Made by a program: the position numbers and the translations under genes. Below the pieces are notes generated by a model. That model was not told the origin of the DNA and made no database searches. It saw only the letters and a list, made by a program, of their open reading frames with translations. A stretch of DNA of 37,363 bases from Gammaproteobacteria bacterium (lineage in GTDB: Bacteria > Pseudomonadota > Gammaproteobacteria > SG8-11), in contig JACQEQ010000301.1 of NCBI GenBank assembly GCA_016200445.1, positions 1 through 37,363 of the forward strand, given 5' to 3'. Positions 1 through 37,363 of this stretch are shown here, in pieces. The first letter of the stretch is position 1, and the number at the start of each line of letters is the position of its first letter.

Positions 1-1
1 A

Positions 2-484
2 CGCGGGGTAAAGCAGGACGATGCGGCCGCGCTCAAATGGTACCGCAAGGCGGCAGAACAAGGTCATGCCCGCGCACAATTGAACCTGGGGCGCATGTAT
101 GAAAACGGCAACGGTGTTGTCAAGAACGAGCGTGATGCTTTGCAGTGGTATCAGAAGGCGGCGGATCAAGGCGACGCCGACGCTAAAGCCAATGCGGAGC
201 GCTTGAAACAAGTGGTGCAGCAACAGGCGCAAGCGGAAGCGAAACGGCAATTAACCGCCGTAAAGATTATCGAAGAGTTAAAAGCCACCGAACACGCGGG
301 ACACGAATTCCGCAAGACACTGGCAGTCGGCGACGACACCCACTGCGGCCTGGTGATTGAAGTCAAGACCCCCATCGCCAGGATTCAAACCACGATCGGC
401 GAACTCTGGATGAAGATCGCACAGCTTTATCCAGCGCATACGCTCCCGTGCCGTTTTATCGATCGTGTGTACCAAGAACCATAA
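2..484 (+). CDS. Sel1-type repeat protein, 5' end outside the window
   Basis: The frame is open from the window edge. Sel1-like repeats are visible (AALKWYRKAAEQGHARAQLNLGRMYENGNGV, then ALQWYQKAADQGDADAKAN). The listed ORF 80..484 is only the TTG-initiated tail. Confidence 0.8.
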   Translation, partial: RGVKQDDAAALKWYRKAAEQGHARAQLNLGRMYENGNGVVKNERDALQWYQKAADQGDADAKANAERLKQVVQQQAQAEAKRQLTAVKIIEELKATEHAGHEFRKTLAVGDDTHCGLVIEVKTPIARIQTTIGELWMKIAQLYPAHTLPCRFIDRVYQEP

Positions 485-502
485 GCCTGTGCACTACACT
501 GA

Positions 503-700
503 TTGGATGGGTTAGCGAAGTAATCGGCCCGCTACCGCAAATTGCGCCGAAGAAACATGTTGATGGACGGTGTTTATTGACAGGAGCGGGGGCGTCCCGC
601 CCGCAGTTTGCGGCCGGGACGGCCGCGCTCCCATTACGCCGCGCCTCCGCAAATCGTGCCGAAGAAACGCATTGATTAATCAAGCGCTTCGGTGGTGTTT
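503..700. repeat. Structured intergenic repeat cluster
   Basis: A 22-nt direct repeat, ccgcaaatNgNgccgaagaaac, occurs at 535-556 and 647-668 with 2 mismatches. Between the copies lie GC-rich hairpins (ggcgtcccg...cgggacgg and ccgca-gtt-tgcgg). A perfect palindrome ttgattaatcaa follows. The motif ggatgggttagcgaag at 505-520 resembles the arms of the element at 8322. Confidence 0.5.
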
Positions 701-776
701 CTTGAGAGTCGCTCAACACAGTGCTCATCGCAACCCCAAGGCAAAACATGCGAACCGGTTCGTTCGCCACTTCCGT

Positions 777-1495
777 ATGACGCTCTTCTTCACGCTGCTA
801 TTGAGCGTTTACGTCGTCGTGTTCGGCGGTACGCACGTGTATCTGTATCACAAGCTGTACGCGATCTGGCAGCAGCCCGCGTTGTTAATCACGCTGCTCG
901 CGGCACTGGTCATCGCGCCGGTGGTGGTCGGCGTGCTGGCGCATTTCGGCCACGTGCACTGCGTCAAGCTCGTCGCGCAAGTCAGTTATGTGTGGATGGG
1001 ATTCGCTTTTCTGTTTTTTTGCAGTGCGCTGTTGTTCGATATGTATGAACTGCTGCTCGTGCGCGGCAGTGAATATTTCGCCTTCGACGCCGCACGCGGG
1101 TTAATGCCTGCTTCATTGAGCGGCGCGTCACCGACTAGCTCACGCTGGCGGGCGTCGACGATCCCGCCGTGGACGCAGAATACCAACGCAAAGAAACCGC
1201 GCTGCTGCAAAGCCTCGCGCCGGAGCAATTCGTGATCTTGCTCAAACACCAACCGCGCATCAGCGCCGACGCACGCGACCGCGTCGACCTACAACTCTCC
1301 GGCCACATCCATGGCGGACAAATCGCCCCGTTCAATGTGTTCACCTGGCTCTCGTACCACGTCTCGACTGGGCTCACGCCGTTCGGCGAACGCCTGCGTT
1401 TGTACGTGAGTCGTGGCACCGGTGTGTGGGGTCCACCGATCCGATTTTTTGCAGATCCGGAAATCACGTTGATTGAACTGCGAGCGCAGCCGTAA
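777..1495 (+). pseudogene. Membrane-anchored metallophosphoesterase (YkuE-like) remnant with an internal deletion
   Basis: An N-terminal multi-TM segment (MTLFFTLLLSVYVVVFGG...) lies in one frame. The C-terminal catalytic part (LTLAGVDD...LLKHQP...LSGHIHGGQ...VSRGTGVWGPPIRF) lies in another frame. The DxH, GDxxD and GNHD/E motif region is absent. An in-frame TAG sits at 1136-1138. The total is about 240 codons, too short for this architecture. Confidence 0.7.
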
Positions 1496-1693
1496 GTGCA
1501 CGATGATGCGTGGTGGACGGTGCCAGGTGGTAGTGCGACCATACGAGCGCCAAAAAATATTACGCTTACTGTAAGACCACCAAATGCGGTACGGAAAAGT
1601 AGTTGAGGCGGTTCTTGCTCTACATCCTGTTAAGAGGTGCCAAATTATGAATTATACCCATCAAATCGTTATTTCCAGCTAAGGGGGAATGGA

Positions 1694-2359
1694 ATGGCCA
1701 ACACACATCCATATATTTCAGGGGCGGGGAACATCGCGCAGATGGTGGCGCAACTTCGGAAGTCCTTTCCAACTACGATTAGCTCAGAAACGGTAAAAAG
1801 GCTTGGCATCGCGCCGAACAACGAAAGCTACGTTATCAACATCCTCCAGTTCATCGGTGTAGTTGATTCAGAAGGAAGGAAGACGACCGCGGCGGCAAAA
1901 GTGTTCTCTCACCACAAGGATGATGAGTTTGCAAAGGAGTTTTCGTCGTTGGTGGAGAAGGCGTACTCGTCTTTATTCGAATTACACGGCAGCAGCGCGT
2001 GGCAACTCGACAATGACGAGTTAATTACCTTCTTCCGTCAAAGCGACCAAACCAGCGCGACGATTGGAGGCCGACAGGCCAGCACGTTCAAGATTCTTGC
2101 GGGGCTTTCTGGTCACGGAGACAACCCGGAGCCGAAGCCAAGAAAGGCCGTAAAATCTGCCAAACCAACGAAGTCAGCAAAAACGCTACCAAACAACAAT
2201 GAGGAGAAGGATCAAGAACAACGCGGTAAACAAAAGAAAGAAGAAAAGGGGGCATTCGGCTTAACCGTTCGGGTTGAAATTAATTTGCCCGCTGATGGTA
2301 CTAAAGAGACATATGACAACATCTTTAAAAGCATCAAGGAAAACCTTTTAGGTGGCTAA
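1694..2359 (+). CDS. DUF5343-like protein (family recalled from memory) with a Lys/Glu-rich linker
   Basis: ATG at 1694 is preceded by aagggggaa (1681-1689). The N-terminal segment is HPYISGAGNIAQMVAQLRKSFP...RLGIAPNNESYVINILQFIGVVD. The stop overlaps the next gene by 8 nt. The stretch is AT-richer than its surroundings by eye. Confidence 0.6.
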   Translation: MANTHPYISGAGNIAQMVAQLRKSFPTTISSETVKRLGIAPNNESYVINILQFIGVVDSEGRKTTAAAKVFSHHKDDEFAKEFSSLVEKAYSSLFELHGSSAWQLDNDELITFFRQSDQTSATIGGRQASTFKILAGLSGHGDNPEPKPRKAVKSAKPTKSAKTLPNNNEEKDQEQRGKQKKEEKGAFGLTVRVEINLPADGTKETYDNIFKSIKENLLGG

Positions 2360-2825
2360 CCCGTTCGAACAGTTCGAGCACACCGTAAGGCGCGCTCGAT
2401 CAGTGACTGAAGCGCGATCAGAACCTGCTGGCGGGTCGCACCCGTTCGACGAACGAAATATTCATCCGAGAATTCACGCCACGTCAAAAGTGCTCTTTGA
2501 TGATGGCCACTATGCATTGGCAACATTTGAGGCATACAAGCTAATCGATAAAGAAGTGGCTGCATTGGCTAAGGTCAGCGATTCTGGCGTTAAGTTGATG
2601 ATGAAAGCATTCAATGAACAGTCGCCGCTTATTCGACTGACTGACCTAACATCAACAAGCGAGAGAGACGAACAAGAGGGCTACAAGTTCATTTTCTCCG
2701 GATCGATAATGGCAATTAGAAATCCGAGAGGACACGAGTACGGGGTCAAGGATTCGCCGACAGAATGCTTGGATCACCTGAGTCTCGCATCCATGTTATT
2801 AAGGCGGTTAGAGCGAGTGAAATAG
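2352..2825 (+). CDS. TIGR02391 (Hypoth_Ymh)-like protein with an Rx4H motif as in HEPN RNases
   Basis: A GTG start overlaps the upstream stop (GTGGCTAA). Segments seen are FDDGHYALATFEAYKLIDKEV and FSGSIMAIRNPRGHEYG (R-N-P-R-G-H, i.e. Rx4H). Confidence 0.6.
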   Translation: MANPFEQFEHTVRRARSVTEARSEPAGGSHPFDERNIHPRIHATSKVLFDDGHYALATFEAYKLIDKEVAALAKVSDSGVKLMMKAFNEQSPLIRLTDLTSTSERDEQEGYKFIFSGSIMAIRNPRGHEYGVKDSPTECLDHLSLASMLLRRLERVK

Positions 2826-2884
2826 GTATCCATATTCCTTTTGAGCAGCTGTCGGGGTCAGACACGATTTTATTCAGCATTTAA

Positions 2885-3097
2885 TTGACATCCGGCAATG
2901 TGGAGCAATTAGGAGCAATTAGGGTCAGACACCAATTGATGAGACCACTCGACAGGCGAGCACAGATACATCACGTTTGCGGTGTCCGAGGTGGGCGCCT
3001 TTTAGTCGTTTCACACACCGACGCCGGAAACACCGTCAGAATCATCAGCGCTCGCATCGCGAGCAGAGGAGAGCGGAAAATATATGAAGAAGGTTAA
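2885..3097 (+). pseudogene. brnT: BrnT (DUF497) type II toxin remnant, N-terminally truncated
   Basis: Only the C-terminal signature is present: GGRLLVVSHTDAGNTVRIISARIASRGERKIYEEG. The usual N-terminal third (FEWD...KHGVSFEEA-type) is absent. The only start is a TTG with no obvious RBS. Confidence 0.6.
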
Positions 3098-3341
3098 ACG
3101 CACACGGAAAGACGAGCTTCGAGCCGAGTACACGTTGTCCGACTTTCCCACGCCGATGGTGCGTGGCAAGTACGCCAAGCGGCTAAAGGAGTCGTCGAAC
3201 ATTGTTGTGCTTAAACCTGAAGTCGCCAAGATTTTTCCAAACGATGAAGCGGTAAATAATGCCCTGCTGTCGTTAATAGAACTGGCTAAAACCATGACGC
3301 GCCCGACAAAGCGCGCACGCGCGAAGACGCGCGCCGCCTAG
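3084..3341 (+). CDS. Putative antitoxin partnered with the BrnT/DUF497 remnant
   Basis: The ATG overlaps the brnT remnant by 14 nt. The pattern DELRAEYTLSDF...VRGKYAKRL...VVLKPEVAKIFPNDEAVNNALLSLIE is typical of small antitoxins encoded downstream of DUF497 toxins. Confidence 0.55.
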   Translation: MKKVKRTRKDELRAEYTLSDFPTPMVRGKYAKRLKESSNIVVLKPEVAKIFPNDEAVNNALLSLIELAKTMTRPTKRARAKTRAA

Positions 3342-3505
3342 GCTATTTGGGTTGCTATCGGGCCGGACTCGATAACCTGTCTCGCCCGGAAAAATCGAAC
3401 TACTCGCTCTGAACCCGGCACGATATCCCTTCTGATTCACCGGCGCTATGAGCACGTGAATTTCGTGCCGACTCGTCGCGCAACAAGCACAAGGAGAATA
3501 AGCGC

Positions 3506-4039
3506 ATGAACTTCTGCCCCGAATGCGCAAGCGCGCTGCAACTCAAACGCGTTGATGGCGTTGATGGCGTTGACGGCGTTGAACGCAAAGCCTGCGTCGC
3601 GCCGGGATGTGGTTTCGTGCACTGGGATAATCCGGTACCGGTCGTCGCCGCGTTGATTGAGTATCAAGGCAAGATCGTGCTGGCCAGAAACGCGCACTGG
3701 CCGGAGGGTATGTTCTCGCTGGTGACGGGTTATCTGGAACGCAACGAGACTGCAAAACACGCCGTGCTGCGGGAAGTGAAAGAAGAGCTCGGTCTTGACG
3801 GCACGGTGCGGGACTTCCTCGGCTGTTATTCGTTCTTCGAAAAAAATCAGATCCTCCTGGCCCATTGGGTCGTGGCCACGGGTGAGATCACCATCGGAAG
3901 CGAAATTGCCGAGGTCAGACTAGTGTCGCGTGACGAATTGAAACGTTGGCCGTTTGGACCACTTGCGATAACGTCGGCGCTTGTGAAGCATTGGTTGGAG
4001 ACCGCATGCGGTGAAGCAGGCGCGCTCAAAAATCCTTGA
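3506..4039 (+). CDS. NUDIX hydrolase with an N-terminal zinc ribbon
   Basis: Nudix box GYLERNETAKHAVLREVKEELGL fits GX5EX7REUXEEXGU. The N-terminus has CPEC...C..GC. RBS aaggag lies upstream of the ATG. Confidence 0.85.
   Translation: MNFCPECASALQLKRVDGVDGVDGVERKACVAPGCGFVHWDNPVPVVAALIEYQGKIVLARNAHWPEGMFSLVTGYLERNETAKHAVLREVKEELGLDGTVRDFLGCYSFFEKNQILLAHWVVATGEITIGSEIAEVRLVSRDELKRWPFGPLAITSALVKHWLETACGEAGALKNP
3551..3586 (+). repeat. 9-nt tandem repeat inside the NUDIX zinc ribbon, encoding (VDG)x3
   Basis: gttgatggc gttgatggc gttgacggc gttgaacgc. Confidence 0.9.
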
Positions 4040-4076
4040 GCGCGCCCGCAGCGGCTAACCACTTCACCGTCTCAAT

Positions 4077-4418
4077 TCATAGCGCTCCCTTGCCGCTTTC
4101 AAGCGGCAATCCAGCTTGCTTCCAGCCTTGTTTGCCTTCGGTGTATTCGTACACACGATGGTAGCCGAGTTGCCGTAAAGCTTCGGCCGCCACATGGGAG
4201 TTACGGCATTCGGTGTTGGCGCAATACACGACGACGGGCGCGCTTTTGTCGGGAACCAGGCGGCCAGCCGTCGCGGGTACTGCGTCGTGCGGAATGTTAA
4301 TCGCGCCCGGCAAATGTTCGGCTTGGTAATAGTTGCTGGGCAAGGCTTCGATGACGGAATGTTGGGCGCCTGAGGCGATCAGGGCTTGTAGTTCTTCACG
4401 TGAAATCACTTGGCTCAT
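4077..4418 (-). CDS. Rhodanese-domain sulfurtransferase
   Basis: A single rhodanese fold of 113 aa. The active-site loop is VVYCANTECRNS, preceded by HLPGAINIP. Confidence 0.8.
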   Translation of the reverse strand: MSQVISREELQALIASGAQHSVIEALPSNYYQAEHLPGAINIPHDAVPATAGRLVPDKSAPVVVYCANTECRNSHVAAEALRQLGYHRVYEYTEGKQGWKQAGLPLESGKGAL

Positions 4419-4440
4419 ATGTTTCTCCTCGATTCGTATT

Positions 4441-4496
4441 TAGTTGCAATTGCAACTTGTTATTAAGTTAACAGGAGTTAGTTGCGTTTGCAACTA
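4441..4496. promoter_or_regulatory. Two palindromic operator-like sites in the divergent rhodanese/marR intergenic region
   Basis: tAGTTGCAATTGCAACT (4441-4457) contains a perfect 16-bp palindrome. TAGTTGC-gttt-GCAACTA (4479-4496) shares the same half-site. Confidence 0.6.
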
Positions 4497-4508
4497 GTGT
4501 CGTTTAGC

Positions 4509-4976
4509 ATGCCGTTTATGGAAAACGTTCCGTCGAAACAAACTGAAGCTGCGTGGGTGCTGTTGCTGCGCGCGCAACAGGTATTGCTCGCGCGGGTCGA
4601 GGCCGCGCTGAAAGAATCCGGATTGCCGCCGTTGTCGTGGTATGACGTGCTGCTGGAGTTGAGCCGCGACGCCGAGTCGGGCCTCCGCCAATATGAAATC
4701 GGCGAACGGGTGCTGCTCAACAAACACAACCTGTCGCGTTTAATCGACCGGCTGGAAAGCGATGGGCTGGTGAAGCGCGAGGCGTGCGACCTTGACGGGC
4801 GCGGCAACGTCGTGAAAATTTCAAAGAAGGGCCTGCAACTTAAACAGCAGATGTGGCCGGTTTACGCACAAGCGATTCAAGAACTCATCGGCGAACCGCT
4901 GACCGTGACACAGGTGCGGTCTCTTGCTTCGATCATGAATACACTGCTTGAACCACATACCGGCAAGTCAGAATAG
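4509..4976 (+). CDS. MarR family transcriptional regulator
   Basis: Winged-HTH pattern: LSWYDVLLELSR...LRQYEIGERVLLNKHNLSRLIDRLESDGLVKRE...DGRGNVVKISKKG. ATG at 4509 was chosen over the upstream in-frame start. Confidence 0.85.
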   Translation: MPFMENVPSKQTEAAWVLLLRAQQVLLARVEAALKESGLPPLSWYDVLLELSRDAESGLRQYEIGERVLLNKHNLSRLIDRLESDGLVKREACDLDGRGNVVKISKKGLQLKQQMWPVYAQAIQELIGEPLTVTQVRSLASIMNTLLEPHTGKSE

Positions 4977-5013
4977 AATCTACCCGGTGCCAACACTCAC
5001 AGAGTGAACGACG

Positions 5014-5403
5014 ATGCCCATCACCCGAATCGAAGTAAAACGCAGCTGGCCTGACGAGCAACAACAGCAGTTGATCGACGCCACGCACGCCGCGCTGGTC
5101 GAGGCGCTGAAGGTTCCGGAACACGACAAGCTGATACGCTTTGTCGAGCATCGCCCGGAGCACTTCGTCACGCCGCCGGGAACATCGGACAATTACACGC
5201 TGGTGGAGATTTCCCTGTTCCCGGGGAGGTCGTTGGATGCGAAACGCAAATTGTATCAAAGCATCATTAAACGCTTCGGTGAACTCGGCATTGCACCCAA
5301 CGACATCCGTGTGGTGTTGTACGAGTCGCCAATGGACAATTGGGGTATTCGCGGCGGGGTGCCCGCGTCGGAGGTCGAGCTTGGCTTCAAAGTTAATGTG
5401 TAA
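5014..5403 (+). CDS. Tautomerase (4-OT superfamily) protein
   Basis: The N-terminus is Met-Pro (MPITRIEV), i.e. the catalytic Pro1 context. The size (129 aa) and the pattern YESPMDNWGIRGG fit the long tautomerase family. Confidence 0.7.
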   Translation: MPITRIEVKRSWPDEQQQQLIDATHAALVEALKVPEHDKLIRFVEHRPEHFVTPPGTSDNYTLVEISLFPGRSLDAKRKLYQSIIKRFGELGIAPNDIRVVLYESPMDNWGIRGGVPASEVELGFKVNV

Positions 5404-5423
5404 CGACCTGGCGCGTGACGCCC

Positions 5424-5867
5424 ATGCCTGACGTCATTGGTATCGACCACATCTACATTAGCGTTTCGAATCTGGCGCGGGCGGAACAATTCTACGACGT
5501 GGTGATGGCGGTGCTCGGCTTCCGCAAGAATCAATTTCAACTCGACGGCGAGCAACACATTCAATATTACAACCGGCACTTCGGTTATGTGCTGCGACCA
5601 GCGCGTTCTGTGAACGCACACGATCCGTATGCGCCGGGGCTGCATCATTTTTGCTTGCGGGTGGAGAGCGAAGCCGATGTAGCCGCAGCAGCGAAGCTGC
5701 TCACGGAACAAAACATTTCAGTAAGCGAACCCAAGCGCTATCCGGAATATGCACCCGACTATTTCGCGGTGTTCTTGTGCGACCCCGACGGCGTGCGGCT
5801 GGAAATCACCAACTACCGGCAGGAGCGGCGGCAGCGGCACGACGATTGGAATAATATCGCGCCCTGA
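5424..5867 (+). CDS. VOC (glyoxalase/bleomycin-resistance/dioxygenase) family protein
   Basis: IDHIYISVSNLARAEQFYDVVMAVLGF ... GLHHFCLRV ... DPDGVRLEI. Confidence 0.8.
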   Translation: MPDVIGIDHIYISVSNLARAEQFYDVVMAVLGFRKNQFQLDGEQHIQYYNRHFGYVLRPARSVNAHDPYAPGLHHFCLRVESEADVAAAAKLLTEQNISVSEPKRYPEYAPDYFAVFLCDPDGVRLEITNYRQERRQRHDDWNNIAP

Positions 5868-6157
5868 CACTTTCCTGCTGCGTTAACTCTTCCCCTGATT
5901 CCTCTCGCCGTTATCACGGCTAAACGAAATCTTTCTTTGAATCTAGCCGCAGCGCATGTCGGGTGCTGGCGGCGCTATTTATTGCAGGTAATTGTCTGCT
6001 GTTTGAGCGAGCTTGTTCTCATTGCAAAAAATAATTTCGATCACGGGGAATAAACACCCACGTGTAGGCGTTTACCACTTGGTAAGACCGACGAACTATC
6101 AAACGTAGATCATCACACCGGGAGTCACTCGATGTGTAATCACCAAGGAGAGTAACA

Positions 6158-7372
6158 ATGAAAGCAGTTCATCCCTATTTACGCCGTATTCCAACCCGGT
6201 TCATTTCGCTGGCCGTAGTGGGCTTGGCGCTGACCGGCTGTCTGAGTGACAGCAAAGACGATAAGACACCGCCTCCTGATCGGGTGGATGTGCAGACAAC
6301 CCCGACACCCACGCCTATCGCACCCATTTCCCGCGCCGCGATTCTTACTGGCGCGCAAGAACAAGTGCCGGTGGTTACCAACGCGACCGGTTATGCTTCA
6401 GTGGTCGTTGATCCCGCTACACGTGGCATCACCGGCAGCGTCACGTTTACAGGAATGACTGCAACGGTTGCGCACATCCATCCGGGCGTGGCGGGCACGA
6501 GCGGTGCGCCAGTCGTGGCGTTAACTGTCGACAACGCGACCCACAGTGCCACGATCCCCGCTGGGACCGTGCTGACGCAAGCGCAGTACGATGATCTGTT
6601 GGCCGGTAAGTTCTACTTCAATGTGCACAGCTCTACCAACAGCGGCGGTGAAATTCGTGGGCAGATCGGTCGTGTCGTGATGAAGGCAACGTTGACCGGC
6701 GCACAGGAAACGCCGACGGCGGTGACAACCACAGCAACCGGCACCGCGATGGTCGTCGTCGATCCCATAACCCGTGATATCTCAGGTAGTGTTAGCACCA
6801 CCGGCATTGTCGGAACAGCCGCGCATATTCACACCGGTGCTGTTGGAGTGGGTGGTGCCCCCGCAGTGGCGCTGACCGTTGGAACCGACAGTGCAACGGT
6901 GCCAGCAAATACCGTATTGACGCAAACGCAGTACGATAATTTGCTTGCCGGCAAGCTTTACGTAAACGTGCATAGCACGACGAATCCGGGCGGTGAAATC
7001 CGCGGGCAAATCGGGCCGGTTGCGATGGTTGCAACGTTGAGCGGCGCGCAGGAAGTTCCCGCAGTGACAACGACGGCTTCCGGTAAAGCAGTTTTTGCAG
7101 TCGACCCGGTTACGCGTGAGTTGTCGGGTGGCGTCGGCTACACCGGGCTCAGCGCAACTGTGGCCCACATTCACACCGGCGCGGCGGGTGTCAGCGGACC
7201 CCCTGCGGTGACCTTGAGGGTGGATGGCAATACCAGCACTGCCACAGTACCCGCAGGCACCGTTCTGACCCAGGCGCAGTACGATGCTCTGTTGACCGGC
7301 GGGCTTTATGTCAACGTTCATAGTACGACCTTTGGAGCAGGCGAAATTCGCGGGCAGGTGGTCGCCCCTTGA
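6158..7372 (+). CDS. Lipoprotein with three tandem CHRD domains
   Basis: Lipobox LALTGC has its Cys at residue 28. Three units of about 111 aa (residues 61-171, 176-286, 291-401) each contain L(T/S)GAQE, AHIH.G..G and (F/L)Y.NVHS(S/T)....GEIRGQ. Confidence 0.85.
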   Translation: MKAVHPYLRRIPTRFISLAVVGLALTGCLSDSKDDKTPPPDRVDVQTTPTPTPIAPISRAAILTGAQEQVPVVTNATGYASVVVDPATRGITGSVTFTGMTATVAHIHPGVAGTSGAPVVALTVDNATHSATIPAGTVLTQAQYDDLLAGKFYFNVHSSTNSGGEIRGQIGRVVMKATLTGAQETPTAVTTTATGTAMVVVDPITRDISGSVSTTGIVGTAAHIHTGAVGVGGAPAVALTVGTDSATVPANTVLTQTQYDNLLAGKLYVNVHSTTNPGGEIRGQIGPVAMVATLSGAQEVPAVTTTASGKAVFAVDPVTRELSGGVGYTGLSATVAHIHTGAAGVSGPPAVTLRVDGNTSTATVPAGTVLTQAQYDALLTGGLYVNVHSTTFGAGEIRGQVVAP

Positions 7373-7704
7373 TCGTGCAGTTTGCCAACGTTGAATGAGC
7401 AAGACGAACCGGGTGGGCGGATTGAACGTATCGCTCATCCGGCTATTATTTGGAGTGCCATTAGCATTCGACACTAAAATGACCGGCAATTCTATTTAGC
7501 CGGCATTCCAGTAAAGCGGGAAATCCAGGCTTTTGTTGCTGGATGCGCGCCTTCCCAGCCCGCACGGAGTGGATGCTTTTACGTGTCGCGGCAATAGTCA
7601 ACACATGGCGATGAATTGCTAACCCGTTTCGCTTCCGGTGCGCGGGCGTTATGCTCGCGTGGCTTTCAACAATTCGATTGACCACTTTCATAAGGAGCAT
7701 TCCG

Positions 7705-8292
7705 ATGAGTCGTGTCGCACGTTTGCAGGCGCTGGCTTCGGTTGTCTTGGCCGTAACGCTGATAGGTGGGTGTTCGACGCTTCCCGCCACCACAACAACC
7801 GGGAACACCGGGATGCCCGCGCTGATTCTGATCGTGCGCCATGCCGAGAAAGCCGCTGAGCCCAGCGATGATCCGCCGTTGACGGCGGCAGGCGTCGAGC
7901 GTGCGCAAGCGCTTGCCGCCGCGCTGCGCGATGCAGGCGTGAACGCGATTTTCACCACGCAGTTAATCCGCACCCGCGACACCGCGCAACCGTTCGCTGC
8001 CGCGCGCGGGCTGACGCCGGAAGTGATCCCCTCCAAGCGCGGCGAAGCCAAGGCACATGCGGAGGCGGTCGCTGCCGCCGCGCGTAAGCATGCGGGCGAA
8101 ATTGTGCTGATCGTGGACCACAGCAATACCATCCCTGCGGTCATCGCTGCACTGGGCGGGCCTCAAGTGGCCAACATCTGCGAGCCGGTGTACGGCAATC
8201 TTTTTGTGCTGGTGCCGGGCACGGGCGAGACGCGTCTGGTGCGCTCGCATTACGGCGCTGGCGATCCGGAGCCGGGTCAAGACTGTAAGTAG
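7705..8292 (+). CDS. Histidine phosphatase (phosphoglycerate mutase-like) family lipoprotein
   Basis: RBS aaggag at 7692-7697 precedes the ATG at 7705. Lipobox is LIGGC. Motifs seen: LILIVRHAEK, LT..G..RA and IVDHSNTIP. Confidence 0.8.
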   Translation: MSRVARLQALASVVLAVTLIGGCSTLPATTTTGNTGMPALILIVRHAEKAAEPSDDPPLTAAGVERAQALAAALRDAGVNAIFTTQLIRTRDTAQPFAAARGLTPEVIPSKRGEAKAHAEAVAAAARKHAGEIVLIVDHSNTIPAVIAALGGPQVANICEPVYGNLFVLVPGTGETRLVRSHYGAGDPEPGQDCK

Positions 8293-8321
8293 ATGTGACC
8301 CAGCATTCGACTGCAACCAAT

Positions 8322-8446
8322 GTAGGGTGGGTTAGCGTTTTTGCGTAACCCGCCAAGCGTGCGCTGCACACAACCTTATTTTGTTGAGTGCCTGACGGCA
8401 CGGCTGGCGGGTTACGACGCGAACAAATGCGTCTAACCCACCCTAC
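8322..8446. repeat. MITE/REP-like palindromic element
   Basis: Terminal inverted arms are GTAGGGTGGGTTAGCG..CGTAACCCGCCA (left) and the reverse complement of GTAGGGTGGGTTAGACG..CGTAACCCGCCA (right). The outer 14 nt are perfect. The element lies between two + strand genes. Confidence 0.65.
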
Positions 8447-8653
8447 TTCGATTTGTTAATTTTGATTCCTGCGCCTGTTTGTCGCGTTAACTCTCCATAT
8501 ACCACAACCCGTAAAACCATTGGCAACCGGTCGTGCAGTAAATATTTTCTGTGGCCGGGAATAAACGTGCGTTGCTGCTTGTTTGCCCCAGTGCCGGGAG
8601 CTGCATGCGAAACTTCATGTGCTCCCATTCACAACCACACAAGGAGTTATTTC

Positions 8654-9031
8654 ATGTTGCAACATTACAAAAACTACGCGCGCGCCGGTGCCACGGTCAT
8701 CGCGTTACTGGGGACATACTCTGCCACGTTGGCGATGGCGGCCGACATGGGCATGAGCACCGGTACAGTTGCAATCACGTCGCCCAAAGACGGCGCCACG
8801 TTGTCCGCGATGGGCGAAAACAAGATGGACTACGAAGTGAAATTGGGCGCAGGTGATGACCATTTTCACGTGTGGATCGACGGTGAACGCGGCGGCCCGG
8901 TGCGTGATTTGAAGGGTACGCTCACGTTGCCGAAAATGACGCCCGGCAAGCACGCCATTATTGTCAAGATCGTCGACAAGGCGCACGTGCCAGCCGGCCC
9001 CGAAAAGAGCGTGTCGGTGAAAGTCGAGTAA
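8654..9031 (+). CDS. Secreted small beta-sandwich-like protein with an HFHVWIDG motif (possibly DUF4399-like)
   Basis: RBS aaggag is at 8641-8646. A signal peptide ends in LAMAAD. ITSPKDGATL and DHFHVWIDGE ... PGKHAIIVKIVDKAH resemble the DUF4399 layout. The family call is tentative. Confidence 0.45.
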   Translation: MLQHYKNYARAGATVIALLGTYSATLAMAADMGMSTGTVAITSPKDGATLSAMGENKMDYEVKLGAGDDHFHVWIDGERGGPVRDLKGTLTLPKMTPGKHAIIVKIVDKAHVPAGPEKSVSVKVE

Positions 9032-9037
9032 CGCGGG

Positions 9038-9448
9038 ATGGCCGCAGACTATGCGTACGCGCTGGTTCAGGTGGCGCATAACGTCGGGGCGGTTGCCGTG
9101 GTCGGCAGCCCCGCCGCCGCCGGGTTGTGGATGCGCGAGCAACGGACTGTTCCTGTCGTGCTCGCGTGGTTTACGGCTTCCGGCTGGATGATCCAAATAT
9201 TCAGCGGCATCGGCTTTGGCCTCACCAGTTATCTGTCGCGCGGCGAATTGCCTGAAGTCACCGGGGTTGCGTTGTTTGCGCTGTATCTCAAGATCGGCTG
9301 TGCCACGACCGGGCTCGCACTCGCCGGCTTTTATCTGCTCGCTCCGCTTTGGCGGCGTGAACAAACACAACACGGGCTCTGGCCAAGTTTGTTTTTTGCC
9401 GGCATCGCTGCACTGTCCGGCGCGGCGTTTCTGCGCTGGTTGGGTTAA
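9038..9448 (+). CDS. Integral membrane protein (about 4 TM), unknown function
   Basis: Four hydrophobic segments. It starts 6 nt after the previous stop and ends 23 nt before the peroxidase gene. Confidence 0.5.
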   Translation: MAADYAYALVQVAHNVGAVAVVGSPAAAGLWMREQRTVPVVLAWFTASGWMIQIFSGIGFGLTSYLSRGELPEVTGVALFALYLKIGCATTGLALAGFYLLAPLWRREQTQHGLWPSLFFAGIAALSGAAFLRWLG

Positions 9449-9471
9449 CAGAAAAATTTAACGAGGACTAC

Positions 9472-10548
9472 ATGATGAACGATCGCTTTCGCACCCTATT
9501 AAAATCTGTCGCCGTCGCATCGGCACTGGCGTCAGGTCTTGCCAGCGCGGAGGTGCCTGACATCGGCCCGCTGCCGCCGGTACCCGTTAATCCCGACAAC
9601 ACACCGACCGCCGCGCGCATGGCGCTCGGACAGGCGCTGTTTTTCGACAACCGCCTGTCCGGCACCGGCAATCTGAATTGTTCCAGTTGCCACTTGCCCG
9701 ACGTCGGCTGGACGTTACCGTCGGCGTTTTCCGTTGCCAACGAAGGCTTCGTCGAACGCCGCAATCCGCCAACGCTGATCAACGTCGGCTACAACAGAGC
9801 GCTGATCTGGGATGGACGTGCGCCGTCGCTCGAGAAGCAGGCGATCGGCTCGATTACCAATCCGGTGCACAAGGGCCAGAACCTCGACAAACTGGTGAAA
9901 ATTCTCAACGACGATCCCAAATTCATCGCGCTGTTTCAGGCCGCGTACAACGGCAAGCCGAATGCCGACGACATCGGCCGCGCACTGGCGGTGTGGCAAC
10001 GGCATTTTTTGGTGACGGGCGAGAGCAATTTTGATCGCTACGTGAAGGGCAATATGTTGGCTCTGAGTGAAGCCGCAGTGCGCGGTATGGACATTTTTAA
10101 AGGCAAGGGCGGTTGTATCGTCTGCCACAACGGGCCTAATTTTTCCGACTCGGGTTTTTACAACATCGGCCTGGCGCGCAACGCGCAATTCGACAAGCCC
10201 GAGTATCTGAAAATTCTCGTGTTCGACGCCAAGCGCATGAAGCTCGACAACCCCGAGCAGGCCACCGATGACGCAGGCCGTTACCTCGTTACCAAGGACA
10301 AGGCGGATTGGAAAAAATTCAAGACCCCGACCCTACGTAACCTCGCCGATACCGCACCCTACATGCACGACGGCCGCTATGCGACGCTGGATGCAGTCAT
10401 CGACCATTTCAACCGTGGCGGCGACCAAGTGGAAAACCAGGATCCGCGTATCAAGCCGCTGGGGCTGAGCGTGACAGAAAAAGCCGACTTAAAAGCCTTC
10501 CTGCAATCGTTGTGGGGACCACTGCCGAAGTTAAACCTCGCTGAATGA
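9472..10548 (+). CDS. Di-haem cytochrome c peroxidase (CCP/MauG family)
   Basis: A signal peptide, two CxxCH motifs (CSSCH, CIVCH), and FKTPTLRN and PYMHDG motifs. Confidence 0.9.
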   Translation: MMNDRFRTLLKSVAVASALASGLASAEVPDIGPLPPVPVNPDNTPTAARMALGQALFFDNRLSGTGNLNCSSCHLPDVGWTLPSAFSVANEGFVERRNPPTLINVGYNRALIWDGRAPSLEKQAIGSITNPVHKGQNLDKLVKILNDDPKFIALFQAAYNGKPNADDIGRALAVWQRHFLVTGESNFDRYVKGNMLALSEAAVRGMDIFKGKGGCIVCHNGPNFSDSGFYNIGLARNAQFDKPEYLKILVFDAKRMKLDNPEQATDDAGRYLVTKDKADWKKFKTPTLRNLADTAPYMHDGRYATLDAVIDHFNRGGDQVENQDPRIKPLGLSVTEKADLKAFLQSLWGPLPKLNLAE

Positions 10549-10555
10549 GTAGCAA

Positions 10556-10585
10556 CATGGGGCGGTGAGCGAAGCCCGCCCCATG
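10556..10585 (+). terminator. Hairpin downstream of the peroxidase gene (terminator or REP-like)
   Basis: CATGGGGCGG-tgagcgaagc-CCGCCCCATG forms a 10-bp perfect stem. No T-run follows. Confidence 0.4.
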
Positions 10586-10744
10586 GAGCTTCCCGGCGTT
10601 TGCTTCTGCGCAATAATTCTCCGTGTATTTGCGAATATTCCCGTAGCCGCTTGCCGCGTAGTTTAGCGCTGATCGCCGCGTGCTTGGTGAGTTTGCGTCG
10701 GCGTATGTATTGTTCGGCTTACTTCCTACACGGAGGATGCTCTC

Positions 10745-11251
10745 ATGAACACCAATACGATCCGCTCCGTAGCGGTTTTCGTCATGCTGTCGGCCGCCGG
10801 CACGTCGCTATACGCCGCCGATAACCCGGCGTTTATGAAATTTCATGCCAAGGGTGACTTTGCCACGGTGTTGTCAAACGTAAAACAAGCGTTGGAGACG
10901 GCGCAATTTGTTATCAGCGCCGAGGAAAATCTTTCCAAGGGGCTGGAGAAAAACAAGCAGTTATTTCCGGAAGGAACGTGGAATAGCATCGGTTTTGACA
11001 ACGTTACCGCCGTGCATTTTTGCTCGCTGGTATTTAATCAGGAGGTGTTCAATATCAACATGGATTGGACCATCTTGTGCCCGTACAAATTGTCGATTTA
11101 CAGCATGAAGAAAGCACCGCAAGACATTACCGTGATCATGCAGCGCCCGACCTTTCAGCTTGCGCAAGACCCGCACCCTAAAGCGAAAGAGATCGGCAAG
11201 AAAATGGAAGATCGTATCGTCAATGCTATCAAGGATGGCTTGGCTCGCTAG
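10745..11251 (+). CDS. DUF302-like periplasmic protein
   Basis: A signal peptide is present. The pattern FCSLVFNQEVFNINMDWTILCPYKLSIY is compatible with DUF302. Confidence 0.5.
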   Translation: MNTNTIRSVAVFVMLSAAGTSLYAADNPAFMKFHAKGDFATVLSNVKQALETAQFVISAEENLSKGLEKNKQLFPEGTWNSIGFDNVTAVHFCSLVFNQEVFNINMDWTILCPYKLSIYSMKKAPQDITVIMQRPTFQLAQDPHPKAKEIGKKMEDRIVNAIKDGLAR

Positions 11252-11264
11252 CGGCTGCGTTCGA

Positions 11265-12137
11265 CTACGTACCGGCAATGGCGCGCAGTTCGTCGGCCTG
11301 CGTTGCAAGCGGTTGCAGGCTGGTTAATGCTTCGTCGATCAAATCGCGCGCGCGCGCTTTGGCCGGTGCCAGGCCCAGCAGCGCGGGGTAGGTGGGTTTG
11401 TTACGGGCTTGGTCCGCACCTTGACGTTTTCCCAAAACCTCGGTTGCGCCTTCCACGTCGAGAATGTCGTCCTGAATCTGGAACGCCAGGCCAATGCACT
11501 TGGCGTAGTGGTCCAGTGCGGTGCGCACTGCTTCGTCAAGACCCGGCTTGCACAGCGTCGCCAAGCACACGCTGGCACGAATCAGCGCGCCGGTTTTGTG
11601 AATGTGCACGTTTTCCAGTTCGGATAAATTCAACTCCTGACCCTCGGCAACGATGTCGAGCGCCTGTCCGCCCGCCATGCCGCGTGAACCGCTGGCCAAG
11701 GCCAGCGCCTCCACCATGGCCAGACGCAATTTGCTGTCGACGAGCATGTGCGGATCGTGCGCCAAAACGTAAAACGCTAATGACTGCAAAGCGTCGCCGG
11801 CCAGCACCGCAGTGGCTTCGTCGAACTCTTTGTGGCAGGTGAGTTTGCCGCGCCGCAGGTCGTCGTCGTCCATCGCGGGCAAGTCGTCGTGGATCAGCGA
11901 ATAGACATGGATGAGCTCCACCGCACAGGCAGGTCCGTCGAGTTGTTCGAGCGGCACGCCTAACGCGCGTCCGGTTGTATACACCAGGCACGGGCGGATG
12001 CGTTTGCCGCCCGCCAGTGCCGAATAGCGCATGGCCGCATGCAGGCGCAGGGGTTGCTTGCTGGACTCAGGTATCCAGGCGGCCAACGCGGTTTCTACGC
12101 GTGCCAGGTAGGGGATTAATAGCGTTTGCAGGGTCAC
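11265..12137 (-). CDS. ispA: Farnesyl diphosphate synthase (polyprenyl synthetase)
   Basis: First Asp-rich motif is LIHDDLPAMDDDDLRRG and the second is FQIQDDILD. A GTG at 12137, 16 nt after the xseB stop, gives about 291 aa. The longer listed ORF would overlap xseB. Confidence 0.9.
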   Translation of the reverse strand: MTLQTLLIPYLARVETALAAWIPESSKQPLRLHAAMRYSALAGGKRIRPCLVYTTGRALGVPLEQLDGPACAVELIHVYSLIHDDLPAMDDDDLRRGKLTCHKEFDEATAVLAGDALQSLAFYVLAHDPHMLVDSKLRLAMVEALALASGSRGMAGGQALDIVAEGQELNLSELENVHIHKTGALIRASVCLATLCKPGLDEAVRTALDHYAKCIGLAFQIQDDILDVEGATEVLGKRQGADQARNKPTYPALLGLAPAKARARDLIDEALTSLQPLATQADELRAIAGT

Positions 12138-12153
12138 ACGTGAACCTTGATTT

Positions 12154-12438
12154 TTATGAATCGGTGGACGGGTCGCCGGTCGCTTCGAATTCAACCGGTG
12201 CGGATGTGCCATCTTTCTTGAGGAGAATGTGTACCTTCTGTTCGGCATCCTGCAGCGATTGTTGACAGGTGCGCGTCAGCAAAACACCGCGTTCGAATTG
12301 CTGTAGCGATTCTTCGAGCGTGAGTTCGCCTTTTTCCATACGTTCGACAATATTTTCAAGTTCGTGCAATGCCGATTCGAAGTCGGGTGTTTTGGGTTTT
12401 TTGGCCACGGCGGTTTCCGAAGGGGAGCGGGGGACCAC
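12154..12438 (-). CDS. xseB: Exodeoxyribonuclease VII small subunit
   Basis: [50 protein letters not shown], plus the classic xseB-ispA order. The start codon is uncertain (GTG at 12438 or 12408). Confidence 0.85.
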
Positions 12439-12592
12439 AATACTCGATGCAAAAAACCAGGGTCAACTTGCAACGTCAATTCGTTTCTCCCCGAACAGAC
12501 GATTGACACTGGTTCGGGATTTAATTATCGTGTCGATGAGGTTTAGACAAATTCTAAATCGCCCCTAACCACTCGAATGGAGGTTGTTCACC

Positions 12593-13011
12593 ATGCAACT
12601 CAAAGGTAGTCAAACTGAAAAGAATTTAAAGGATGCGTTCGCGGGCGAATCGCAAGCGAATCGCCGTTACTTGTACTTCGCAGCGAAGGCGGATGTGGAA
12701 GGTTACAACGACGTCTCGGCAGTGTTTCGTTCCACCGCCGAAGGTGAAACCGGGCATGCGCACGGGCACCTGGAATATCTCGAAGCGTCGGCGATCCGGC
12801 CACCGGCCTGCCGATCGGTGCCACGTCGAATAACCTGAAGGCCGCAATTGCGGGCGAAACCCACGAATACACCGATATGTATCCGGGCATGGCCAAGGCC
12901 GCGCGCACCGAAGGCTTTACTGAAATCGCCGATTGGTTTGAAACGCTGGCCAAGGCCTAGCGTTCACACGCCAACCGGTTCCAGAAAGCGTTGGATACCT
13001 TGGGCAAATAA
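12593..13011 (+). pseudogene. Rubrerythrin-family diiron protein, disrupted
   Basis: MQLKGSQTEKNLKDAFAGESQANRRYLYFA...AEGETGHAHGHLEYLEA runs in one frame. GDPATGLPIGATSNNLKAAIAGETHEYTDMYPGMAKAARTEGFTEIADWFETLAKA follows in the neighbouring frame (shift near 12786-12790). Then comes a TAG (12958-12960), followed in frame by RSHANRFQKALDTLGK and a stop. Confidence 0.75.
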
Positions 13012-13082
13012 GTTCGTTGTTTCCAGGGGGCTGGGCAGACCAGCCCCCGTCTTAGGTTTAATGCCATGCAGGGTTTGTTATA

Positions 13083-14435
13083 ATGTCAACACCCGTAGGT
13101 TCGATGCGCGAAGGTAGTTTAAAAGCCCCGACGCGGCATGCGCTCGACTGGAGCAATGCCGAGTTTTATAACGAAGCCGCGCTACACAAAGAACTCGAGC
13201 GCGTGTACGACATCTGTCATGGCTGCCGCCGCTGCGTGAGTTTGTGCAATGCGTTTCCGACGCTATTCGATTTGGTCGACGGGTCGCCGACCCAGGAAGT
13301 CGACGGCGTTAAAAAAACCGATTACATGCAGGTCGTGGATCAATGTTATCTGTGCGACCTGTGTTACATGACCAAATGTCCGTACGTGCCGCCGCACGAA
13401 TGGAACGTGGATTTCCCGCATTTAATGTTGCGCGCCAAGGCTGCGAATTTTAAAAAGGGCGAAACCCGGCTGCGCGACACAATATTGTCGAGCACCGATG
13501 CCGTCGGCAAGCTTGCCGGTATACCGGTGGTGGTGCAGGTGGTGAATGCGGCCAACAAAAATCCTACGCTGCGCAAAGTGACCTCGGCCGTGTTAGGCGT
13601 GCACCCCGGCGCGATTTTGCCCGAATATCATAGCGACACCTTGCGCAAACGTGTGACGCGCCGTGTTGCACCCGCGATCAGCGCTGAGCCGACCGAACAA
13701 ACGCGCGGCCAAGTTGCATTGTTCGCCACCTGTTACGGCAACTACAACGAGCCGCATCTTGGCGAAGATTTGATCGCGGTGTTTGAACACAACGGCATTC
13801 CGGTCACGCTGGTCAGTAAAGAGCAATGTTGCGGCATGCCGAAGCTGGAGTTGGGCGATTTGGATGCTGTAAAGCGCGCCAAGGAAGCCAACATACCGAT
13901 GCTGGCGCAAATGGTCGATGCCGGTTTTGACATTATCGCGCCGGTGCCGTCGTGCGTGTTGATGTTCAAGCAGGAGTTGCCGCTGATGTTTCCGGACGAT
14001 CCCGAGGTGTTAAAAGTCAAGAAGGCGATTTTCGATCCGTTCGAATACTTGATGCTGCGCCATAAGGGCGGCAAATTGAAAACCGATTTCAAAACCGCGC
14101 TGGGTAAAATTTCGTACCACGTGGCCTGTCACTTACGCGTACAGAACATCGGTTTAAAAACCCGCGATTTGTTGCAACTGGTGCCTGGGACGCAGATCGA
14201 CGCGATTGAGCGTTGCTCCGGCCACAACGGCACCTACGCGGTAAAACAAGAGTTTCACGATTTCTCGATGAAAATCGGCAAGCCTGTGGTGCAGCGCGTG
14301 CAGCAAGCGGCGCCGGATCATTACAGCAGCGATTGCCCGATGGCCGGCCACCAGATCGAGAATGGTTTGAAAGACGGCACATTGCCGGAGCACCCGTTGT
14401 CGTTATTACGTAAAGCCTATGGAATTGAGAGATGA
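13083..14435 (+). CDS. (Fe-S)-binding CCG-domain oxidoreductase (HdrD/GlpC-like)
   Basis: Two ferredoxin-type cysteine clusters (CHGCRRCVSLC..P, CYLCDLCYMTKCP). CCG-type segments are present (EQCCGMP, CSGHNG). Confidence 0.85.
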   Translation: MSTPVGSMREGSLKAPTRHALDWSNAEFYNEAALHKELERVYDICHGCRRCVSLCNAFPTLFDLVDGSPTQEVDGVKKTDYMQVVDQCYLCDLCYMTKCPYVPPHEWNVDFPHLMLRAKAANFKKGETRLRDTILSSTDAVGKLAGIPVVVQVVNAANKNPTLRKVTSAVLGVHPGAILPEYHSDTLRKRVTRRVAPAISAEPTEQTRGQVALFATCYGNYNEPHLGEDLIAVFEHNGIPVTLVSKEQCCGMPKLELGDLDAVKRAKEANIPMLAQMVDAGFDIIAPVPSCVLMFKQELPLMFPDDPEVLKVKKAIFDPFEYLMLRHKGGKLKTDFKTALGKISYHVACHLRVQNIGLKTRDLLQLVPGTQIDAIERCSGHNGTYAVKQEFHDFSMKIGKPVVQRVQQAAPDHYSSDCPMAGHQIENGLKDGTLPEHPLSLLRKAYGIER

Positions 14436-15025
14436 ACGCCATGAAACATTTAACTCGCGATGATTTATACAGCCTGGAAAAATATGCCCAGCAGCGTATA
14501 CAGATGCGCGCGCAAGTGTTGGAGCACAAAAAAAATCGCCATGTGGAGATTGGTCCGCATGCGACGCTGTACTTCGAAGATCGCCTGACCATGCACTATC
14601 AGATTCAAGAGATGTTACGTGTAGAGCGCGTATACGAAGCGGAAGGAATTCAAGACGAACTCAACGCATACAATCCGATGATTCCCGACGGCACCAATCT
14701 CAAGGCCACGTTCATGCTGGAGTACCCTGACGAAACCGAACGACGCGTGGCGCTGGCAGGTTTGAAGGGCGTTGAACATCGCGTGTGGATCAAAGTGCAA
14801 GGCCACGCGCCGGTGTGGGCGATTGCCGATGAAGATCTGGAACGCGAAAACGACGAAAAAACTTCCTCCGTGCACTTCCTGCGCTTCGAATTTACCGCGC
14901 CAATGATTGCGGCAGCGCAGCAAGGCGGGGCATTGAGTGTAGGCATCGACCATGCTGCGTATCAGCATACGGTCGAACCGTTACCCGTGGCGGTGCGCGC
15001 CGCGCTGGTTGCGGATTTCGACTAA
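14432..15025 (+). CDS. DUF3501 family protein
   Basis: ATGA start/stop overlap with the Fe-S gene. Sequence: LEKYAQQRIQMRAQVLEHKKNRHVEIGPHATLYFEDRLTMHYQIQEMLRVERV. The family is recalled as the usual partner of this Fe-S protein. Confidence 0.7.
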   Translation: MNAMKHLTRDDLYSLEKYAQQRIQMRAQVLEHKKNRHVEIGPHATLYFEDRLTMHYQIQEMLRVERVYEAEGIQDELNAYNPMIPDGTNLKATFMLEYPDETERRVALAGLKGVEHRVWIKVQGHAPVWAIADEDLERENDEKTSSVHFLRFEFTAPMIAAAQQGGALSVGIDHAAYQHTVEPLPVAVRAALVADFD

Positions 15026-15130
15026 CTGCATGAGGCGTTGCGCGCATGAGGTCTTGACAGTGACCATCTCAAGGTCAGAAGCTGCCGGCTATCTTTTTGT
15101 ACATGGCAAATCTGAATGAGGAGATGAGCA

Positions 15131-15658
15131 ATGAAATTATTTAACACGCTGCTGATGGTCTCAGGATTATTGTCTGTAACCGGCGTGATGGCGGCGCCGG
15201 AAGAGTTGGCACCGTACGGGACGGCGAAAACAAATATGCACACGTATGCGCCGATCAATCGTGTGTTCGATGTGAATTACGAAGATCCCGCTAACCTCAA
15301 TGCGCTGTATGGCTTTATTACCAATATCGACAAAGTTGTGCCGGGCAAATCGGTCGTGGTGCTGCATGGTCCGGAGATGCGCGTGTTCGCGAAGGAAAAT
15401 TACCTGAAATTCCAGGGCATCGTCGATAAGATGGCTGAATTGTCTAAACAAGGCACTGAGTTTCGTATGTGCAACAACGCGATGCATGCGGCAGGGTTCA
15501 AGGCCGAGGACATGGACGGCTTCATTACGGTTATTCCGGCGGGCTTTGCCGAGATTATCGATTTGGAGTCCAAGGGCTATCAGCCGATTAACCCGCTGGT
15601 GACAGCGGTAAAAGACAGTCGTTACATCGAGCATCCAGAAAAGAAACCCGCGAATTAA
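15131..15658 (+). CDS. DsrE/DsrF-like (COG1416-type) protein with a signal peptide
   Basis: VVVLHGPEMRVF ... FRMCNNAMHAAG ... VIPAGFAEIIDLESKGYQPINP. Confidence 0.55.
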   Translation: MKLFNTLLMVSGLLSVTGVMAAPEELAPYGTAKTNMHTYAPINRVFDVNYEDPANLNALYGFITNIDKVVPGKSVVVLHGPEMRVFAKENYLKFQGIVDKMAELSKQGTEFRMCNNAMHAAGFKAEDMDGFITVIPAGFAEIIDLESKGYQPINPLVTAVKDSRYIEHPEKKPAN

Positions 15659-15681
15659 ATTTTAATTTCATAGCGCAGCGG

Positions 15682-15716
15682 CGCCGTCCACTTGCGAAGC
15701 GAGGGGCGGCGTTTTT
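15682..15716 (+). terminator. Probable rho-independent terminator
   Basis: An imperfect GC-rich stem, cgccgtcc...ggggcggcg, is followed by ttttt. Confidence 0.5.
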
Positions 15717-15841
15717 GTTATTCGGGTGGGAGTTTAGATTCACTGCGATTGACAACGCCGCTGCACTAGCGCACCTTTTCGCGCCGTGCGTTGGGCATCC
15801 ATTTTACCCGCGAAAATTTCAGGAAAAGAAGACGGACCGCT

Positions 15842-17728
15842 ATGAGCAAAACTTACGACGCCGCCGCGATTGAAGTGCTGGTGGGTCTGGAGCCGGTGCG
15901 CAAGCGCCCGGGCATGTACACCCAGACCGAGCGGCCAAATCATCTGGCGCAGGAAGTCATCGACAACAGCGTGGACGAGGCGATGGCCGGTCACGCGAAG
16001 AACATCGACGTGGTGTTGTACAAAGACGGCTCGCTGCAAGTGGCCGACGACGGGCGCGGCATGCCGGTGGACCTGCACCCGGTCGAAAAAATCTCTGGCG
16101 TGGAAGTGATCCTCACGCGGCTGCACGCGGGCGGAAAATTTTCCAATTCCAATTATCAGTTCTCCGGCGGCTTGCACGGCGTGGGCGTGTCGGTGGTCAA
16201 TGCCTTGTCGAAGCGCCTGGAAGTGTGGATCAAGCGCAACGGTCAGGAATACCACATGACCTTCGGCGACGGTGCAAAAAAATCCGAACTCAAAGTGGTC
16301 GGCGAAGTCGGCAAGCGCAACACCGGCACGACGCTGCGCTTCTGGCCCGATCCTAAATATTTCGACTCGCCGAAAATCGCCGCGCCGAAGTTGAAACACG
16401 TGCTGCGCGCCAAGGCGGTGTTGTGCCCCGGCCTGAAGGTATCGTTTCTTGACGAAAACAGCGGCGAGAAAGACGAGTGGTTTTATGAATACGGCCTTCA
16501 AGATTATTTACTCAGCGAGCTGCACAACGTGCCAGTGCTGCCCGACGCGCCGTTCGTGGGCAGTTTCGCGGCGACCAACGAAGCCGTCGACTGGGCGCTG
16601 GTGTGGTTGCCGGAAGGCGGCGAACCGATTGCCGAAAGCTACGTGAATCTGATTCCGACCACTCAGGGTGGCACTCACACCAACGGTTTACGCACCGGCT
16701 TAACCGAAGCGCTGCGCGAATTTTGCGAGACGCGCAGCCTGCTACCGCGCGGTATCAAGCTCGCACCGGAAGACGTGTGGGAAAAAGTCAGTTACGTTTT
16801 ATCGGTCAAGATGAGCGACCCGCAATTCTCTGGACAAACCAAAGAGCGATTGACCTCGCGCGAAACCGCCGCGTTTGTATCCGGCGTGGTGAAAGACACG
16901 CTCGGCATCTGGCTCAATCAAAATCTCGACCAGGGCGAGCGCATCGCCGAGTTGGCGATCAACAGCGCGCAAAACCGCCTGCGTGCCGAAAAGAAAGTGG
17001 TGCGCAAAAAAGTCACCAGCGGACCCGCGTTGCCGGGCAAGCTGGCGGATTGTTCGTCGCAGGATTTATCGCGCACCGAATTGTTTTTGGTGGAAGGCGA
17101 CTCGGCGGGCGGCTCGGCCAAGCAGGCGCGCGACCGCGAGTTCCAGGCGATCATGCCGTTGCGCGGAAAAATCCTGAACACCTGGGAAGTCGATGCCAAC
17201 GAAGTGCTGGGCTCGCAGGAAGTGCACGACATTTCGGTGGCAATCGGCGTCGACCCCGGCTCGGACGATTTGAAAGGCCTGCGTTACGGCAAGATTTGCA
17301 TTCTCGCCGATGCCGATAACGATGGGGCGCATATCGCGACATTATTGTGCGCGCTGTTCGTCAGGCACTTCCGGCCCATGGTCGCGGCAGGCCACGTGTA
17401 TATCGCGATGCCGCCGCTGTTCCGCATCGACGTCGGCAACCATGTGTTCTATGCGCTCGACGACGCCGAGAAACAAGGCGTACTCGACCGCATCGCCGCA
17501 GAAAAACTGCGCGGCAAAGTCAACGTCGTGCGCTTCAAAGGTCTGGGCGAAATGAACCCGCCGCAACTGCGCGAAACCACCATCTCGCCCGACACGCGCC
17601 GCTTGGTGCAACTCACCATCGAACCCGGCGACGACACCAACCAGCTGATGGACATGCTGCTGGGTAAAAAACGCGCCTCCGACCGCAAGGCGTGGTTGGA
17701 GCAGAAGGGCGATTTGGCGACGGTGTGA
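15842..17728 (+). CDS. parE: DNA topoisomerase IV subunit B
   Basis: MSKTYDAAAIEVLVGLEPVRKRPGMYT, the GHKL ATPase, TOPRIM EGDSAGG, PLRGKILN and DADNDGAHI. At 628 aa it lacks the GyrB-type insertion. Confidence 0.9.
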   Translation: MSKTYDAAAIEVLVGLEPVRKRPGMYTQTERPNHLAQEVIDNSVDEAMAGHAKNIDVVLYKDGSLQVADDGRGMPVDLHPVEKISGVEVILTRLHAGGKFSNSNYQFSGGLHGVGVSVVNALSKRLEVWIKRNGQEYHMTFGDGAKKSELKVVGEVGKRNTGTTLRFWPDPKYFDSPKIAAPKLKHVLRAKAVLCPGLKVSFLDENSGEKDEWFYEYGLQDYLLSELHNVPVLPDAPFVGSFAATNEAVDWALVWLPEGGEPIAESYVNLIPTTQGGTHTNGLRTGLTEALREFCETRSLLPRGIKLAPEDVWEKVSYVLSVKMSDPQFSGQTKERLTSRETAAFVSGVVKDTLGIWLNQNLDQGERIAELAINSAQNRLRAEKKVVRKKVTSGPALPGKLADCSSQDLSRTELFLVEGDSAGGSAKQARDREFQAIMPLRGKILNTWEVDANEVLGSQEVHDISVAIGVDPGSDDLKGLRYGKICILADADNDGAHIATLLCALFVRHFRPMVAAGHVYIAMPPLFRIDVGNHVFYALDDAEKQGVLDRIAAEKLRGKVNVVRFKGLGEMNPPQLRETTISPDTRRLVQLTIEPGDDTNQLMDMLLGKKRASDRKAWLEQKGDLATV

Positions 17729-17754
17729 GACCGCTCGCTGCGATTCGTGCGGAA

Positions 17755-17846
17755 CGAAAAGCTAATTTACTGCTAATGTGAACAAAATTAGCAGGTCAGG
17801 GCTATACTGCCATAGCAAGTGCTAATTAATAAAAAATTAGCTTTTC
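17755..17846. promoter_or_regulatory. Cluster of GCTAAT/ATTAGC inverted repeats upstream of fic
   Basis: GAAAAGCTAATTT (17756-17768) pairs with AAATTAGCTTTTC (17834-17846). CTGCTAAT-n9-ATTAGCAG spans 17771-17795. GCTAAT-taataaaaa-ATTAGC spans 17821-17841. The fic ATG is at 17857. Confidence 0.55.
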
Positions 17847-17856
17847 TGGAATAGCC

Positions 17857-19236
17857 ATGAAAATACCGCTTTCTCCGCCGGAACTGAGCGAGCTATTGCC
17901 GAAGCTCGGTATGACGCAGCTGCACCGTGTTTTGAGCCGGGAGTTGGGTCCGCTGGTGGGTGGCCGGTATTTCCACTGGGACGAACTGCGCCACCGCACC
18001 CCGCCCGCCGGGCTGTCGCACGAGGCTTGGTGGGCGGGAATCAAAATCGCCCGTCAAGGGTTGCTGCGCGCGCTGCCGTTTCAAGACAAACTCAAACGGC
18101 CGGTATTGTTCGGGATGCCCGACCCGGTGTTGCGCGTGTTGCACGGGATTGACCGGCGCGTGGGCGGTGCGGTGACGATGGAGAAGCCGATGGTCTCCAG
18201 CGAAGACCGCGACCGCTACCTCGTCAGCTCGCTCATCGAGGAAGCCATTACTTCCAGTCAGCTCGAAGGTGCGGCCACCACACGCGAGGAAGCCAAAGCC
18301 ATGCTACGCAGCGGCCGCAAACCACGCGACCGCAGTGAACGGATGATCGTCAATAACTTCCGCGTAATGGAACATATTCGCGAGCTGCGCGATGAGGCGC
18401 TGACTCCGAAGATCGTGTTGGCCATGCACCGTATCGTGAGTCAAGACACGCTCGACGATCCGAGCGCCGTTGGCCGGTTACGCCGCCCGAATGAGAAGAT
18501 CATCGTCATGGACGCGACACGTTCGCACGTGCTGCACGAACCGCCACCGGCCAGCACATTGCCACAGCGTCTAGAACGTTTGTGTGCATTCGCCAACGAG
18601 ACCGATGGCGAGCCGTTCGTGCATCCGGTGGTTCGCGCCGTTCTCCTACACTACATGGTCGGTTACGACCATCCGTTCGTCGACGGCAACGGCCGCACGG
18701 CGCGCGCTTTGTTCTATTGGAGCTTGGCGCGTTCCGGCTACTGGCTCATGGAATACATTTCGATATCGAGTTTATTGAAGCAGGCGCCCGCGCAGTACGG
18801 GCGTGCCTACCTGCACAGCGAGACCGACGATAGCGACACCACCTATTTTATCTTGCACCAGCTATCAGTCATCGAGCGAGCCATCAAGGCGCTGTACGAA
18901 TACCTTGCGCACAAAACCTCCGAGCAGCGTTCGGCGGAGCGCCTGTTGCGTCACGCACCGCGCCTCGCCGATCAGTTTAATTATCGCCAGACCGCGCTCT
19001 TGACCCATGCGCTCAAACATCCGGGTCATGACTATACGGTGGAAAGCCACCGCCGCTCGCACCGGGTAACGCTCCAGACCGCGCGTACGGATTTGCTGAC
19101 GCTGGCGAAATTGAATCTCCTGGAGCAGGGAAAACGCTCCCGGGCACTGGTGTTTTACGCGCCCGCAGACTTGCGCGCGCGCATCGAGTCGGCCGCGCGC
19201 ATACCCACGCGCCAGCGGCGCGGAACCCCTAAATGA
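17857..19236 (+). CDS. Fic family protein (class II: internal inhibitory motif plus canonical Fic motif), with a C-terminal wHTH-like tail
   Basis: The Fic motif HPFVDGNGRTARAL fits HxFx(D/E)GNGRxxR. The motif SSQLEG, fitting (S/T)xxxE(G/N), lies upstream of the core. Confidence 0.85.
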   Translation: MKIPLSPPELSELLPKLGMTQLHRVLSRELGPLVGGRYFHWDELRHRTPPAGLSHEAWWAGIKIARQGLLRALPFQDKLKRPVLFGMPDPVLRVLHGIDRRVGGAVTMEKPMVSSEDRDRYLVSSLIEEAITSSQLEGAATTREEAKAMLRSGRKPRDRSERMIVNNFRVMEHIRELRDEALTPKIVLAMHRIVSQDTLDDPSAVGRLRRPNEKIIVMDATRSHVLHEPPPASTLPQRLERLCAFANETDGEPFVHPVVRAVLLHYMVGYDHPFVDGNGRTARALFYWSLARSGYWLMEYISISSLLKQAPAQYGRAYLHSETDDSDTTYFILHQLSVIERAIKALYEYLAHKTSEQRSAERLLRHAPRLADQFNYRQTALLTHALKHPGHDYTVESHRRSHRVTLQTARTDLLTLAKLNLLEQGKRSRALVFYAPADLRARIESAARIPTRQRRGTPK

Positions 19237-19406
19237 ATACCCACACGGGAACGACAACGTGTTTTAAACGATGCTCGATTATGCGGTGCAGGCTAGAAAA
19301 TGGGCGGCTTAACCGGCACACTCTGCGACTTAATTTGTCGTTGTGTGTTGGCAAAAACGCCGGCACGTGATCGTATGATCATTTCCGATTCAAGATGGAG
19401 GCTGCA

Positions 19407-19697
19407 ATGAATCGCTCACGCGCCCTTGCGTTACTCACACAGAGTAAACCGATACTGGCGGCCCGTTACGGGGTCACGCAGCTAGCCCTGTTTGGCTCCA
19501 CTGTGCGTGATACCCAGCGCAGCGACAGTGATGTTGACATTTTAGTCGCTTTCGATGGCCCGGCTACATCGGAACGTTACTTCGGCGTCCAGTTCTATCT
19601 CGAAGACCTGTTTGGTTGTCCAGTCGATCTGGTTACCGAAAAAGCGCTGCGCGCTGAATTGCGACCATTTATCGAAAAGGAGGCGGTGCATGTCTGA
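19407..19697 (+). CDS. MNT-type nucleotidyltransferase (antitoxin half of HEPN-MNT modules), orphan
   Basis: LFGSTVRDTQRSDSDVDILVAF fits GS...DxD. ggagg lies 5 nt upstream of the ATG at 19407; an alternative in-frame ATG is at 19395. Confidence 0.8.
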   Translation: MNRSRALALLTQSKPILAARYGVTQLALFGSTVRDTQRSDSDVDILVAFDGPATSERYFGVQFYLEDLFGCPVDLVTEKALRAELRPFIEKEAVHV

Positions 19698-19903
19698 TTC
19701 CGTGCAGCCTGAATTGAAAAACAGAAATCAAGCAAGTGTTGCCTGGATGAGGCGAAGCGAAATTCAGGAAAAGGGCGAATCAGCGTAACAATGCAGGTGG
19801 GAATTTTGAAAGTGAATTCTCAAAAACCAACGGACTATTTCGGATGTGTGATTCTTGAAATCGCGCTCGCTTGGATCGATGCCGAATCGGTCAAGCACGC
19901 TCC

Positions 19904-22774
19904 ATGAGCTTCACCGACTACCACGCTAAATATTTCGCCTATGAGCTAACCAAGCGCTGCGCACCCGACAGCGTCGAAAAACTCGCCGGAGCGGTCGCCA
20001 GCGCTCAAGTCGATCTGAATCCGCATCAGGTCGATGCCGCGTTGTTCGCGTTCCAATCCCCGCTGTCCAAGGGTGCGTTGCTTGCGGACGAAGTCGGGCT
20101 GGGCAAAACCATCGAAGCGGGTCTGGTTCTGTCGCAGAAATGGGCAGAGCGTAAACGGTGCATGCTGGTCATCACTCCGTCCAATTTGCGTACGCAGTGG
20201 TATCAAGAATTGACCGAAAAGTTTTTTCTGCCGTGCCGCATTCTTGAAGCCAAGTCATACAATGCCGTAATCAAGCTTGCGCAGCTTCGTCCATTCGAGG
20301 CGCCTGAGATCATCATTTGTTCCTACCAGTTCGCCAAGAGCAAGGCGGACGACGTGCATGCGATGCCGTGGGATCTGGTGGTCATCGACGAAGCGCATCG
20401 CCTGCGCAATGTGTACAAACCTGGCAACGTGATCGCAAACACGCTGAAGTCGGCGCTCGCGGGCAAGGACAAACTTCTTCTCACCGCGACGCCATTGCAG
20501 AACTCGCTGCTTGAGCTGTTTGGTTTAGTAAGTTTTATCGACGAACACACGTTTGGTGACTTAAAAAGTTTTCGCGAGCAATTCACTAATCTGAATCAAG
20601 AACAGGTGTTTCATACGCTCAAGGCGCGGCTCAAGCCGATTTGCCATCGGACCTTACGTCGACAAGTGACCGCATACATTCCCTTCACCAAGCGCCTGCC
20701 GCTGGTGGAGGAATTCACGCCGGAGGAAAGCGAAGACAGGCTTTACGAGGTCGTCTCCGGTTATCTGCAACGAGATAACCTGCAAGCGTTACCCGCAAGT
20801 CAACGCTCACTAATGACGCTCGTGCTGCGTAAGTTACTCGCCTCGTCGACCTTCGCCATCGCAGGCGCGTTAACGTCGATATCCAACCGCCTCAAAGCCA
20901 AGCTGCGCAAACACGAGCCCACCGAGCCGCTTGCGGACGAGCTAGACCGTGACTACGAATCCCTCGAAGAAACCGCCGAGGAATGGAGTGACGATGAGCC
21001 CGCCGAAGTGCTCACCGCCGTCGACCGTGCCGCCATCGAAATGGAAATTGTCGACCTCGATGCCTTCGCCGAACTTGCCGCGTCCATCGACCACAACGCC
21101 AAGGGCCGGGCGTTACTCAAAGTGCTGGAAATTGCCTTCGCCAAAGCGCGTGAACTCGGCGGCGCAGAGAAAGCCATCATCTTCACCGAATCGCGCCGCA
21201 CGCAAAGCTACCTGCTGCGCCTGCTGGCCGATAGTCAGTGGAGCGAAGGCATTGTGCTGTTCAACGGCACCAATACCGATGAACGCTCAAAGCAAATTTA
21301 TGCGCAATGGATCGAGCGCCATCAAGGCAGTGATCGCGTCATCGGTTCGCGCAGTGCCGACATGCGTTCGGCGCTAGTAGATTATTTTCGCGAGCAAGGT
21401 CGCATCATGATCGCGACTGAAGCCGGTGCAGAAGGCATTAACCTCCAGTTCTGTTCGTTGGTGGTGAACTACGATCTGCCGTGGAACCCGCAACGCATCG
21501 AGCAGCGCATCGGCCGCTGCCATCGCTACGGCCAGAAGCACGATGTCGTGGTCGTGAACTTTCTCAATCGCAATAACGCTGCTGACCAACGCGTGTTTGA
21601 ATTGTTGTCGGAAAAATTTCAGCTCTTCGAAGGTGTCTTCGGCGCCAGCGACGAAGTGCTCGGCGCGATTGAGTCCGGCGTGGATTTCGAAAAGCGCATC
21701 GCAGCCATCTACCAGACCTGTCGCAAGCCCGACGAAATCCAATCCGCGTTCAACCAGCTCCAGCTCGAACTCAGCCTGGAGATCAACGCGTCGATGACGC
21801 GCACGCGCCGGAACTTGTTGGAACATTTCGACGACGAAGTACGCGACAAGCTCAAGGTGCGCGACGAGGCCGCGAAAGCCTTTCTCAGTCGCTTCGAACG
21901 CTTGCTCATGCAACTCACGCGGCACGAGTTGGGCGACAACGCAACATTTCGAGACGACTACGCTTTTCTTCTCAAGTCCTGTCCGTATTCCGTCGACATT
22001 CCGCTAGGCTTGTACGAACTGCCGCGCCGCTCCGGCGAGACGCATCTTTACCGTCTGAATCACCCGCTCGCCGAAGCGCTGTTAGCGCAGGCGAAAGCGC
22101 GCGACCTGCCGCCCGCTGAAGTTCATTTCGATTACGGACTGCATGACGGCAAGGTCACGCTGTTGGAGCCCCTCATCGGCAAGTCCGGTTGGCTCACGCT
22201 CACGCTGTTTAGCGTCGAGTCGCTGAATCAGGCGGAGGATCACCTTGTCGTTGCCGCAACCACCACTGATGGCGACGCGCTTGATGAAGAAATCGCAACG
22301 CGCCTGCTTACCCTGCCGGGTCGCGTGAACGGTACAACACCAGCAACGTCTGCCCCCTCAGCATTGGAACAACAAACCGCGCAACGCCAAGCGGTCATCC
22401 AACGCAACATCTCGGAGCGCAATGCGCGCTTCTTTGAAGCTGAGGCGGAAAAACTCGATGGCTGGGCTGACGATCTCAAAGTGGGTTTGGAGCGTGAAAT
22501 CAAAGAGCTCGACCGCCAGATTAAAGAAGCGCGGCGCGCAGCGACCACCGCGCTAACGTTGGAAGAAAAGCTCGCAGGGCAGAAACAGATCAAAGCCGTT
22601 GAAGCGCAACGCAACCAGAAACGGAGAACGCTGTTCGACGCGCAAGACCAAGTAGACAATCAACGTGACGAGCTCATTGCTCAAATCGAAGGCAAATTGA
22701 CCCAATCGACCCGGATCGAGACGCTCTTCACGTTGCGCTGGACTGTTGTGTCTAGCCGCGAAACCAGCGCATGA
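19904..22774 (+). CDS. SNF2-family helicase with a long C-terminal extension ending in a coiled coil
   Basis: LADEVGLGKTIEAG (I), VVIDEAHRLRN (II), LLLTATPLQNSLLELFGL (III), ATEAGAEGINLQ (V), WNPQRIEQRIGRCHRYGQ (VI). The C-terminal 350 aa lack recognised motifs and end in a charged heptad-like region (EAEAEKLDGWADDLKVGLEREIKELDRQIKEARR...). Confidence 0.85.
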   Translation: MSFTDYHAKYFAYELTKRCAPDSVEKLAGAVASAQVDLNPHQVDAALFAFQSPLSKGALLADEVGLGKTIEAGLVLSQKWAERKRCMLVITPSNLRTQWYQELTEKFFLPCRILEAKSYNAVIKLAQLRPFEAPEIIICSYQFAKSKADDVHAMPWDLVVIDEAHRLRNVYKPGNVIANTLKSALAGKDKLLLTATPLQNSLLELFGLVSFIDEHTFGDLKSFREQFTNLNQEQVFHTLKARLKPICHRTLRRQVTAYIPFTKRLPLVEEFTPEESEDRLYEVVSGYLQRDNLQALPASQRSLMTLVLRKLLASSTFAIAGALTSISNRLKAKLRKHEPTEPLADELDRDYESLEETAEEWSDDEPAEVLTAVDRAAIEMEIVDLDAFAELAASIDHNAKGRALLKVLEIAFAKARELGGAEKAIIFTESRRTQSYLLRLLADSQWSEGIVLFNGTNTDERSKQIYAQWIERHQGSDRVIGSRSADMRSALVDYFREQGRIMIATEAGAEGINLQFCSLVVNYDLPWNPQRIEQRIGRCHRYGQKHDVVVVNFLNRNNAADQRVFELLSEKFQLFEGVFGASDEVLGAIESGVDFEKRIAAIYQTCRKPDEIQSAFNQLQLELSLEINASMTRTRRNLLEHFDDEVRDKLKVRDEAAKAFLSRFERLLMQLTRHELGDNATFRDDYAFLLKSCPYSVDIPLGLYELPRRSGETHLYRLNHPLAEALLAQAKARDLPPAEVHFDYGLHDGKVTLLEPLIGKSGWLTLTLFSVESLNQAEDHLVVAATTTDGDALDEEIATRLLTLPGRVNGTTPATSAPSALEQQTAQRQAVIQRNISERNARFFEAEAEKLDGWADDLKVGLEREIKELDRQIKEARRAATTALTLEEKLAGQKQIKAVEAQRNQKRRTLFDAQDQVDNQRDELIAQIEGKLTQSTRIETLFTLRWTVVSSRETSA

Positions 22775-23006
22775 AGGAGCCTGTGATGACAGATACCCAC
22801 TATCCTTGTCCGAACCGCCGGAAGGCATCGCGGGGAAGTCGTTGCAGGAGATTGAGGGTTGGGTCTTCCGGCGCTTGAAGATGATTCTGAATTGTAGCCG
22901 GGATGTCGTGCCCACGTTTAAGCTTGGGGTAACAGTGACGAATGGCTATACAAATGAAATATCGCACCTTCAATGGAAAGAAAGATTTGCTGAGGTATGC
23001 CCATGA
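22746..23006 (+). CDS. Possible short ORF translationally coupled to the ATPase (unknown function)
   Basis: The open frame ends in an ATGA overlap with the ATPase start (23003-23006). The start codon is unclear and no family was recognised. Confidence 0.25.
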   Translation: MCLAAKPAHEGACDDRYPLSLSEPPEGIAGKSLQEIEGWVFRRLKMILNCSRDVVPTFKLGVTVTNGYTNEISHLQWKERFAEVCP

Positions 23007-24103
23007 TTAAACGAGTATCCAATTCAAACCAGCTTTCAAAGCTGACATTGCATGGCTACAAGTCGATTGCATCGTGCGAGATTGAATTAGGCAAGCTCAA
23101 TGTTTTGATCGGCGCTAACGGTGCGGGAAAGTCGAATTTCATCGGCTTTTTCAGGCTAATAAGCAAGATTCTGGATCAGCAGCTGCAATCGGCTGTTGGA
23201 ACTTCTGGCGGCCCTGATGCCATGCTGCATTTTGGACGAAAAAAAACGGAAGAACTGAATGCCGAGCTCTATTTCGGTAACAATGGGTACAAATTCAAGC
23301 TGAAACCCACTCAAGACAATCGGATGATGTTTTCGCGCGAATGCCTGTGGTGGAACATGAGTGGTGATTGGCAGCCGCATTCCGGACATTTCGAGTCCTA
23401 TCTGGAAGCGCAAAAGGGAAAAACCAATATCTGGGGCTACGTCGTTCCACCCATGCGAAGCTGGCGTGCCTATCACTTCCATGACACCAGTGACAGCGCT
23501 ACGGTCAAACAGGTGCACGGCATTAACGACAATGAATATCTGCGTGCAGATGCCCGTAATCTGGCGGCATTTCTTTTCCGCCTGAAAAACCACCATGAGG
23601 CGCATTACCGCCGCATCGTTAAATCCATTCAGTTGGTAGCGCCGTTTTTTGGTGACTTCCATCTACGTCCGGCGGTGGATAACAAGGAAAAAATTCAACT
23701 TGAATGGACCGAGGCCGGGCAAGACGTGCCGTTCTCTGCCAGCGCGCTGTCGGACGGCACGCTTCGCTTTATCTGTTTAGCCACCGTGCTATTGCAACCC
23801 GAGCAGTTCATGCCAGCGTCCATTTTGATTGATGAGCCGGAATTAGGATTACACCCCTACGCTATTGCTGTTCTCGGCGCATTGATGAAATCGACTGCCG
23901 AAAAACATCAACTGATTGTCTCCACGCAGTCCGTTGAGTTGGTTAACGAATTTGAGGCAGACGATCTGATTGTGGTGGATAAGGAAAATGGTGCGTCCAC
24001 GTTCAAGCGACCCGACACCGCCGCCCTCACCGAATGGCTGAACGATTTCAGTCTCGGCGAGTTGTGGAAGAAAAATCTTCTGGGCGGGAGACCGGCGCGA
24101 TGA
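23003..24103 (+). CDS. ABC/SMC-like AAA ATPase (AAA_21/AAA_15 type)
   Basis: Walker A GANGAGKSNF, LSDGTLRF, Walker B ILIDEPELGLHP, and STQS. The N-terminus has the L.L.GYKSI pattern typical of OLD/ABC-like defence ATPases. The gene is AT-richer than the flanking SNF2 and res genes by eye. Confidence 0.8.
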   Translation: MIKRVSNSNQLSKLTLHGYKSIASCEIELGKLNVLIGANGAGKSNFIGFFRLISKILDQQLQSAVGTSGGPDAMLHFGRKKTEELNAELYFGNNGYKFKLKPTQDNRMMFSRECLWWNMSGDWQPHSGHFESYLEAQKGKTNIWGYVVPPMRSWRAYHFHDTSDSATVKQVHGINDNEYLRADARNLAAFLFRLKNHHEAHYRRIVKSIQLVAPFFGDFHLRPAVDNKEKIQLEWTEAGQDVPFSASALSDGTLRFICLATVLLQPEQFMPASILIDEPELGLHPYAIAVLGALMKSTAEKHQLIVSTQSVELVNEFEADDLIVVDKENGASTFKRPDTAALTEWLNDFSLGELWKKNLLGGRPAR

Positions 24104-24756
24104 AGCGCATGTATTTGCTGGCGGAAGGTCAGACAGAAGAAACCTTCGTAAGAGAATTGCTCGCGCCGCACTATGCTCGAAGTGGCTTGTTCATTACGCC
24201 AATCATTGTGCGCACCAGCCCCGGCCACAAAGGTGGCGTGGTGAGCTACGCCAAGGTCAAGCCGCAAATCATCCGCCTGTGTAAACAGGACGCAGCCGCC
24301 TATGTGTCCACGTTGTTTGATCTATACGCCTTGCCCGATGATTTTCCGGGCAAGACTTCAGCGGCATACCAATCAAAAAATATCGGCGCGCAAAAAGCAG
24401 CATTTCTCGAAGCCGCGCTCGCACAGGACGTCAACGAACCCAACTTCATTCCTTTTCTCATGGTGCATGAGTTCGAAGCCTTATTGTTCGTGCAGCCCGA
24501 GAAATTCGCCGTGTGGACGGACAAAGCCGATGTGGTGTCCTCGTTAGGCAAGGTTGCACAGAAACACCAGACACCGGAAGACATTAATGACAAGCCGCAA
24601 ACTGCTCCATCAAAGCGGATTCTGGACCTGATGCCTGAATACGAGAAACCGTTTCATGGCCCGCTGATCGCTTGCGATATTGGCCTGGATGCCATGCGCC
24701 AATCCTGCCCGCATTTTGAGGCCTGGCTTCAGAGGCTGGAAGCGCTGGCTGCATGA
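24100..24756 (+). CDS. DUF4276 family protein (Toprim-like partner of the ATPase)
   Basis: The ATG overlaps the ATPase stop (ATGA at 24100-24103). Sequence: MKRMYLLAEGQTEETFVRELL ... LFDLYALP ... VHEFEALLF. Confidence 0.7.
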   Translation: MKRMYLLAEGQTEETFVRELLAPHYARSGLFITPIIVRTSPGHKGGVVSYAKVKPQIIRLCKQDAAAYVSTLFDLYALPDDFPGKTSAAYQSKNIGAQKAAFLEAALAQDVNEPNFIPFLMVHEFEALLFVQPEKFAVWTDKADVVSSLGKVAQKHQTPEDINDKPQTAPSKRILDLMPEYEKPFHGPLIACDIGLDAMRQSCPHFEAWLQRLEALAA

Positions 24757-24780
24757 ACAATGAAGCAGTGAATCGTCGAA

Positions 24781-25909
24781 ATGAGTAAGAAAAAACTAGA
24801 ACTGACCTGGATCGGCAAGGAAACCCGGCCGAAGCTGGAGCCACGGATTTTGTTGGAGGATGCGGCGCGGTCGTATCACGCGAAATACAGGAGCGCGGGC
24901 GTCTCGCCCGCGCTCCAGGACATTTTCGACAACCGGCTGATCTTCGGCGACAACCTGCTGGCGCTGAAGGCGCTGGAGGCGGAGTTTGCGGGGAAGGTGA
25001 AGTGCGTGTTCATCGATCCGCCGTACAACACCGGCAGCGCCTTCACGCATTACGACGACGGGGTGGAGCATTCGATCTGGCTGTCGCTGATGCGCGACCG
25101 GCTGGAGATTATCCGGCGGTTGTTGTCGGAGGATGGTTCGCTGTGGATCACGATTGACGACAACGAGGCGCATTACCTGAAGGTGTTGTGCGATGAAGTG
25201 TTTGGGCGGGCGAATTTTGTTTCAACTGTTATCTGGCAAAAAAAATACGCACCGAAATCTGATTCCAAGTACTTTTCTGAATCGCATGATTTCGTATTGG
25301 TAATCGCCAAGCAGATTGATCGGTTTCAGCTTGGACGATTGCACAAGACAGAAAAGCAGACTGGTCGTTACACCAATCGAGACAACGACCCGCGTGGGTC
25401 TTGGAAGGCAAGTGACGTACTGCGGAATGAAGCACGGGATTACGCTATTTTTCCCGTGAAGTTACCTTCAGGGCGTGAGGTATGGCCGCCTTCTGGAACA
25501 AGCTGGAGATACACAAAGGAGAAGTTCGAAGAGCTGGTTGCCGATAATCGCATTTGGTTTGGTGTTGATGGCGATGCAAGACCGGCATACAAGCGATTTA
25601 TTTCGGAAGTGAGTGACACGATCCCAAGCACAACGATTTGGGGTTTTGACGAGGTTGGACATAACGACGAGTCGAAGAAAGAAATGCGAGCTATCTTTGG
25701 TGAGGATTTGTTCGCCACTCCAAAGCCGGAGAGATTGCTTCAGCGGGTTATCCAACTTGCTACCAACCCCAACGACCTCATCCTCGACTCCGAAGAAAAT
25801 TCCCAACGCGGTGTTGAAGCGCTGCGAGTGGGGTCATGACGACTACAGTTTGAAGGTGGAGAATCTGCCGCAGGCGGCGCCTAAGCCGGGGCAGGGGGAC
25901 TTATTTTGA
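24781..25909 (+). pseudogene. mod: Type III (beta-class N6/N4) DNA methyltransferase Mod, internally deleted
   Basis: Motif IV FIDPPYNTG and the pre-motif-I segment ATPKPERLLQRVIQLATNPNDLILDS are present. The FxGxG AdoMet motif that should follow is missing. The frame then runs into nonsense and stops at 25839. A C-terminal-looking fragment, KKIPNAVLKRCEWGHDDYSLKVENLP, continues in another frame to 25909. Confidence 0.65.
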
Positions 25910-25910
25910 T

Positions 25911-25993
25911 CCGCAGATTACGCAGATTTACACAGATTCAAAAACCAGAAACTGCCGTTGGGTTTAATCGGCGGAAATCTGCGAAATCTGTGG
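25911..25993. repeat. Left palindromic heptad-rich unit flanking the GxxExxY gene
   Basis: ccgcagattacgcagatttacacagattca ... aatcggcggaaatctgcgaaatctgtgg. The two halves are inverted copies built from CAGATT(T/A)-type heptads. Confidence 0.7.
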
Positions 25994-26005
25994 AGAAAGT
26001 TTCTT

Positions 26006-26458
26006 ATGAACAGGGATGAGCAAACTTTCGCAATTATCGGTGCGGCGATGGAGGTGCATCGGGAACTGGGTCATGGGTTCCTGGAAGCCGTTTACCAAGA
26101 GGCCCTTGCCCTGGAATTTACGGGCCGCCGGATTGTTTTCACGCGTGAAATCGAATTGCCCATTTTGTATCGAGGGCAACGACTGAACACGGGGTACCGC
26201 GCGGACTTTGTGTGTTTTGACGCGGTAGTTGTCGAGCTGAAAGCCCTGGACCGACTGACAACGAGGGAAGAGTCGCAGCTTATCAACTACCTCAAAGCCA
26301 GCGGCAAGGAGCGTGGGTTGTTGCTGAACTTTGGGAGCCGGAGCCTGGAATATAAAAGGATGATTTTTTCAAATCCGCAGATTACACGGATTTCCACAGA
26401 TTCATCTCAAGATAATCGGCGCGAATCTGCGCAATCTGCGGAAGGAGAAACTGGATGA
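26006..26458 (+). CDS. GxxExxY protein (PD-(D/E)XK-like small protein)
   Basis: [25 protein letters not shown] (GxxExxY), [26 protein letters not shown]...GLLLNFG. The C-terminal tail [10 protein letters not shown] is encoded by the right-hand repeat unit. Confidence 0.85.
26375..26441. repeat. Right palindromic heptad-rich unit flanking the GxxExxY gene
   Basis: ccgcagattacacggatttccacagattca ... aatcggcgcgaatctgcgcaatctgcgg. This is a direct copy of the unit at 25911-25993. Confidence 0.7.
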
Positions 26459-26511
26459 TTCGGGGGATAGGGTGTGGAACGATCACGCAGCCGTTTTATG
26501 AGAGGCAAGTT

Positions 26512-26736
26512 ATGAAGCTACAGATCGACGAAGAAGCGGATGCGCTGCACCTGCAATTGGTGGATGTGCCGGTGGTCGAGTCGGAGGAAGTGGCGCCCGG
26601 CGTGATCGTGGATTATGACGATGCCGATCAAGTGGTGGGTATTGAGGTGCTGCATTTATCGAAGCGGCCGCATCCGGTGAACCTGATGGATTTCCAATTC
26701 CTGACGAATCCACGGCGCGCGGTGGCGGGGAAATAA
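26512..26736 (+). CDS. DUF2283 domain protein
   Basis: MKLQIDEEADALHLQL...EEVAPGVIVDYDDADQVVGIEVLHLSKR. RBS gagagg lies upstream. Confidence 0.75.
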   Translation: MKLQIDEEADALHLQLVDVPVVESEEVAPGVIVDYDDADQVVGIEVLHLSKRPHPVNLMDFQFLTNPRRAVAGK

Positions 26737-29421
26737 GTGAACCGTCACGTCAATGCCATCGCCGGCCGGTTGAGTTTGCGCGCGCCGCAGCGCGCGTCGC
26801 TGGAAATTCTGGATCGCATCACCGAGATTGCGCCGCCGCGCAAGGCGGCCGACCTTGCGGCAGAGCTGGCGGCGATTCAAAGCGAGTATCCGACCGTCAC
26901 GGATTTCGAGCGCGAGTTTCCGTCGCTGTGTTTCGCGCTGGCGACCGGTGTGGGCAAGACGCGGCTGATGGGCGCGTTCATCAGCTACCTGCATCTTGCG
27001 CATGGGCTGAACAACTTTTTTGTGATGGCGCCAAATCTCACCATTTACAACAAACTCATTACCGACTTCACGCCGAATACATCGAAGTATGTATTCAAAG
27101 GGATTGCCGAGTTCGCGGTGAACAGCCCGTCGATCGTCACTGGCGATAACTATGAGAAGAGCGATCCGACCACGGGCACGCTGTTTGGCGGCGTGAGCGT
27201 GAACATCTTCAACATATCGAAGATCAATTCGGAAGTGCGTGGCGGCAAGTCGCCGAAGATTCGCCGCTTGTCGGAATATATCGGGCAGAGTTATTTCGAC
27301 TATCTCGCCGGGCTCGATGACTTGGTGCTCATCATGGACGAGTCGCACCGCTACCGCGCGTCGGCGGGCGTGCGCGCGATCAACGAATTAAAACCGGTGC
27401 TGGGGCTTGAACTGACCGCGACGCCGTTTGTGGAAACGAGCAAGGGGCCAGTTCAATTCAAGAACGTGATCTACGACTATCCGCTGGGTAAAGCGATGGA
27501 AGACGGCTTTGTAAAAGAACCGGCGGTGGTTACACAGAAGAATTTTGACCCGAGCAGTTTTACACCTGCGCAGCTTGAAGAGATCAAATTAAAAGACGGC
27601 ATACGCCTGCACGAAAACGTGAAGGTGGAGTTGGAAACCTACGCGCGGCAGACCGATCAGGCCATCGTCAAACCCTTCGTGCTGGTGATCGCGCGCGATA
27701 CCACGCACGCCGGGCAGTTGATGCAGTTAATTCAGTCGCACGAATTCTTCGAGGGGCGCTACAAGGACAAGGTGATTCAGGTGGATTCGAGCAAGACCGG
27801 CGCGGAGGAAGACGCGATGGTCGAACGGTTGCTGCGCGTCGAGCACGCCGACGAGCCGACGGAAATCGTAATCCACGTGAACATGCTCAAGGAAGGCTGG
27901 GACGTGACCAACCTCTACACCATCGTGCCGCTGCGCGCAGCGAATGCGCGGACCTTGATCGAGCAATCGATCGGGCGCGGCTTGCGCCTGCCCTACGGCA
28001 AACGCACCGGCGTGATGTCGGTGGACCGGCTCAACATCGTCGCGCACGACAAATTTCAGGAGATCGTCGACGAGGCAAACCGGGCGGATTCCGTGATTCG
28101 GTTGCAGCAAGTCATTCTCGATCCGGCCAACGATTTCGCGCCGATGGTGACGGTGGTTTCGAATGCGACCTTGCTCGATCACATCGGCGGCCATTCCGTG
28201 CACGTGGCGGGCGTGCCGGTGCAGAACCCGACGGCGCAAAATGTTTTCGCGACCGACGCTGAGAAGAAAATCGCTCAGGCTACCGTAGAGGTCATCAAGA
28301 AATTCGAGAATTACCCAACGTCGCGGAGTTTGCTCGACAAGAAAGTGCAGGAAAACCTTGTGCGCGAAGTGGCTGCCATCTACGCGCCGGTGCAAGGTGA
28401 GCTGGAAGGCATTGGTGAGAAGCCGGACATCGCCGCCGTTGTCGCCAAGGCGACCGCGTTGCTGGTGGACAAGACTATCGACATCCCGCGCATCACCGTT
28501 GTGCCGAAAGGCGAAGTCAGCAGCGGGTTTCATTCGTTCAAATTGAACGCGAGCGCGATTCACTATCAGCCGGTCGAGCGCGACATTTTGATTAAGCATT
28601 TGCGCACGAACGAGCTGGAAACATTGAGCAGCGCCGGAGCGGACGACATCGAGACGCGGCTCGAAGATTATCTGGTGCGCGCGTTGATCGACCACAACGA
28701 TATTTCCTACGACCATCACGCAGGGTTGCTGTACGACCTTGCCGGGCAGATGGTCGCGCATATTCGCGGTTATCTTTCCGAGGACGATGCGCGCAACGTG
28801 TTGCAATACTACCAACGCCCGCTGGCGGAATTCATCCACGCGCAAATGCAAAATCACTATTGGGAAAAGGTGTCGGGCTACGACGTGGCGGTGAGCAAAG
28901 GATTTACGACGCTACGGCGGTCGGCCTATACCGCACCCGCAGGCAAGATTGCGGCGAATTTCCGCGAGACCGTCACCGACCGGAACAAGATCGGACAAAT
29001 GCTGTTTAACGGTTTCAAAAATTGTTTGTATGATGTGCAGCGCTTTCATTCGGACACCGAGCGTAAGCTCGCGATCATTCTCGACCGCGATGCGCAGAAG
29101 TGGTTCCGGCCCGTCGCGGGGCAATTTCAGATGTACTACAAACTCGGCCACGAACAACCGGAATACGTGCCCGACTTCGTTGCCGAGGCAAGCGACGGCA
29201 ACTACGTGATCGAAACGAAAGCGCGCAATGAAATGGAAGCCGCCGACGTGCTCGCAAAACGCGACGCCGCCGTCGCCTGGTGCGGCCACGCAACGCGCCA
29301 CGCGAAGGACAACGGCGGCAAGCCGTGGCGTTATCTGCTGATTCCGCACGACGAGGTTGCCGAAAACATCACCCTGCCGGGTTTTGTATCGCGGTTTGCG
29401 TGCGAGCAACTCGAAGCGTAA
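26737..29421 (+). CDS. res: Type III restriction enzyme Res subunit (SF2 helicase plus C-terminal PD-(D/E)XK nuclease)
   Basis: LATGVGKTRLM (I), LIMDESHRY (II), LELTATP (III), MLKEGWDVTNL, QSIGRGLRLP (VI). The C-terminal nuclease-like segment is YVPDFVAEASDGNYVIETKA. The GTG start immediately follows the DUF2283 stop. Confidence 0.85.
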   Translation: MNRHVNAIAGRLSLRAPQRASLEILDRITEIAPPRKAADLAAELAAIQSEYPTVTDFEREFPSLCFALATGVGKTRLMGAFISYLHLAHGLNNFFVMAPNLTIYNKLITDFTPNTSKYVFKGIAEFAVNSPSIVTGDNYEKSDPTTGTLFGGVSVNIFNISKINSEVRGGKSPKIRRLSEYIGQSYFDYLAGLDDLVLIMDESHRYRASAGVRAINELKPVLGLELTATPFVETSKGPVQFKNVIYDYPLGKAMEDGFVKEPAVVTQKNFDPSSFTPAQLEEIKLKDGIRLHENVKVELETYARQTDQAIVKPFVLVIARDTTHAGQLMQLIQSHEFFEGRYKDKVIQVDSSKTGAEEDAMVERLLRVEHADEPTEIVIHVNMLKEGWDVTNLYTIVPLRAANARTLIEQSIGRGLRLPYGKRTGVMSVDRLNIVAHDKFQEIVDEANRADSVIRLQQVILDPANDFAPMVTVVSNATLLDHIGGHSVHVAGVPVQNPTAQNVFATDAEKKIAQATVEVIKKFENYPTSRSLLDKKVQENLVREVAAIYAPVQGELEGIGEKPDIAAVVAKATALLVDKTIDIPRITVVPKGEVSSGFHSFKLNASAIHYQPVERDILIKHLRTNELETLSSAGADDIETRLEDYLVRALIDHNDISYDHHAGLLYDLAGQMVAHIRGYLSEDDARNVLQYYQRPLAEFIHAQMQNHYWEKVSGYDVAVSKGFTTLRRSAYTAPAGKIAANFRETVTDRNKIGQMLFNGFKNCLYDVQRFHSDTERKLAIILDRDAQKWFRPVAGQFQMYYKLGHEQPEYVPDFVAEASDGNYVIETKARNEMEAADVLAKRDAAVAWCGHATRHAKDNGGKPWRYLLIPHDEVAENITLPGFVSRFACEQLEA

Positions 29422-29453
29422 CGAGAACAAGAATTTATGTTTAAGGGCAAACC

Positions 29454-31703
29454 ATGACTGACGAAACAAAAACCAACCCCGACGGTATCGAGCGTCAGCC
29501 GCTGCGCGCGTTCAGCGAGAAGGCGTATCTTGACTATTCGATGTACGTGATTCTGGATCGCGCGTTGCCGCATATCGGCGACGGCTTGAAGCCGGTGCAG
29601 CGGCGCATTGTTTATGCGATGAGCGAGCTGGGTTTGAAGGCCGGGAACAAATACAAAAAATCCGCGCGCACGGTCGGTGATGTGCTCGGCAAATTTCATC
29701 CGCATGGTGACTCGGCGTGTTACGAAGCGATGGTGTTGATGGCGCAGCCGTTTTCGTATCGCTATCCGCTGGTCGACGGGCAGGGCAACTGGGGATCGCC
29801 CGATGACCCCAAATCCTTCGCCGCGATGCGTTACACCGAATCGCGCTTGGCGAAATATGCCGAAGTGTTGCTCGCGGAGTTGGGGCAGGGCACGGTCGAT
29901 TGGGTGCCGAATTTCGACGGCACCATGGACGAGCCGTCGCTGTTGCCGGCGCGCTTGCCTAACGTGTTGTTGAACGGGACGACCGGCATCGCGGTCGGCA
30001 TGGCAACCGATATTCCGCCACATAACCTGCGCGAAGTCGCCGCAGCGTGTATTCACTTGATCGAAAATCCCAAAGCCACGGTCAGCGAGCTGTGTGAATT
30101 CGTGTTGGGGCCGGATTTCCCCACCGACGCGGAAATCATCACGCCGCGCCAAGAGCTGTTGGCGATGTATGAAACCGGTAACGGTTCGGTGCGCATGCGT
30201 GCGCGTTACGAAATTGAAGATGGCTGTGTGGTGCTGACGTCGCTGCCGCACCAGACCTCGGGCGCGAAAATCCTGGAGCAGATCGCGCAGCAGATGAATG
30301 CGAAGAAATTGCCGATGGTGGAAGACTTGCGCGACGAGTCCGACCACGAAAACCCGACGCGCCTGGTGATCGTGCCGCGTTCCAACCGCGTGGATTTGGA
30401 TGAATTGATGGGCCACCTGTTCGCGACCACCGACCTGGAACGCAGCTACCGTATCAACATGAACATGATCGGCTTGAACGGCCGCCCGCAGGTCAAGAAC
30501 CTACGCGACCTGTTGAGCGAGTGGCTGGAGTTCCGCATGTTGACGGTTCGCCGCCGCTTGCAGTGGCGGCTCGACAAGGTCAATGCGCGCTTGCACATCC
30601 TTGACGGTTTGCTGATCGCCTACCTGAACATCGACGAAGTGATTCGCATCATCCGCACCAACGACGAGCCCAAGCCGGTGTTGATGGCGCGTTTCAAGCT
30701 GAGCGACACGCAGGCCGAGGCGATTCTAGAACTCAAGCTGCGGCACCTCGCCAAGCTCGAAGAAATGCAGATTCGCACCGAGCAGAACGAGCTGGCCGAA
30801 GAACGCGACGAACTGCAAAAAATTCTGGATTCGGGTAAGCGGTTACGCACGCTAGTCAAAAAAGAAATTCAGGACGACATGAAAACCTACGGTGACGAAC
30901 GCCGTTCGCCCTTGGTCACACGTGCAATCGCCAAGGCCATCGACGAATCGACGCTGGTCGGTGCCGAGCCGGTAACGGTCATTTTGTCCGAAAAAGGCTG
31001 GGTGCGTTCCGCCAAAGGCCACGACATCGACGCGCTCGCGCTGCAATACAAAGCGGGCGACAGCTTTCGCGCAGCCGCCATCGGCAAGAGTAATCAGTCT
31101 GCGGTGTTCCTCGACTCCACCGGCCGTGCCTATACGTTGCCTGCGCACCAATTGCCATCGGCGCGCGGCCACGGCGAACCGCTGACCGGCTGGCTGAATC
31201 CGCCGCCGGGCGCAACCTTTGCGGGTGTCATGTTGGGTGTGCCGGAGCAGTTGTACCTGGTCGGCAGCGACGCGGGTTACGGCTTCGTCGCCAAGCTCGA
31301 AGACATGTCGACTAAAAATAAAAACGGTAAAGCCGTATTGAGCGTATCGGCAGGGAGTCGCGTCGTGGCACCTGCACCGATTTTCGATGTCGAAACCGAC
31401 CGCCTCGCCGCAGTCACCAACGACGGTCACATGCTGGTATTTGCAGTAAAAGACCTGCCTATGCTGGCAAAAGGCCGTGGCAATAAAATTATCGGTGTGT
31501 CGCCCAAGGACGACGAAGCGTTATTCGCGTTGCTGTCGATTCCAAAAGGCGGTGGCCTGACCATCTTCGCCGGCAAACAACACACCACGCTGAGTGCCAG
31601 CGAATTGAACGAGTACCAAGGCGAACGCGGACGACGCGGCAAGAAACTTCCGCGTGGCTATCAGAAGGTGGATCGCGTCGCGTTACTTCCTCCAGCATCG
31701 TGA
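29454..31703 (+). CDS. parC: DNA topoisomerase IV subunit A
   Basis: [33 protein letters not shown], the active-site [10 protein letters not shown], and a length of 749 aa. Confidence 0.9.
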
Positions 31704-31844
31704 TCGGATCAAAAGTCGTAGCATGGTTCACATAGGGTCTGTGAACCACTGCGTAGTGCAACCGGCTTCACAAAATTTATTCAATATTTAGAGGGATCAA
31801 GACGATACAAATTAAGATAAACGTATCGCTTGGACTGTAGTTTC

Positions 31845-33599
31845 ATGTTTTTTTCCGGACTCAAGCCGTGGGGTGAGGGCGTGCATCGTTGGTTGCGCGG
31901 TGAGTTGCCCACGCGCGCGCTGGCGCTCGAGTTCGATGTGGCCGCCCCGGCTTTCGAATCTGCCAAGCCCCGGCACAATCTGATCGGATTTCTTCGTGCC
32001 TGCCGCGCCACCCGTGGCCGCCGTGTCTTGATCTTGCAAACCGTCAACGCACATCTCGCAGCATTGAATTGCTACCCGGTGACCGCCTTAACACGTTGGC
32101 TGCATGCACTCGTTGCGGATAATTATCTGCGTGCGGCGGTGGGCGCGGTGTATACCGCATACAGCAAACGCGATGAAAATCCCGAGTCGGATGAACGCAA
32201 ATTACATACGCAACTCGCAATCGATGCGGTCCAACAGCTGGCAATCTGCTATGCGCTGGTGCTGCATGTTGTGTGCCGGTGGCCGGATCGTATTTACGCT
32301 TTATGTCATGACAAGGCGCTCAAAATCGGTCATCGAATTTTCGAGTTGATCCATGCGGAGCAGCATTTATGTGCATTACGCCGTATGAAGCTGCCCGAAC
32401 GCTCATGGCGCAACTGCAATCAACTGTATTTTGCGCTCTGCGAATGCGAGGACGTGTTGCGCGAAATGCCGCTGGCGGGTTATTTATCCGAGCCCAATCG
32501 CCCGGCGTGGCAACCCACGGCACGCGAACCCGCCCCGACGCATGCGAGCGTGCAGCAAATCTATATCGTGTTGCAGGCGACTGGCATGATGGATCATGGC
32601 ACCTGGCCGCCGCAGCAATTTTTTTGGATGCTGGTGTATTTGCGCCGTACCTTGCCGCGACTCAAATTGCGCGCCTATACGGAGCAGGCGCTTAACGATG
32701 CGAGCGTGATCATCCGGCGTTCGATGCATCGGGCACCGACGTTTAAAAGCCGTCATTTGCCGAAAGAGCCGGCGTTGTTGCTGGATGTTGGGCCATTGCT
32801 GCGCCGCGTCGAACGCGATCTGGAGCGGCTCAACGCCGGCCAGCAAGATACGTTGTTCAAGCGCTTGGTTGGTGTTGCGGGCGTCAATCTGCTCGAACAG
32901 GCGCAACTGCTGGAACATATGCGGCGTAAATTGCGTTATCACGCCCACCGCGATCCGCGCAGCGACGCGGATCGCTATGTCGATCTGAGTCTGCATTGGG
33001 GCTTTGCCGAAGTATTTGCCACGGTTAGGGCGGCTTCCAGCAGCGACGATCAGTGGAGCTTCGACGACCTGCAACTAACACAGCAACGGGTAAAAGCGAA
33101 TGCCGTTCCAGATTCGCACCCAGCAACGATACCGCATGTAAATCCGTATTTTCTGATCAATGAAAGTTCCAGCGGCATGCAGTTCAAATTTCAGGAGACC
33201 GTCGATACCAAGCCATTGTTCATCGGCCAATTGATGACCTGTACGCGTGATTCCGATGCACAGCACAGCGGCGTGCCGCAAGTTGCGTATGTCAGCCGCG
33301 TGCAACGCAGCCGCAGTGGCGAGATCGAAGTTGCAGTGCAAAAGCTTGCTGTCGAAGCAGAATGTGCCGGAGTGCAAGACCCGCACATGTTGGATGCGAA
33401 CAAAGTCCTGCCGGGATTATTGCTGAACTGTCTTGACGGCAAATGGCGTTTCTTGTTGCATAGCAAACATGGTTCGTACGCCATTTCAAAACTGTTTTTA
33501 TGCTCGGGCGGACAAAAGCGCAGTTTGCAGCTCGGACGCATGTACCTGTACCAGCCGGAGTTCGTAGTGTTCGATATAGTTGGATTCGAACACCATTAG
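31845..33599 (+). CDS. Large hypothetical protein with a C-terminal PilZ-like domain
   Basis: NESSSG fits (D/N)xSxxG. The last 160 aa or so align by eye with the partial ORF at 36781-37362. The start is uncertain (ATG 31845 or TTG 31830). Confidence 0.5.
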   Translation: MFFSGLKPWGEGVHRWLRGELPTRALALEFDVAAPAFESAKPRHNLIGFLRACRATRGRRVLILQTVNAHLAALNCYPVTALTRWLHALVADNYLRAAVGAVYTAYSKRDENPESDERKLHTQLAIDAVQQLAICYALVLHVVCRWPDRIYALCHDKALKIGHRIFELIHAEQHLCALRRMKLPERSWRNCNQLYFALCECEDVLREMPLAGYLSEPNRPAWQPTAREPAPTHASVQQIYIVLQATGMMDHGTWPPQQFFWMLVYLRRTLPRLKLRAYTEQALNDASVIIRRSMHRAPTFKSRHLPKEPALLLDVGPLLRRVERDLERLNAGQQDTLFKRLVGVAGVNLLEQAQLLEHMRRKLRYHAHRDPRSDADRYVDLSLHWGFAEVFATVRAASSSDDQWSFDDLQLTQQRVKANAVPDSHPATIPHVNPYFLINESSSGMQFKFQETVDTKPLFIGQLMTCTRDSDAQHSGVPQVAYVSRVQRSRSGEIEVAVQKLAVEAECAGVQDPHMLDANKVLPGLLLNCLDGKWRFLLHSKHGSYAISKLFLCSGGQKRSLQLGRMYLYQPEFVVFDIVGFEHH

Positions 33600-33688
33600 T
33601 TGTCTGGTATAACCTACCCAGCGTTGTAATATAATCACCTGCCGAAGTCGTTTAAACTTGCGTACTGTCTACGGCTATCCGCCCGCCA

Positions 33689-33716
33689 CTTGAAATGAAC
33701 CGGTTGATCCCCATTG
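33689..33716 (+). promoter_or_regulatory. Sigma-32 (RpoH) heat-shock promoter of htpX
   Basis: CTTGAAA - 13 nt - CCCCATTG, about 60 nt upstream of the htpX ATG. It matches the CTTGAAA/CCCCATNT consensus. Confidence 0.7.
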
Positions 33717-33776
33717 ATGTACGCAGTATTGCGTATGCTTGTTTTGGTAATAACGCAACCACACGAGGAGTTGTAA

Positions 33777-34655
33777 ATGAAACGCATATTTTTGTTCCTG
33801 ATGACCAACCTGGCCATCATGCTGGTGCTGAGTGTCACAGTGCATTTGTTGGGTGCGGATCGGTTTTTAACTCAGAACGGATTGAACCTCACGTCATTAC
33901 TGATATTTGCCGCCATCTTCGGTTTCGGCGGATCGTTCATTTCGCTGCTGATGTCGAAATGGATCGCCAAGCGTTCGATGGGCGCACAGGTCATCGAACA
34001 ACCGCGTACCGAGACCGAACGCTGGTTAGTTGAAACCGTGCGTCGTCAGGCGCTGCAAGCGGGTATCGGCATGCCGGAAGTCGCGATCTTCGACAGCCCG
34101 GATGTCAATGCATTTGCCACCGGCGCAAGCCGCAACAGCGCGTTGGTTGCGGTGAGCAGTGGCTTGTTGCACAGCATGACGCGCGATGAAGCCGAAGCCG
34201 TACTCGGCCATGAGATTACCCATGTGGCCAATGGCGATATGGTGACGCTCGCGTTGATTCAAGGCGTCGTGAATACCTTTGTGATTTTCCTGGCGCGCGT
34301 CATCGGCTACTTCGTCGACCGCGTGGTGTTCAAGTCCGAACGCGATAACGGCCCGGCATTTTGGATCGCGACGATCGTCGCCGAATTGGTGTTGGGTATT
34401 TTAGCCAGCACCATCGTCATGTGGTTCAGCCGCCAACGTGAGTTTCGCGCCGACGCCGGTGGTGCGCGCTTGAGTGAACCCCGGAAAATGATCGCCGCGT
34501 TGGAGCGCTTGCAAGCGCAAATGCATCCGGCACAATTGCCCGATCAACTCGCCGCGTTTGGAATTTCCGGTGGCTTGGCACATGGCTTCAAGCGTCTGTT
34601 CATGTCGCATCCACCGCTTGCCGAACGCATCGCACGATTGCGCGCCGCGCAGTAA
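33777..34655 (+). CDS. htpX: Zinc metalloprotease HtpX (M48)
   Basis: [18 protein letters not shown]..., [11 protein letters not shown] (HExxH), and the C-terminal [10 protein letters not shown]. Confidence 0.9.
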
Positions 34656-34676
34656 TCCAAGTGTATTAACAACAAA

Positions 34677-34705
34677 CAGGCCGCATGGAATTTCCATGCG
34701 GCCTG
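34677..34705. terminator. Bidirectional terminator hairpin between convergent htpX and the FimX-like gene
   Basis: CAGGCCGCATGGA-att-TCCATGCGGCCTG forms a 13-bp perfect stem. It is flanked by A-rich sequence on the left and T-rich sequence on the right. Confidence 0.8.
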
Positions 34706-34727
34706 TAAATTTTATAAAAGTAGATGT

Positions 34728-36545
34728 TTACCCGCCGGTGAAGTCATAGTTCATCGCGTTATCGGGCTTTTGCAGATAATAACCCTGGATAAAATTCACG
34801 CCGCTTTGCCATAACACCGCTAGGCTGTTGGCGTCTTGCACATGTTCGGCGATGGTCTGTTTGTTTTCCGCACGGGCAATGTCGGTGATTATTTTGAGCA
34901 TGTCGCGGCTCTTTTCATTGGTGGCGAGCGTTGCGATGTGCGAACCGTCGATTTTTAAAAACTTCACATCCAAATGTTTGAGATAACTGAATGACTGAGT
35001 TTCACTGCCGACGTGGTCGATGGCGAATTCACAGTGCAGTTGCTTCAAGCCGTTGATGAACAGCTTGGTTTCTTTCAGTGCGCTCAACACCGACGCCTCG
35101 CTGGATTCGAAAATCAAGCTTGCTCCGTGCAAGCGGGCGGCCTTGAGCAGCTTGCTGACCCACACCAAAAACGTTTGGTCTTTCACGGAGTCGTGTGAAA
35201 GTTTGATGAACAGCTGGGTGTTTTGCGCGCTGGTGTTGCGTTTCGTCGTTAACATTTTTACCGCTTGTTTGGTCACCCAGCGATCAATGTCCGGCATCAT
35301 GCCCGCACGCTCGGCCAGTGCCATAAACTCGGCGGGCGATATGTCTTTGTTCTGTTCGTCGAGCATGCGCAGCAACACTTCGTAACGTTCGCCGGGCTCG
35401 GCATGCAGGCTGACGATCGGTTGGTAGACCAGACGGAAGCGATCTTTTTCCAATGCCGTTTTGATGCGTTGAATCCAACCCAGGTCGCGTTCGTTGCTGG
35501 CTCTTTCATCCGCGACGGTATGGATATGAATCTGATTGCCGCCGCCGGATTTGACTTGTTTACAGGCCATGTCGGCATGCGCCAAGACTTTCTTCGCATC
35601 GCTTGAGGTTTCGGTAATTTGTGCCACACCGATGCTGCAGGTGGTAGTGATCGACTGACTTTCCAGTTCGAAGATATTGCCCTCAATCGCCTTGAGCAAT
35701 TTTTCAGCGAGTAGTTTGACTTTACCGATGTCGGCTTCGTGCACCAGGATCGTGAACACTTCGCCGGCAAAGCGCGCGGCAATGTCCGTCGCGCCGATGT
35801 TGTTTTTAATCACGGCGGCCATGTCGCTCAATACTAAATCGCCCGCTGCAATACCGATGGTTTCGGTGATCTGTTTGAATTCGTCCGGTTCCAGGTAAAT
35901 TAGCGCGCTACTTTTACTGGCCTTTTCATTGGTTGCCGATTTAATCGCGGCTTCCAATTGCTCCATAAAATGATTGCGGTTGTACAAGCCGGTGAGCAGG
36001 TCTTGACGTCGTAAGGTGTCGAGTTCTTTTTCCAGTTCTTTGTTGTCCGATTTGCCGCGGATCAACACCTGCGTACACGGCTCGCCTTCGATGCTGGCCG
36101 GTGCGAACACCAGCACGCCAGGAAATTTCTTGCCATCGCTGCGGATCAGCGACATGTCGACATCGCCTTCCGGGGTTTCGCCGGCCGTCAACAAGCGCAA
36201 GATGCCTTTGAACTGCTGATGATTCTCCGGCGCAATCATGTCCATGATGGGGATGCCTTCCACGTCGTCGGCTTCCGCGAAACCGAACATCTCAAGATAG
36301 GTTGCATTGGTGTAAATGTGCATGCCTTCGTGGATGTACGCGATCGCATCGCGCGAGCTATCCATCAAGGAGCGGTTGCGCCGTTCGCTTTCGCGGTACA
36401 TGGTTTTGGCACTGCGGTGGCCGCGGCGTTCTTCCAGGTCGTTGAGTTCGCGTTCGATCACGAGCAACAGCAATTCGTGGTTGGTCTCGGGAACTAAATC
36501 ACGCGCTCCGGCACGCAATCTTGCGAAGCAATCACCAGGTCCCAA
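34728..36545 (-). CDS. FimX-like PAS / degenerate GGDEF / EAL (EVL) protein, main body
   Basis: The PAS region is RSLMDSSRDAIAYI. The GGDEF domain has AGEVF in place of GGDEF/GGEEF. The EAL domain has YEVLLRM (EVL as in FimX) and QGYYLQKP. The only start is a TTG inside the REC-coding region. Confidence 0.8.
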   Translation of the reverse strand: MGPGDCFARLRAGARDLVPETNHELLLLVIERELNDLEERRGHRSAKTMYRESERRNRSLMDSSRDAIAYIHEGMHIYTNATYLEMFGFAEADDVEGIPIMDMIAPENHQQFKGILRLLTAGETPEGDVDMSLIRSDGKKFPGVLVFAPASIEGEPCTQVLIRGKSDNKELEKELDTLRRQDLLTGLYNRNHFMEQLEAAIKSATNEKASKSSALIYLEPDEFKQITETIGIAAGDLVLSDMAAVIKNNIGATDIAARFAGEVFTILVHEADIGKVKLLAEKLLKAIEGNIFELESQSITTTCSIGVAQITETSSDAKKVLAHADMACKQVKSGGGNQIHIHTVADERASNERDLGWIQRIKTALEKDRFRLVYQPIVSLHAEPGERYEVLLRMLDEQNKDISPAEFMALAERAGMMPDIDRWVTKQAVKMLTTKRNTSAQNTQLFIKLSHDSVKDQTFLVWVSKLLKAARLHGASLIFESSEASVLSALKETKLFINGLKQLHCEFAIDHVGSETQSFSYLKHLDVKFLKIDGSHIATLATNEKSRDMLKIITDIARAENKQTIAEHVQDANSLAVLWQSGVNFIQGYYLQKPDNAMNYDFTGG

Positions 36546-36703
36546 GTTTGTTGGGCGAGGGCTTCCTGCAAATCTTCCCCGTCTTCCACGTTCGTCGAGC
36601 GGATCGCGTAACCGGCATTGCGCATCATGCTGGCGATAACTTCCGCTTCGTTGGAAGATTCTTTGATGGTTAGCAGTCGTATTACTTTTTCGTTTTTAGT
36701 CAC
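36494..36703 (-). CDS. N-terminal REC-domain fragment belonging to the FimX-like gene (out of frame with the body)
   Basis: MTKNEKVIRLLTIKESSNEAEVIASMMRNAGYAIRSTNVEDGEDLQEALAQQTWDLVIASQD covers beta1 to beta3 of a receiver fold. The frame then stops. The body frame resumes with LRAGARDLVPETNHELLLLVIERELNDLEERR (beta5/alpha5). Confidence 0.7.
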   Translation of the reverse strand: MTKNEKVIRLLTIKESSNEAEVIASMMRNAGYAIRSTNVEDGEDLQEALAQQTWDLVIASQDCVPERVI

Positions 36704-36780
36704 GTGTTTTCCCTCACACTAGTGATTGCACGCGCAGCCGGAGAGCAGCACGTGCGCGGTTGCGGCGCAAGTTTATCGTA

Positions 36781-37362
36781 TTACAAAGACGACCAGACAT
36801 TATCAAAATTCCACTTAGGTTCATCTTTGTCATCCGGGTCGCGTGTTCGTTCGGATTTCTTGGTGTCTTTAAACTGAAAGTGCGAAAACGCGCCCGTGGT
36901 TTCCAGCGCTTGAGTCAGTTGAATGTTTTTTTTGTCGCTGTCGATACCTAAAGCCAACGTGTCGCCGACTTCATACAGATTGGGTGCGATCAGAGTCACG
37001 GGCAGGTTGGCTTCCTTGATTTCGGGTAATACCAGCGCACGCTGGTATTCGCGGGTTTTTCCGGCGCGTTCTTGCCGCACGGCGGCGGCAATCGCATAAG
37101 GCGCCAGTTTTTGAATACCCAATTCCAGTTGCTTGCCGTCGCGGCTTTTCATCCACCGCACCACGCCGATACTCCAGCGGCTTTTGTTCGGTTCATCCAT
37201 GTCCTGCATGCCGATCAGCTCGCCGACCAGTGCGCTCAAGCCTGCGTTGTCGGCGCCTTCCACCGGCAACCACACCAAGCAAAAACCGCCTGCGCTTTCA
37301 TTCACGGTGCTGCAAACATGAAAATCGTAACGTGCCGTGTTTGATTTGACGTCGTAGCGCAC
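36781..37362 (-). CDS. PilZ-like domain protein, 5' end outside the window
   Basis: NESAGG fits (D/N)xSxxG, followed by VGELIGM...WSIGVVRWM...LELGIQKLAP. It is paralogous by eye to the C-terminus of 31845-33599 and lies directly upstream of the FimX-like gene. Confidence 0.6.
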   Translation of the reverse strand: MRYDVKSNTARYDFHVCSTVNESAGGFCLVWLPVEGADNAGLSALVGELIGMQDMDEPNKSRWSIGVVRWMKSRDGKQLELGIQKLAPYAIAAAVRQERAGKTREYQRALVLPEIKEANLPVTLIAPNLYEVGDTLALGIDSDKKNIQLTQALETTGAFSHFQFKDTKKSERTRDPDDKDEPKWNFDNVWSSL

Positions 37363-37363
37363 C

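Follow-up and report, generated by a model that had tools for sequence, protein, structure and literature searches.

A variable defence island without integrase genes between the topoisomerase IV genes parE and parC of an uncultured gammaproteobacterium

Introduction

The genes parE and parC make up the essential, otherwise contiguous topoisomerase IV operon. In the window, by which we mean the whole 37,363-nucleotide stretch of DNA analyzed here, 11,725 bases separate the parE stop codon (TGA, 17726–17728) from the parC ATG (29454). The host is an uncultured sulfur-type gammaproteobacterium, and its genome is a metagenome-assembled genome (MAG) of 444 contigs that is 79% complete. A preliminary description of this DNA placed an island of co-oriented toxin, restriction and helicase genes between the two core genes and proposed that the site might be a hotspot for defence cargo. 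Two questions follow: what does the interval consist of, and is it a recent acquisition, an old inheritance or a site at which cargo is exchanged?

Results

The locus and its boundaries

The island is real. Profile searches (Pfam, PADLOC, NCBIfam) assign nine co-oriented genes of the interval to defence, toxin or helicase families, in agreement with the preliminary description. The interval is ~93% coding, with intergenic gaps of −4 to 222 nt and every gene on the + strand. The core genes and the two junctions are as follows.

15842–17728, + strand: parE, topoisomerase IV subunit B, left core flank (Pfam DNA_gyraseB, Toprim, GyrB_C)
17729–17856, + strand: left junction and Fic upstream region, carrying GCTAAT/ATTAGC inverted repeats
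29426–29453, + strand: right junction, ~28 nt before the parC ATG, common to G001 and G003b
29454–31703, + strand: parC, topoisomerase IV subunit A, right core flank (TIGR01062 parC_Gneg, 1120 bits)

The parE reading frame opens at a TTG at 15791, and relatives align with the ATG at 15842. The same-genus comparison drew on five fragmented MAGs (~six lineages in all; the compared species are ~10% diverged and star-like), among them the bin G003, which contains two strains, G003a and G003b, whose parC 5' ends are 95.7% identical. The window's parE is 86–91% identical to the same-genus genomes at the nucleotide level, and parC is 95–97% identical in them at the amino acid level. In these alignments, variation starts directly at the parE stop codon and ends 10–28 nt short of the parC ATG. 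On the left, the junction sequence, which includes the inverted repeat I7 before Fic (arms 17756–17777 and 17825–17846), is unrelated to the DNA 3' of parE in G001, G002 and G003. On the right, G001 shares 25 nt at 100% identity, and G002 and G003a diverge until ~10 nt before the parC ATG. A promoter-like site at 17779–17808 in the left junction is not above chance, and promoter and terminator scans of the locus gave the same level as shuffled controls.

Fic and the MNT–HepT remnant

The preliminary description listed the interval genes as independent toxin, restriction and helicase genes. The families hold, but the genes group more naturally into three units: Fic, the remnant of MNT, and a single nested SNF2–Mod–Res system that carries embedded cargo. 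The first two units comprise the following.

17857–19236, + strand: class II Fic protein, a SoFic-like AMPylase (Pfam Fic E 4e-18; PADLOC SoFic E 2.8e-38)
19395–19697, + strand: MNT nucleotidyltransferase, an orphan MNT–HepT-type antitoxin (NTP_transf_2 E 1e-16; PDC-S09 E 1e-27)
19694–19792, + strand: hepT 5' remnant, of which the first ~19 nt are homologous and the other 32 codons unrelated

The Fic protein contains both the Fic motif, HPFVDGNGRTARAL, and the inhibitory motif TSSQLEG. Its PADLOC SoFic match spans 327 of 361 positions, and it scores 34.5 bits with the NCBIfam SoFic equivalog model, against a cut-off of 550 bits. Among the same-genus genomes compared, only the window's genome has Fic at the parE–parC site. 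MNT is 88% identical in amino acid sequence to the MNT of an intact MNT–HepT pair that adjoins parC in G002, and scores 45.6 bits with NCBIfam MntA, under the 60-bit cut-off. In the window it has no overlapping HepT/DUF86 gene and so does not form a type VII pair; set against the intact G002 hepT, the window reads ATGTCTGATTCCG.GCAGC. Traces of hepT persist in sister genomes too, as 37 nt in G001 and as a 3' end adjoining parC in G005.

A nested SNF2–Mod–Res system with two cargo slots

The remainder of the island, 19871–29421, is one composite unit, in the order SNF2 helicase, HEC-01 ATPase plus DUF4276, mod, GxxExxY plus DUF2283, and res.

19871–22774, + strand: SNF2-family helicase, DrmD-like, backbone gene 1 (Pfam SNF2-rel_dom, Helicase_C; PADLOC DrmD E 1e-204)
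22824–22885, + strand: DUF2130-family 3'-terminal remnant, left anchor of the slot-1 cassette, matching the C terminus of intact DUF2130 paralogues
22997–24103, + strand: HEC-01A ABC-type ATPase, slot 1, between SNF2 and mod (PADLOC HEC-01A E 1.4e-156, full length; Pfam AAA_21)
24100–24756, + strand: HEC-01B, DUF4276 TOPRIM-like protein, slot 1 (Pfam DUF4276 E 2.6e-60; PADLOC HEC-01B E 3.1e-88)
24781–25909, + strand: type III-like mod pseudogene, frameshifted (MTase_III E 1e-118)
25958–26458, + strand: GxxExxY (PD-(D/E)XK_3) gene, slot 2, between Mod and Res (TIGR04256 E 6e-42)
26455–26736, + strand: DUF2283 small protein, orphan, slot 2 (Pfam DUF2283 E 3e-16)
26737–29421, + strand: Res, type III-like helicase-nuclease, intact (REase_III E 1e-214; ResIII domain)

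The three-gene backbone with its two cargo slots recurs in all eight unrelated contexts examined; in one homologue it adjoins conjugation genes, and it is found on conjugative plasmids too. The SNF2 helicase, whose start is likely the ATG at 19904, is 49–58% identical to plasmid homologues located before Mod and Res. It scores 686 bits with NCBIfam DrmD_b, against a 950-bit cut-off, with 621 of 868 model positions aligned (24–644).

Slot 1 holds an adjacent HEC-01A and HEC-01B pair embedded between SNF2 and mod, the start of the second gene overlapping the stop of the first by 4 nt. Its left anchor, a ~60-nt repeat at 22824–22885, derives from the 3' end of a DUF2130 gene; a REP element and a remnant of Schlafen/AlbA_2 were considered and ruled out. 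The anchor is 88% identical at the nucleotide level to its counterpart upstream of a HEC-01-like pair in G001 and G002. In slot 2, the GxxExxY mini-cassette (25908–26458) is flanked by hairpins (repeats D1, I2 and I3 at 25893–25992 and 26357–26442), a motif with no other occurrence in the genome. The DUF2283 gene likely starts at 26512. A copy 83% identical to it lies behind a DUF4258 gene in contig C172 of G003, and the window's DUF2283 has no such partner.

The two remaining backbone genes are of type III restriction-modification character: in PADLOC, mod matches the MTase_III and MTase_II models and res the REase_III models. Res, encoded downstream of mod, has an SF2 helicase core and a C-terminal PD-(D/E)xK nuclease; it is colinear with a plasmid homologue over residues 3–888, including the C-terminal PD...ExK (VPDFVAE...IETK), and 93% identical in amino acid sequence to that of G003b. 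The state of mod is different. Its N-terminal 337 codons reach ~25791, ~165 codons (~500 nt) are then deleted, and the C-terminal tail (25793–25909) lies in a different frame, with KKIPNAVLKRCEWGHDDYSLKVENL corresponding to homologue residues 525–549. The alignment with a 562-residue plasmid Mod ends at ...LVLDS, just before the FGGSGTT motif. Of the pair that defines a type III Mod (DPPY motif IV and motif I, FxGxG), the window's gene keeps motif IV as FIDPPYNT and lacks motif I, breaking at ...LILDS directly before this AdoMet motif. Disruption by the GxxExxY cassette was considered and ruled out. The natural mod tail survives and precedes the cassette, which therefore sits in the slot between Mod and Res, and the damage to mod is an internal deletion.

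The preliminary description thus named mod, MNT and DUF2283 by their correct families and missed that mod is a frameshifted pseudogene and the other two are orphans. In EcoP15I-type enzymes, Res requires Mod to act. With the AdoMet-binding motif gone from Mod, the restriction module is, judging from the sequence, probably inactive now. Fic, SNF2, HEC-01 and Res appear still to be intact.

The interval in relatives

Both parE and parC were found in all 18 relatives tested, and in most of these they share an orientation and lie next to, or almost next to, each other. The gap between them is 27–100 bp in six of the 18, including two genomes of the sister genus g3 (G007 and G010), and 519 bp in the other sister genus (G006), which bears out the earlier expectation that the two genes normally lie close together in this lineage. 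A wider gap distribution came from 160 loci supplied by scans of metagenome and genome contigs, and 36 of 108 public loci have a gap of <400 bp. Closer relatives sought in such contigs gave a best parC identity of 71–73% and no extra strain-level alleles.

Within the genus, alignment of the interval, a check that the preliminary description had proposed, shows that the cargo differs. In G001 and G002 the site holds a mod remnant and MNT/HepT (an intact MNT–HepT in G002) along with a HEC-01-like pair. In G003a, a Septu pair (PtuA–PtuB) adjoins parC; this pair and a 386-aa gene occur only in that strain. In G003b res adjoins parC. The interval of G004 holds a cytochrome c gene. Sister species also retain, at the equivalent place, remnants of the window's own modules: MNT/HepT, res, the 5' end of mod and the 3' end of DUF2130. 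As different defence cargo occurs at the same place in same-genus genomes, the site is variable, and with conserved core flanks around defence-rich content that differs among relatives it shows these two features of a core-gene-flanked defence hotspot. The hotspot proposal therefore holds within the genus, but defence cargo between parE and parC is restricted to one subclade of it; outside the genus, the interval is variable but contains housekeeping-type genes and no defence genes.

Slot 1 is itself variable. Its anchors are 85–88% identical at the nucleotide level between the window and G001/G002, and the enclosed ATPases are only ~25% identical in amino acid sequence; the DUF4276-type partners of the two cassettes show no cross-match.

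These comparisons also bear on whether the arrangement is an artefact of assembly or binning, that is, a false join of parE, foreign defence DNA and parC, or a consensus error read as the mod frameshift. The 444-contig, 79% complete state of the MAG invites the suspicion, as does the sister bin G003, which demonstrably mixes two strains. But the res–parC junction is reproduced in an independent assembly (contig C207 of G003), MNT and the mod 5' end lie between parE and parC on single contigs in G001 and G002, GC and tetranucleotide usage fit the genome, and the mod lesion is a ~500-nt deletion, not a homopolymer slip. An artefact is very improbable.

Composition, mobility and age

The GC content of the island is 55.2%, compared with 55.3% for the genome, and its tetranucleotide distance falls at the 76th–89th percentile of 919 genome chunks, so the composition profile suggested in the preliminary description reveals no outlier and no deviation of the island from the genome. 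No integrase or transposase domains (Pfam, NCBIfam), tRNA genes or Rfam matches were found in the window, and no att-like or long direct repeats at the island edges (17729–17856 and 29422–29453), which confirms the absences noted at first reading. The repeats that stand out are confined to the hairpin units at GxxExxY and the inverted repeats preceding Fic. The integrase or recombinase, edge repeats and tRNA target that mark an integrative island, ICE or prophage are thus all lacking.

An integrative element in degenerate form, the remnant of a genomic island or prophage that entered site-specifically and has since shed both integrase and att sites, is nevertheless worth considering, since such elements often carry defence islands and the SNF2–Mod–Res unit has the association with conjugation genes and conjugative plasmids described above. 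Yet the window is without integrase, excisionase, transposase, tRNA and edge direct repeats, the boundaries fall at a stop codon and at a ribosome-binding region, not at an att core, the composition is native, and several cargo sets have identical boundaries. We consider this explanation improbable.

Between the window and G003b, res has a dS of 0.39 (dN/dS 0.094), and the flanking core genes have dS values of 0.29–0.60. Between the window and G002, MNT has a dS of 0.85, above the core values of 0.43–0.52. Sliding-window identity across six lineages detected no recombination tracts or discordance in parE/parC; the identity profile merely follows conservation, and that of the outgroup G004 is alike. 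Deviant composition and cargo/core discordance, the marks of horizontal origin, were not found, and the sole positive sign of such an origin is the swapped HEC-01 cassette. Native composition, the absence of a mobility signature and the divergence of res in step with its flanks together indicate that the island is ancient, inherited and decaying. A recent acquisition is not borne out, given the native composition, the sister remnants in place and the co-divergence of res with parE and parC. The preliminary description had named an ancient, fixed arrangement of native composition as what would speak against it; the island is indeed ancient and native in composition, but its arrangement is not fixed.

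Discussion

We conclude, with a probability of roughly 70%, that the interval is a lineage-specific, integrase-free defence hotspot in the spacer of a normally tight parE–parC operon. That sister species have other cargo, or decayed cargo, at this spot indicates a genuine and fairly ordinary hotspot, old rather than newly acquired. An island was present here in the common ancestor of the G000–G003/G005 subclade of the genus and has been vertically inherited since. Internal deletions have meanwhile affected hepT, the mod core and a DUF2130 gene, a cassette between conserved anchors has been replaced at least once, and whole modules have been gained or lost (Fic in the window, Septu in a sister strain). 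Variation at this one locus is therefore nested at three levels: modules between core genes, cassettes between SNF2–Mod–Res anchors, and internal decay.

It might be asked whether decay by itself would suffice, with one entry before the subclade split, all differences representing lineage-specific deletions, and no active hotspot. Native composition, the co-divergence of res with its flanks and the visible degradation of mod, hepT and DUF2130 all agree with such a history, and so do the features that the sisters share in place (MNT/hepT, the 5' end of mod, the 3' end of DUF2130 and the 28-nt junction before parC). It seems unlikely, however, because two ATPase plus DUF4276 cassettes with ATPases only ~25% identical fill one slot between the same anchors, because Fic is found only in the window and Septu and the 386-aa gene only in G003a, and because the MNT dS against G002 exceeds that of the core (0.85 versus 0.43–0.52). 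On these points deletion alone is insufficient, unless the ancestor held all modules together. Much of the variation could nonetheless be differential decay of one ancestral island.

If the interval is an integrase-free hotspot, cargo would enter via homologous recombination of incoming DNA, with the conserved parE/parC flanks or segments of the backbone acting as homology arms, and no site-specific integration would be involved. We infer exchange by flanking homology of this kind. Since parC starts 32 nt after res, its transcription has to pass through the island or start inside it, which would favour co-oriented cargo without terminators. The co-orientation of the cargo is not absolute, since in G003 the end of a short ORF on the reverse strand comes after parE.

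A more speculative idea, which we regard as possible but doubtful, is that the parE/parC junction is a recurrent operon-embedded cargo slot, with defence genes nested in an essential housekeeping operon. If this were true, it would have several consequences. First, lethal flanks would pin the boundaries to a stop codon and a ribosome-binding site and guard against large deletions. Second, cargo would be filtered for co-orientation and lack of terminators, since parC would be expressed by read-through. Third, the balance of topoisomerase IV subunits would be coupled to transcription of the island.

We found no island between parE and parC described in the literature, although the locus joins the known class of core-gene-flanked defence hotspots. 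The core hotspots cDHS1 and cDHS2 of Pseudomonas aeruginosa have core-gene flanks, are without mobile genes in 29–47% of cases and have been proposed to recombine through their flanks (PMC10250203), and comparable core-gene-flanked sites are known among E. coli defence-island hotspots (PMC10121019). As at those sites, fixed core flanks here enclose defence systems that differ among relatives, with type III restriction-modification among the cargo; many of them also lack a mobility gene, and exchange via conserved flanks has been proposed. In contrast to them, the flanks here are both genes of one essential, otherwise contiguous operon, the composition is native and not GC-poor, much of the content is old and decaying, and the evidence comes from ~six diverged MAG lineages rather than hundreds of isolates. 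The locus thus adds a case of a mobility-gene-free defence hotspot, in an uncultured sulfur-type gammaproteobacterial genus, that unusually splits an essential operon.

The nested unit has its own parallels. Defence cargo has been found nested inside Hma, BREX, DISARM and type I restriction-modification systems, 96.7% of it co-oriented, and HEC-01 showed no defence activity in the study that described it (Payne et al., bioRxiv 10.1101/2024.01.29.577857). The window likewise has a co-oriented ABC-ATPase/TOPRIM pair between helicase and methylase genes, in a slot whose cargo varies among backbones. It differs in that the backbone is SNF2 plus type III-like Mod plus Res, not Hma, and in having a second slot, between Mod and Res, with small toxin–antitoxin-like genes. 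In PADLOC, SNF2 matches HmaA only at 3e-47, and mod and res have no HmaB or HmaC match. Class 1 DISARM shares the DrmD-like SNF2 helicase and an adenine-type methyltransferase; however, drmA, drmB and drmC are absent here, and SNF2 is below the NCBIfam DrmD_b cut-off. No interval gene matches DrmB (DUF1998) or DrmC (PLD), and the only DrmA match in the interval is a weak secondary one by the SNF2 protein itself. Type III systems of the EcoP15I type likewise have mod upstream of res, a Mod with DPPY motif IV and a target-recognition region, and a Res that combines SF2 helicase motifs with a C-terminal PD-ExK nuclease. Here, though, an SNF2 helicase gene is a constant extra partner, and Mod lacks motif I and ~165 residues, so that restriction-modification function is probably dead.

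The locus also points to a general role for the SNF2 plus type III Mod/Res backbone in carrying embedded cargo, and new defence candidates could be sought in its two slots, in the manner of Hma, BREX and type I restriction-modification loci. For annotation, the type III system should be labelled as defective, and MNT and DUF2283 as orphans.

Gene content and boundaries of the island

The interval between parE and parC holds 11,725 bases, about 93% of them coding, in nine ORFs that run in the same direction and are spaced by -4 to 222 nt. The toxin, restriction and helicase families that the preliminary description had named there were all recovered with strong statistics.

Genes of the interval and its borders
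17726-17728 (TGA stop), +, parE; GyrB, Toprim and GyrB_C domains
interval, +, Fic; PADLOC SoFic match, NCBIfam SoFic equivalog not matched
interval, +, SNF2 helicase; PADLOC DrmD, E 1e-204
interval, +, AAA_21/ABC ATPase; PADLOC HEC-01A, E 1e-156
interval, +, DUF4276, with the ABC ATPase; PADLOC HEC-01B, E 3e-88
interval, +, type III Mod; E 1e-118
interval, +, GxxExxY; TIGR04256, E 6e-42
interval, +, type III Res; E 1e-214
29454 (start), +, parC; TIGR01062, 1120 bits

The window is one entire contig (C441) of a MAG with 444 contigs and 79% completeness, whose closest named relatives by ParC are uncultured Gammaproteobacteria/'Chromatiales' MAGs and Thiohalobacter (~71-73% identity). Housekeeping genes border the island (DsrE-like, CCG-domain protein, M48 peptidase and GGDEF-EAL protein). 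Neither a tRNA nor an Rfam family was found in the window, Pfam and NCBIfam profile searches found no integrase or transposase domain in it, and no direct repeat was found at the island edges; for tRNA, integrase, transposase and edge repeats this upholds the earlier reading from sequence. That the island is a degenerate integrative element is, in our estimation, very improbable.

Fic has HPFVDGNGRTARAL as its catalytic motif together with TSSQLEG, an inhibitory one, which indicates an auto-inhibited class II Fic. Within 100 nt 5' of its start codon, GCTAAT/ATTAGC inverted repeats are crowded at 17756-17846 and overlap a promoter-like site (17779-17808) that scores no better than chance; a regulator, or the C-terminal DNA-binding-like region of Fic itself, could use them as an operator. 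Two antitoxin-type genes are orphans: MNT, where about 19 nt remain of the overlapping hepT gene, and DUF2283, which has no DUF4258 partner in the window. At another locus of the same-genus MAG G003 (C172, 2475-3711; L135), an intact DUF4258-DUF2283 pair is immediately followed by an MNT-HepT pair, with 83% (DUF2283) and 70% (MNT) aa identity to the orphans. To judge from these sequences, such small TA modules evidently travel as a group from one locus to another.

A backbone with two cargo slots

Most of the island (19871-29421) is one nested system, in which cargo sits inside a backbone of SNF2 helicase, type III-like Mod and type III-like Res. A tblastn search of the SNF2 protein against plasmids, together with context look-ups for Res homologues, led to the eight contexts examined (Deinococcus, Rhizobium, Cupriavidus and Salmonella plasmids, Nitrospirota, a gammaproteobacterial MAG and two metagenome contigs). 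The layout is identical in all eight, across five or more phyla and with conjugative plasmids included: SNF2, zero to four variable genes (slot 1), an N6_N4 methyltransferase of 455-685 aa, zero to two small genes (slot 2), and Res. Among these contexts, cargo of slot 1 includes AIPR/Abi proteins, VapC, an IS256 and the combination of an nSTAND ATPase and an S8 peptidase, and that of slot 2 includes DUF262, a Zeta toxin and a UPF0175-DUF3368 pair; in the window, the HEC-01 pair occupies the former and GxxExxY with DUF2283 the latter. The Res family is very large (E <= 1e-50 in 8,000 of 8,000 scored candidates), and Res is ~70% identical across phyla.

We found no paper that names the SNF2, Mod and Res backbone; the most fitting term for it is an SNF2-associated type III-like R-M. 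It is not Hma, because HmaB and HmaC are unmatched, nor DISARM, because drmA, drmB and drmC are absent, but it shares with Hma, BREX, DISARM and type I R-M systems an "embedding" architecture, for which one study found 96.7% of embedded genes to be co-oriented with the host system (bioRxiv 10.1101/2024.01.29.577857). Defence hotspots flanked by core genes have been described before, as has embedded defence cargo; what stands out here is the position of the island inside an essential operon, the three nested levels of variation within it, and the backbone itself, whose two slots could be a source of new candidates for defence genes.

An inherited island with exchanged cargo

The composition of the island, checked by GC (55.2% versus 55.3% for the genome) and by tetranucleotide distance (76th-89th percentile of genome chunks), is native. 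The G003 bin contains two strains, with parC 5' ends 95.7% identical, and in one of them, G003b (C207), the res-parC arrangement of the window recurs, with 90.5% nt identity. The res genes differ by a dS of 0.39, inside the range given by parE and parC on the flanks (dS 0.29-0.60, dN/dS 0.02-0.05), with a dN/dS of 0.094. Taken with the remnants that the species share, this shows that res has been maintained under purifying selection and that an island with MNT-HepT and a Mod/Res unit was already at the site before the species split. Co-divergence of res, shared remnants and native composition together indicate that the island is not a recent acquisition. An ancient, fixed arrangement had been named as the outcome that would speak against an accessory island; the arrangement is indeed ancient, but it is clearly not fixed, as content differs among species.

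These differences emerge from loci with ParC 95-98% identical to that of the window, in few lineages and fragmented MAGs.

Island loci of two same-genus MAGs
G002: parE, AlbA_2 5' remnant fused to DUF2130 3' remnant, HEC-01-like ATPase (422 aa) and DUF4276-like gene, mod 5' remnant, intact MNT-HepT, parC
G001: as G002, except that MNT and hepT are remnants only

In G001, a second mod fragment (codons ~37-58) comes before a 28-nt junction to parC that the window shares. The other G003 strain, G003a (C511, continuous with C170), has Septu PtuA-PtuB and a 386-aa gene directly 5' of parC. This ORF (2805-3965; L136) lies directly 5' of ptuA, is cut at its 5' end by the contig edge and has no Pfam or PADLOC match; it could be a defence-associated gene. 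In G005, synteny is gone, and parE and parC lie beside housekeeping genes on separate long contigs (L034, L035; C18, C9), with a hepT 3' remnant still attached 5' of parC; the breakpoint of a chromosomal rearrangement seems to lie within the island. Another contig of that MAG (C59, 2600-3455; L137) carries an SNF2 5' remnant, 82% identical in nt to the window, beside an AlbA_2/Schlafen gene.

One might explain such loci by pure decay of a single ancestral island. We consider this unlikely. The ATPase and DUF4276 cassettes of the window and of G001/G002 occupy the same interval between the same two anchors, on the left the DUF2130 3' remnant (~88% nt identity) and on the right mod over its first ~100 nt (85-86%), whereas the ATPases are only ~25% identical and the DUF4276-type partners give no cross-match; one cassette has here been replaced by another inside conserved sequence. 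Moreover, among the compared same-genus loci, Fic occurs solely in the window and Septu solely in G003a, and the MNT comparison with G002 gives a dS of 0.85, above core genes. An assembly artefact is scarcely credible, as the junctions are reproduced by independent assemblies.

The parE-parC junction and a possible mechanism of exchange

Spacing between parE and parC is 27-100 bp in 6 of 18 relatives, among them both genomes of one sister genus, G007 (57 bp) and G010 (51 bp); such short gaps indicate that adjacency is the ground state. In public gammaproteobacterial loci, parE lies 5' of parC on the same strand in 108 of 160, with a gap of <400 bp in 36 of these, 1-2 kb in 51 (Pseudomonas among them at ~1.5 kb) and 2-10 kb in 10. 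The bigger gaps, in distant lineages, hold housekeeping-type cargo (cytochromes c, response regulators, glycosyltransferases, MurB-like proteins, transporters) and one HipA toxin pair. In G004 (80% ParC identity), the sole occupant is a dihaem cytochrome c gene (L033, 3128-3763); a c-type cytochrome gene with CxxCH motifs recurs at the junction, as cargo unrelated to defence, in several 'Chromatiales'-type relatives (L033, L106, L074, L109). The suggestion of a recombination hotspot for defence cargo holds in part: throughout the class the junction varies between fixed core flanks, yet in this genus alone is it a site for defence genes.

Differences among the same-genus loci all start at the parE stop codon and end 10-28 nt before the parC ATG. 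Core defence hotspots lack a mobile gene at 29-47% of sites, for which transduction and flank recombination have been proposed (PMC10250203). From these boundaries, the lack of mobility genes and this precedent, we infer homologous recombination through the flanks. Cargo would be swapped with parE/parC or backbone segments serving as arms; no recombination tracts were detected in parE or parC. Further, parC, 32 nt after res and with no promoter in the spacer, would rely on transcription through the island, and such read-through would select for co-oriented, terminator-free cargo. A terminator scan found none on the + strand above chance, and resolved cargo genes of G000 (the window's own genome), G001, G002, G003a, G003b and G004 are all co-oriented with parC, the sole exception being, in G003, an ORF end of 21 codons on the reverse strand after parE.

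Functional state of the cargo

By its sequence, mod is a pseudogene. It is normal through FIDPPYNT as far as NPNDLILDS (~nt 25791), where alignment to a 562-aa plasmid homologue ends exactly ahead of the homologue's FGGSGTT AdoMet motif, and the homologue's C-terminal tail (residues 525-549) is found again at 25793-25867 in another frame, as KKIPNAVLKRCEWGHDDYSLKVENL. The break and the displaced tail indicate that ~165 codons were deleted, with a frameshift. In contrast, res is full length, colinear with its homologue and with the C-terminal PD...ExK motif kept. Because the Res of type III enzymes is active only in complex with Mod (as established for the EcoP15I type, e.g. PMC4490356), R-M function has presumably now been lost; with Mod gone, Res would be harmless and could persist. 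Fic and HEC-01 may still be stand-alone abortive or nuclease-type defences; the study that defined HEC-01, as the pairing of an ABC ATPase and a TOPRIM-like protein, detected no defence by it (bioRxiv 10.1101/2024.01.29.577857).

Several smaller features accompany these genes. A 27-nt near-perfect palindrome, GGAGCGCGGGCGTCTCGCCCGCGCTCC (24890-24916), lies in frame in the 5' part of mod (codons ~37-45, RSAGVSPAL), where the Salmonella plasmid homologue has a 5-residue gap, and is mostly retained in the G001 mod remnant immediately 5' of parC. The GxxExxY gene, of the PDDEXK_3 family, for which there is no known function (PMC3424549), lies in a mini-cassette (25893-26458). It is bracketed by a hairpin-forming unit, based on CCGCAGATTACRCRGATT, that is present twice (25908-25992 and 26372-26442); the C-terminal tail of the protein is encoded by the second copy. 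The motif does not occur elsewhere in the 3.4-Mb MAG, and the arrangement resembles that of a small cassette, mobile or structured. Finally, at 1501-3000 of the window, GC falls to 48-49% (genome mean 55%), with a strongly positive AT skew (~0.2); this stretch, with ORFs at 1637-2359 and 2352-2825, may be another small acquired segment.

Follow-up and report, generated by a model that had tools for sequence, protein, structure and literature searches.

A type III restriction-modification variant extended by an SNF2 gene as the probable backbone of a nested defence locus

Do the closely packed genes between an SNF2 helicase and a type III res gene in a gammaproteobacterial contig make up one undescribed defence system, a divergent member of a known one, or a group of neighbours brought together by chance? 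The contig comes from a metagenome-assembled genome, and the stretch analysed, hereafter the window, is 37,363 nucleotides long. The initial annotation had read the same-strand ORFs at 19904-29421 as a candidate composite or undescribed system. The coordinates and junctions that it gave for this block all hold on recheck (Table 1): the ATPase and DUF4276 genes overlap by ATGA, mod starts after a 24-nt gap, and the stop codon of the DUF2283 gene directly abuts the GTG start of res. Its domain calls (SNF2, AAA_21, DUF4276, N6_N4_Mtase, DUF2283 and ResIII) were likewise upheld by Pfam searches, which match SNF2-rel_dom with Helicase_C, AAA_21, DUF4276, N6_N4_Mtase, PDDEXK_3, DUF2283 and ResIII in the block. 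This block is part of a larger insert between parE (15791-17728) and parC (29454-31703) in which a gene for a Fic-domain protein and an orphan nucleotidyltransferase antitoxin gene are also found; the latter is followed by stop codons, with no intact HEPN partner downstream. Homologues of the antitoxin gene are located within or beside the same backbone in two other loci (L002, 78%; L141, 46%), and a Fic homologue adjoins res in a third one (L119, 46%). As to a single operon, no promoter or terminator signal above chance level was detected.

Table 1. Features of the locus and of its flanking island, in window coordinates.
Feature	Position	Strand	Basis
Fic-domain protein, flanking island cargo	17857-19236	+	Pfam Fic 4e-18
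Orphan nucleotidyltransferase (MNT-type) antitoxin gene, island cargo	19395-19697	+	Pfam NTP_transf_2 1e-16
DrmD/RapA-like SNF2 ATPase, 956 aa, backbone gene 1, intact ORF (ATG start)	19904-22774	+	Pfam, PADLOC, NCBIfam
Relic of a DUF2130-family cargo gene (3' end), inside a spurious short ORF	22824-22887	+	Nucleotide and peptide matches
HEC-01A, ABC-type ATPase (AAA_21), embedded cargo	22997-24103	+	PADLOC PDLC04175, Pfam
HEC-01B, DUF4276, TOPRIM-like putative nuclease, ATGA start overlap	24100-24756	+	PADLOC, Pfam
Type III mod pseudogene, internal frameshifting deletion	24781-25909	+	PADLOC, L071 alignment, three-frame translation
GxxExxY / PDDEXK_3 cassette; CDS most likely 26007-26458	25910-26458	+	Pfam, TIGR04256, repeats
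DUF2283 small protein, start probably ATG 26512, mod-res cargo	26455-26736	+	Pfam DUF2283 3e-16
Type III Res, 894 aa, SF2 ATPase and C-terminal PD-ExK nuclease, backbone gene 3	26737-29421	+	PADLOC, Pfam

The gene that heads the block encodes an SNF2 motor (Pfam SNF2-rel_dom, 3e-34; Helicase_C, 2e-19) in which the GLGKT, DEAHRLRN, TATPLQN and QRIGRCHRYGQ motifs are conserved. The PADLOC DrmD model PDLC02619 matches it with 680 bits over residues 32-666 only, compared with just 162 bits for HmaA. Its score with the NCBIfam model DrmD_b (NF038318) is 686 bits for a cut-off of 950, the motor alone being covered, and that with DrmD (NF038317) is 249 bits for a cut-off of 610. An AlphaFold2 model of moderate quality (mean pLDDT 71, pTM 0.41) predicts an alpha+beta domain at residues 680-811 and a long coiled coil at 819-931 in the C-terminus, both with pLDDT values of 80-90. 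By fold it is closest to RapA, in an alignment of about 1,030 columns that takes in the full length of the model but gives low TM-scores (0.27-0.29). In the sequence alignment, residue 34 of the SNF2 protein corresponds to RapA residue 150-156; only about 30 residues precede the motor, and the equivalent of the first ~150 residues of RapA is absent. No recognisable nuclease motif is present in the protein, and profile searches found no DUF1998, PLD, DUF499 or DUF1156 domain in any scanned ORF of the whole window. Judged by its sequence, the SNF2 protein cannot be assigned cleanly to any named system. With scores below the DrmD cut-offs and the defining partner genes of both DISARM and Hma absent, the locus fits neither of these systems, as had been proposed at the outset, and its parts do not all map cleanly to named ones.

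The linkage of SNF2 homologues to mod and res, whose absence had been named beforehand as refuting the interpretation, turned out to be recurrent. A type III mod-res pair follows the SNF2 homologue on the same strand in 51 of the 52 informative, species-representative GTDB loci, namely those whose sequence continues for 8 kb or more downstream of the SNF2 homologue: 46 have this mod and res pair, five a larger type III pair (PDLC03646 Mod and PDLC03654 Res) and one res only. In the reverse direction, an SNF2 gene lies upstream of this Res clade in 19 of the 21 metagenome loci whose sequence reaches 9 kb or more upstream of the Res homologue, and each of the four plasmid lineages whose Res is full-length (44-52% identity) encodes an 'SNF2-related protein' upstream of it; at two Res loci (L121 and L122) there is no SNF2 gene within 10 kb. 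These samples consist of the best 80 matches per scan (SNF2 at least 54%, Res at least 61% identical) and are therefore biased to close relatives, only plasmid matches extending the sampled identity to 42-44%. The large, phylum-spanning clade was found in at least 568 species-representative genomes by searches limited to 8,000 candidate clusters, all of which passed E <= 1e-20; more distant SNF2 relatives are counted along with it. It is also present on Salmonella, E. coli and Klebsiella plasmids. In minimal loci the SNF2 gene is separated from mod by 9-38 nt (L032, L033, L041 and L079). Pairwise identities of SNF2 closely follow those of Res (r = 0.91, Mantel p ~0.001) and more loosely those of mod (r = 0.59). 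Since the same SNF2-mod-res order is repeated in dozens of unrelated genomes, it lies far beyond chance, and on these comparisons SNF2, mod and res are passed on together, as one backbone, in many bacterial phyla and on plasmids.

The space between SNF2 and mod varies from 9 nt to ~6.8 kb. Its ORFs, 100 of 128 of which lie on the backbone strand, match AbiU/AIPR-like proteins, ABC ATPase pairs, LmuB-like ATPases, Septu, GmrSD/HEC-06, Dsr2, Schlafen-like proteins, HEC-01 and HEC-01A-like proteins, and most loci carry unrelated cargo or none. In the window this position is occupied by an ATPase (PADLOC PDLC04175, 1.4e-156, profile positions 4-362 of 363; Pfam AAA_21, 1.5e-26) with Walker A GANGAGKS, signature LSDGTLR and Walker B ILIDEPE motifs, and by a DUF4276 protein (PADLOC HEC-01B model, 2.5e-87, positions 12-227 of 230; Pfam, 1.8e-60) of a type for which similarity to TOPRIM has been reported (bioRxiv 10.1101/2024.01.29.577857). 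The same SNF2, ATPase, DUF4276, mod and res layout is found on the Aeromonas plasmid pMC64A, with 58% identity for the ATPase and 56% for the DUF4276 protein. No DUF4276 homologue was found in the 57 GTDB loci with a measurable gap, and HEC-01A-like ATPases appear with other partners in about six GTDB loci. HEC-01 was first found embedded in Hma and also occurs alone; in its only published test, in E. coli, it gave no protection against the phages tried (10.1101/2024.01.29.577857). According to the same work, embedded systems are common in defence systems and are often ABC ATPase pairs. By its profile matches, the ATPase-DUF4276 pair is the named candidate HEC-01, one among many interchangeable cargoes.

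A short ORF (22746-23006) precedes HEC-01A and had been described as coupled to it. The coupling is there, its TGA overlapping the ATG at 23003 as ATGA, with a second in-frame ATG at 22997, but the ORF is no genuine gene: no family match was obtained in Pfam, PADLOC or NCBIfam profile searches, and a DUF2130 relic lies inside it. Stretches of 35-66 nt in this relic agree at 81-94% nucleotide identity with the 3' ends of DUF2130-type genes from L002, L108, L061, L100 and L031, and its peptide EGIAGKSLQEIEG has counterparts at the C-termini of the DUF2130 proteins from L031 and L058. The spacer from SNF2 to HEC-01A (22775-22996), which makes up most of the short ORF, has a GC3 of 42%. To judge from these matches, the short ORF is what is left of an earlier DUF2130 cargo gene, not a gene.

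In relatives mod and res are adjacent or overlapping, whereas in the window the GxxExxY cassette and the DUF2283 gene separate them. The cassette CDS is recognised by TIGR04256 (5.7e-42, 142.8 bits, cut-off 35) and by PDDEXK_3 (8e-39, 133 bits, cut-off 22), and two copies of a palindromic unit of ~85 nt, in the form of direct and inverted repeats, flank the cassette (25910-25994 and 26374-26442). L119, L149 and L122 carry homologous cassettes at the same mod-res junction, which in the Nitrospira loci L031 and L058 holds DUF2283 copies with 79% identity. The res ORF is intact (PADLOC REase_III PDLC03648, 1e-214; Pfam ResIII, 5e-19), and its motifs GVGKT, DESHRY, TATP, QSIGRGLR and PDF(811-813)...ETK(826-828) are conserved across 38 sequences; the solved structure nearest to it by sequence is EcoP15I Res (1.5e-7, 33 bits). 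Measured GC and GC3 per segment bear out the alternating composition that had been noted by eye: 56.4% GC in SNF2, 57.5% in res and 60.0% in the mod N-terminus (GC3 84.5%), as against 50.3% in HEC-01A, 53.4% in HEC-01B and 48.4% in the central target-recognition part of mod (GC3 52.6%). The insertion of cassettes into an older SNF2-mod-res backbone, proposed from this pattern, finds support in the comparative data on linkage and variable cargo.

The mod gene itself is disrupted. Its N-terminal 337 codons remain in frame, with motif IV (FIDPPYNTG) and the target-recognition region, and the PADLOC model MTase_III PDLC03636 is matched at positions 2-370 of 575 only. The product is 81% identical to the intact 564-aa Mod of L071 up to LILDS; beyond this point the segment from FAGSGTT (motif I) to about reference residue 499 is missing, which represents a loss of ~0.5 kb, or ~167 codons, with the AdoMet-binding motif I included. 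Three-frame translations place the deletion junction at ~25788-25792, followed in another frame by a C-terminal remnant that runs from KKIPNAVLKRCEWGHDDYSL to GQGDLF and a stop codon (~25790-25909). Of the 46 full-length Mod homologues scanned, 41 have 165-171 aa between motif I and KIP..RCEW, and the order of motif IV, target-recognition region and motif I is complete in intact relatives such as L071 and L041. In beta-class methylases like type III Mod, the AdoMet-binding half comes after the target-recognition region, as in the EcoP15I structure. Without motif I and frameshifted, mod should no longer support methylation, and since type III Res finds its sites through Mod, restriction is expected to be lost as well. 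The restriction-modification backbone is thus probably inactive in this genome, and the still intact SNF2, Res and HEC-01 ORFs suggest that this inactivation is recent.

The reading that is likely to be correct is that of a nested defence locus in which a SNF2-mod-res type III variant serves as the backbone and other cassettes are lodged at its junctions; the type III variant with its added SNF2 gene is widespread and apparently without a name. The composite character first suggested for the block therefore stands as backbone plus cargo, and not as one obligate system made of all its ORFs. The SNF2-mod and mod-res junctions would be hot spots where defence and addiction cassettes lodge and turn over, represented here by HEC-01 and the relic of an earlier DUF2130 cargo gene at the former and by the GxxExxY PD-(D/E)XK cassette and DUF2283 at the latter. 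In an intact locus, a Mod dimer would read a short asymmetric site and hemimethylate host DNA, and Res loaded with Mod would communicate over long distances by means of its SF2 ATPase and cleave unmethylated invader DNA with its PD-ExK domain. The SNF2 protein may be a double-stranded DNA translocase or remodeller whose C-terminal alpha+beta and coiled-coil module docks on the Mod/Res complex. Its possible role in restriction would be to clear DNA-bound proteins or to drive translocation, comparable to DrmD with DrmMI in class 1 DISARM, and the embedded cassettes would act as independent, co-transcribed second-line defences.

If the SNF2 helicase, HEC-01 and a two-gene type III system were all independent and neighbours by chance, the clustering of defence genes in islands, the mosaic composition and the separate calls of RM type III and HEC-01 that PADLOC would make could all be accommodated. 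Such an origin is highly improbable in view of the one-strand SNF2-mod-res order in 51 of 52 informative loci from many phyla, the reverse link in 19 of 21 loci and four plasmid lineages, the minimal forms with SNF2 directly abutting mod, and the r = 0.91 between SNF2 and Res identities despite variable cargo between them. Chance adjacency is largely refuted for SNF2-mod-res and holds true for HEC-01, GxxExxY and DUF2283, the interchangeable cargo. Very little probability is likewise left for a divergent class 1 DISARM or a member of the Hma / Gao_RL / MANTIS group. The top profile matches of the SNF2 protein are indeed DrmD models (680-686 bits), HEC-01 was first found embedded in Hma, and the logic of SNF2 motor, adenine methylase and nuclease is similar; however, the DrmD and DrmD_b scores stay under their cut-offs, with DrmD_b covering the motor only, DrmA, DrmB, DrmC, a DrmMI-type methylase, the DUF499 ATPase and the DUF1156 methylase are all absent, and the methylase and nuclease are type III Mod and Res. 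Genuine Hma loci, with DUF499 and DUF1156 neighbours, are only reached at ~28% SNF2 identity, and PGAP-named drmD at ~29%.

The tight same-strand spacing with ATGA overlaps and the identical layout on pMC64A would also be expected if the eight ORFs were one obligate system with ATPase-DUF4276 as an integral subunit. This is disfavoured, and hardly credible, given the lack of DUF4276 in all 57 GTDB gaps, the HEC-01A-like ATPases with other partners, the unrelated or missing cargo at most loci, and the occurrence of HEC-01 both inside Hma and alone. Somewhat less remote, although still unlikely, is a backbone that works in this genome. As the contig derives from a metagenome-assembled genome, misassembly or a minority variant could account for the mod deletion; alternatively, the truncated Mod, which retains its N-terminal half and target-recognition region, might still target Res, and the SNF2 and res ORFs are unbroken and keep their conserved catalytic motifs. 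Against this, the junction is clean and followed by a frameshifted C-terminal remnant, the lost motif I region is present in 41 of 46 homologues, loss of the AdoMet-binding half after the target-recognition region would destroy the catalytic fold, and comparable decay is seen in L027, L040, L048, L141 and L144.

Within the preferred reading of a backbone with nested cargo, a further step can be put forward only tentatively: the DrmD-like SNF2 protein might be an obligate third subunit, and the clade a dual-motor restriction-modification class with a mechanism of its own, composed of an SNF2 translocase and a Res switch-nuclease. If so, one motor core would serve both class 1 DISARM and type III Mod/Res by means of different C-terminal adaptors, an evolutionary bridge would connect classical type III with DISARM/BREX-like systems, and the locus would double as a cargo-exchange platform for Abi-type defences. 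Should the SNF2 protein be required, the clade would constitute an uncharacterised restriction mechanism and would help to explain DrmD-type helicases in DISARM; should it not be, the locus would still be a rich scaffold for finding new defence genes by where they are embedded. With current annotation tools it would be broken up into 'RM type III' and a stray 'DrmD'. In this particular genome, with its probably inactive backbone, HEC-01 and the small cassettes are the only parts that may have kept their function.

Type III enzymes are two-subunit machines. Like EcoP15I, EcoP1I and PstII, this clade has a beta-class N6-adenine Mod in which DPPY precedes and FxGxG follows the target-recognition region, a Res with SF2 motifs and a C-terminal PD-ExK, and mod directly upstream of res in intact relatives. 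Unlike them, it has a third conserved gene, the SNF2 ATPase, before mod, its Res bears only a remote similarity to EcoP15I Res (33 bits), and cargo is lodged at its gene junctions. To our knowledge, no member of this SNF2-type III clade has been characterised. RapA is the best sequence and fold match of the SNF2 protein among solved structures, with a fold alignment that spans the C-terminal domains; however, the SNF2 protein lacks the segment that in published RapA structures forms the RNA polymerase-binding N-terminal domain, carries a long C-terminal coiled coil, is genetically tied to mod and res and is horizontally mobile. The Hma / Gao_RL / MANTIS group, a set of DUF499-centred, BREX-related systems, shares the combination of SNF2-family motor, adenine methylase and nuclease and the frequent embedding of other defence systems, including HEC-01, Septu and GmrSD, and has a methylase-directed specificity with an inverted-site preference reminiscent of type III. 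It requires, though, the DUF499 AAA+ ATPase and the DUF1156 methylase, and its nuclease is fused to the SNF2 protein, whereas here it resides on Res. The cargo pair resembles published HEC-01 in its full-length A and B matches, overlapping genes and position among helicase-methylase genes, and differs in its host, a SNF2-type III backbone instead of Hma. PrrC, a single-protein anticodon nuclease in the type IC EcoprrI locus, offers a parallel as an ABC-ATPase-type effector nested in a restriction-modification operon as back-up defence; any coupling of HEC-01 to its host restriction-modification system would be putative. Finally, class 1 DISARM (DrmD-DrmMI-DrmA-DrmB-DrmC) differs in its DrmA, DrmB (DUF1998) and DrmC (PLD), none of which is in the window, in a DrmMI-type methylase in place of the N6_N4_Mtase type III Mod, and in a DrmD_b profile that leaves the SNF2 C-terminus uncovered and scores below the curated cut-off. 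It is alike in placing an SNF2 helicase gene directly before an adenine methylase gene and in having the DrmD motor, the nearest profile match of the SNF2 protein; there, drmD and drmMI act as a functional pair, and their deletion abolishes most of the class 1 DISARM protection against one phage (10.1101/2021.12.28.474362).

The gene for the SNF2 protein belongs to a recurrent three-gene arrangement in which it precedes mod and res of a type III restriction-modification system. When GTDB was scanned with a single genome for each species, at least 568 relatives of the protein were recovered, the best 80 of which are 54-83% identical to it and come from many phyla. In 52 loci, 8 kb or more of sequence follow the SNF2 homologue; homologues of the window mod and res lie on the same strand in 46 of them, five others carry a larger type III pair (Mod of ~1,022 aa, PDLC03646; Res of ~1,090 aa, PDLC03654) and one has res only. 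The recurrent linkage to mod and res on which the initial annotation had made its proposal of a composite block depend is thus present. The association is also seen in the reverse direction. Res is full-length in four plasmid lineages (Salmonella, Aeromonas, Roseomonas and Sphingopyxis; 44-52% identity), and each of them encodes an 'SNF2-related protein' upstream; among the metagenome loci, 21 extend 9 kb or more upstream of the Res homologue, and 19 of these have an SNF2 gene there. Pairwise identities of SNF2 and Res are strongly correlated (r = 0.91, Mantel p ~0.001). The correlation is weaker for Mod (r = 0.59), as an exchange of mod alleles or target-recognition regions would lead one to expect. 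Such exchange is what the sequences point to, because the window mod is 81% identical to that of Pseudoduganella sp. R-43 (locus L071; 24781-25790 against L071:18489-20183), SNF2 and Res being only 57-59% identical to their counterparts there, and because GC3 drops from 85% in the mod N-terminus to 53% in its centre. No upstream regulator is universal: a small HTH gene occurs in five loci and a WYL gene in one, the HTH gene being also present on Salmonella and E. coli plasmids and annotated in other Salmonella and Klebsiella plasmid matches. The conjugative IncFIB/IncFII plasmid pEC316_2 of E. coli carries, within a few kb of psiB/psiA, a cargo-free 'large' form (locus L085) composed of HTH, SNF2, methylase (~1,046 aa) and helicase (~1,120 aa) genes, and similar SNF2 matches occur on 39 Klebsiella plasmids.

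In the window, the ORF map and junction sequences bore out all coordinates of the initial annotation, and Pfam agreed with its domain calls (SNF2-rel_dom/Helicase_C, AAA_21, DUF4276, N6_N4_Mtase, DUF2283 and ResIII); Pfam and NCBIfam recognised in addition a PDDEXK_3 (GxxExxY) gene. PADLOC assigned the ATPase to HEC-01A (1.4e-156), the DUF4276 gene to HEC-01B (2.5e-87), mod to MTase_III and res to REase_III (1e-214). The block is part of a larger defence insert (~17.8-29.4 kb), which also encodes a Fic-domain protein and an orphan nucleotidyltransferase antitoxin and is flanked by the topoisomerase IV genes parE and parC. Neither an integrase nor a tRNA gene was seen at its borders, and a scan for promoters and terminators gave counts no higher than shuffled expectation. 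A 46%-identical homologue of the Fic-domain protein adjoins res in the metagenome locus L119. An intact HEPN partner is missing for the MNT-type antitoxin gene, which is followed directly by stop codons; copies 78% and 46% identical sit between SNF2 and mod in L002 and just upstream of res in L141, respectively. Far from the insert, the DUF5343/Hypoth_Ymh pair may be a separate small two-gene cassette.

Features of the window discussed in the text
Feature	Coordinates	Remarks
DUF5343 and Hypoth_Ymh (TIGR02391-type) genes	1637-2825	overlapping; low-GC patch (47-49%)
parE	15791-17728	
Fic-domain gene	17857-19236	459 aa; parE edge of island
MNT-type antitoxin gene	19395-19790	region includes the stop codons that follow; gene 19395-19697
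SNF2 gene	19904-22774	956 aa; 56.4% GC
Short ORF	22746-23006	ATGA overlap with ATG at 23003; second in-frame ATG at 22997
DUF2130-like segment	22824-22887	in short ORF
ATPase gene (HEC-01A)	22997-24103	overlaps DUF4276 gene by ATGA; 50.3% GC
DUF4276 gene (HEC-01B)	24100-24756	53.4% GC
mod	start 24781	24 nt past DUF4276 gene; GC 60.0% (N-terminus), 48.4% (centre)
Mod C-terminal remnant	~25790-25909	another frame
GxxExxY (PDDEXK_3) gene	25958/26007-26458	cassette with palindromic units, 25910-26458
DUF2283 gene	stop 26736	abuts res
res	26737-29421	GTG start; 57.5% GC
parC	29454-31703	
589-aa ORF	31830-33599	downstream of parC; no Pfam, NCBIfam or PADLOC match

The genes lodged within this backbone vary from locus to locus. 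SNF2 and mod are separated by only 9-38 nt in L032, L033, L041 and L079, but by as much as 5.9 kb in other genomes and 6.8 kb in metagenomes, and 100 of the 128 ORFs in this gap share the strand of the backbone. Clustering of these ORFs and scans with profiles identified AIPR/AbiU-like proteins (20 ORFs in 19 loci), LmuB-like ABC ATPases (11 loci), Septu PtuA/PtuB, DUF2130 (L017, L031, L048 and L058) and Ppl-like ATPases (four loci each), GmrSD/HEC-06 and Schlafen-like proteins (two loci each) and Dsr2 (one locus). HEC-01A-like ATPases are present in about six loci. No DUF4276 homologue was detected by phmmer among the cargo of other loci; the complete SNF2/HEC-01A/HEC-01B/mod/res layout recurs on the Aeromonas media plasmid pMC64A, with HEC-01 genes 58% and 56% identical. 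The junction between mod and res is a second hot spot, where DUF2283 is found in L031 and L058 (79% identical) and GxxExxY cassettes in L119, L149 and L122. A ~85-nt palindromic unit (CCGCAGATTAC...AATCTGCGG) is present in two copies that bracket the window GxxExxY gene, and gene and units together look like a mobile cassette of small size; homologues of the cassette, or of its palindromes, occur at the same junction in L119, L149, L122, L144, L054, L136 and L094. Downstream of SNF2, a segment of the short ORF matches the 3' ends of DUF2130-family genes from five loci with 81-94% identity, and its peptide EGIAGKSLQEIEG agrees with the C-termini of those proteins. Judged from these matches, the short ORF is a relic of the 3' end of such a gene, a fossil that is direct evidence of cargo turnover at the SNF2-mod junction, where an older cargo gene has been replaced. 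No conserved att-like sequence was found at the cargo flanks or this junction, and hence no evidence for a dedicated recombination site. The initial annotation had suggested, from an alternation of GC content noticed by eye, that cassettes were inserted into an older backbone; the measured values (table) agree with the alternation, and the interchangeable cargo and the DUF2130 fossil support the insertion. An SNF2-mod-res backbone with interchangeable cargo is therefore the probable architecture of these loci.

The window copy is a decaying example of the clade. Its mod ORF has 352 codons, and its match to the PADLOC profile for type III Mod does not go beyond the first two thirds. Compared with the intact 564-aa Mod of L071, it aligns up to LILDS, after which FAGSGTT (motif I, the AdoMet-binding motif) is missing, and a C-terminal remnant, KKIPNAVLKRCEWGHDDYSL...GQGDLF*, is kept out of frame. 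As motif I and the C-terminal motif are 165-171 residues apart in 41 of the 46 full-length Mod homologues scanned, these features indicate a frameshifting deletion of ~0.5 kb. In beta-class methylases the AdoMet-binding half comes after the target-recognition region, so that the window Mod should be dead as an enzyme; since type III Res depends on Mod for site recognition, established type III biology predicts that restriction should be lost too. The contig comes from an NCBI metagenome-assembled genome labelled Gammaproteobacteria, and the deletion could therefore be an assembly artefact. SNF2 and Res retain all motor motifs, and Res also its conserved PDF...ETK nuclease motif. An exact-sequence look-up of SNF2 returned no record, and a protein search led to an identical NCBI entry from a Gammaproteobacteria MAG. 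Decayed backbones are also found in L027, L040, L048, L141 and L144, where mod is truncated or missing, res is fragmented, or only 266 residues of SNF2 are left; it seems common for the system to be inactivated.

An AlphaFold2 model of SNF2 built from 107 homologues (mean pLDDT 71, pTM 0.41) is confident at the C-terminus (pLDDT 80-90), where it predicts an alpha+beta domain (680-811), a long antiparallel coiled coil (819-931), in keeping with the coiled-coil tail anticipated by the initial annotation, and a last strand. RapA is the top Foldseek match (E 1e-19, TM 0.27-0.29, ~1,030 aligned columns); for ZorD and eukaryotic remodellers the match is limited to the ~600-column motor. The fold shared with RapA thus extends beyond the motor, but SNF2 starts at the equivalent of RapA residue ~150 and therefore lacks the N-terminal region through which RapA, in published structures, binds RNA polymerase; a housekeeping RapA was rejected accordingly. 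BrxHII and Hma-type helicases have been described as RapA-like in layout, and RapA and BrxHII as having an inactive nuclease fold (PMC12839542); no convincing conserved D...ExK was seen among the invariant columns of the SNF2 alpha+beta domain. Hma, Gao_RL and MANTIS have a DUF499 ATPase as third component (PMC12839542; MANTIS preprint). Profile scans of the window found no DrmA, DrmB, DrmC, DUF1998, PLD, DUF499 or DUF1156, so that the locus is neither DISARM nor Hma/Gao_RL/MANTIS; the initial annotation had already judged that the gene set did not fit DISARM or Hma. Plasmid relatives at least 42% identical to SNF2 have type III neighbours and include an HTH-SNF2-methylase-helicase locus carried by IncF plasmids of E. 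coli and Klebsiella; a genuine Hma locus surrounds SNF2 at ~28% identity, and a PGAP-named drmD appears at ~29%.

The three-gene synteny, SNF2-Res co-inheritance, intact SNF2/Res catalytic motifs, interchangeable defence-like cargo and mod lesion are established here. In an intact locus, Mod would hemimethylate an asymmetric site and load Res, which would cleave unmethylated DNA. SNF2, with no recognisable nuclease motif, may dock via its C-terminal module and help restriction as a translocase or remodeller acting on double-stranded DNA, a role that we propose only tentatively. The cargo could serve as independent back-up defence, like PrrC within EcoprrI. All parts of the locus are of known kinds, HEC-01, GxxExxY and DUF2283 being ordinary. 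HEC-01, a 'Hma-embedded candidate' made of an ABC ATPase and a TOPRIM-like protein, gave zero protection in published E. coli tests (bioRxiv 10.1101/2024.01.29.577857). It has been stated in general terms that SWI2/SNF2 ATPases diversified within restriction-modification operons (PMC3417536); full-text literature searches yielded no paper, and we found no tool model, that treats or names SNF2 plus type III Mod/Res as a system. The nearest precedent for the proposed SNF2 role comes from class 1 DISARM, which loses most of its protection against one phage when DrmD and DrmMI are deleted together (10.1101/2021.12.28.474362). DrmD profiles are indeed the closest to the window SNF2, yet they match the motor only and score below the curated NCBIfam cut-offs (DrmD_b, 686 bits against 950, residues 32-656; DrmD, 249 against 610), and with DrmA, DrmB and DrmC missing DISARM was rejected, as were Hma, Gao_RL and MANTIS in the absence of DUF499 and DUF1156.

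Follow-up and report, generated by a model that had tools for sequence, protein, structure and literature searches.

The two genes at positions 23003-24756 of the window (the whole 37,363-nucleotide stretch of DNA that was analysed) are a member of the catalogued candidate anti-phage system HEC-01. They encode an ABC-type ATPase, HEC-01A, and a DUF4276 protein (PF14103), HEC-01B, and together form a precise, autonomous and horizontally mobile two-ORF cassette, which does not depend on the SNF2/Type III system that surrounds it. The reading that we favour, and consider likely, is that of an autonomous mobile HEC-01 cassette whose ATPase is a sensor that gates a Toprim-type nuclease.

A 2024 description presents HEC-01 (Hma-embedded candidate 01) as an ABC ATPase paired with a TOPRIM protein, embedded in defence systems (Payne et al., 10.1101/2024.01.29.577857). 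Since the pair is already catalogued under this name, it adds a further copy to a system that is known but poorly understood; the idea of an ATPase with a Toprim partner is published, and conceptually the locus holds nothing new. The pair shares with the described HEC-01 its two-gene layout, the predicted ABC ATPase and TOPRIM, and a position between genes of a larger defence system. It differs in its host, which here is a DrmD-like SNF2 helicase with Type III Mod and Res and not Hma; the preprint covered other host classes (Hma, BREX, DISARM and Type I R-M). Many metagenomic relatives share approximately 70-90% identity with the new copy. In environmental genomes HEC-01 ranks with the most abundant candidate defence systems, and it is within the top 12 system types of cold-seep MAGs (PMC12881386). 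Its two phage tests disagree: a representative expressed in E. coli MG1655 deltaRM protected against none of the phages in the panel (Payne et al., 10.1101/2024.01.29.577857), whereas another HEC-01 shielded E. coli B from at least one of T4, T5 and T7 (PMC12881386). The survey reported here constrains the family through its cassette boundaries, obligatory 4-nt coupling, invariant set of candidate catalytic acidic residues, H-loop glutamine and independence of the host. It also supplies a natural series of loci for study, in which the slot is empty, holds other cargo, or holds the pair in a decayed host.

The gene pair

The coordinates given for the pair in a preliminary description of this DNA were exact, as was its placement between the helicase and mod genes (Table 1). 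The ATPase ORF is open on the forward strand from 22997 or 23003 and ends at 24103. The second of these starts is the better one, because it has the GAGG motif 7 nt upstream and because DNA similarity to several loci begins there. The DUF4276 ATG overlaps the ATPase stop codon (24101-24103), giving the 4-nt ATGA overlap that had been claimed. Such an overlap is found in 74 of 79 related loci (ATGA in 71 and GTGA in three), which supports the translational coupling proposed for the pair. The ATPase gene lies directly 5' of the DUF4276 gene in all 79 loci with upstream sequence, and the same co-oriented two-gene layout is seen in 79 of 79 related loci. In Pfam the ATPase matches AAA_21 (E 1.4e-26), and the second protein matches the whole of the DUF4276 profile (E 1.8e-60). 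That both ORFs are real genes, and not chance ORFs, is strongly supported.

The pair had also been called AT-richer than its neighbours, which is true, although the difference is modest. The GC content is 50.2% for the ATPase gene and 53.4% for the DUF4276 gene, against 56.4% for the SNF2 helicase, 57.5% for Res and 55.5% for the window. Other genes of low GC content are the truncated mod (52.7%) and the PDDEXK_3 gene (50.9%).

Table 1. Features of the HEC-01 pair and its host operon (window positions).
Feature	Position	Strand	Basis or location
Host gene 1, DrmD-like SNF2 helicase, apparently intact	19871-22774	+	Pfam, PADLOC, NCBIfam
Possible short remnant with similarity to a DUF2130 3' end (weak evidence)	22821-22904	+	tblastn, blastn
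SD-like GAGG, 7 nt 5' of the ATG at 23003	22992-22995	+	Sequence
HEC-01A, ABC-type (AAA_21) ATPase, 366 aa	23003-24103	+	PADLOC, Pfam, motifs
Walker A, GANGAGKS	23111-23134	+	Within HEC-01A
ABC signature, LSDGT, aa 249-253	23747-23761	+	Within HEC-01A
Walker B/D-loop, ILIDEPE	from 23822	+	Within HEC-01A
H-loop position, STQS, Gln replacing His	23921-23932	+	Within HEC-01A
SD-like GGGAG, 9 nt 5' of the DUF4276 ATG	24086-24090	+	Sequence
ATGA start/stop overlap	24100-24103	+	Sequence; kept in related loci
HEC-01B, DUF4276 protein, 218 aa, predicted Toprim-like nuclease	24100-24756	+	Pfam, PADLOC, AF2 model
Invariant acidic residues of HEC-01B: E9; E13; D74; E124; E126	24124-24126; 24136-24138; 24319-24321; 24469-24471; 24475-24477	+	81 sequences
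Host gene 2, Type III mod with internal out-of-frame deletion of approximately 190 codons	24781-25909	+	Comparison with relatives
Mod-Res cargo slot: PDDEXK_3/GxxExxY gene (25958-26458) and DUF2283 gene (26455-26736)	25958-26736	+	Pfam, NCBIfam
Host gene 3, Type III Res helicase-nuclease, 894 aa, apparently intact	26737-29421	+	PADLOC REase_III 1e-214; Pfam ResIII 5e-19

The DUF4276 protein

The DUF4276 protein matches only HEC-01B models in PADLOC (PDLC04188, E 2.5e-87, residues 1-217 on positions 12-227 of 230), and a search of NCBIfam returned no match of any kind. DUF4276 is its sole Pfam match at E ≤ 10, with no Toprim, DUF4435 or RloB match; there is thus no sequence bridge to these three families. 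The family profile likewise finds no chain among PDB sequences at E ≤ 10. The family comprises 4378 clusters at 50% identity. Fusions of the ATPase and DUF4276 are absent from the best 150 family representatives, all of which are stand-alone proteins of at most 240 aa.

DUF4276 was placed in the Toprim superfamily in 2025 (PMC12065111), and HEC-01B is reported to share the metal site of OLD (10.1101/2024.01.29.577857). The preliminary description had likewise taken the DUF4276 partner to be Toprim-like, and structure prediction is weakly in line with this. The AlphaFold (AF2) model has a pLDDT of 88.7. Its top Foldseek match in the PDB is the C-terminal region of a Xanthomonas OLD protein (6njx, E 7.3e-3, probability 0.91, TM 0.39), with no PDB match at E ≤ 1e-3, and in BFVD the first match is to a protein of RloB type (E 6e-3, probability 0.97). 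Both matches of the model are weak but specific.

The acidic N-terminus (MKRMYLLAEGQTEE) reads as had been claimed, and HEC-01B has five invariant acidic residues across 81 sequences (Table 1), which also speak for a Toprim-like protein. E9 comes right after a predicted strand (residues 2-8) and is followed at i+4 by E13. A second predicted strand (68-74) leads into the motif D74-L-Y76, in which position 76 is tyrosine in 80 of the 81 sequences and phenylalanine in the other. The canonical Toprim DxD after strand 3 is absent from these 81 family members, D-L-Y standing in its place. The DUF4276 domains of Menshen are reported with DxD (PMC12065111), the HEC-01B subfamily with its D-x-Y is therefore a variant. 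E9, E13, D74, E124 and E126 would correspond by position to E400, E404, D455 and T506-E508 of BpOLD (residues taken from PMC6755086), so that HEC-01B may share the BpOLD pattern of two glutamates separated by three residues, an aspartate and ExE.

The ATPase

The ATPase matches the PADLOC model HEC-01A (PDLC04175) with an E-value of 1.5e-156 and 519 bits, residues 9-364 aligning to positions 4-362 of 363. Both Walker motifs read as had been described, Walker A (GANGAGKSNF) at aa 37-46 and Walker B (ILIDEPELGLHP) at aa 274-285. The ABC-type assignment is supported by the Pfam matches AAA_21, AAA_15 and SMC_N, by the signature motif and by the best solved relative found by sequence, the Thermus OLD protein (6p74, E 5e-6), which is followed by GajA (9e-4). 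Motif conservation was judged across 76 family members, in all of which the H-loop histidine position is glutamine; hydrolysis may therefore differ from that of OLD and PARIS. The predicted structure of the ATPase is of low confidence (pLDDT 45.9, from an alignment of 24 database homologues that are 79-92% identical). The family contains at least 8000 clusters at 90% identity.

Relationship to known ATPase-Toprim systems

The pair had been described as a split OLD/PARIS-like module. The resemblance holds for the architecture and not for membership, the pair having no DUF4435, a weak AriA match and two separate ORFs. Like PARIS it consists of a split ABC ATPase and a small Toprim-type nuclease, the radiation of AAA_15/21 ATPases is common to both, and a further parallel would be the proposed roles of the ATPase as sensor or scaffold and of the nuclease as released effector. 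Unlike PARIS, the partner is DUF4276 without any DUF4435 match, and no member of the pair family turned up in the phage collection searched. The PADLOC AriA model matches only in part (8.6e-26, in two stretches), solved AriA is matched at E 0.27, and the solved AriA chains, at 464 aa, exceed the ATPase by approximately 100 aa.

OLD and Gabija GajA also combine an ABC ATPase with a Toprim nuclease. In the HEC-01 pair, in contrast to these proteins, the ATPase and the Toprim-like part are separate polypeptides, DxD is replaced by D-x-Y and the H-loop histidine by glutamine. The UvrD/GajB partner of class 2 OLD and Gabija is also missing, the neighbours being the SNF2 helicase and Type III mod.

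MADS includes an AAA_21 ATPase (Mad3) followed by a DUF4276-type protein (Mad4) within a methylation-based defence operon, a layout which the pair shares. Mad4 has been named a DUF4276 homologue (PMC12065111), and MADS3-4 have been grouped with PARIS and OLD as ABC ATPase plus TOPRIM (PMC11464382). The best named match of the ATPase outside HEC is mad3/MAD3 (PADLOC 7.8e-28, NCBIfam 9.6e-30). Unlike MADS, the score with antiphage_MADS3 is 104 bits against an NCBIfam cutoff of 420, and the pair stands alone in most genomes. PADLOC scans of 19 window ORFs found no other mad gene, including the mandatory MAD6, MAD7 and MAD8. The pair belongs to none of PARIS, OLD/Gabija and MADS, with MAD3/MAD4 as a relative.

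RloB/AbiL pairs similarly comprise a small Toprim-like protein and an AAA_21 ATPase nested in R-M operons, theirs being Type I, and the PADLOC model AbiLi matches the ATPase at 2e-20. RloB differs in belonging to PF13707, which has no sequence-level match to DUF4276.

A probably mobile two-ORF cassette

DNA similarity to 80 other loci is limited to positions of approximately 23003-24757, that is, it stops at the ends of the two ORFs. The distribution of the pair is patchy, its location varies across phyla and its transfer is cassette-like. The neighbours of the pair in the 80 loci were classed by Pfam summaries. The SNF2-pair-Mod layout of the window occurs in eight of the 80, with remnants of it in three more, and about 66 have no SNF2, Mod or Res relative nearby. 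Other copies adjoin Wadjet or housekeeping genes such as hom/thrC, sucrose synthase, release factor and ssb. Because the immediate neighbours are so often housekeeping genes, this sample of 80 loci carries no defence-island signal. The source preprint also reported a weak association of HEC-01 with other defence systems (10.1101/2024.01.29.577857).

The pair remains intact where the host has decayed, in loci L012, L018 and L024 and beside the mod of the window, which favours its autonomy. The pair family is found in 13 of 72,556 plasmid records, and no homologue was found in 50,697 phage records, which gives no support to a life on phages or satellites of the PARIS kind. Conserved flanks, inverted repeats and a promoter of the cassette's own were all sought without success. 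In the window the pair is probably co-transcribed with the SNF2/Type III system.

The host operon

The host is a three-gene SNF2/Type III system. The SNF2 helicase matches SNF2-rel_dom (E 3.2e-34) and Helicase_C in Pfam and DrmD in PADLOC (1e-204), and Res aligns with its relatives over residues 1-889, essentially end to end. The mod gene is defective. Its N-terminal part stops at DLILDS (approximately 25795), just before motif I, and its last 35 or so codons (KKIPNAVLKRCEWGHDDYSL...) are in another frame. Relatives of full length have 547-588 aa, and the segment of approximately 190 aa that runs from FAGSGTT to NLTL in these relatives is missing, so that the AdoMet-binding half is lost; alternatively, the deletion may be an assembly error in the MAG. 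The statement that the pair lies inside an R-M locus thus stands as regards its nesting in an R-M-like operon and needs two qualifications: mod is broken here, and most copies of the pair lie outside R-M loci.

Three other identities for the host were considered and rejected. The HmaA match is weak (3e-47, against 1e-204 for DrmD), and the listed matches of Res and Mod are to R-M models only. For DISARM, no DrmA, DrmB or DrmC was found and the helicase scores 686 bits with DISARM_DrmD_b in NCBIfam, below the cutoff of 950. The published MANTIS is a different system.

The host system is widespread without the pair, and the slot can hold other defence cargo instead. The pair has no close copy in any of the 80 closest SNF2 loci, in four of which SNF2 is followed by mod after just 8-198 bp. 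The cargo of the SNF2-Mod slot in other loci is mostly ABC ATPases and Abi-type genes.

A model for the pair and its alternatives

If the pair works like OLD, Gabija and PARIS, the start/stop overlap would allow HEC-01A and HEC-01B to be made in a fixed ratio, and the two proteins may form a complex. HEC-01B would be a small, metal-dependent nuclease of the Toprim type, and HEC-01A would hold or gate it and act as the infection sensor. A phage-derived cue could alter the nucleotide state or assembly of the ATPase and so license the nuclease, which would cut nucleic acid (DNA or tRNA) and stop the phage from replicating, with the cell possibly sacrificed. The cassette here occupies the variable cargo slot between SNF2 and mod in the three-gene R-M-like system.

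Two other explanations tie the pair to its host, and we regard each as unlikely. It could be a functional part of the surrounding methylation-based system, as Mad3/Mad4 are of MADS, acting as restriction effector or regulator while the host methyltransferase spares self DNA. In P. aeruginosa mad3 and mad4 are each needed for MADS defence, and the loss of mad5 is tolerated only together with that of mad2 or mad3 (10.1101/2023.03.30.534895). MAD3 is the closest named model of the ATPase after HEC-01A, and the pair lies on the strand of the host genes, tightly spaced and without a promoter-like site of its own. Against this, most pair loci have no SNF2, Mod or Res relative nearby, the 80 closest SNF2-Mod-Res loci have other cargo or none in the slot, the pair is intact here beside a mod without its AdoMet-binding half, the MAD3 score is far below its cutoff and the 17 other window ORFs scanned have no mad match. 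The pair could instead be a guard wired to the host R-M system in the manner of PrrC/EcoprrI, silent while SNF2/Mod/Res is intact and firing when an Ocr- or Stp-like anti-restriction protein disables it, a role in anti-anti-restriction that the preliminary description had raised. PARIS, Gabija and PrrC are precedents for such triggering (10.1101/2024.01.29.577857), the embedding in the same slot recurs, and elsewhere ABC ATPases and Abi-type cargo fill this slot; however, most copies stand alone by unrelated genes and the guarded system is already broken at mod. An extended form, to which we give equally little weight, would make SNF2 with Type III Mod/Res a platform that recruits ABC-ATPase sensors such as HEC-01 to the SNF2-Mod slot to monitor R-M integrity, the ATPase being a slow switch owing to its H-loop glutamine and the variant D-x-Y Toprim nuclease being released when a phage anti-restriction protein disables the R-M complex. 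If true, Type III-like systems would join those that follow the PrrC/EcoprrI logic, and the repeated landing of such cassettes in the slot would be accounted for.

It seems very unlikely that the pair serves chiefly as a selfish module of the addiction or toxin-antitoxin-like type, its ATPase restraining a nuclease toxin and the whole stabilising itself and its island while having no dedicated role against phages. The intact state of the pair beside decaying host genes (the mod of the window, and loci L012, L018 and L024) would fit such a module, as would the precise two-ORF cassette with its scattered insertion sites and a GC content below that of the flanks, the Pfam annotation of AAA_21 as a putative AbiEii toxin/Type IV TA domain, and the negative phage screen (10.1101/2024.01.29.577857). 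The positive phage assay speaks against it (PMC12881386). The relatives of the pair, MAD3/4, PARIS, OLD and Gabija, are genuine defence systems. Plasmids and phages are where addiction modules are typically enriched, yet the pair is rare on the former and absent from the records of the latter. [quoted passage not shown] The N-terminal RecF match of the ATPase is weak (NCBIfam 6e-6) and restricted to the Walker A region, its 25.6 bits falling far short of the cutoff of 172, and the patchy, cassette-like distribution and the defence genes neighbouring the pair in the slot also argue against this role.

Other sequences in the cargo slots

The 228-bp spacer between SNF2 and the ATPase contains the possible DUF2130-like remnant. 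In tblastn it matches the DUF2130 protein encoded just ahead of the pair in L161 and L004 (16 of 28 identities, E 0.011), and loci L082, L143 and L112 have blastn matches to it in their cargo slot. In the Mod-Res slot, the PDDEXK_3 gene matches GxxExxY in NCBIfam (5.7e-42) and is bracketed by hairpin repeats (D1, D2, I1 and I3) at 25893-25994 and 26357-26442. A DUF2283 gene lies directly 5' of Res in L112 and L139 also.

The gene pair and its assignment to HEC-01

The window, a MAG contig of 37,363 bp filed under Gammaproteobacteria bacterium, has the gene pair on its + strand. The ATPase matches AAA_21 over the full Pfam profile (1.4e-26), as well as AAA_15 and SMC_N, and contains a Walker A motif (GANGAGKSNF), an ABC signature (LSDGT) and a Walker B/D-loop (ILIDEPELGLHP). 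The second protein, whose N-terminus is MKRMYLLAEGQTEE, matches DUF4276 over the full profile (1.8e-60). The bases at 24100-24103 read ATGA, in which the ATG of the DUF4276 gene overlaps the TGA of the ATPase ORF. In position, motifs and 4-nt overlap the ORFs agree with the preliminary description of the pair. Judged by sequence, 23003 is a better start for the ATPase than 22997; GAGG lies 7 nt 5' of this ATG, and the DNA similarity of relatives begins there in several loci. The DUF4276 ATG has GGGAG 9 nt on its 5' side. The pair had rightly been called AT-richer than its neighbours (50.2% GC in the ATPase gene and 53.4% in the DUF4276 gene, versus 56.4% in the helicase gene and 57.5% in res), though the difference is modest, and low GC is found in the truncated mod and the PDDEXK_3 gene as well.

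Features of the locus in the window
Feature	Positions	Strand	Evidence
GyrB/ParE-like gene	15791-17728		
Fic/SoFic gene	17857-19236		
SNF2 helicase gene	19871-22774		
DUF2130 3'-end remnant	22821-22904		
ATPase ORF	22997/23003-24103	+	ORF; Pfam AAA_21, AAA_15, SMC_N
ATPase H-loop position (aa 307-310)	23921-23932		
DUF4276 ORF	24100-24756	+	ORF with ATG at 24100; Pfam DUF4276
Type III mod with internal out-of-frame deletion	24781-25909		ORF and comparison with full-length relatives
Hairpin-forming repeat copy (~100 nt)	25893-25994		
PDDEXK_3/GxxExxY gene	25958-26458		
Hairpin-forming repeat copy (~85 nt)	26357-26442		
DUF2283 gene	26455-26736		
Type III res	26737-29421		
GyrA/ParC-like gene	29454-31703		

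Both proteins have full-length PADLOC matches to the candidate anti-phage system HEC-01, the ATPase to HEC-01A (E 1.5e-156) and the DUF4276 protein to HEC-01B (E 2.5e-87). By these sequence matches the pair is a member of this already catalogued system, and membership in PARIS, OLD/Gabija or MADS was rejected. Payne et al. defined HEC-01 as an ABC ATPase with a TOPRIM protein, found between genes of Hma systems, and placed the metal-binding site of Burkholderia OLD in HEC-01B also; the representative they assayed gave no protection against any of the test phages (bioRxiv 10.1101/2024.01.29.577857). A HEC-01 from a cold-seep genome, chosen at random, gave E. coli B protection from one or more of T4, T5 and T7 (PMC12881386). 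In the Menshen study DUF4276 is described as a new Toprim superfamily member, with the MADS protein Mad4 as one of its homologues (PMC12065111). The PARIS structure paper groups MADS3-4 and AbiL with OLD, Gabija and PARIS among the ABC ATPase and TOPRIM systems (PMC11464382). The earlier idea of an ABC ATPase with a small Toprim-like partner is therefore right in kind, given the HEC-01 matches and the published Toprim assignment, and lapses as a novelty, the pair being already known in the literature. HEC-01 is a very abundant system, and what remains worthwhile is its biochemistry.

After HEC-01A, the named PADLOC families matched by the ATPase are mad3 (7.8e-28), AriA (8.6e-26), AbiLi (2e-20), Old (3.5e-18) and GajA (2.2e-14). 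With the NCBIfam MAD3 model it scores 104 bits, where the cutoff is 420. Among solved structures, those nearest to it in sequence are Thermus OLD (6p74, E 5e-6), an ECF transporter ATPase, GajA (9e-4) and SMC heads; AriA reaches E 0.27 in the same comparison. At the H-loop position OLD has STHS in the alignment, whereas HEC-01A of the window has STQS. Gln stands for the usual catalytic His in all 76 aligned family members, a substitution that may make ATP hydrolysis slow or altered. The structure prediction for the ATPase had a pLDDT of 46 and the model was left unused.

The DUF4276 protein as a candidate Toprim-like nuclease

With 27 homologues, AlphaFold2 gave a confident model for the DUF4276 protein (pLDDT 88.7, pTM 0.87), which predicts alternating strands and helices followed by a helical C-terminal half. 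The top Foldseek match in the PDB is the C-terminal (Toprim and helical) region of Xanthomonas OLD (6njx, E 7.3e-3, prob 0.91, TM 0.39), and in BFVD an RloB-like protein (E 6e-3, prob 0.97). Neither database gave a match at E 1e-3, so structural support for Toprim is weak, though it points toward the expected families. Sequence-profile searches brought up neither a Pfam Toprim family nor any chain in the PDB.

Among 81 family members, with identities as low as 47%, nine residues (E9, E13, D74, Y76, E124, E126, E160, K183 and R200) show no variation or next to none; one sequence has Phe in place of Y76. In the predicted secondary structure strands 1 and 3 end at E9 and D74, with E13 four residues beyond E9, and E124-x-E126 comes after strand 4. 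The metal ligands of Burkholderia OLD are E400, E404, D455/D457 and T506/E508 (PMC6755086), to which we infer, by position, that these acidic residues would correspond. The Toprim DxD position reads D-L-Y in this family, and the defining motif is thus only half present. The invariant acidic residues make up a plausible two-metal site, in keeping with the proposed likeness of DUF4276 to Toprim.

An autonomous cassette

When 185,579 species genomes were scanned with a pattern, at least 540 loci emerged, of which the best 80 were examined. These come mainly from Betaproteobacteria, Gammaproteobacteria and Cyanobacteria, with single Alphaproteobacteria, Thermodesulfobacteriota and Cytophagales MAGs. 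Among them the ATPase gene is directly 5' of the DUF4276 gene in all 79 loci with upstream sequence, with a start/stop overlap of ATGA in 71 and GTGA in three. The DNA similarity of the window to its relatives runs from ~23003 to ~24757, which makes the conserved unit exactly two ORFs; DNA comparison found no flanks, repeats or promoter shared by the pair loci. The family is large, with ATPase clusters numbering at least 8000 (90% identity) and 4378 DUF4276 clusters (50% identity), and the best 150 DUF4276 representatives are all stand-alone proteins of at most 240 aa. It occurs on 13 of 72,556 plasmids and in none of 50,697 phage records.

The SNF2-pair-Mod layout of the window is present in only eight of the best 80 loci (L001, L004, L014, L025, L031, L032, L035 and L036). 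Res comes next in seven of these, and the sequence of L031 stops short of that point. In L044 Mod lies 3' of the pair. Elsewhere among the 80 the neighbours are unrelated and often housekeeping genes, such as homoserine dehydrogenase/threonine synthase, sucrose synthase, chorismate synthase, a release factor and SSB. In Nitrotoga HW29, the closest relative on a long contig (ATPase 90% identical), a DUF2130 gene precedes the pair and a Wadjet operon follows it. The cassette is autonomous from its genomic context.

In three loci (L012, L018 and L024) the carrier has decayed and its cargo survives, the intact pair being flanked only by pieces of the SNF2 C-terminus, the Mod N-terminus and Res. 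In the window the helicase and Res appear intact. The mod ORF ends ...NPNDLILDS, just 5' of motif I (FAGSGTT in relatives), and the final ~35 codons of a full-length Mod (KKIPNAVLKRCEWGHDDYSL...) come next, in another frame. About 190 codons, with the AdoMet-binding motifs and most of the C-terminal half, are missing at this out-of-frame junction. The R-M system is thus probably non-functional, or the MAG is misassembled at mod. Unless the deletion is an assembly error, an intact pair beside a broken mod, together with the three remnant loci, argues that the pair is kept independently of its carrier.

The carrier and its cargo slots

The carrier consists of a DrmD-like SNF2 helicase (PADLOC DrmD 1e-204; NCBIfam DrmD_b 686 bits, under the cutoff of 950), a Type III Mod and a Type III Res. 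This arrangement is conserved in Proteobacteria, Verrucomicrobiota, Acidobacteriota, Nitrospirota, Planctomycetota, Bacteroidota and others. None of the 80 closest helicase loci (L081-L160) contains a close copy of the pair. The SNF2-to-Mod gap, measurable in 55 of them, is 8-198 bp in four (slot empty) and 1.1-5.9 kb in 51. The 98 ORFs in this slot include 24 SMC_N/AAA_21-type ATPases, 21 AIPR, four DUF2130, four Schlafen-AlbA, three SIR2, three distant DUF4276 and two GmrSD proteins, one AbiE pair and one Piwi protein. With empty, filled and pair-holding slots, the pair sits in a cargo slot of the carrier system.

The Mod-to-Res gap in the closest helicase loci is bimodal (-2 to ~180 bp, or 0.35-2.6 kb), and SNF2-Mod-Res (19871-29421 in the window; L081-L160) has two variable cargo slots. 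Payne et al. reported such embedding of cargo in Hma, BREX, DISARM and Type I R-M systems, and the SNF2 and Type III class lies outside their survey (10.1101/2024.01.29.577857). That SNF2 and Type III R-M loci act as cargo carriers is a worthwhile side observation.

Possible function

The analysis shows family membership, coupling, autonomy of the cassette and conservation of a plausible two-metal site. For function we favour an OLD-like model of HEC-01. The ATPase and the putative Toprim nuclease would be produced together and form a complex, in which the ATPase would sense an infection cue and then license the nuclease. The outcome would be interference with phage replication, possibly abortive.

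The pair might instead be integral to the methylation system, as in MADS, where mad3 and mad4 are both required, or a PrrC-like guard of R-M. The context survey argues against either as a general explanation; for the guard this argument does not reach the embedded copies. An addiction module and a RecF/RecR-like repair pair are further rivals to the proposed ATPase-licensed nuclease.

Other features of the locus

The island of ~11.7 kb comprises Fic/SoFic, SNF2, HEC-01, mod, PDDEXK_3, DUF2283 and res. It is flanked by GyrB/ParE-like and GyrA/ParC-like genes, presumably a chromosomal parE-parC pair split by its insertion. A hairpin-forming repeat occurs in two copies that bracket the PDDEXK_3 gene, and the whole resembles a short insertion placed directly 3' of the mod remnant. 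The DUF2283 gene overlaps the PDDEXK_3 stop and lies directly 5' of res, an adjacency also found, at 79% identity, in two Nitrospira helicase loci (L112, 16450-16683; L139, 20189-20419).

Within the 228-bp spacer 5' of the ATPase gene lies a short stretch left over from the 3' end of a DUF2130 gene. In L004 (7616-8911) and a further pair locus, L161 (8712-10004), a DUF2130 gene lies 5' of the pair with its end overlapping the ATPase start, and L004 has a second DUF2130 3' fragment just 3' of the pair (10707-10907). The window remnant fits descent from an arrangement like that of L004, and such remnants may trace how the cassette moved.
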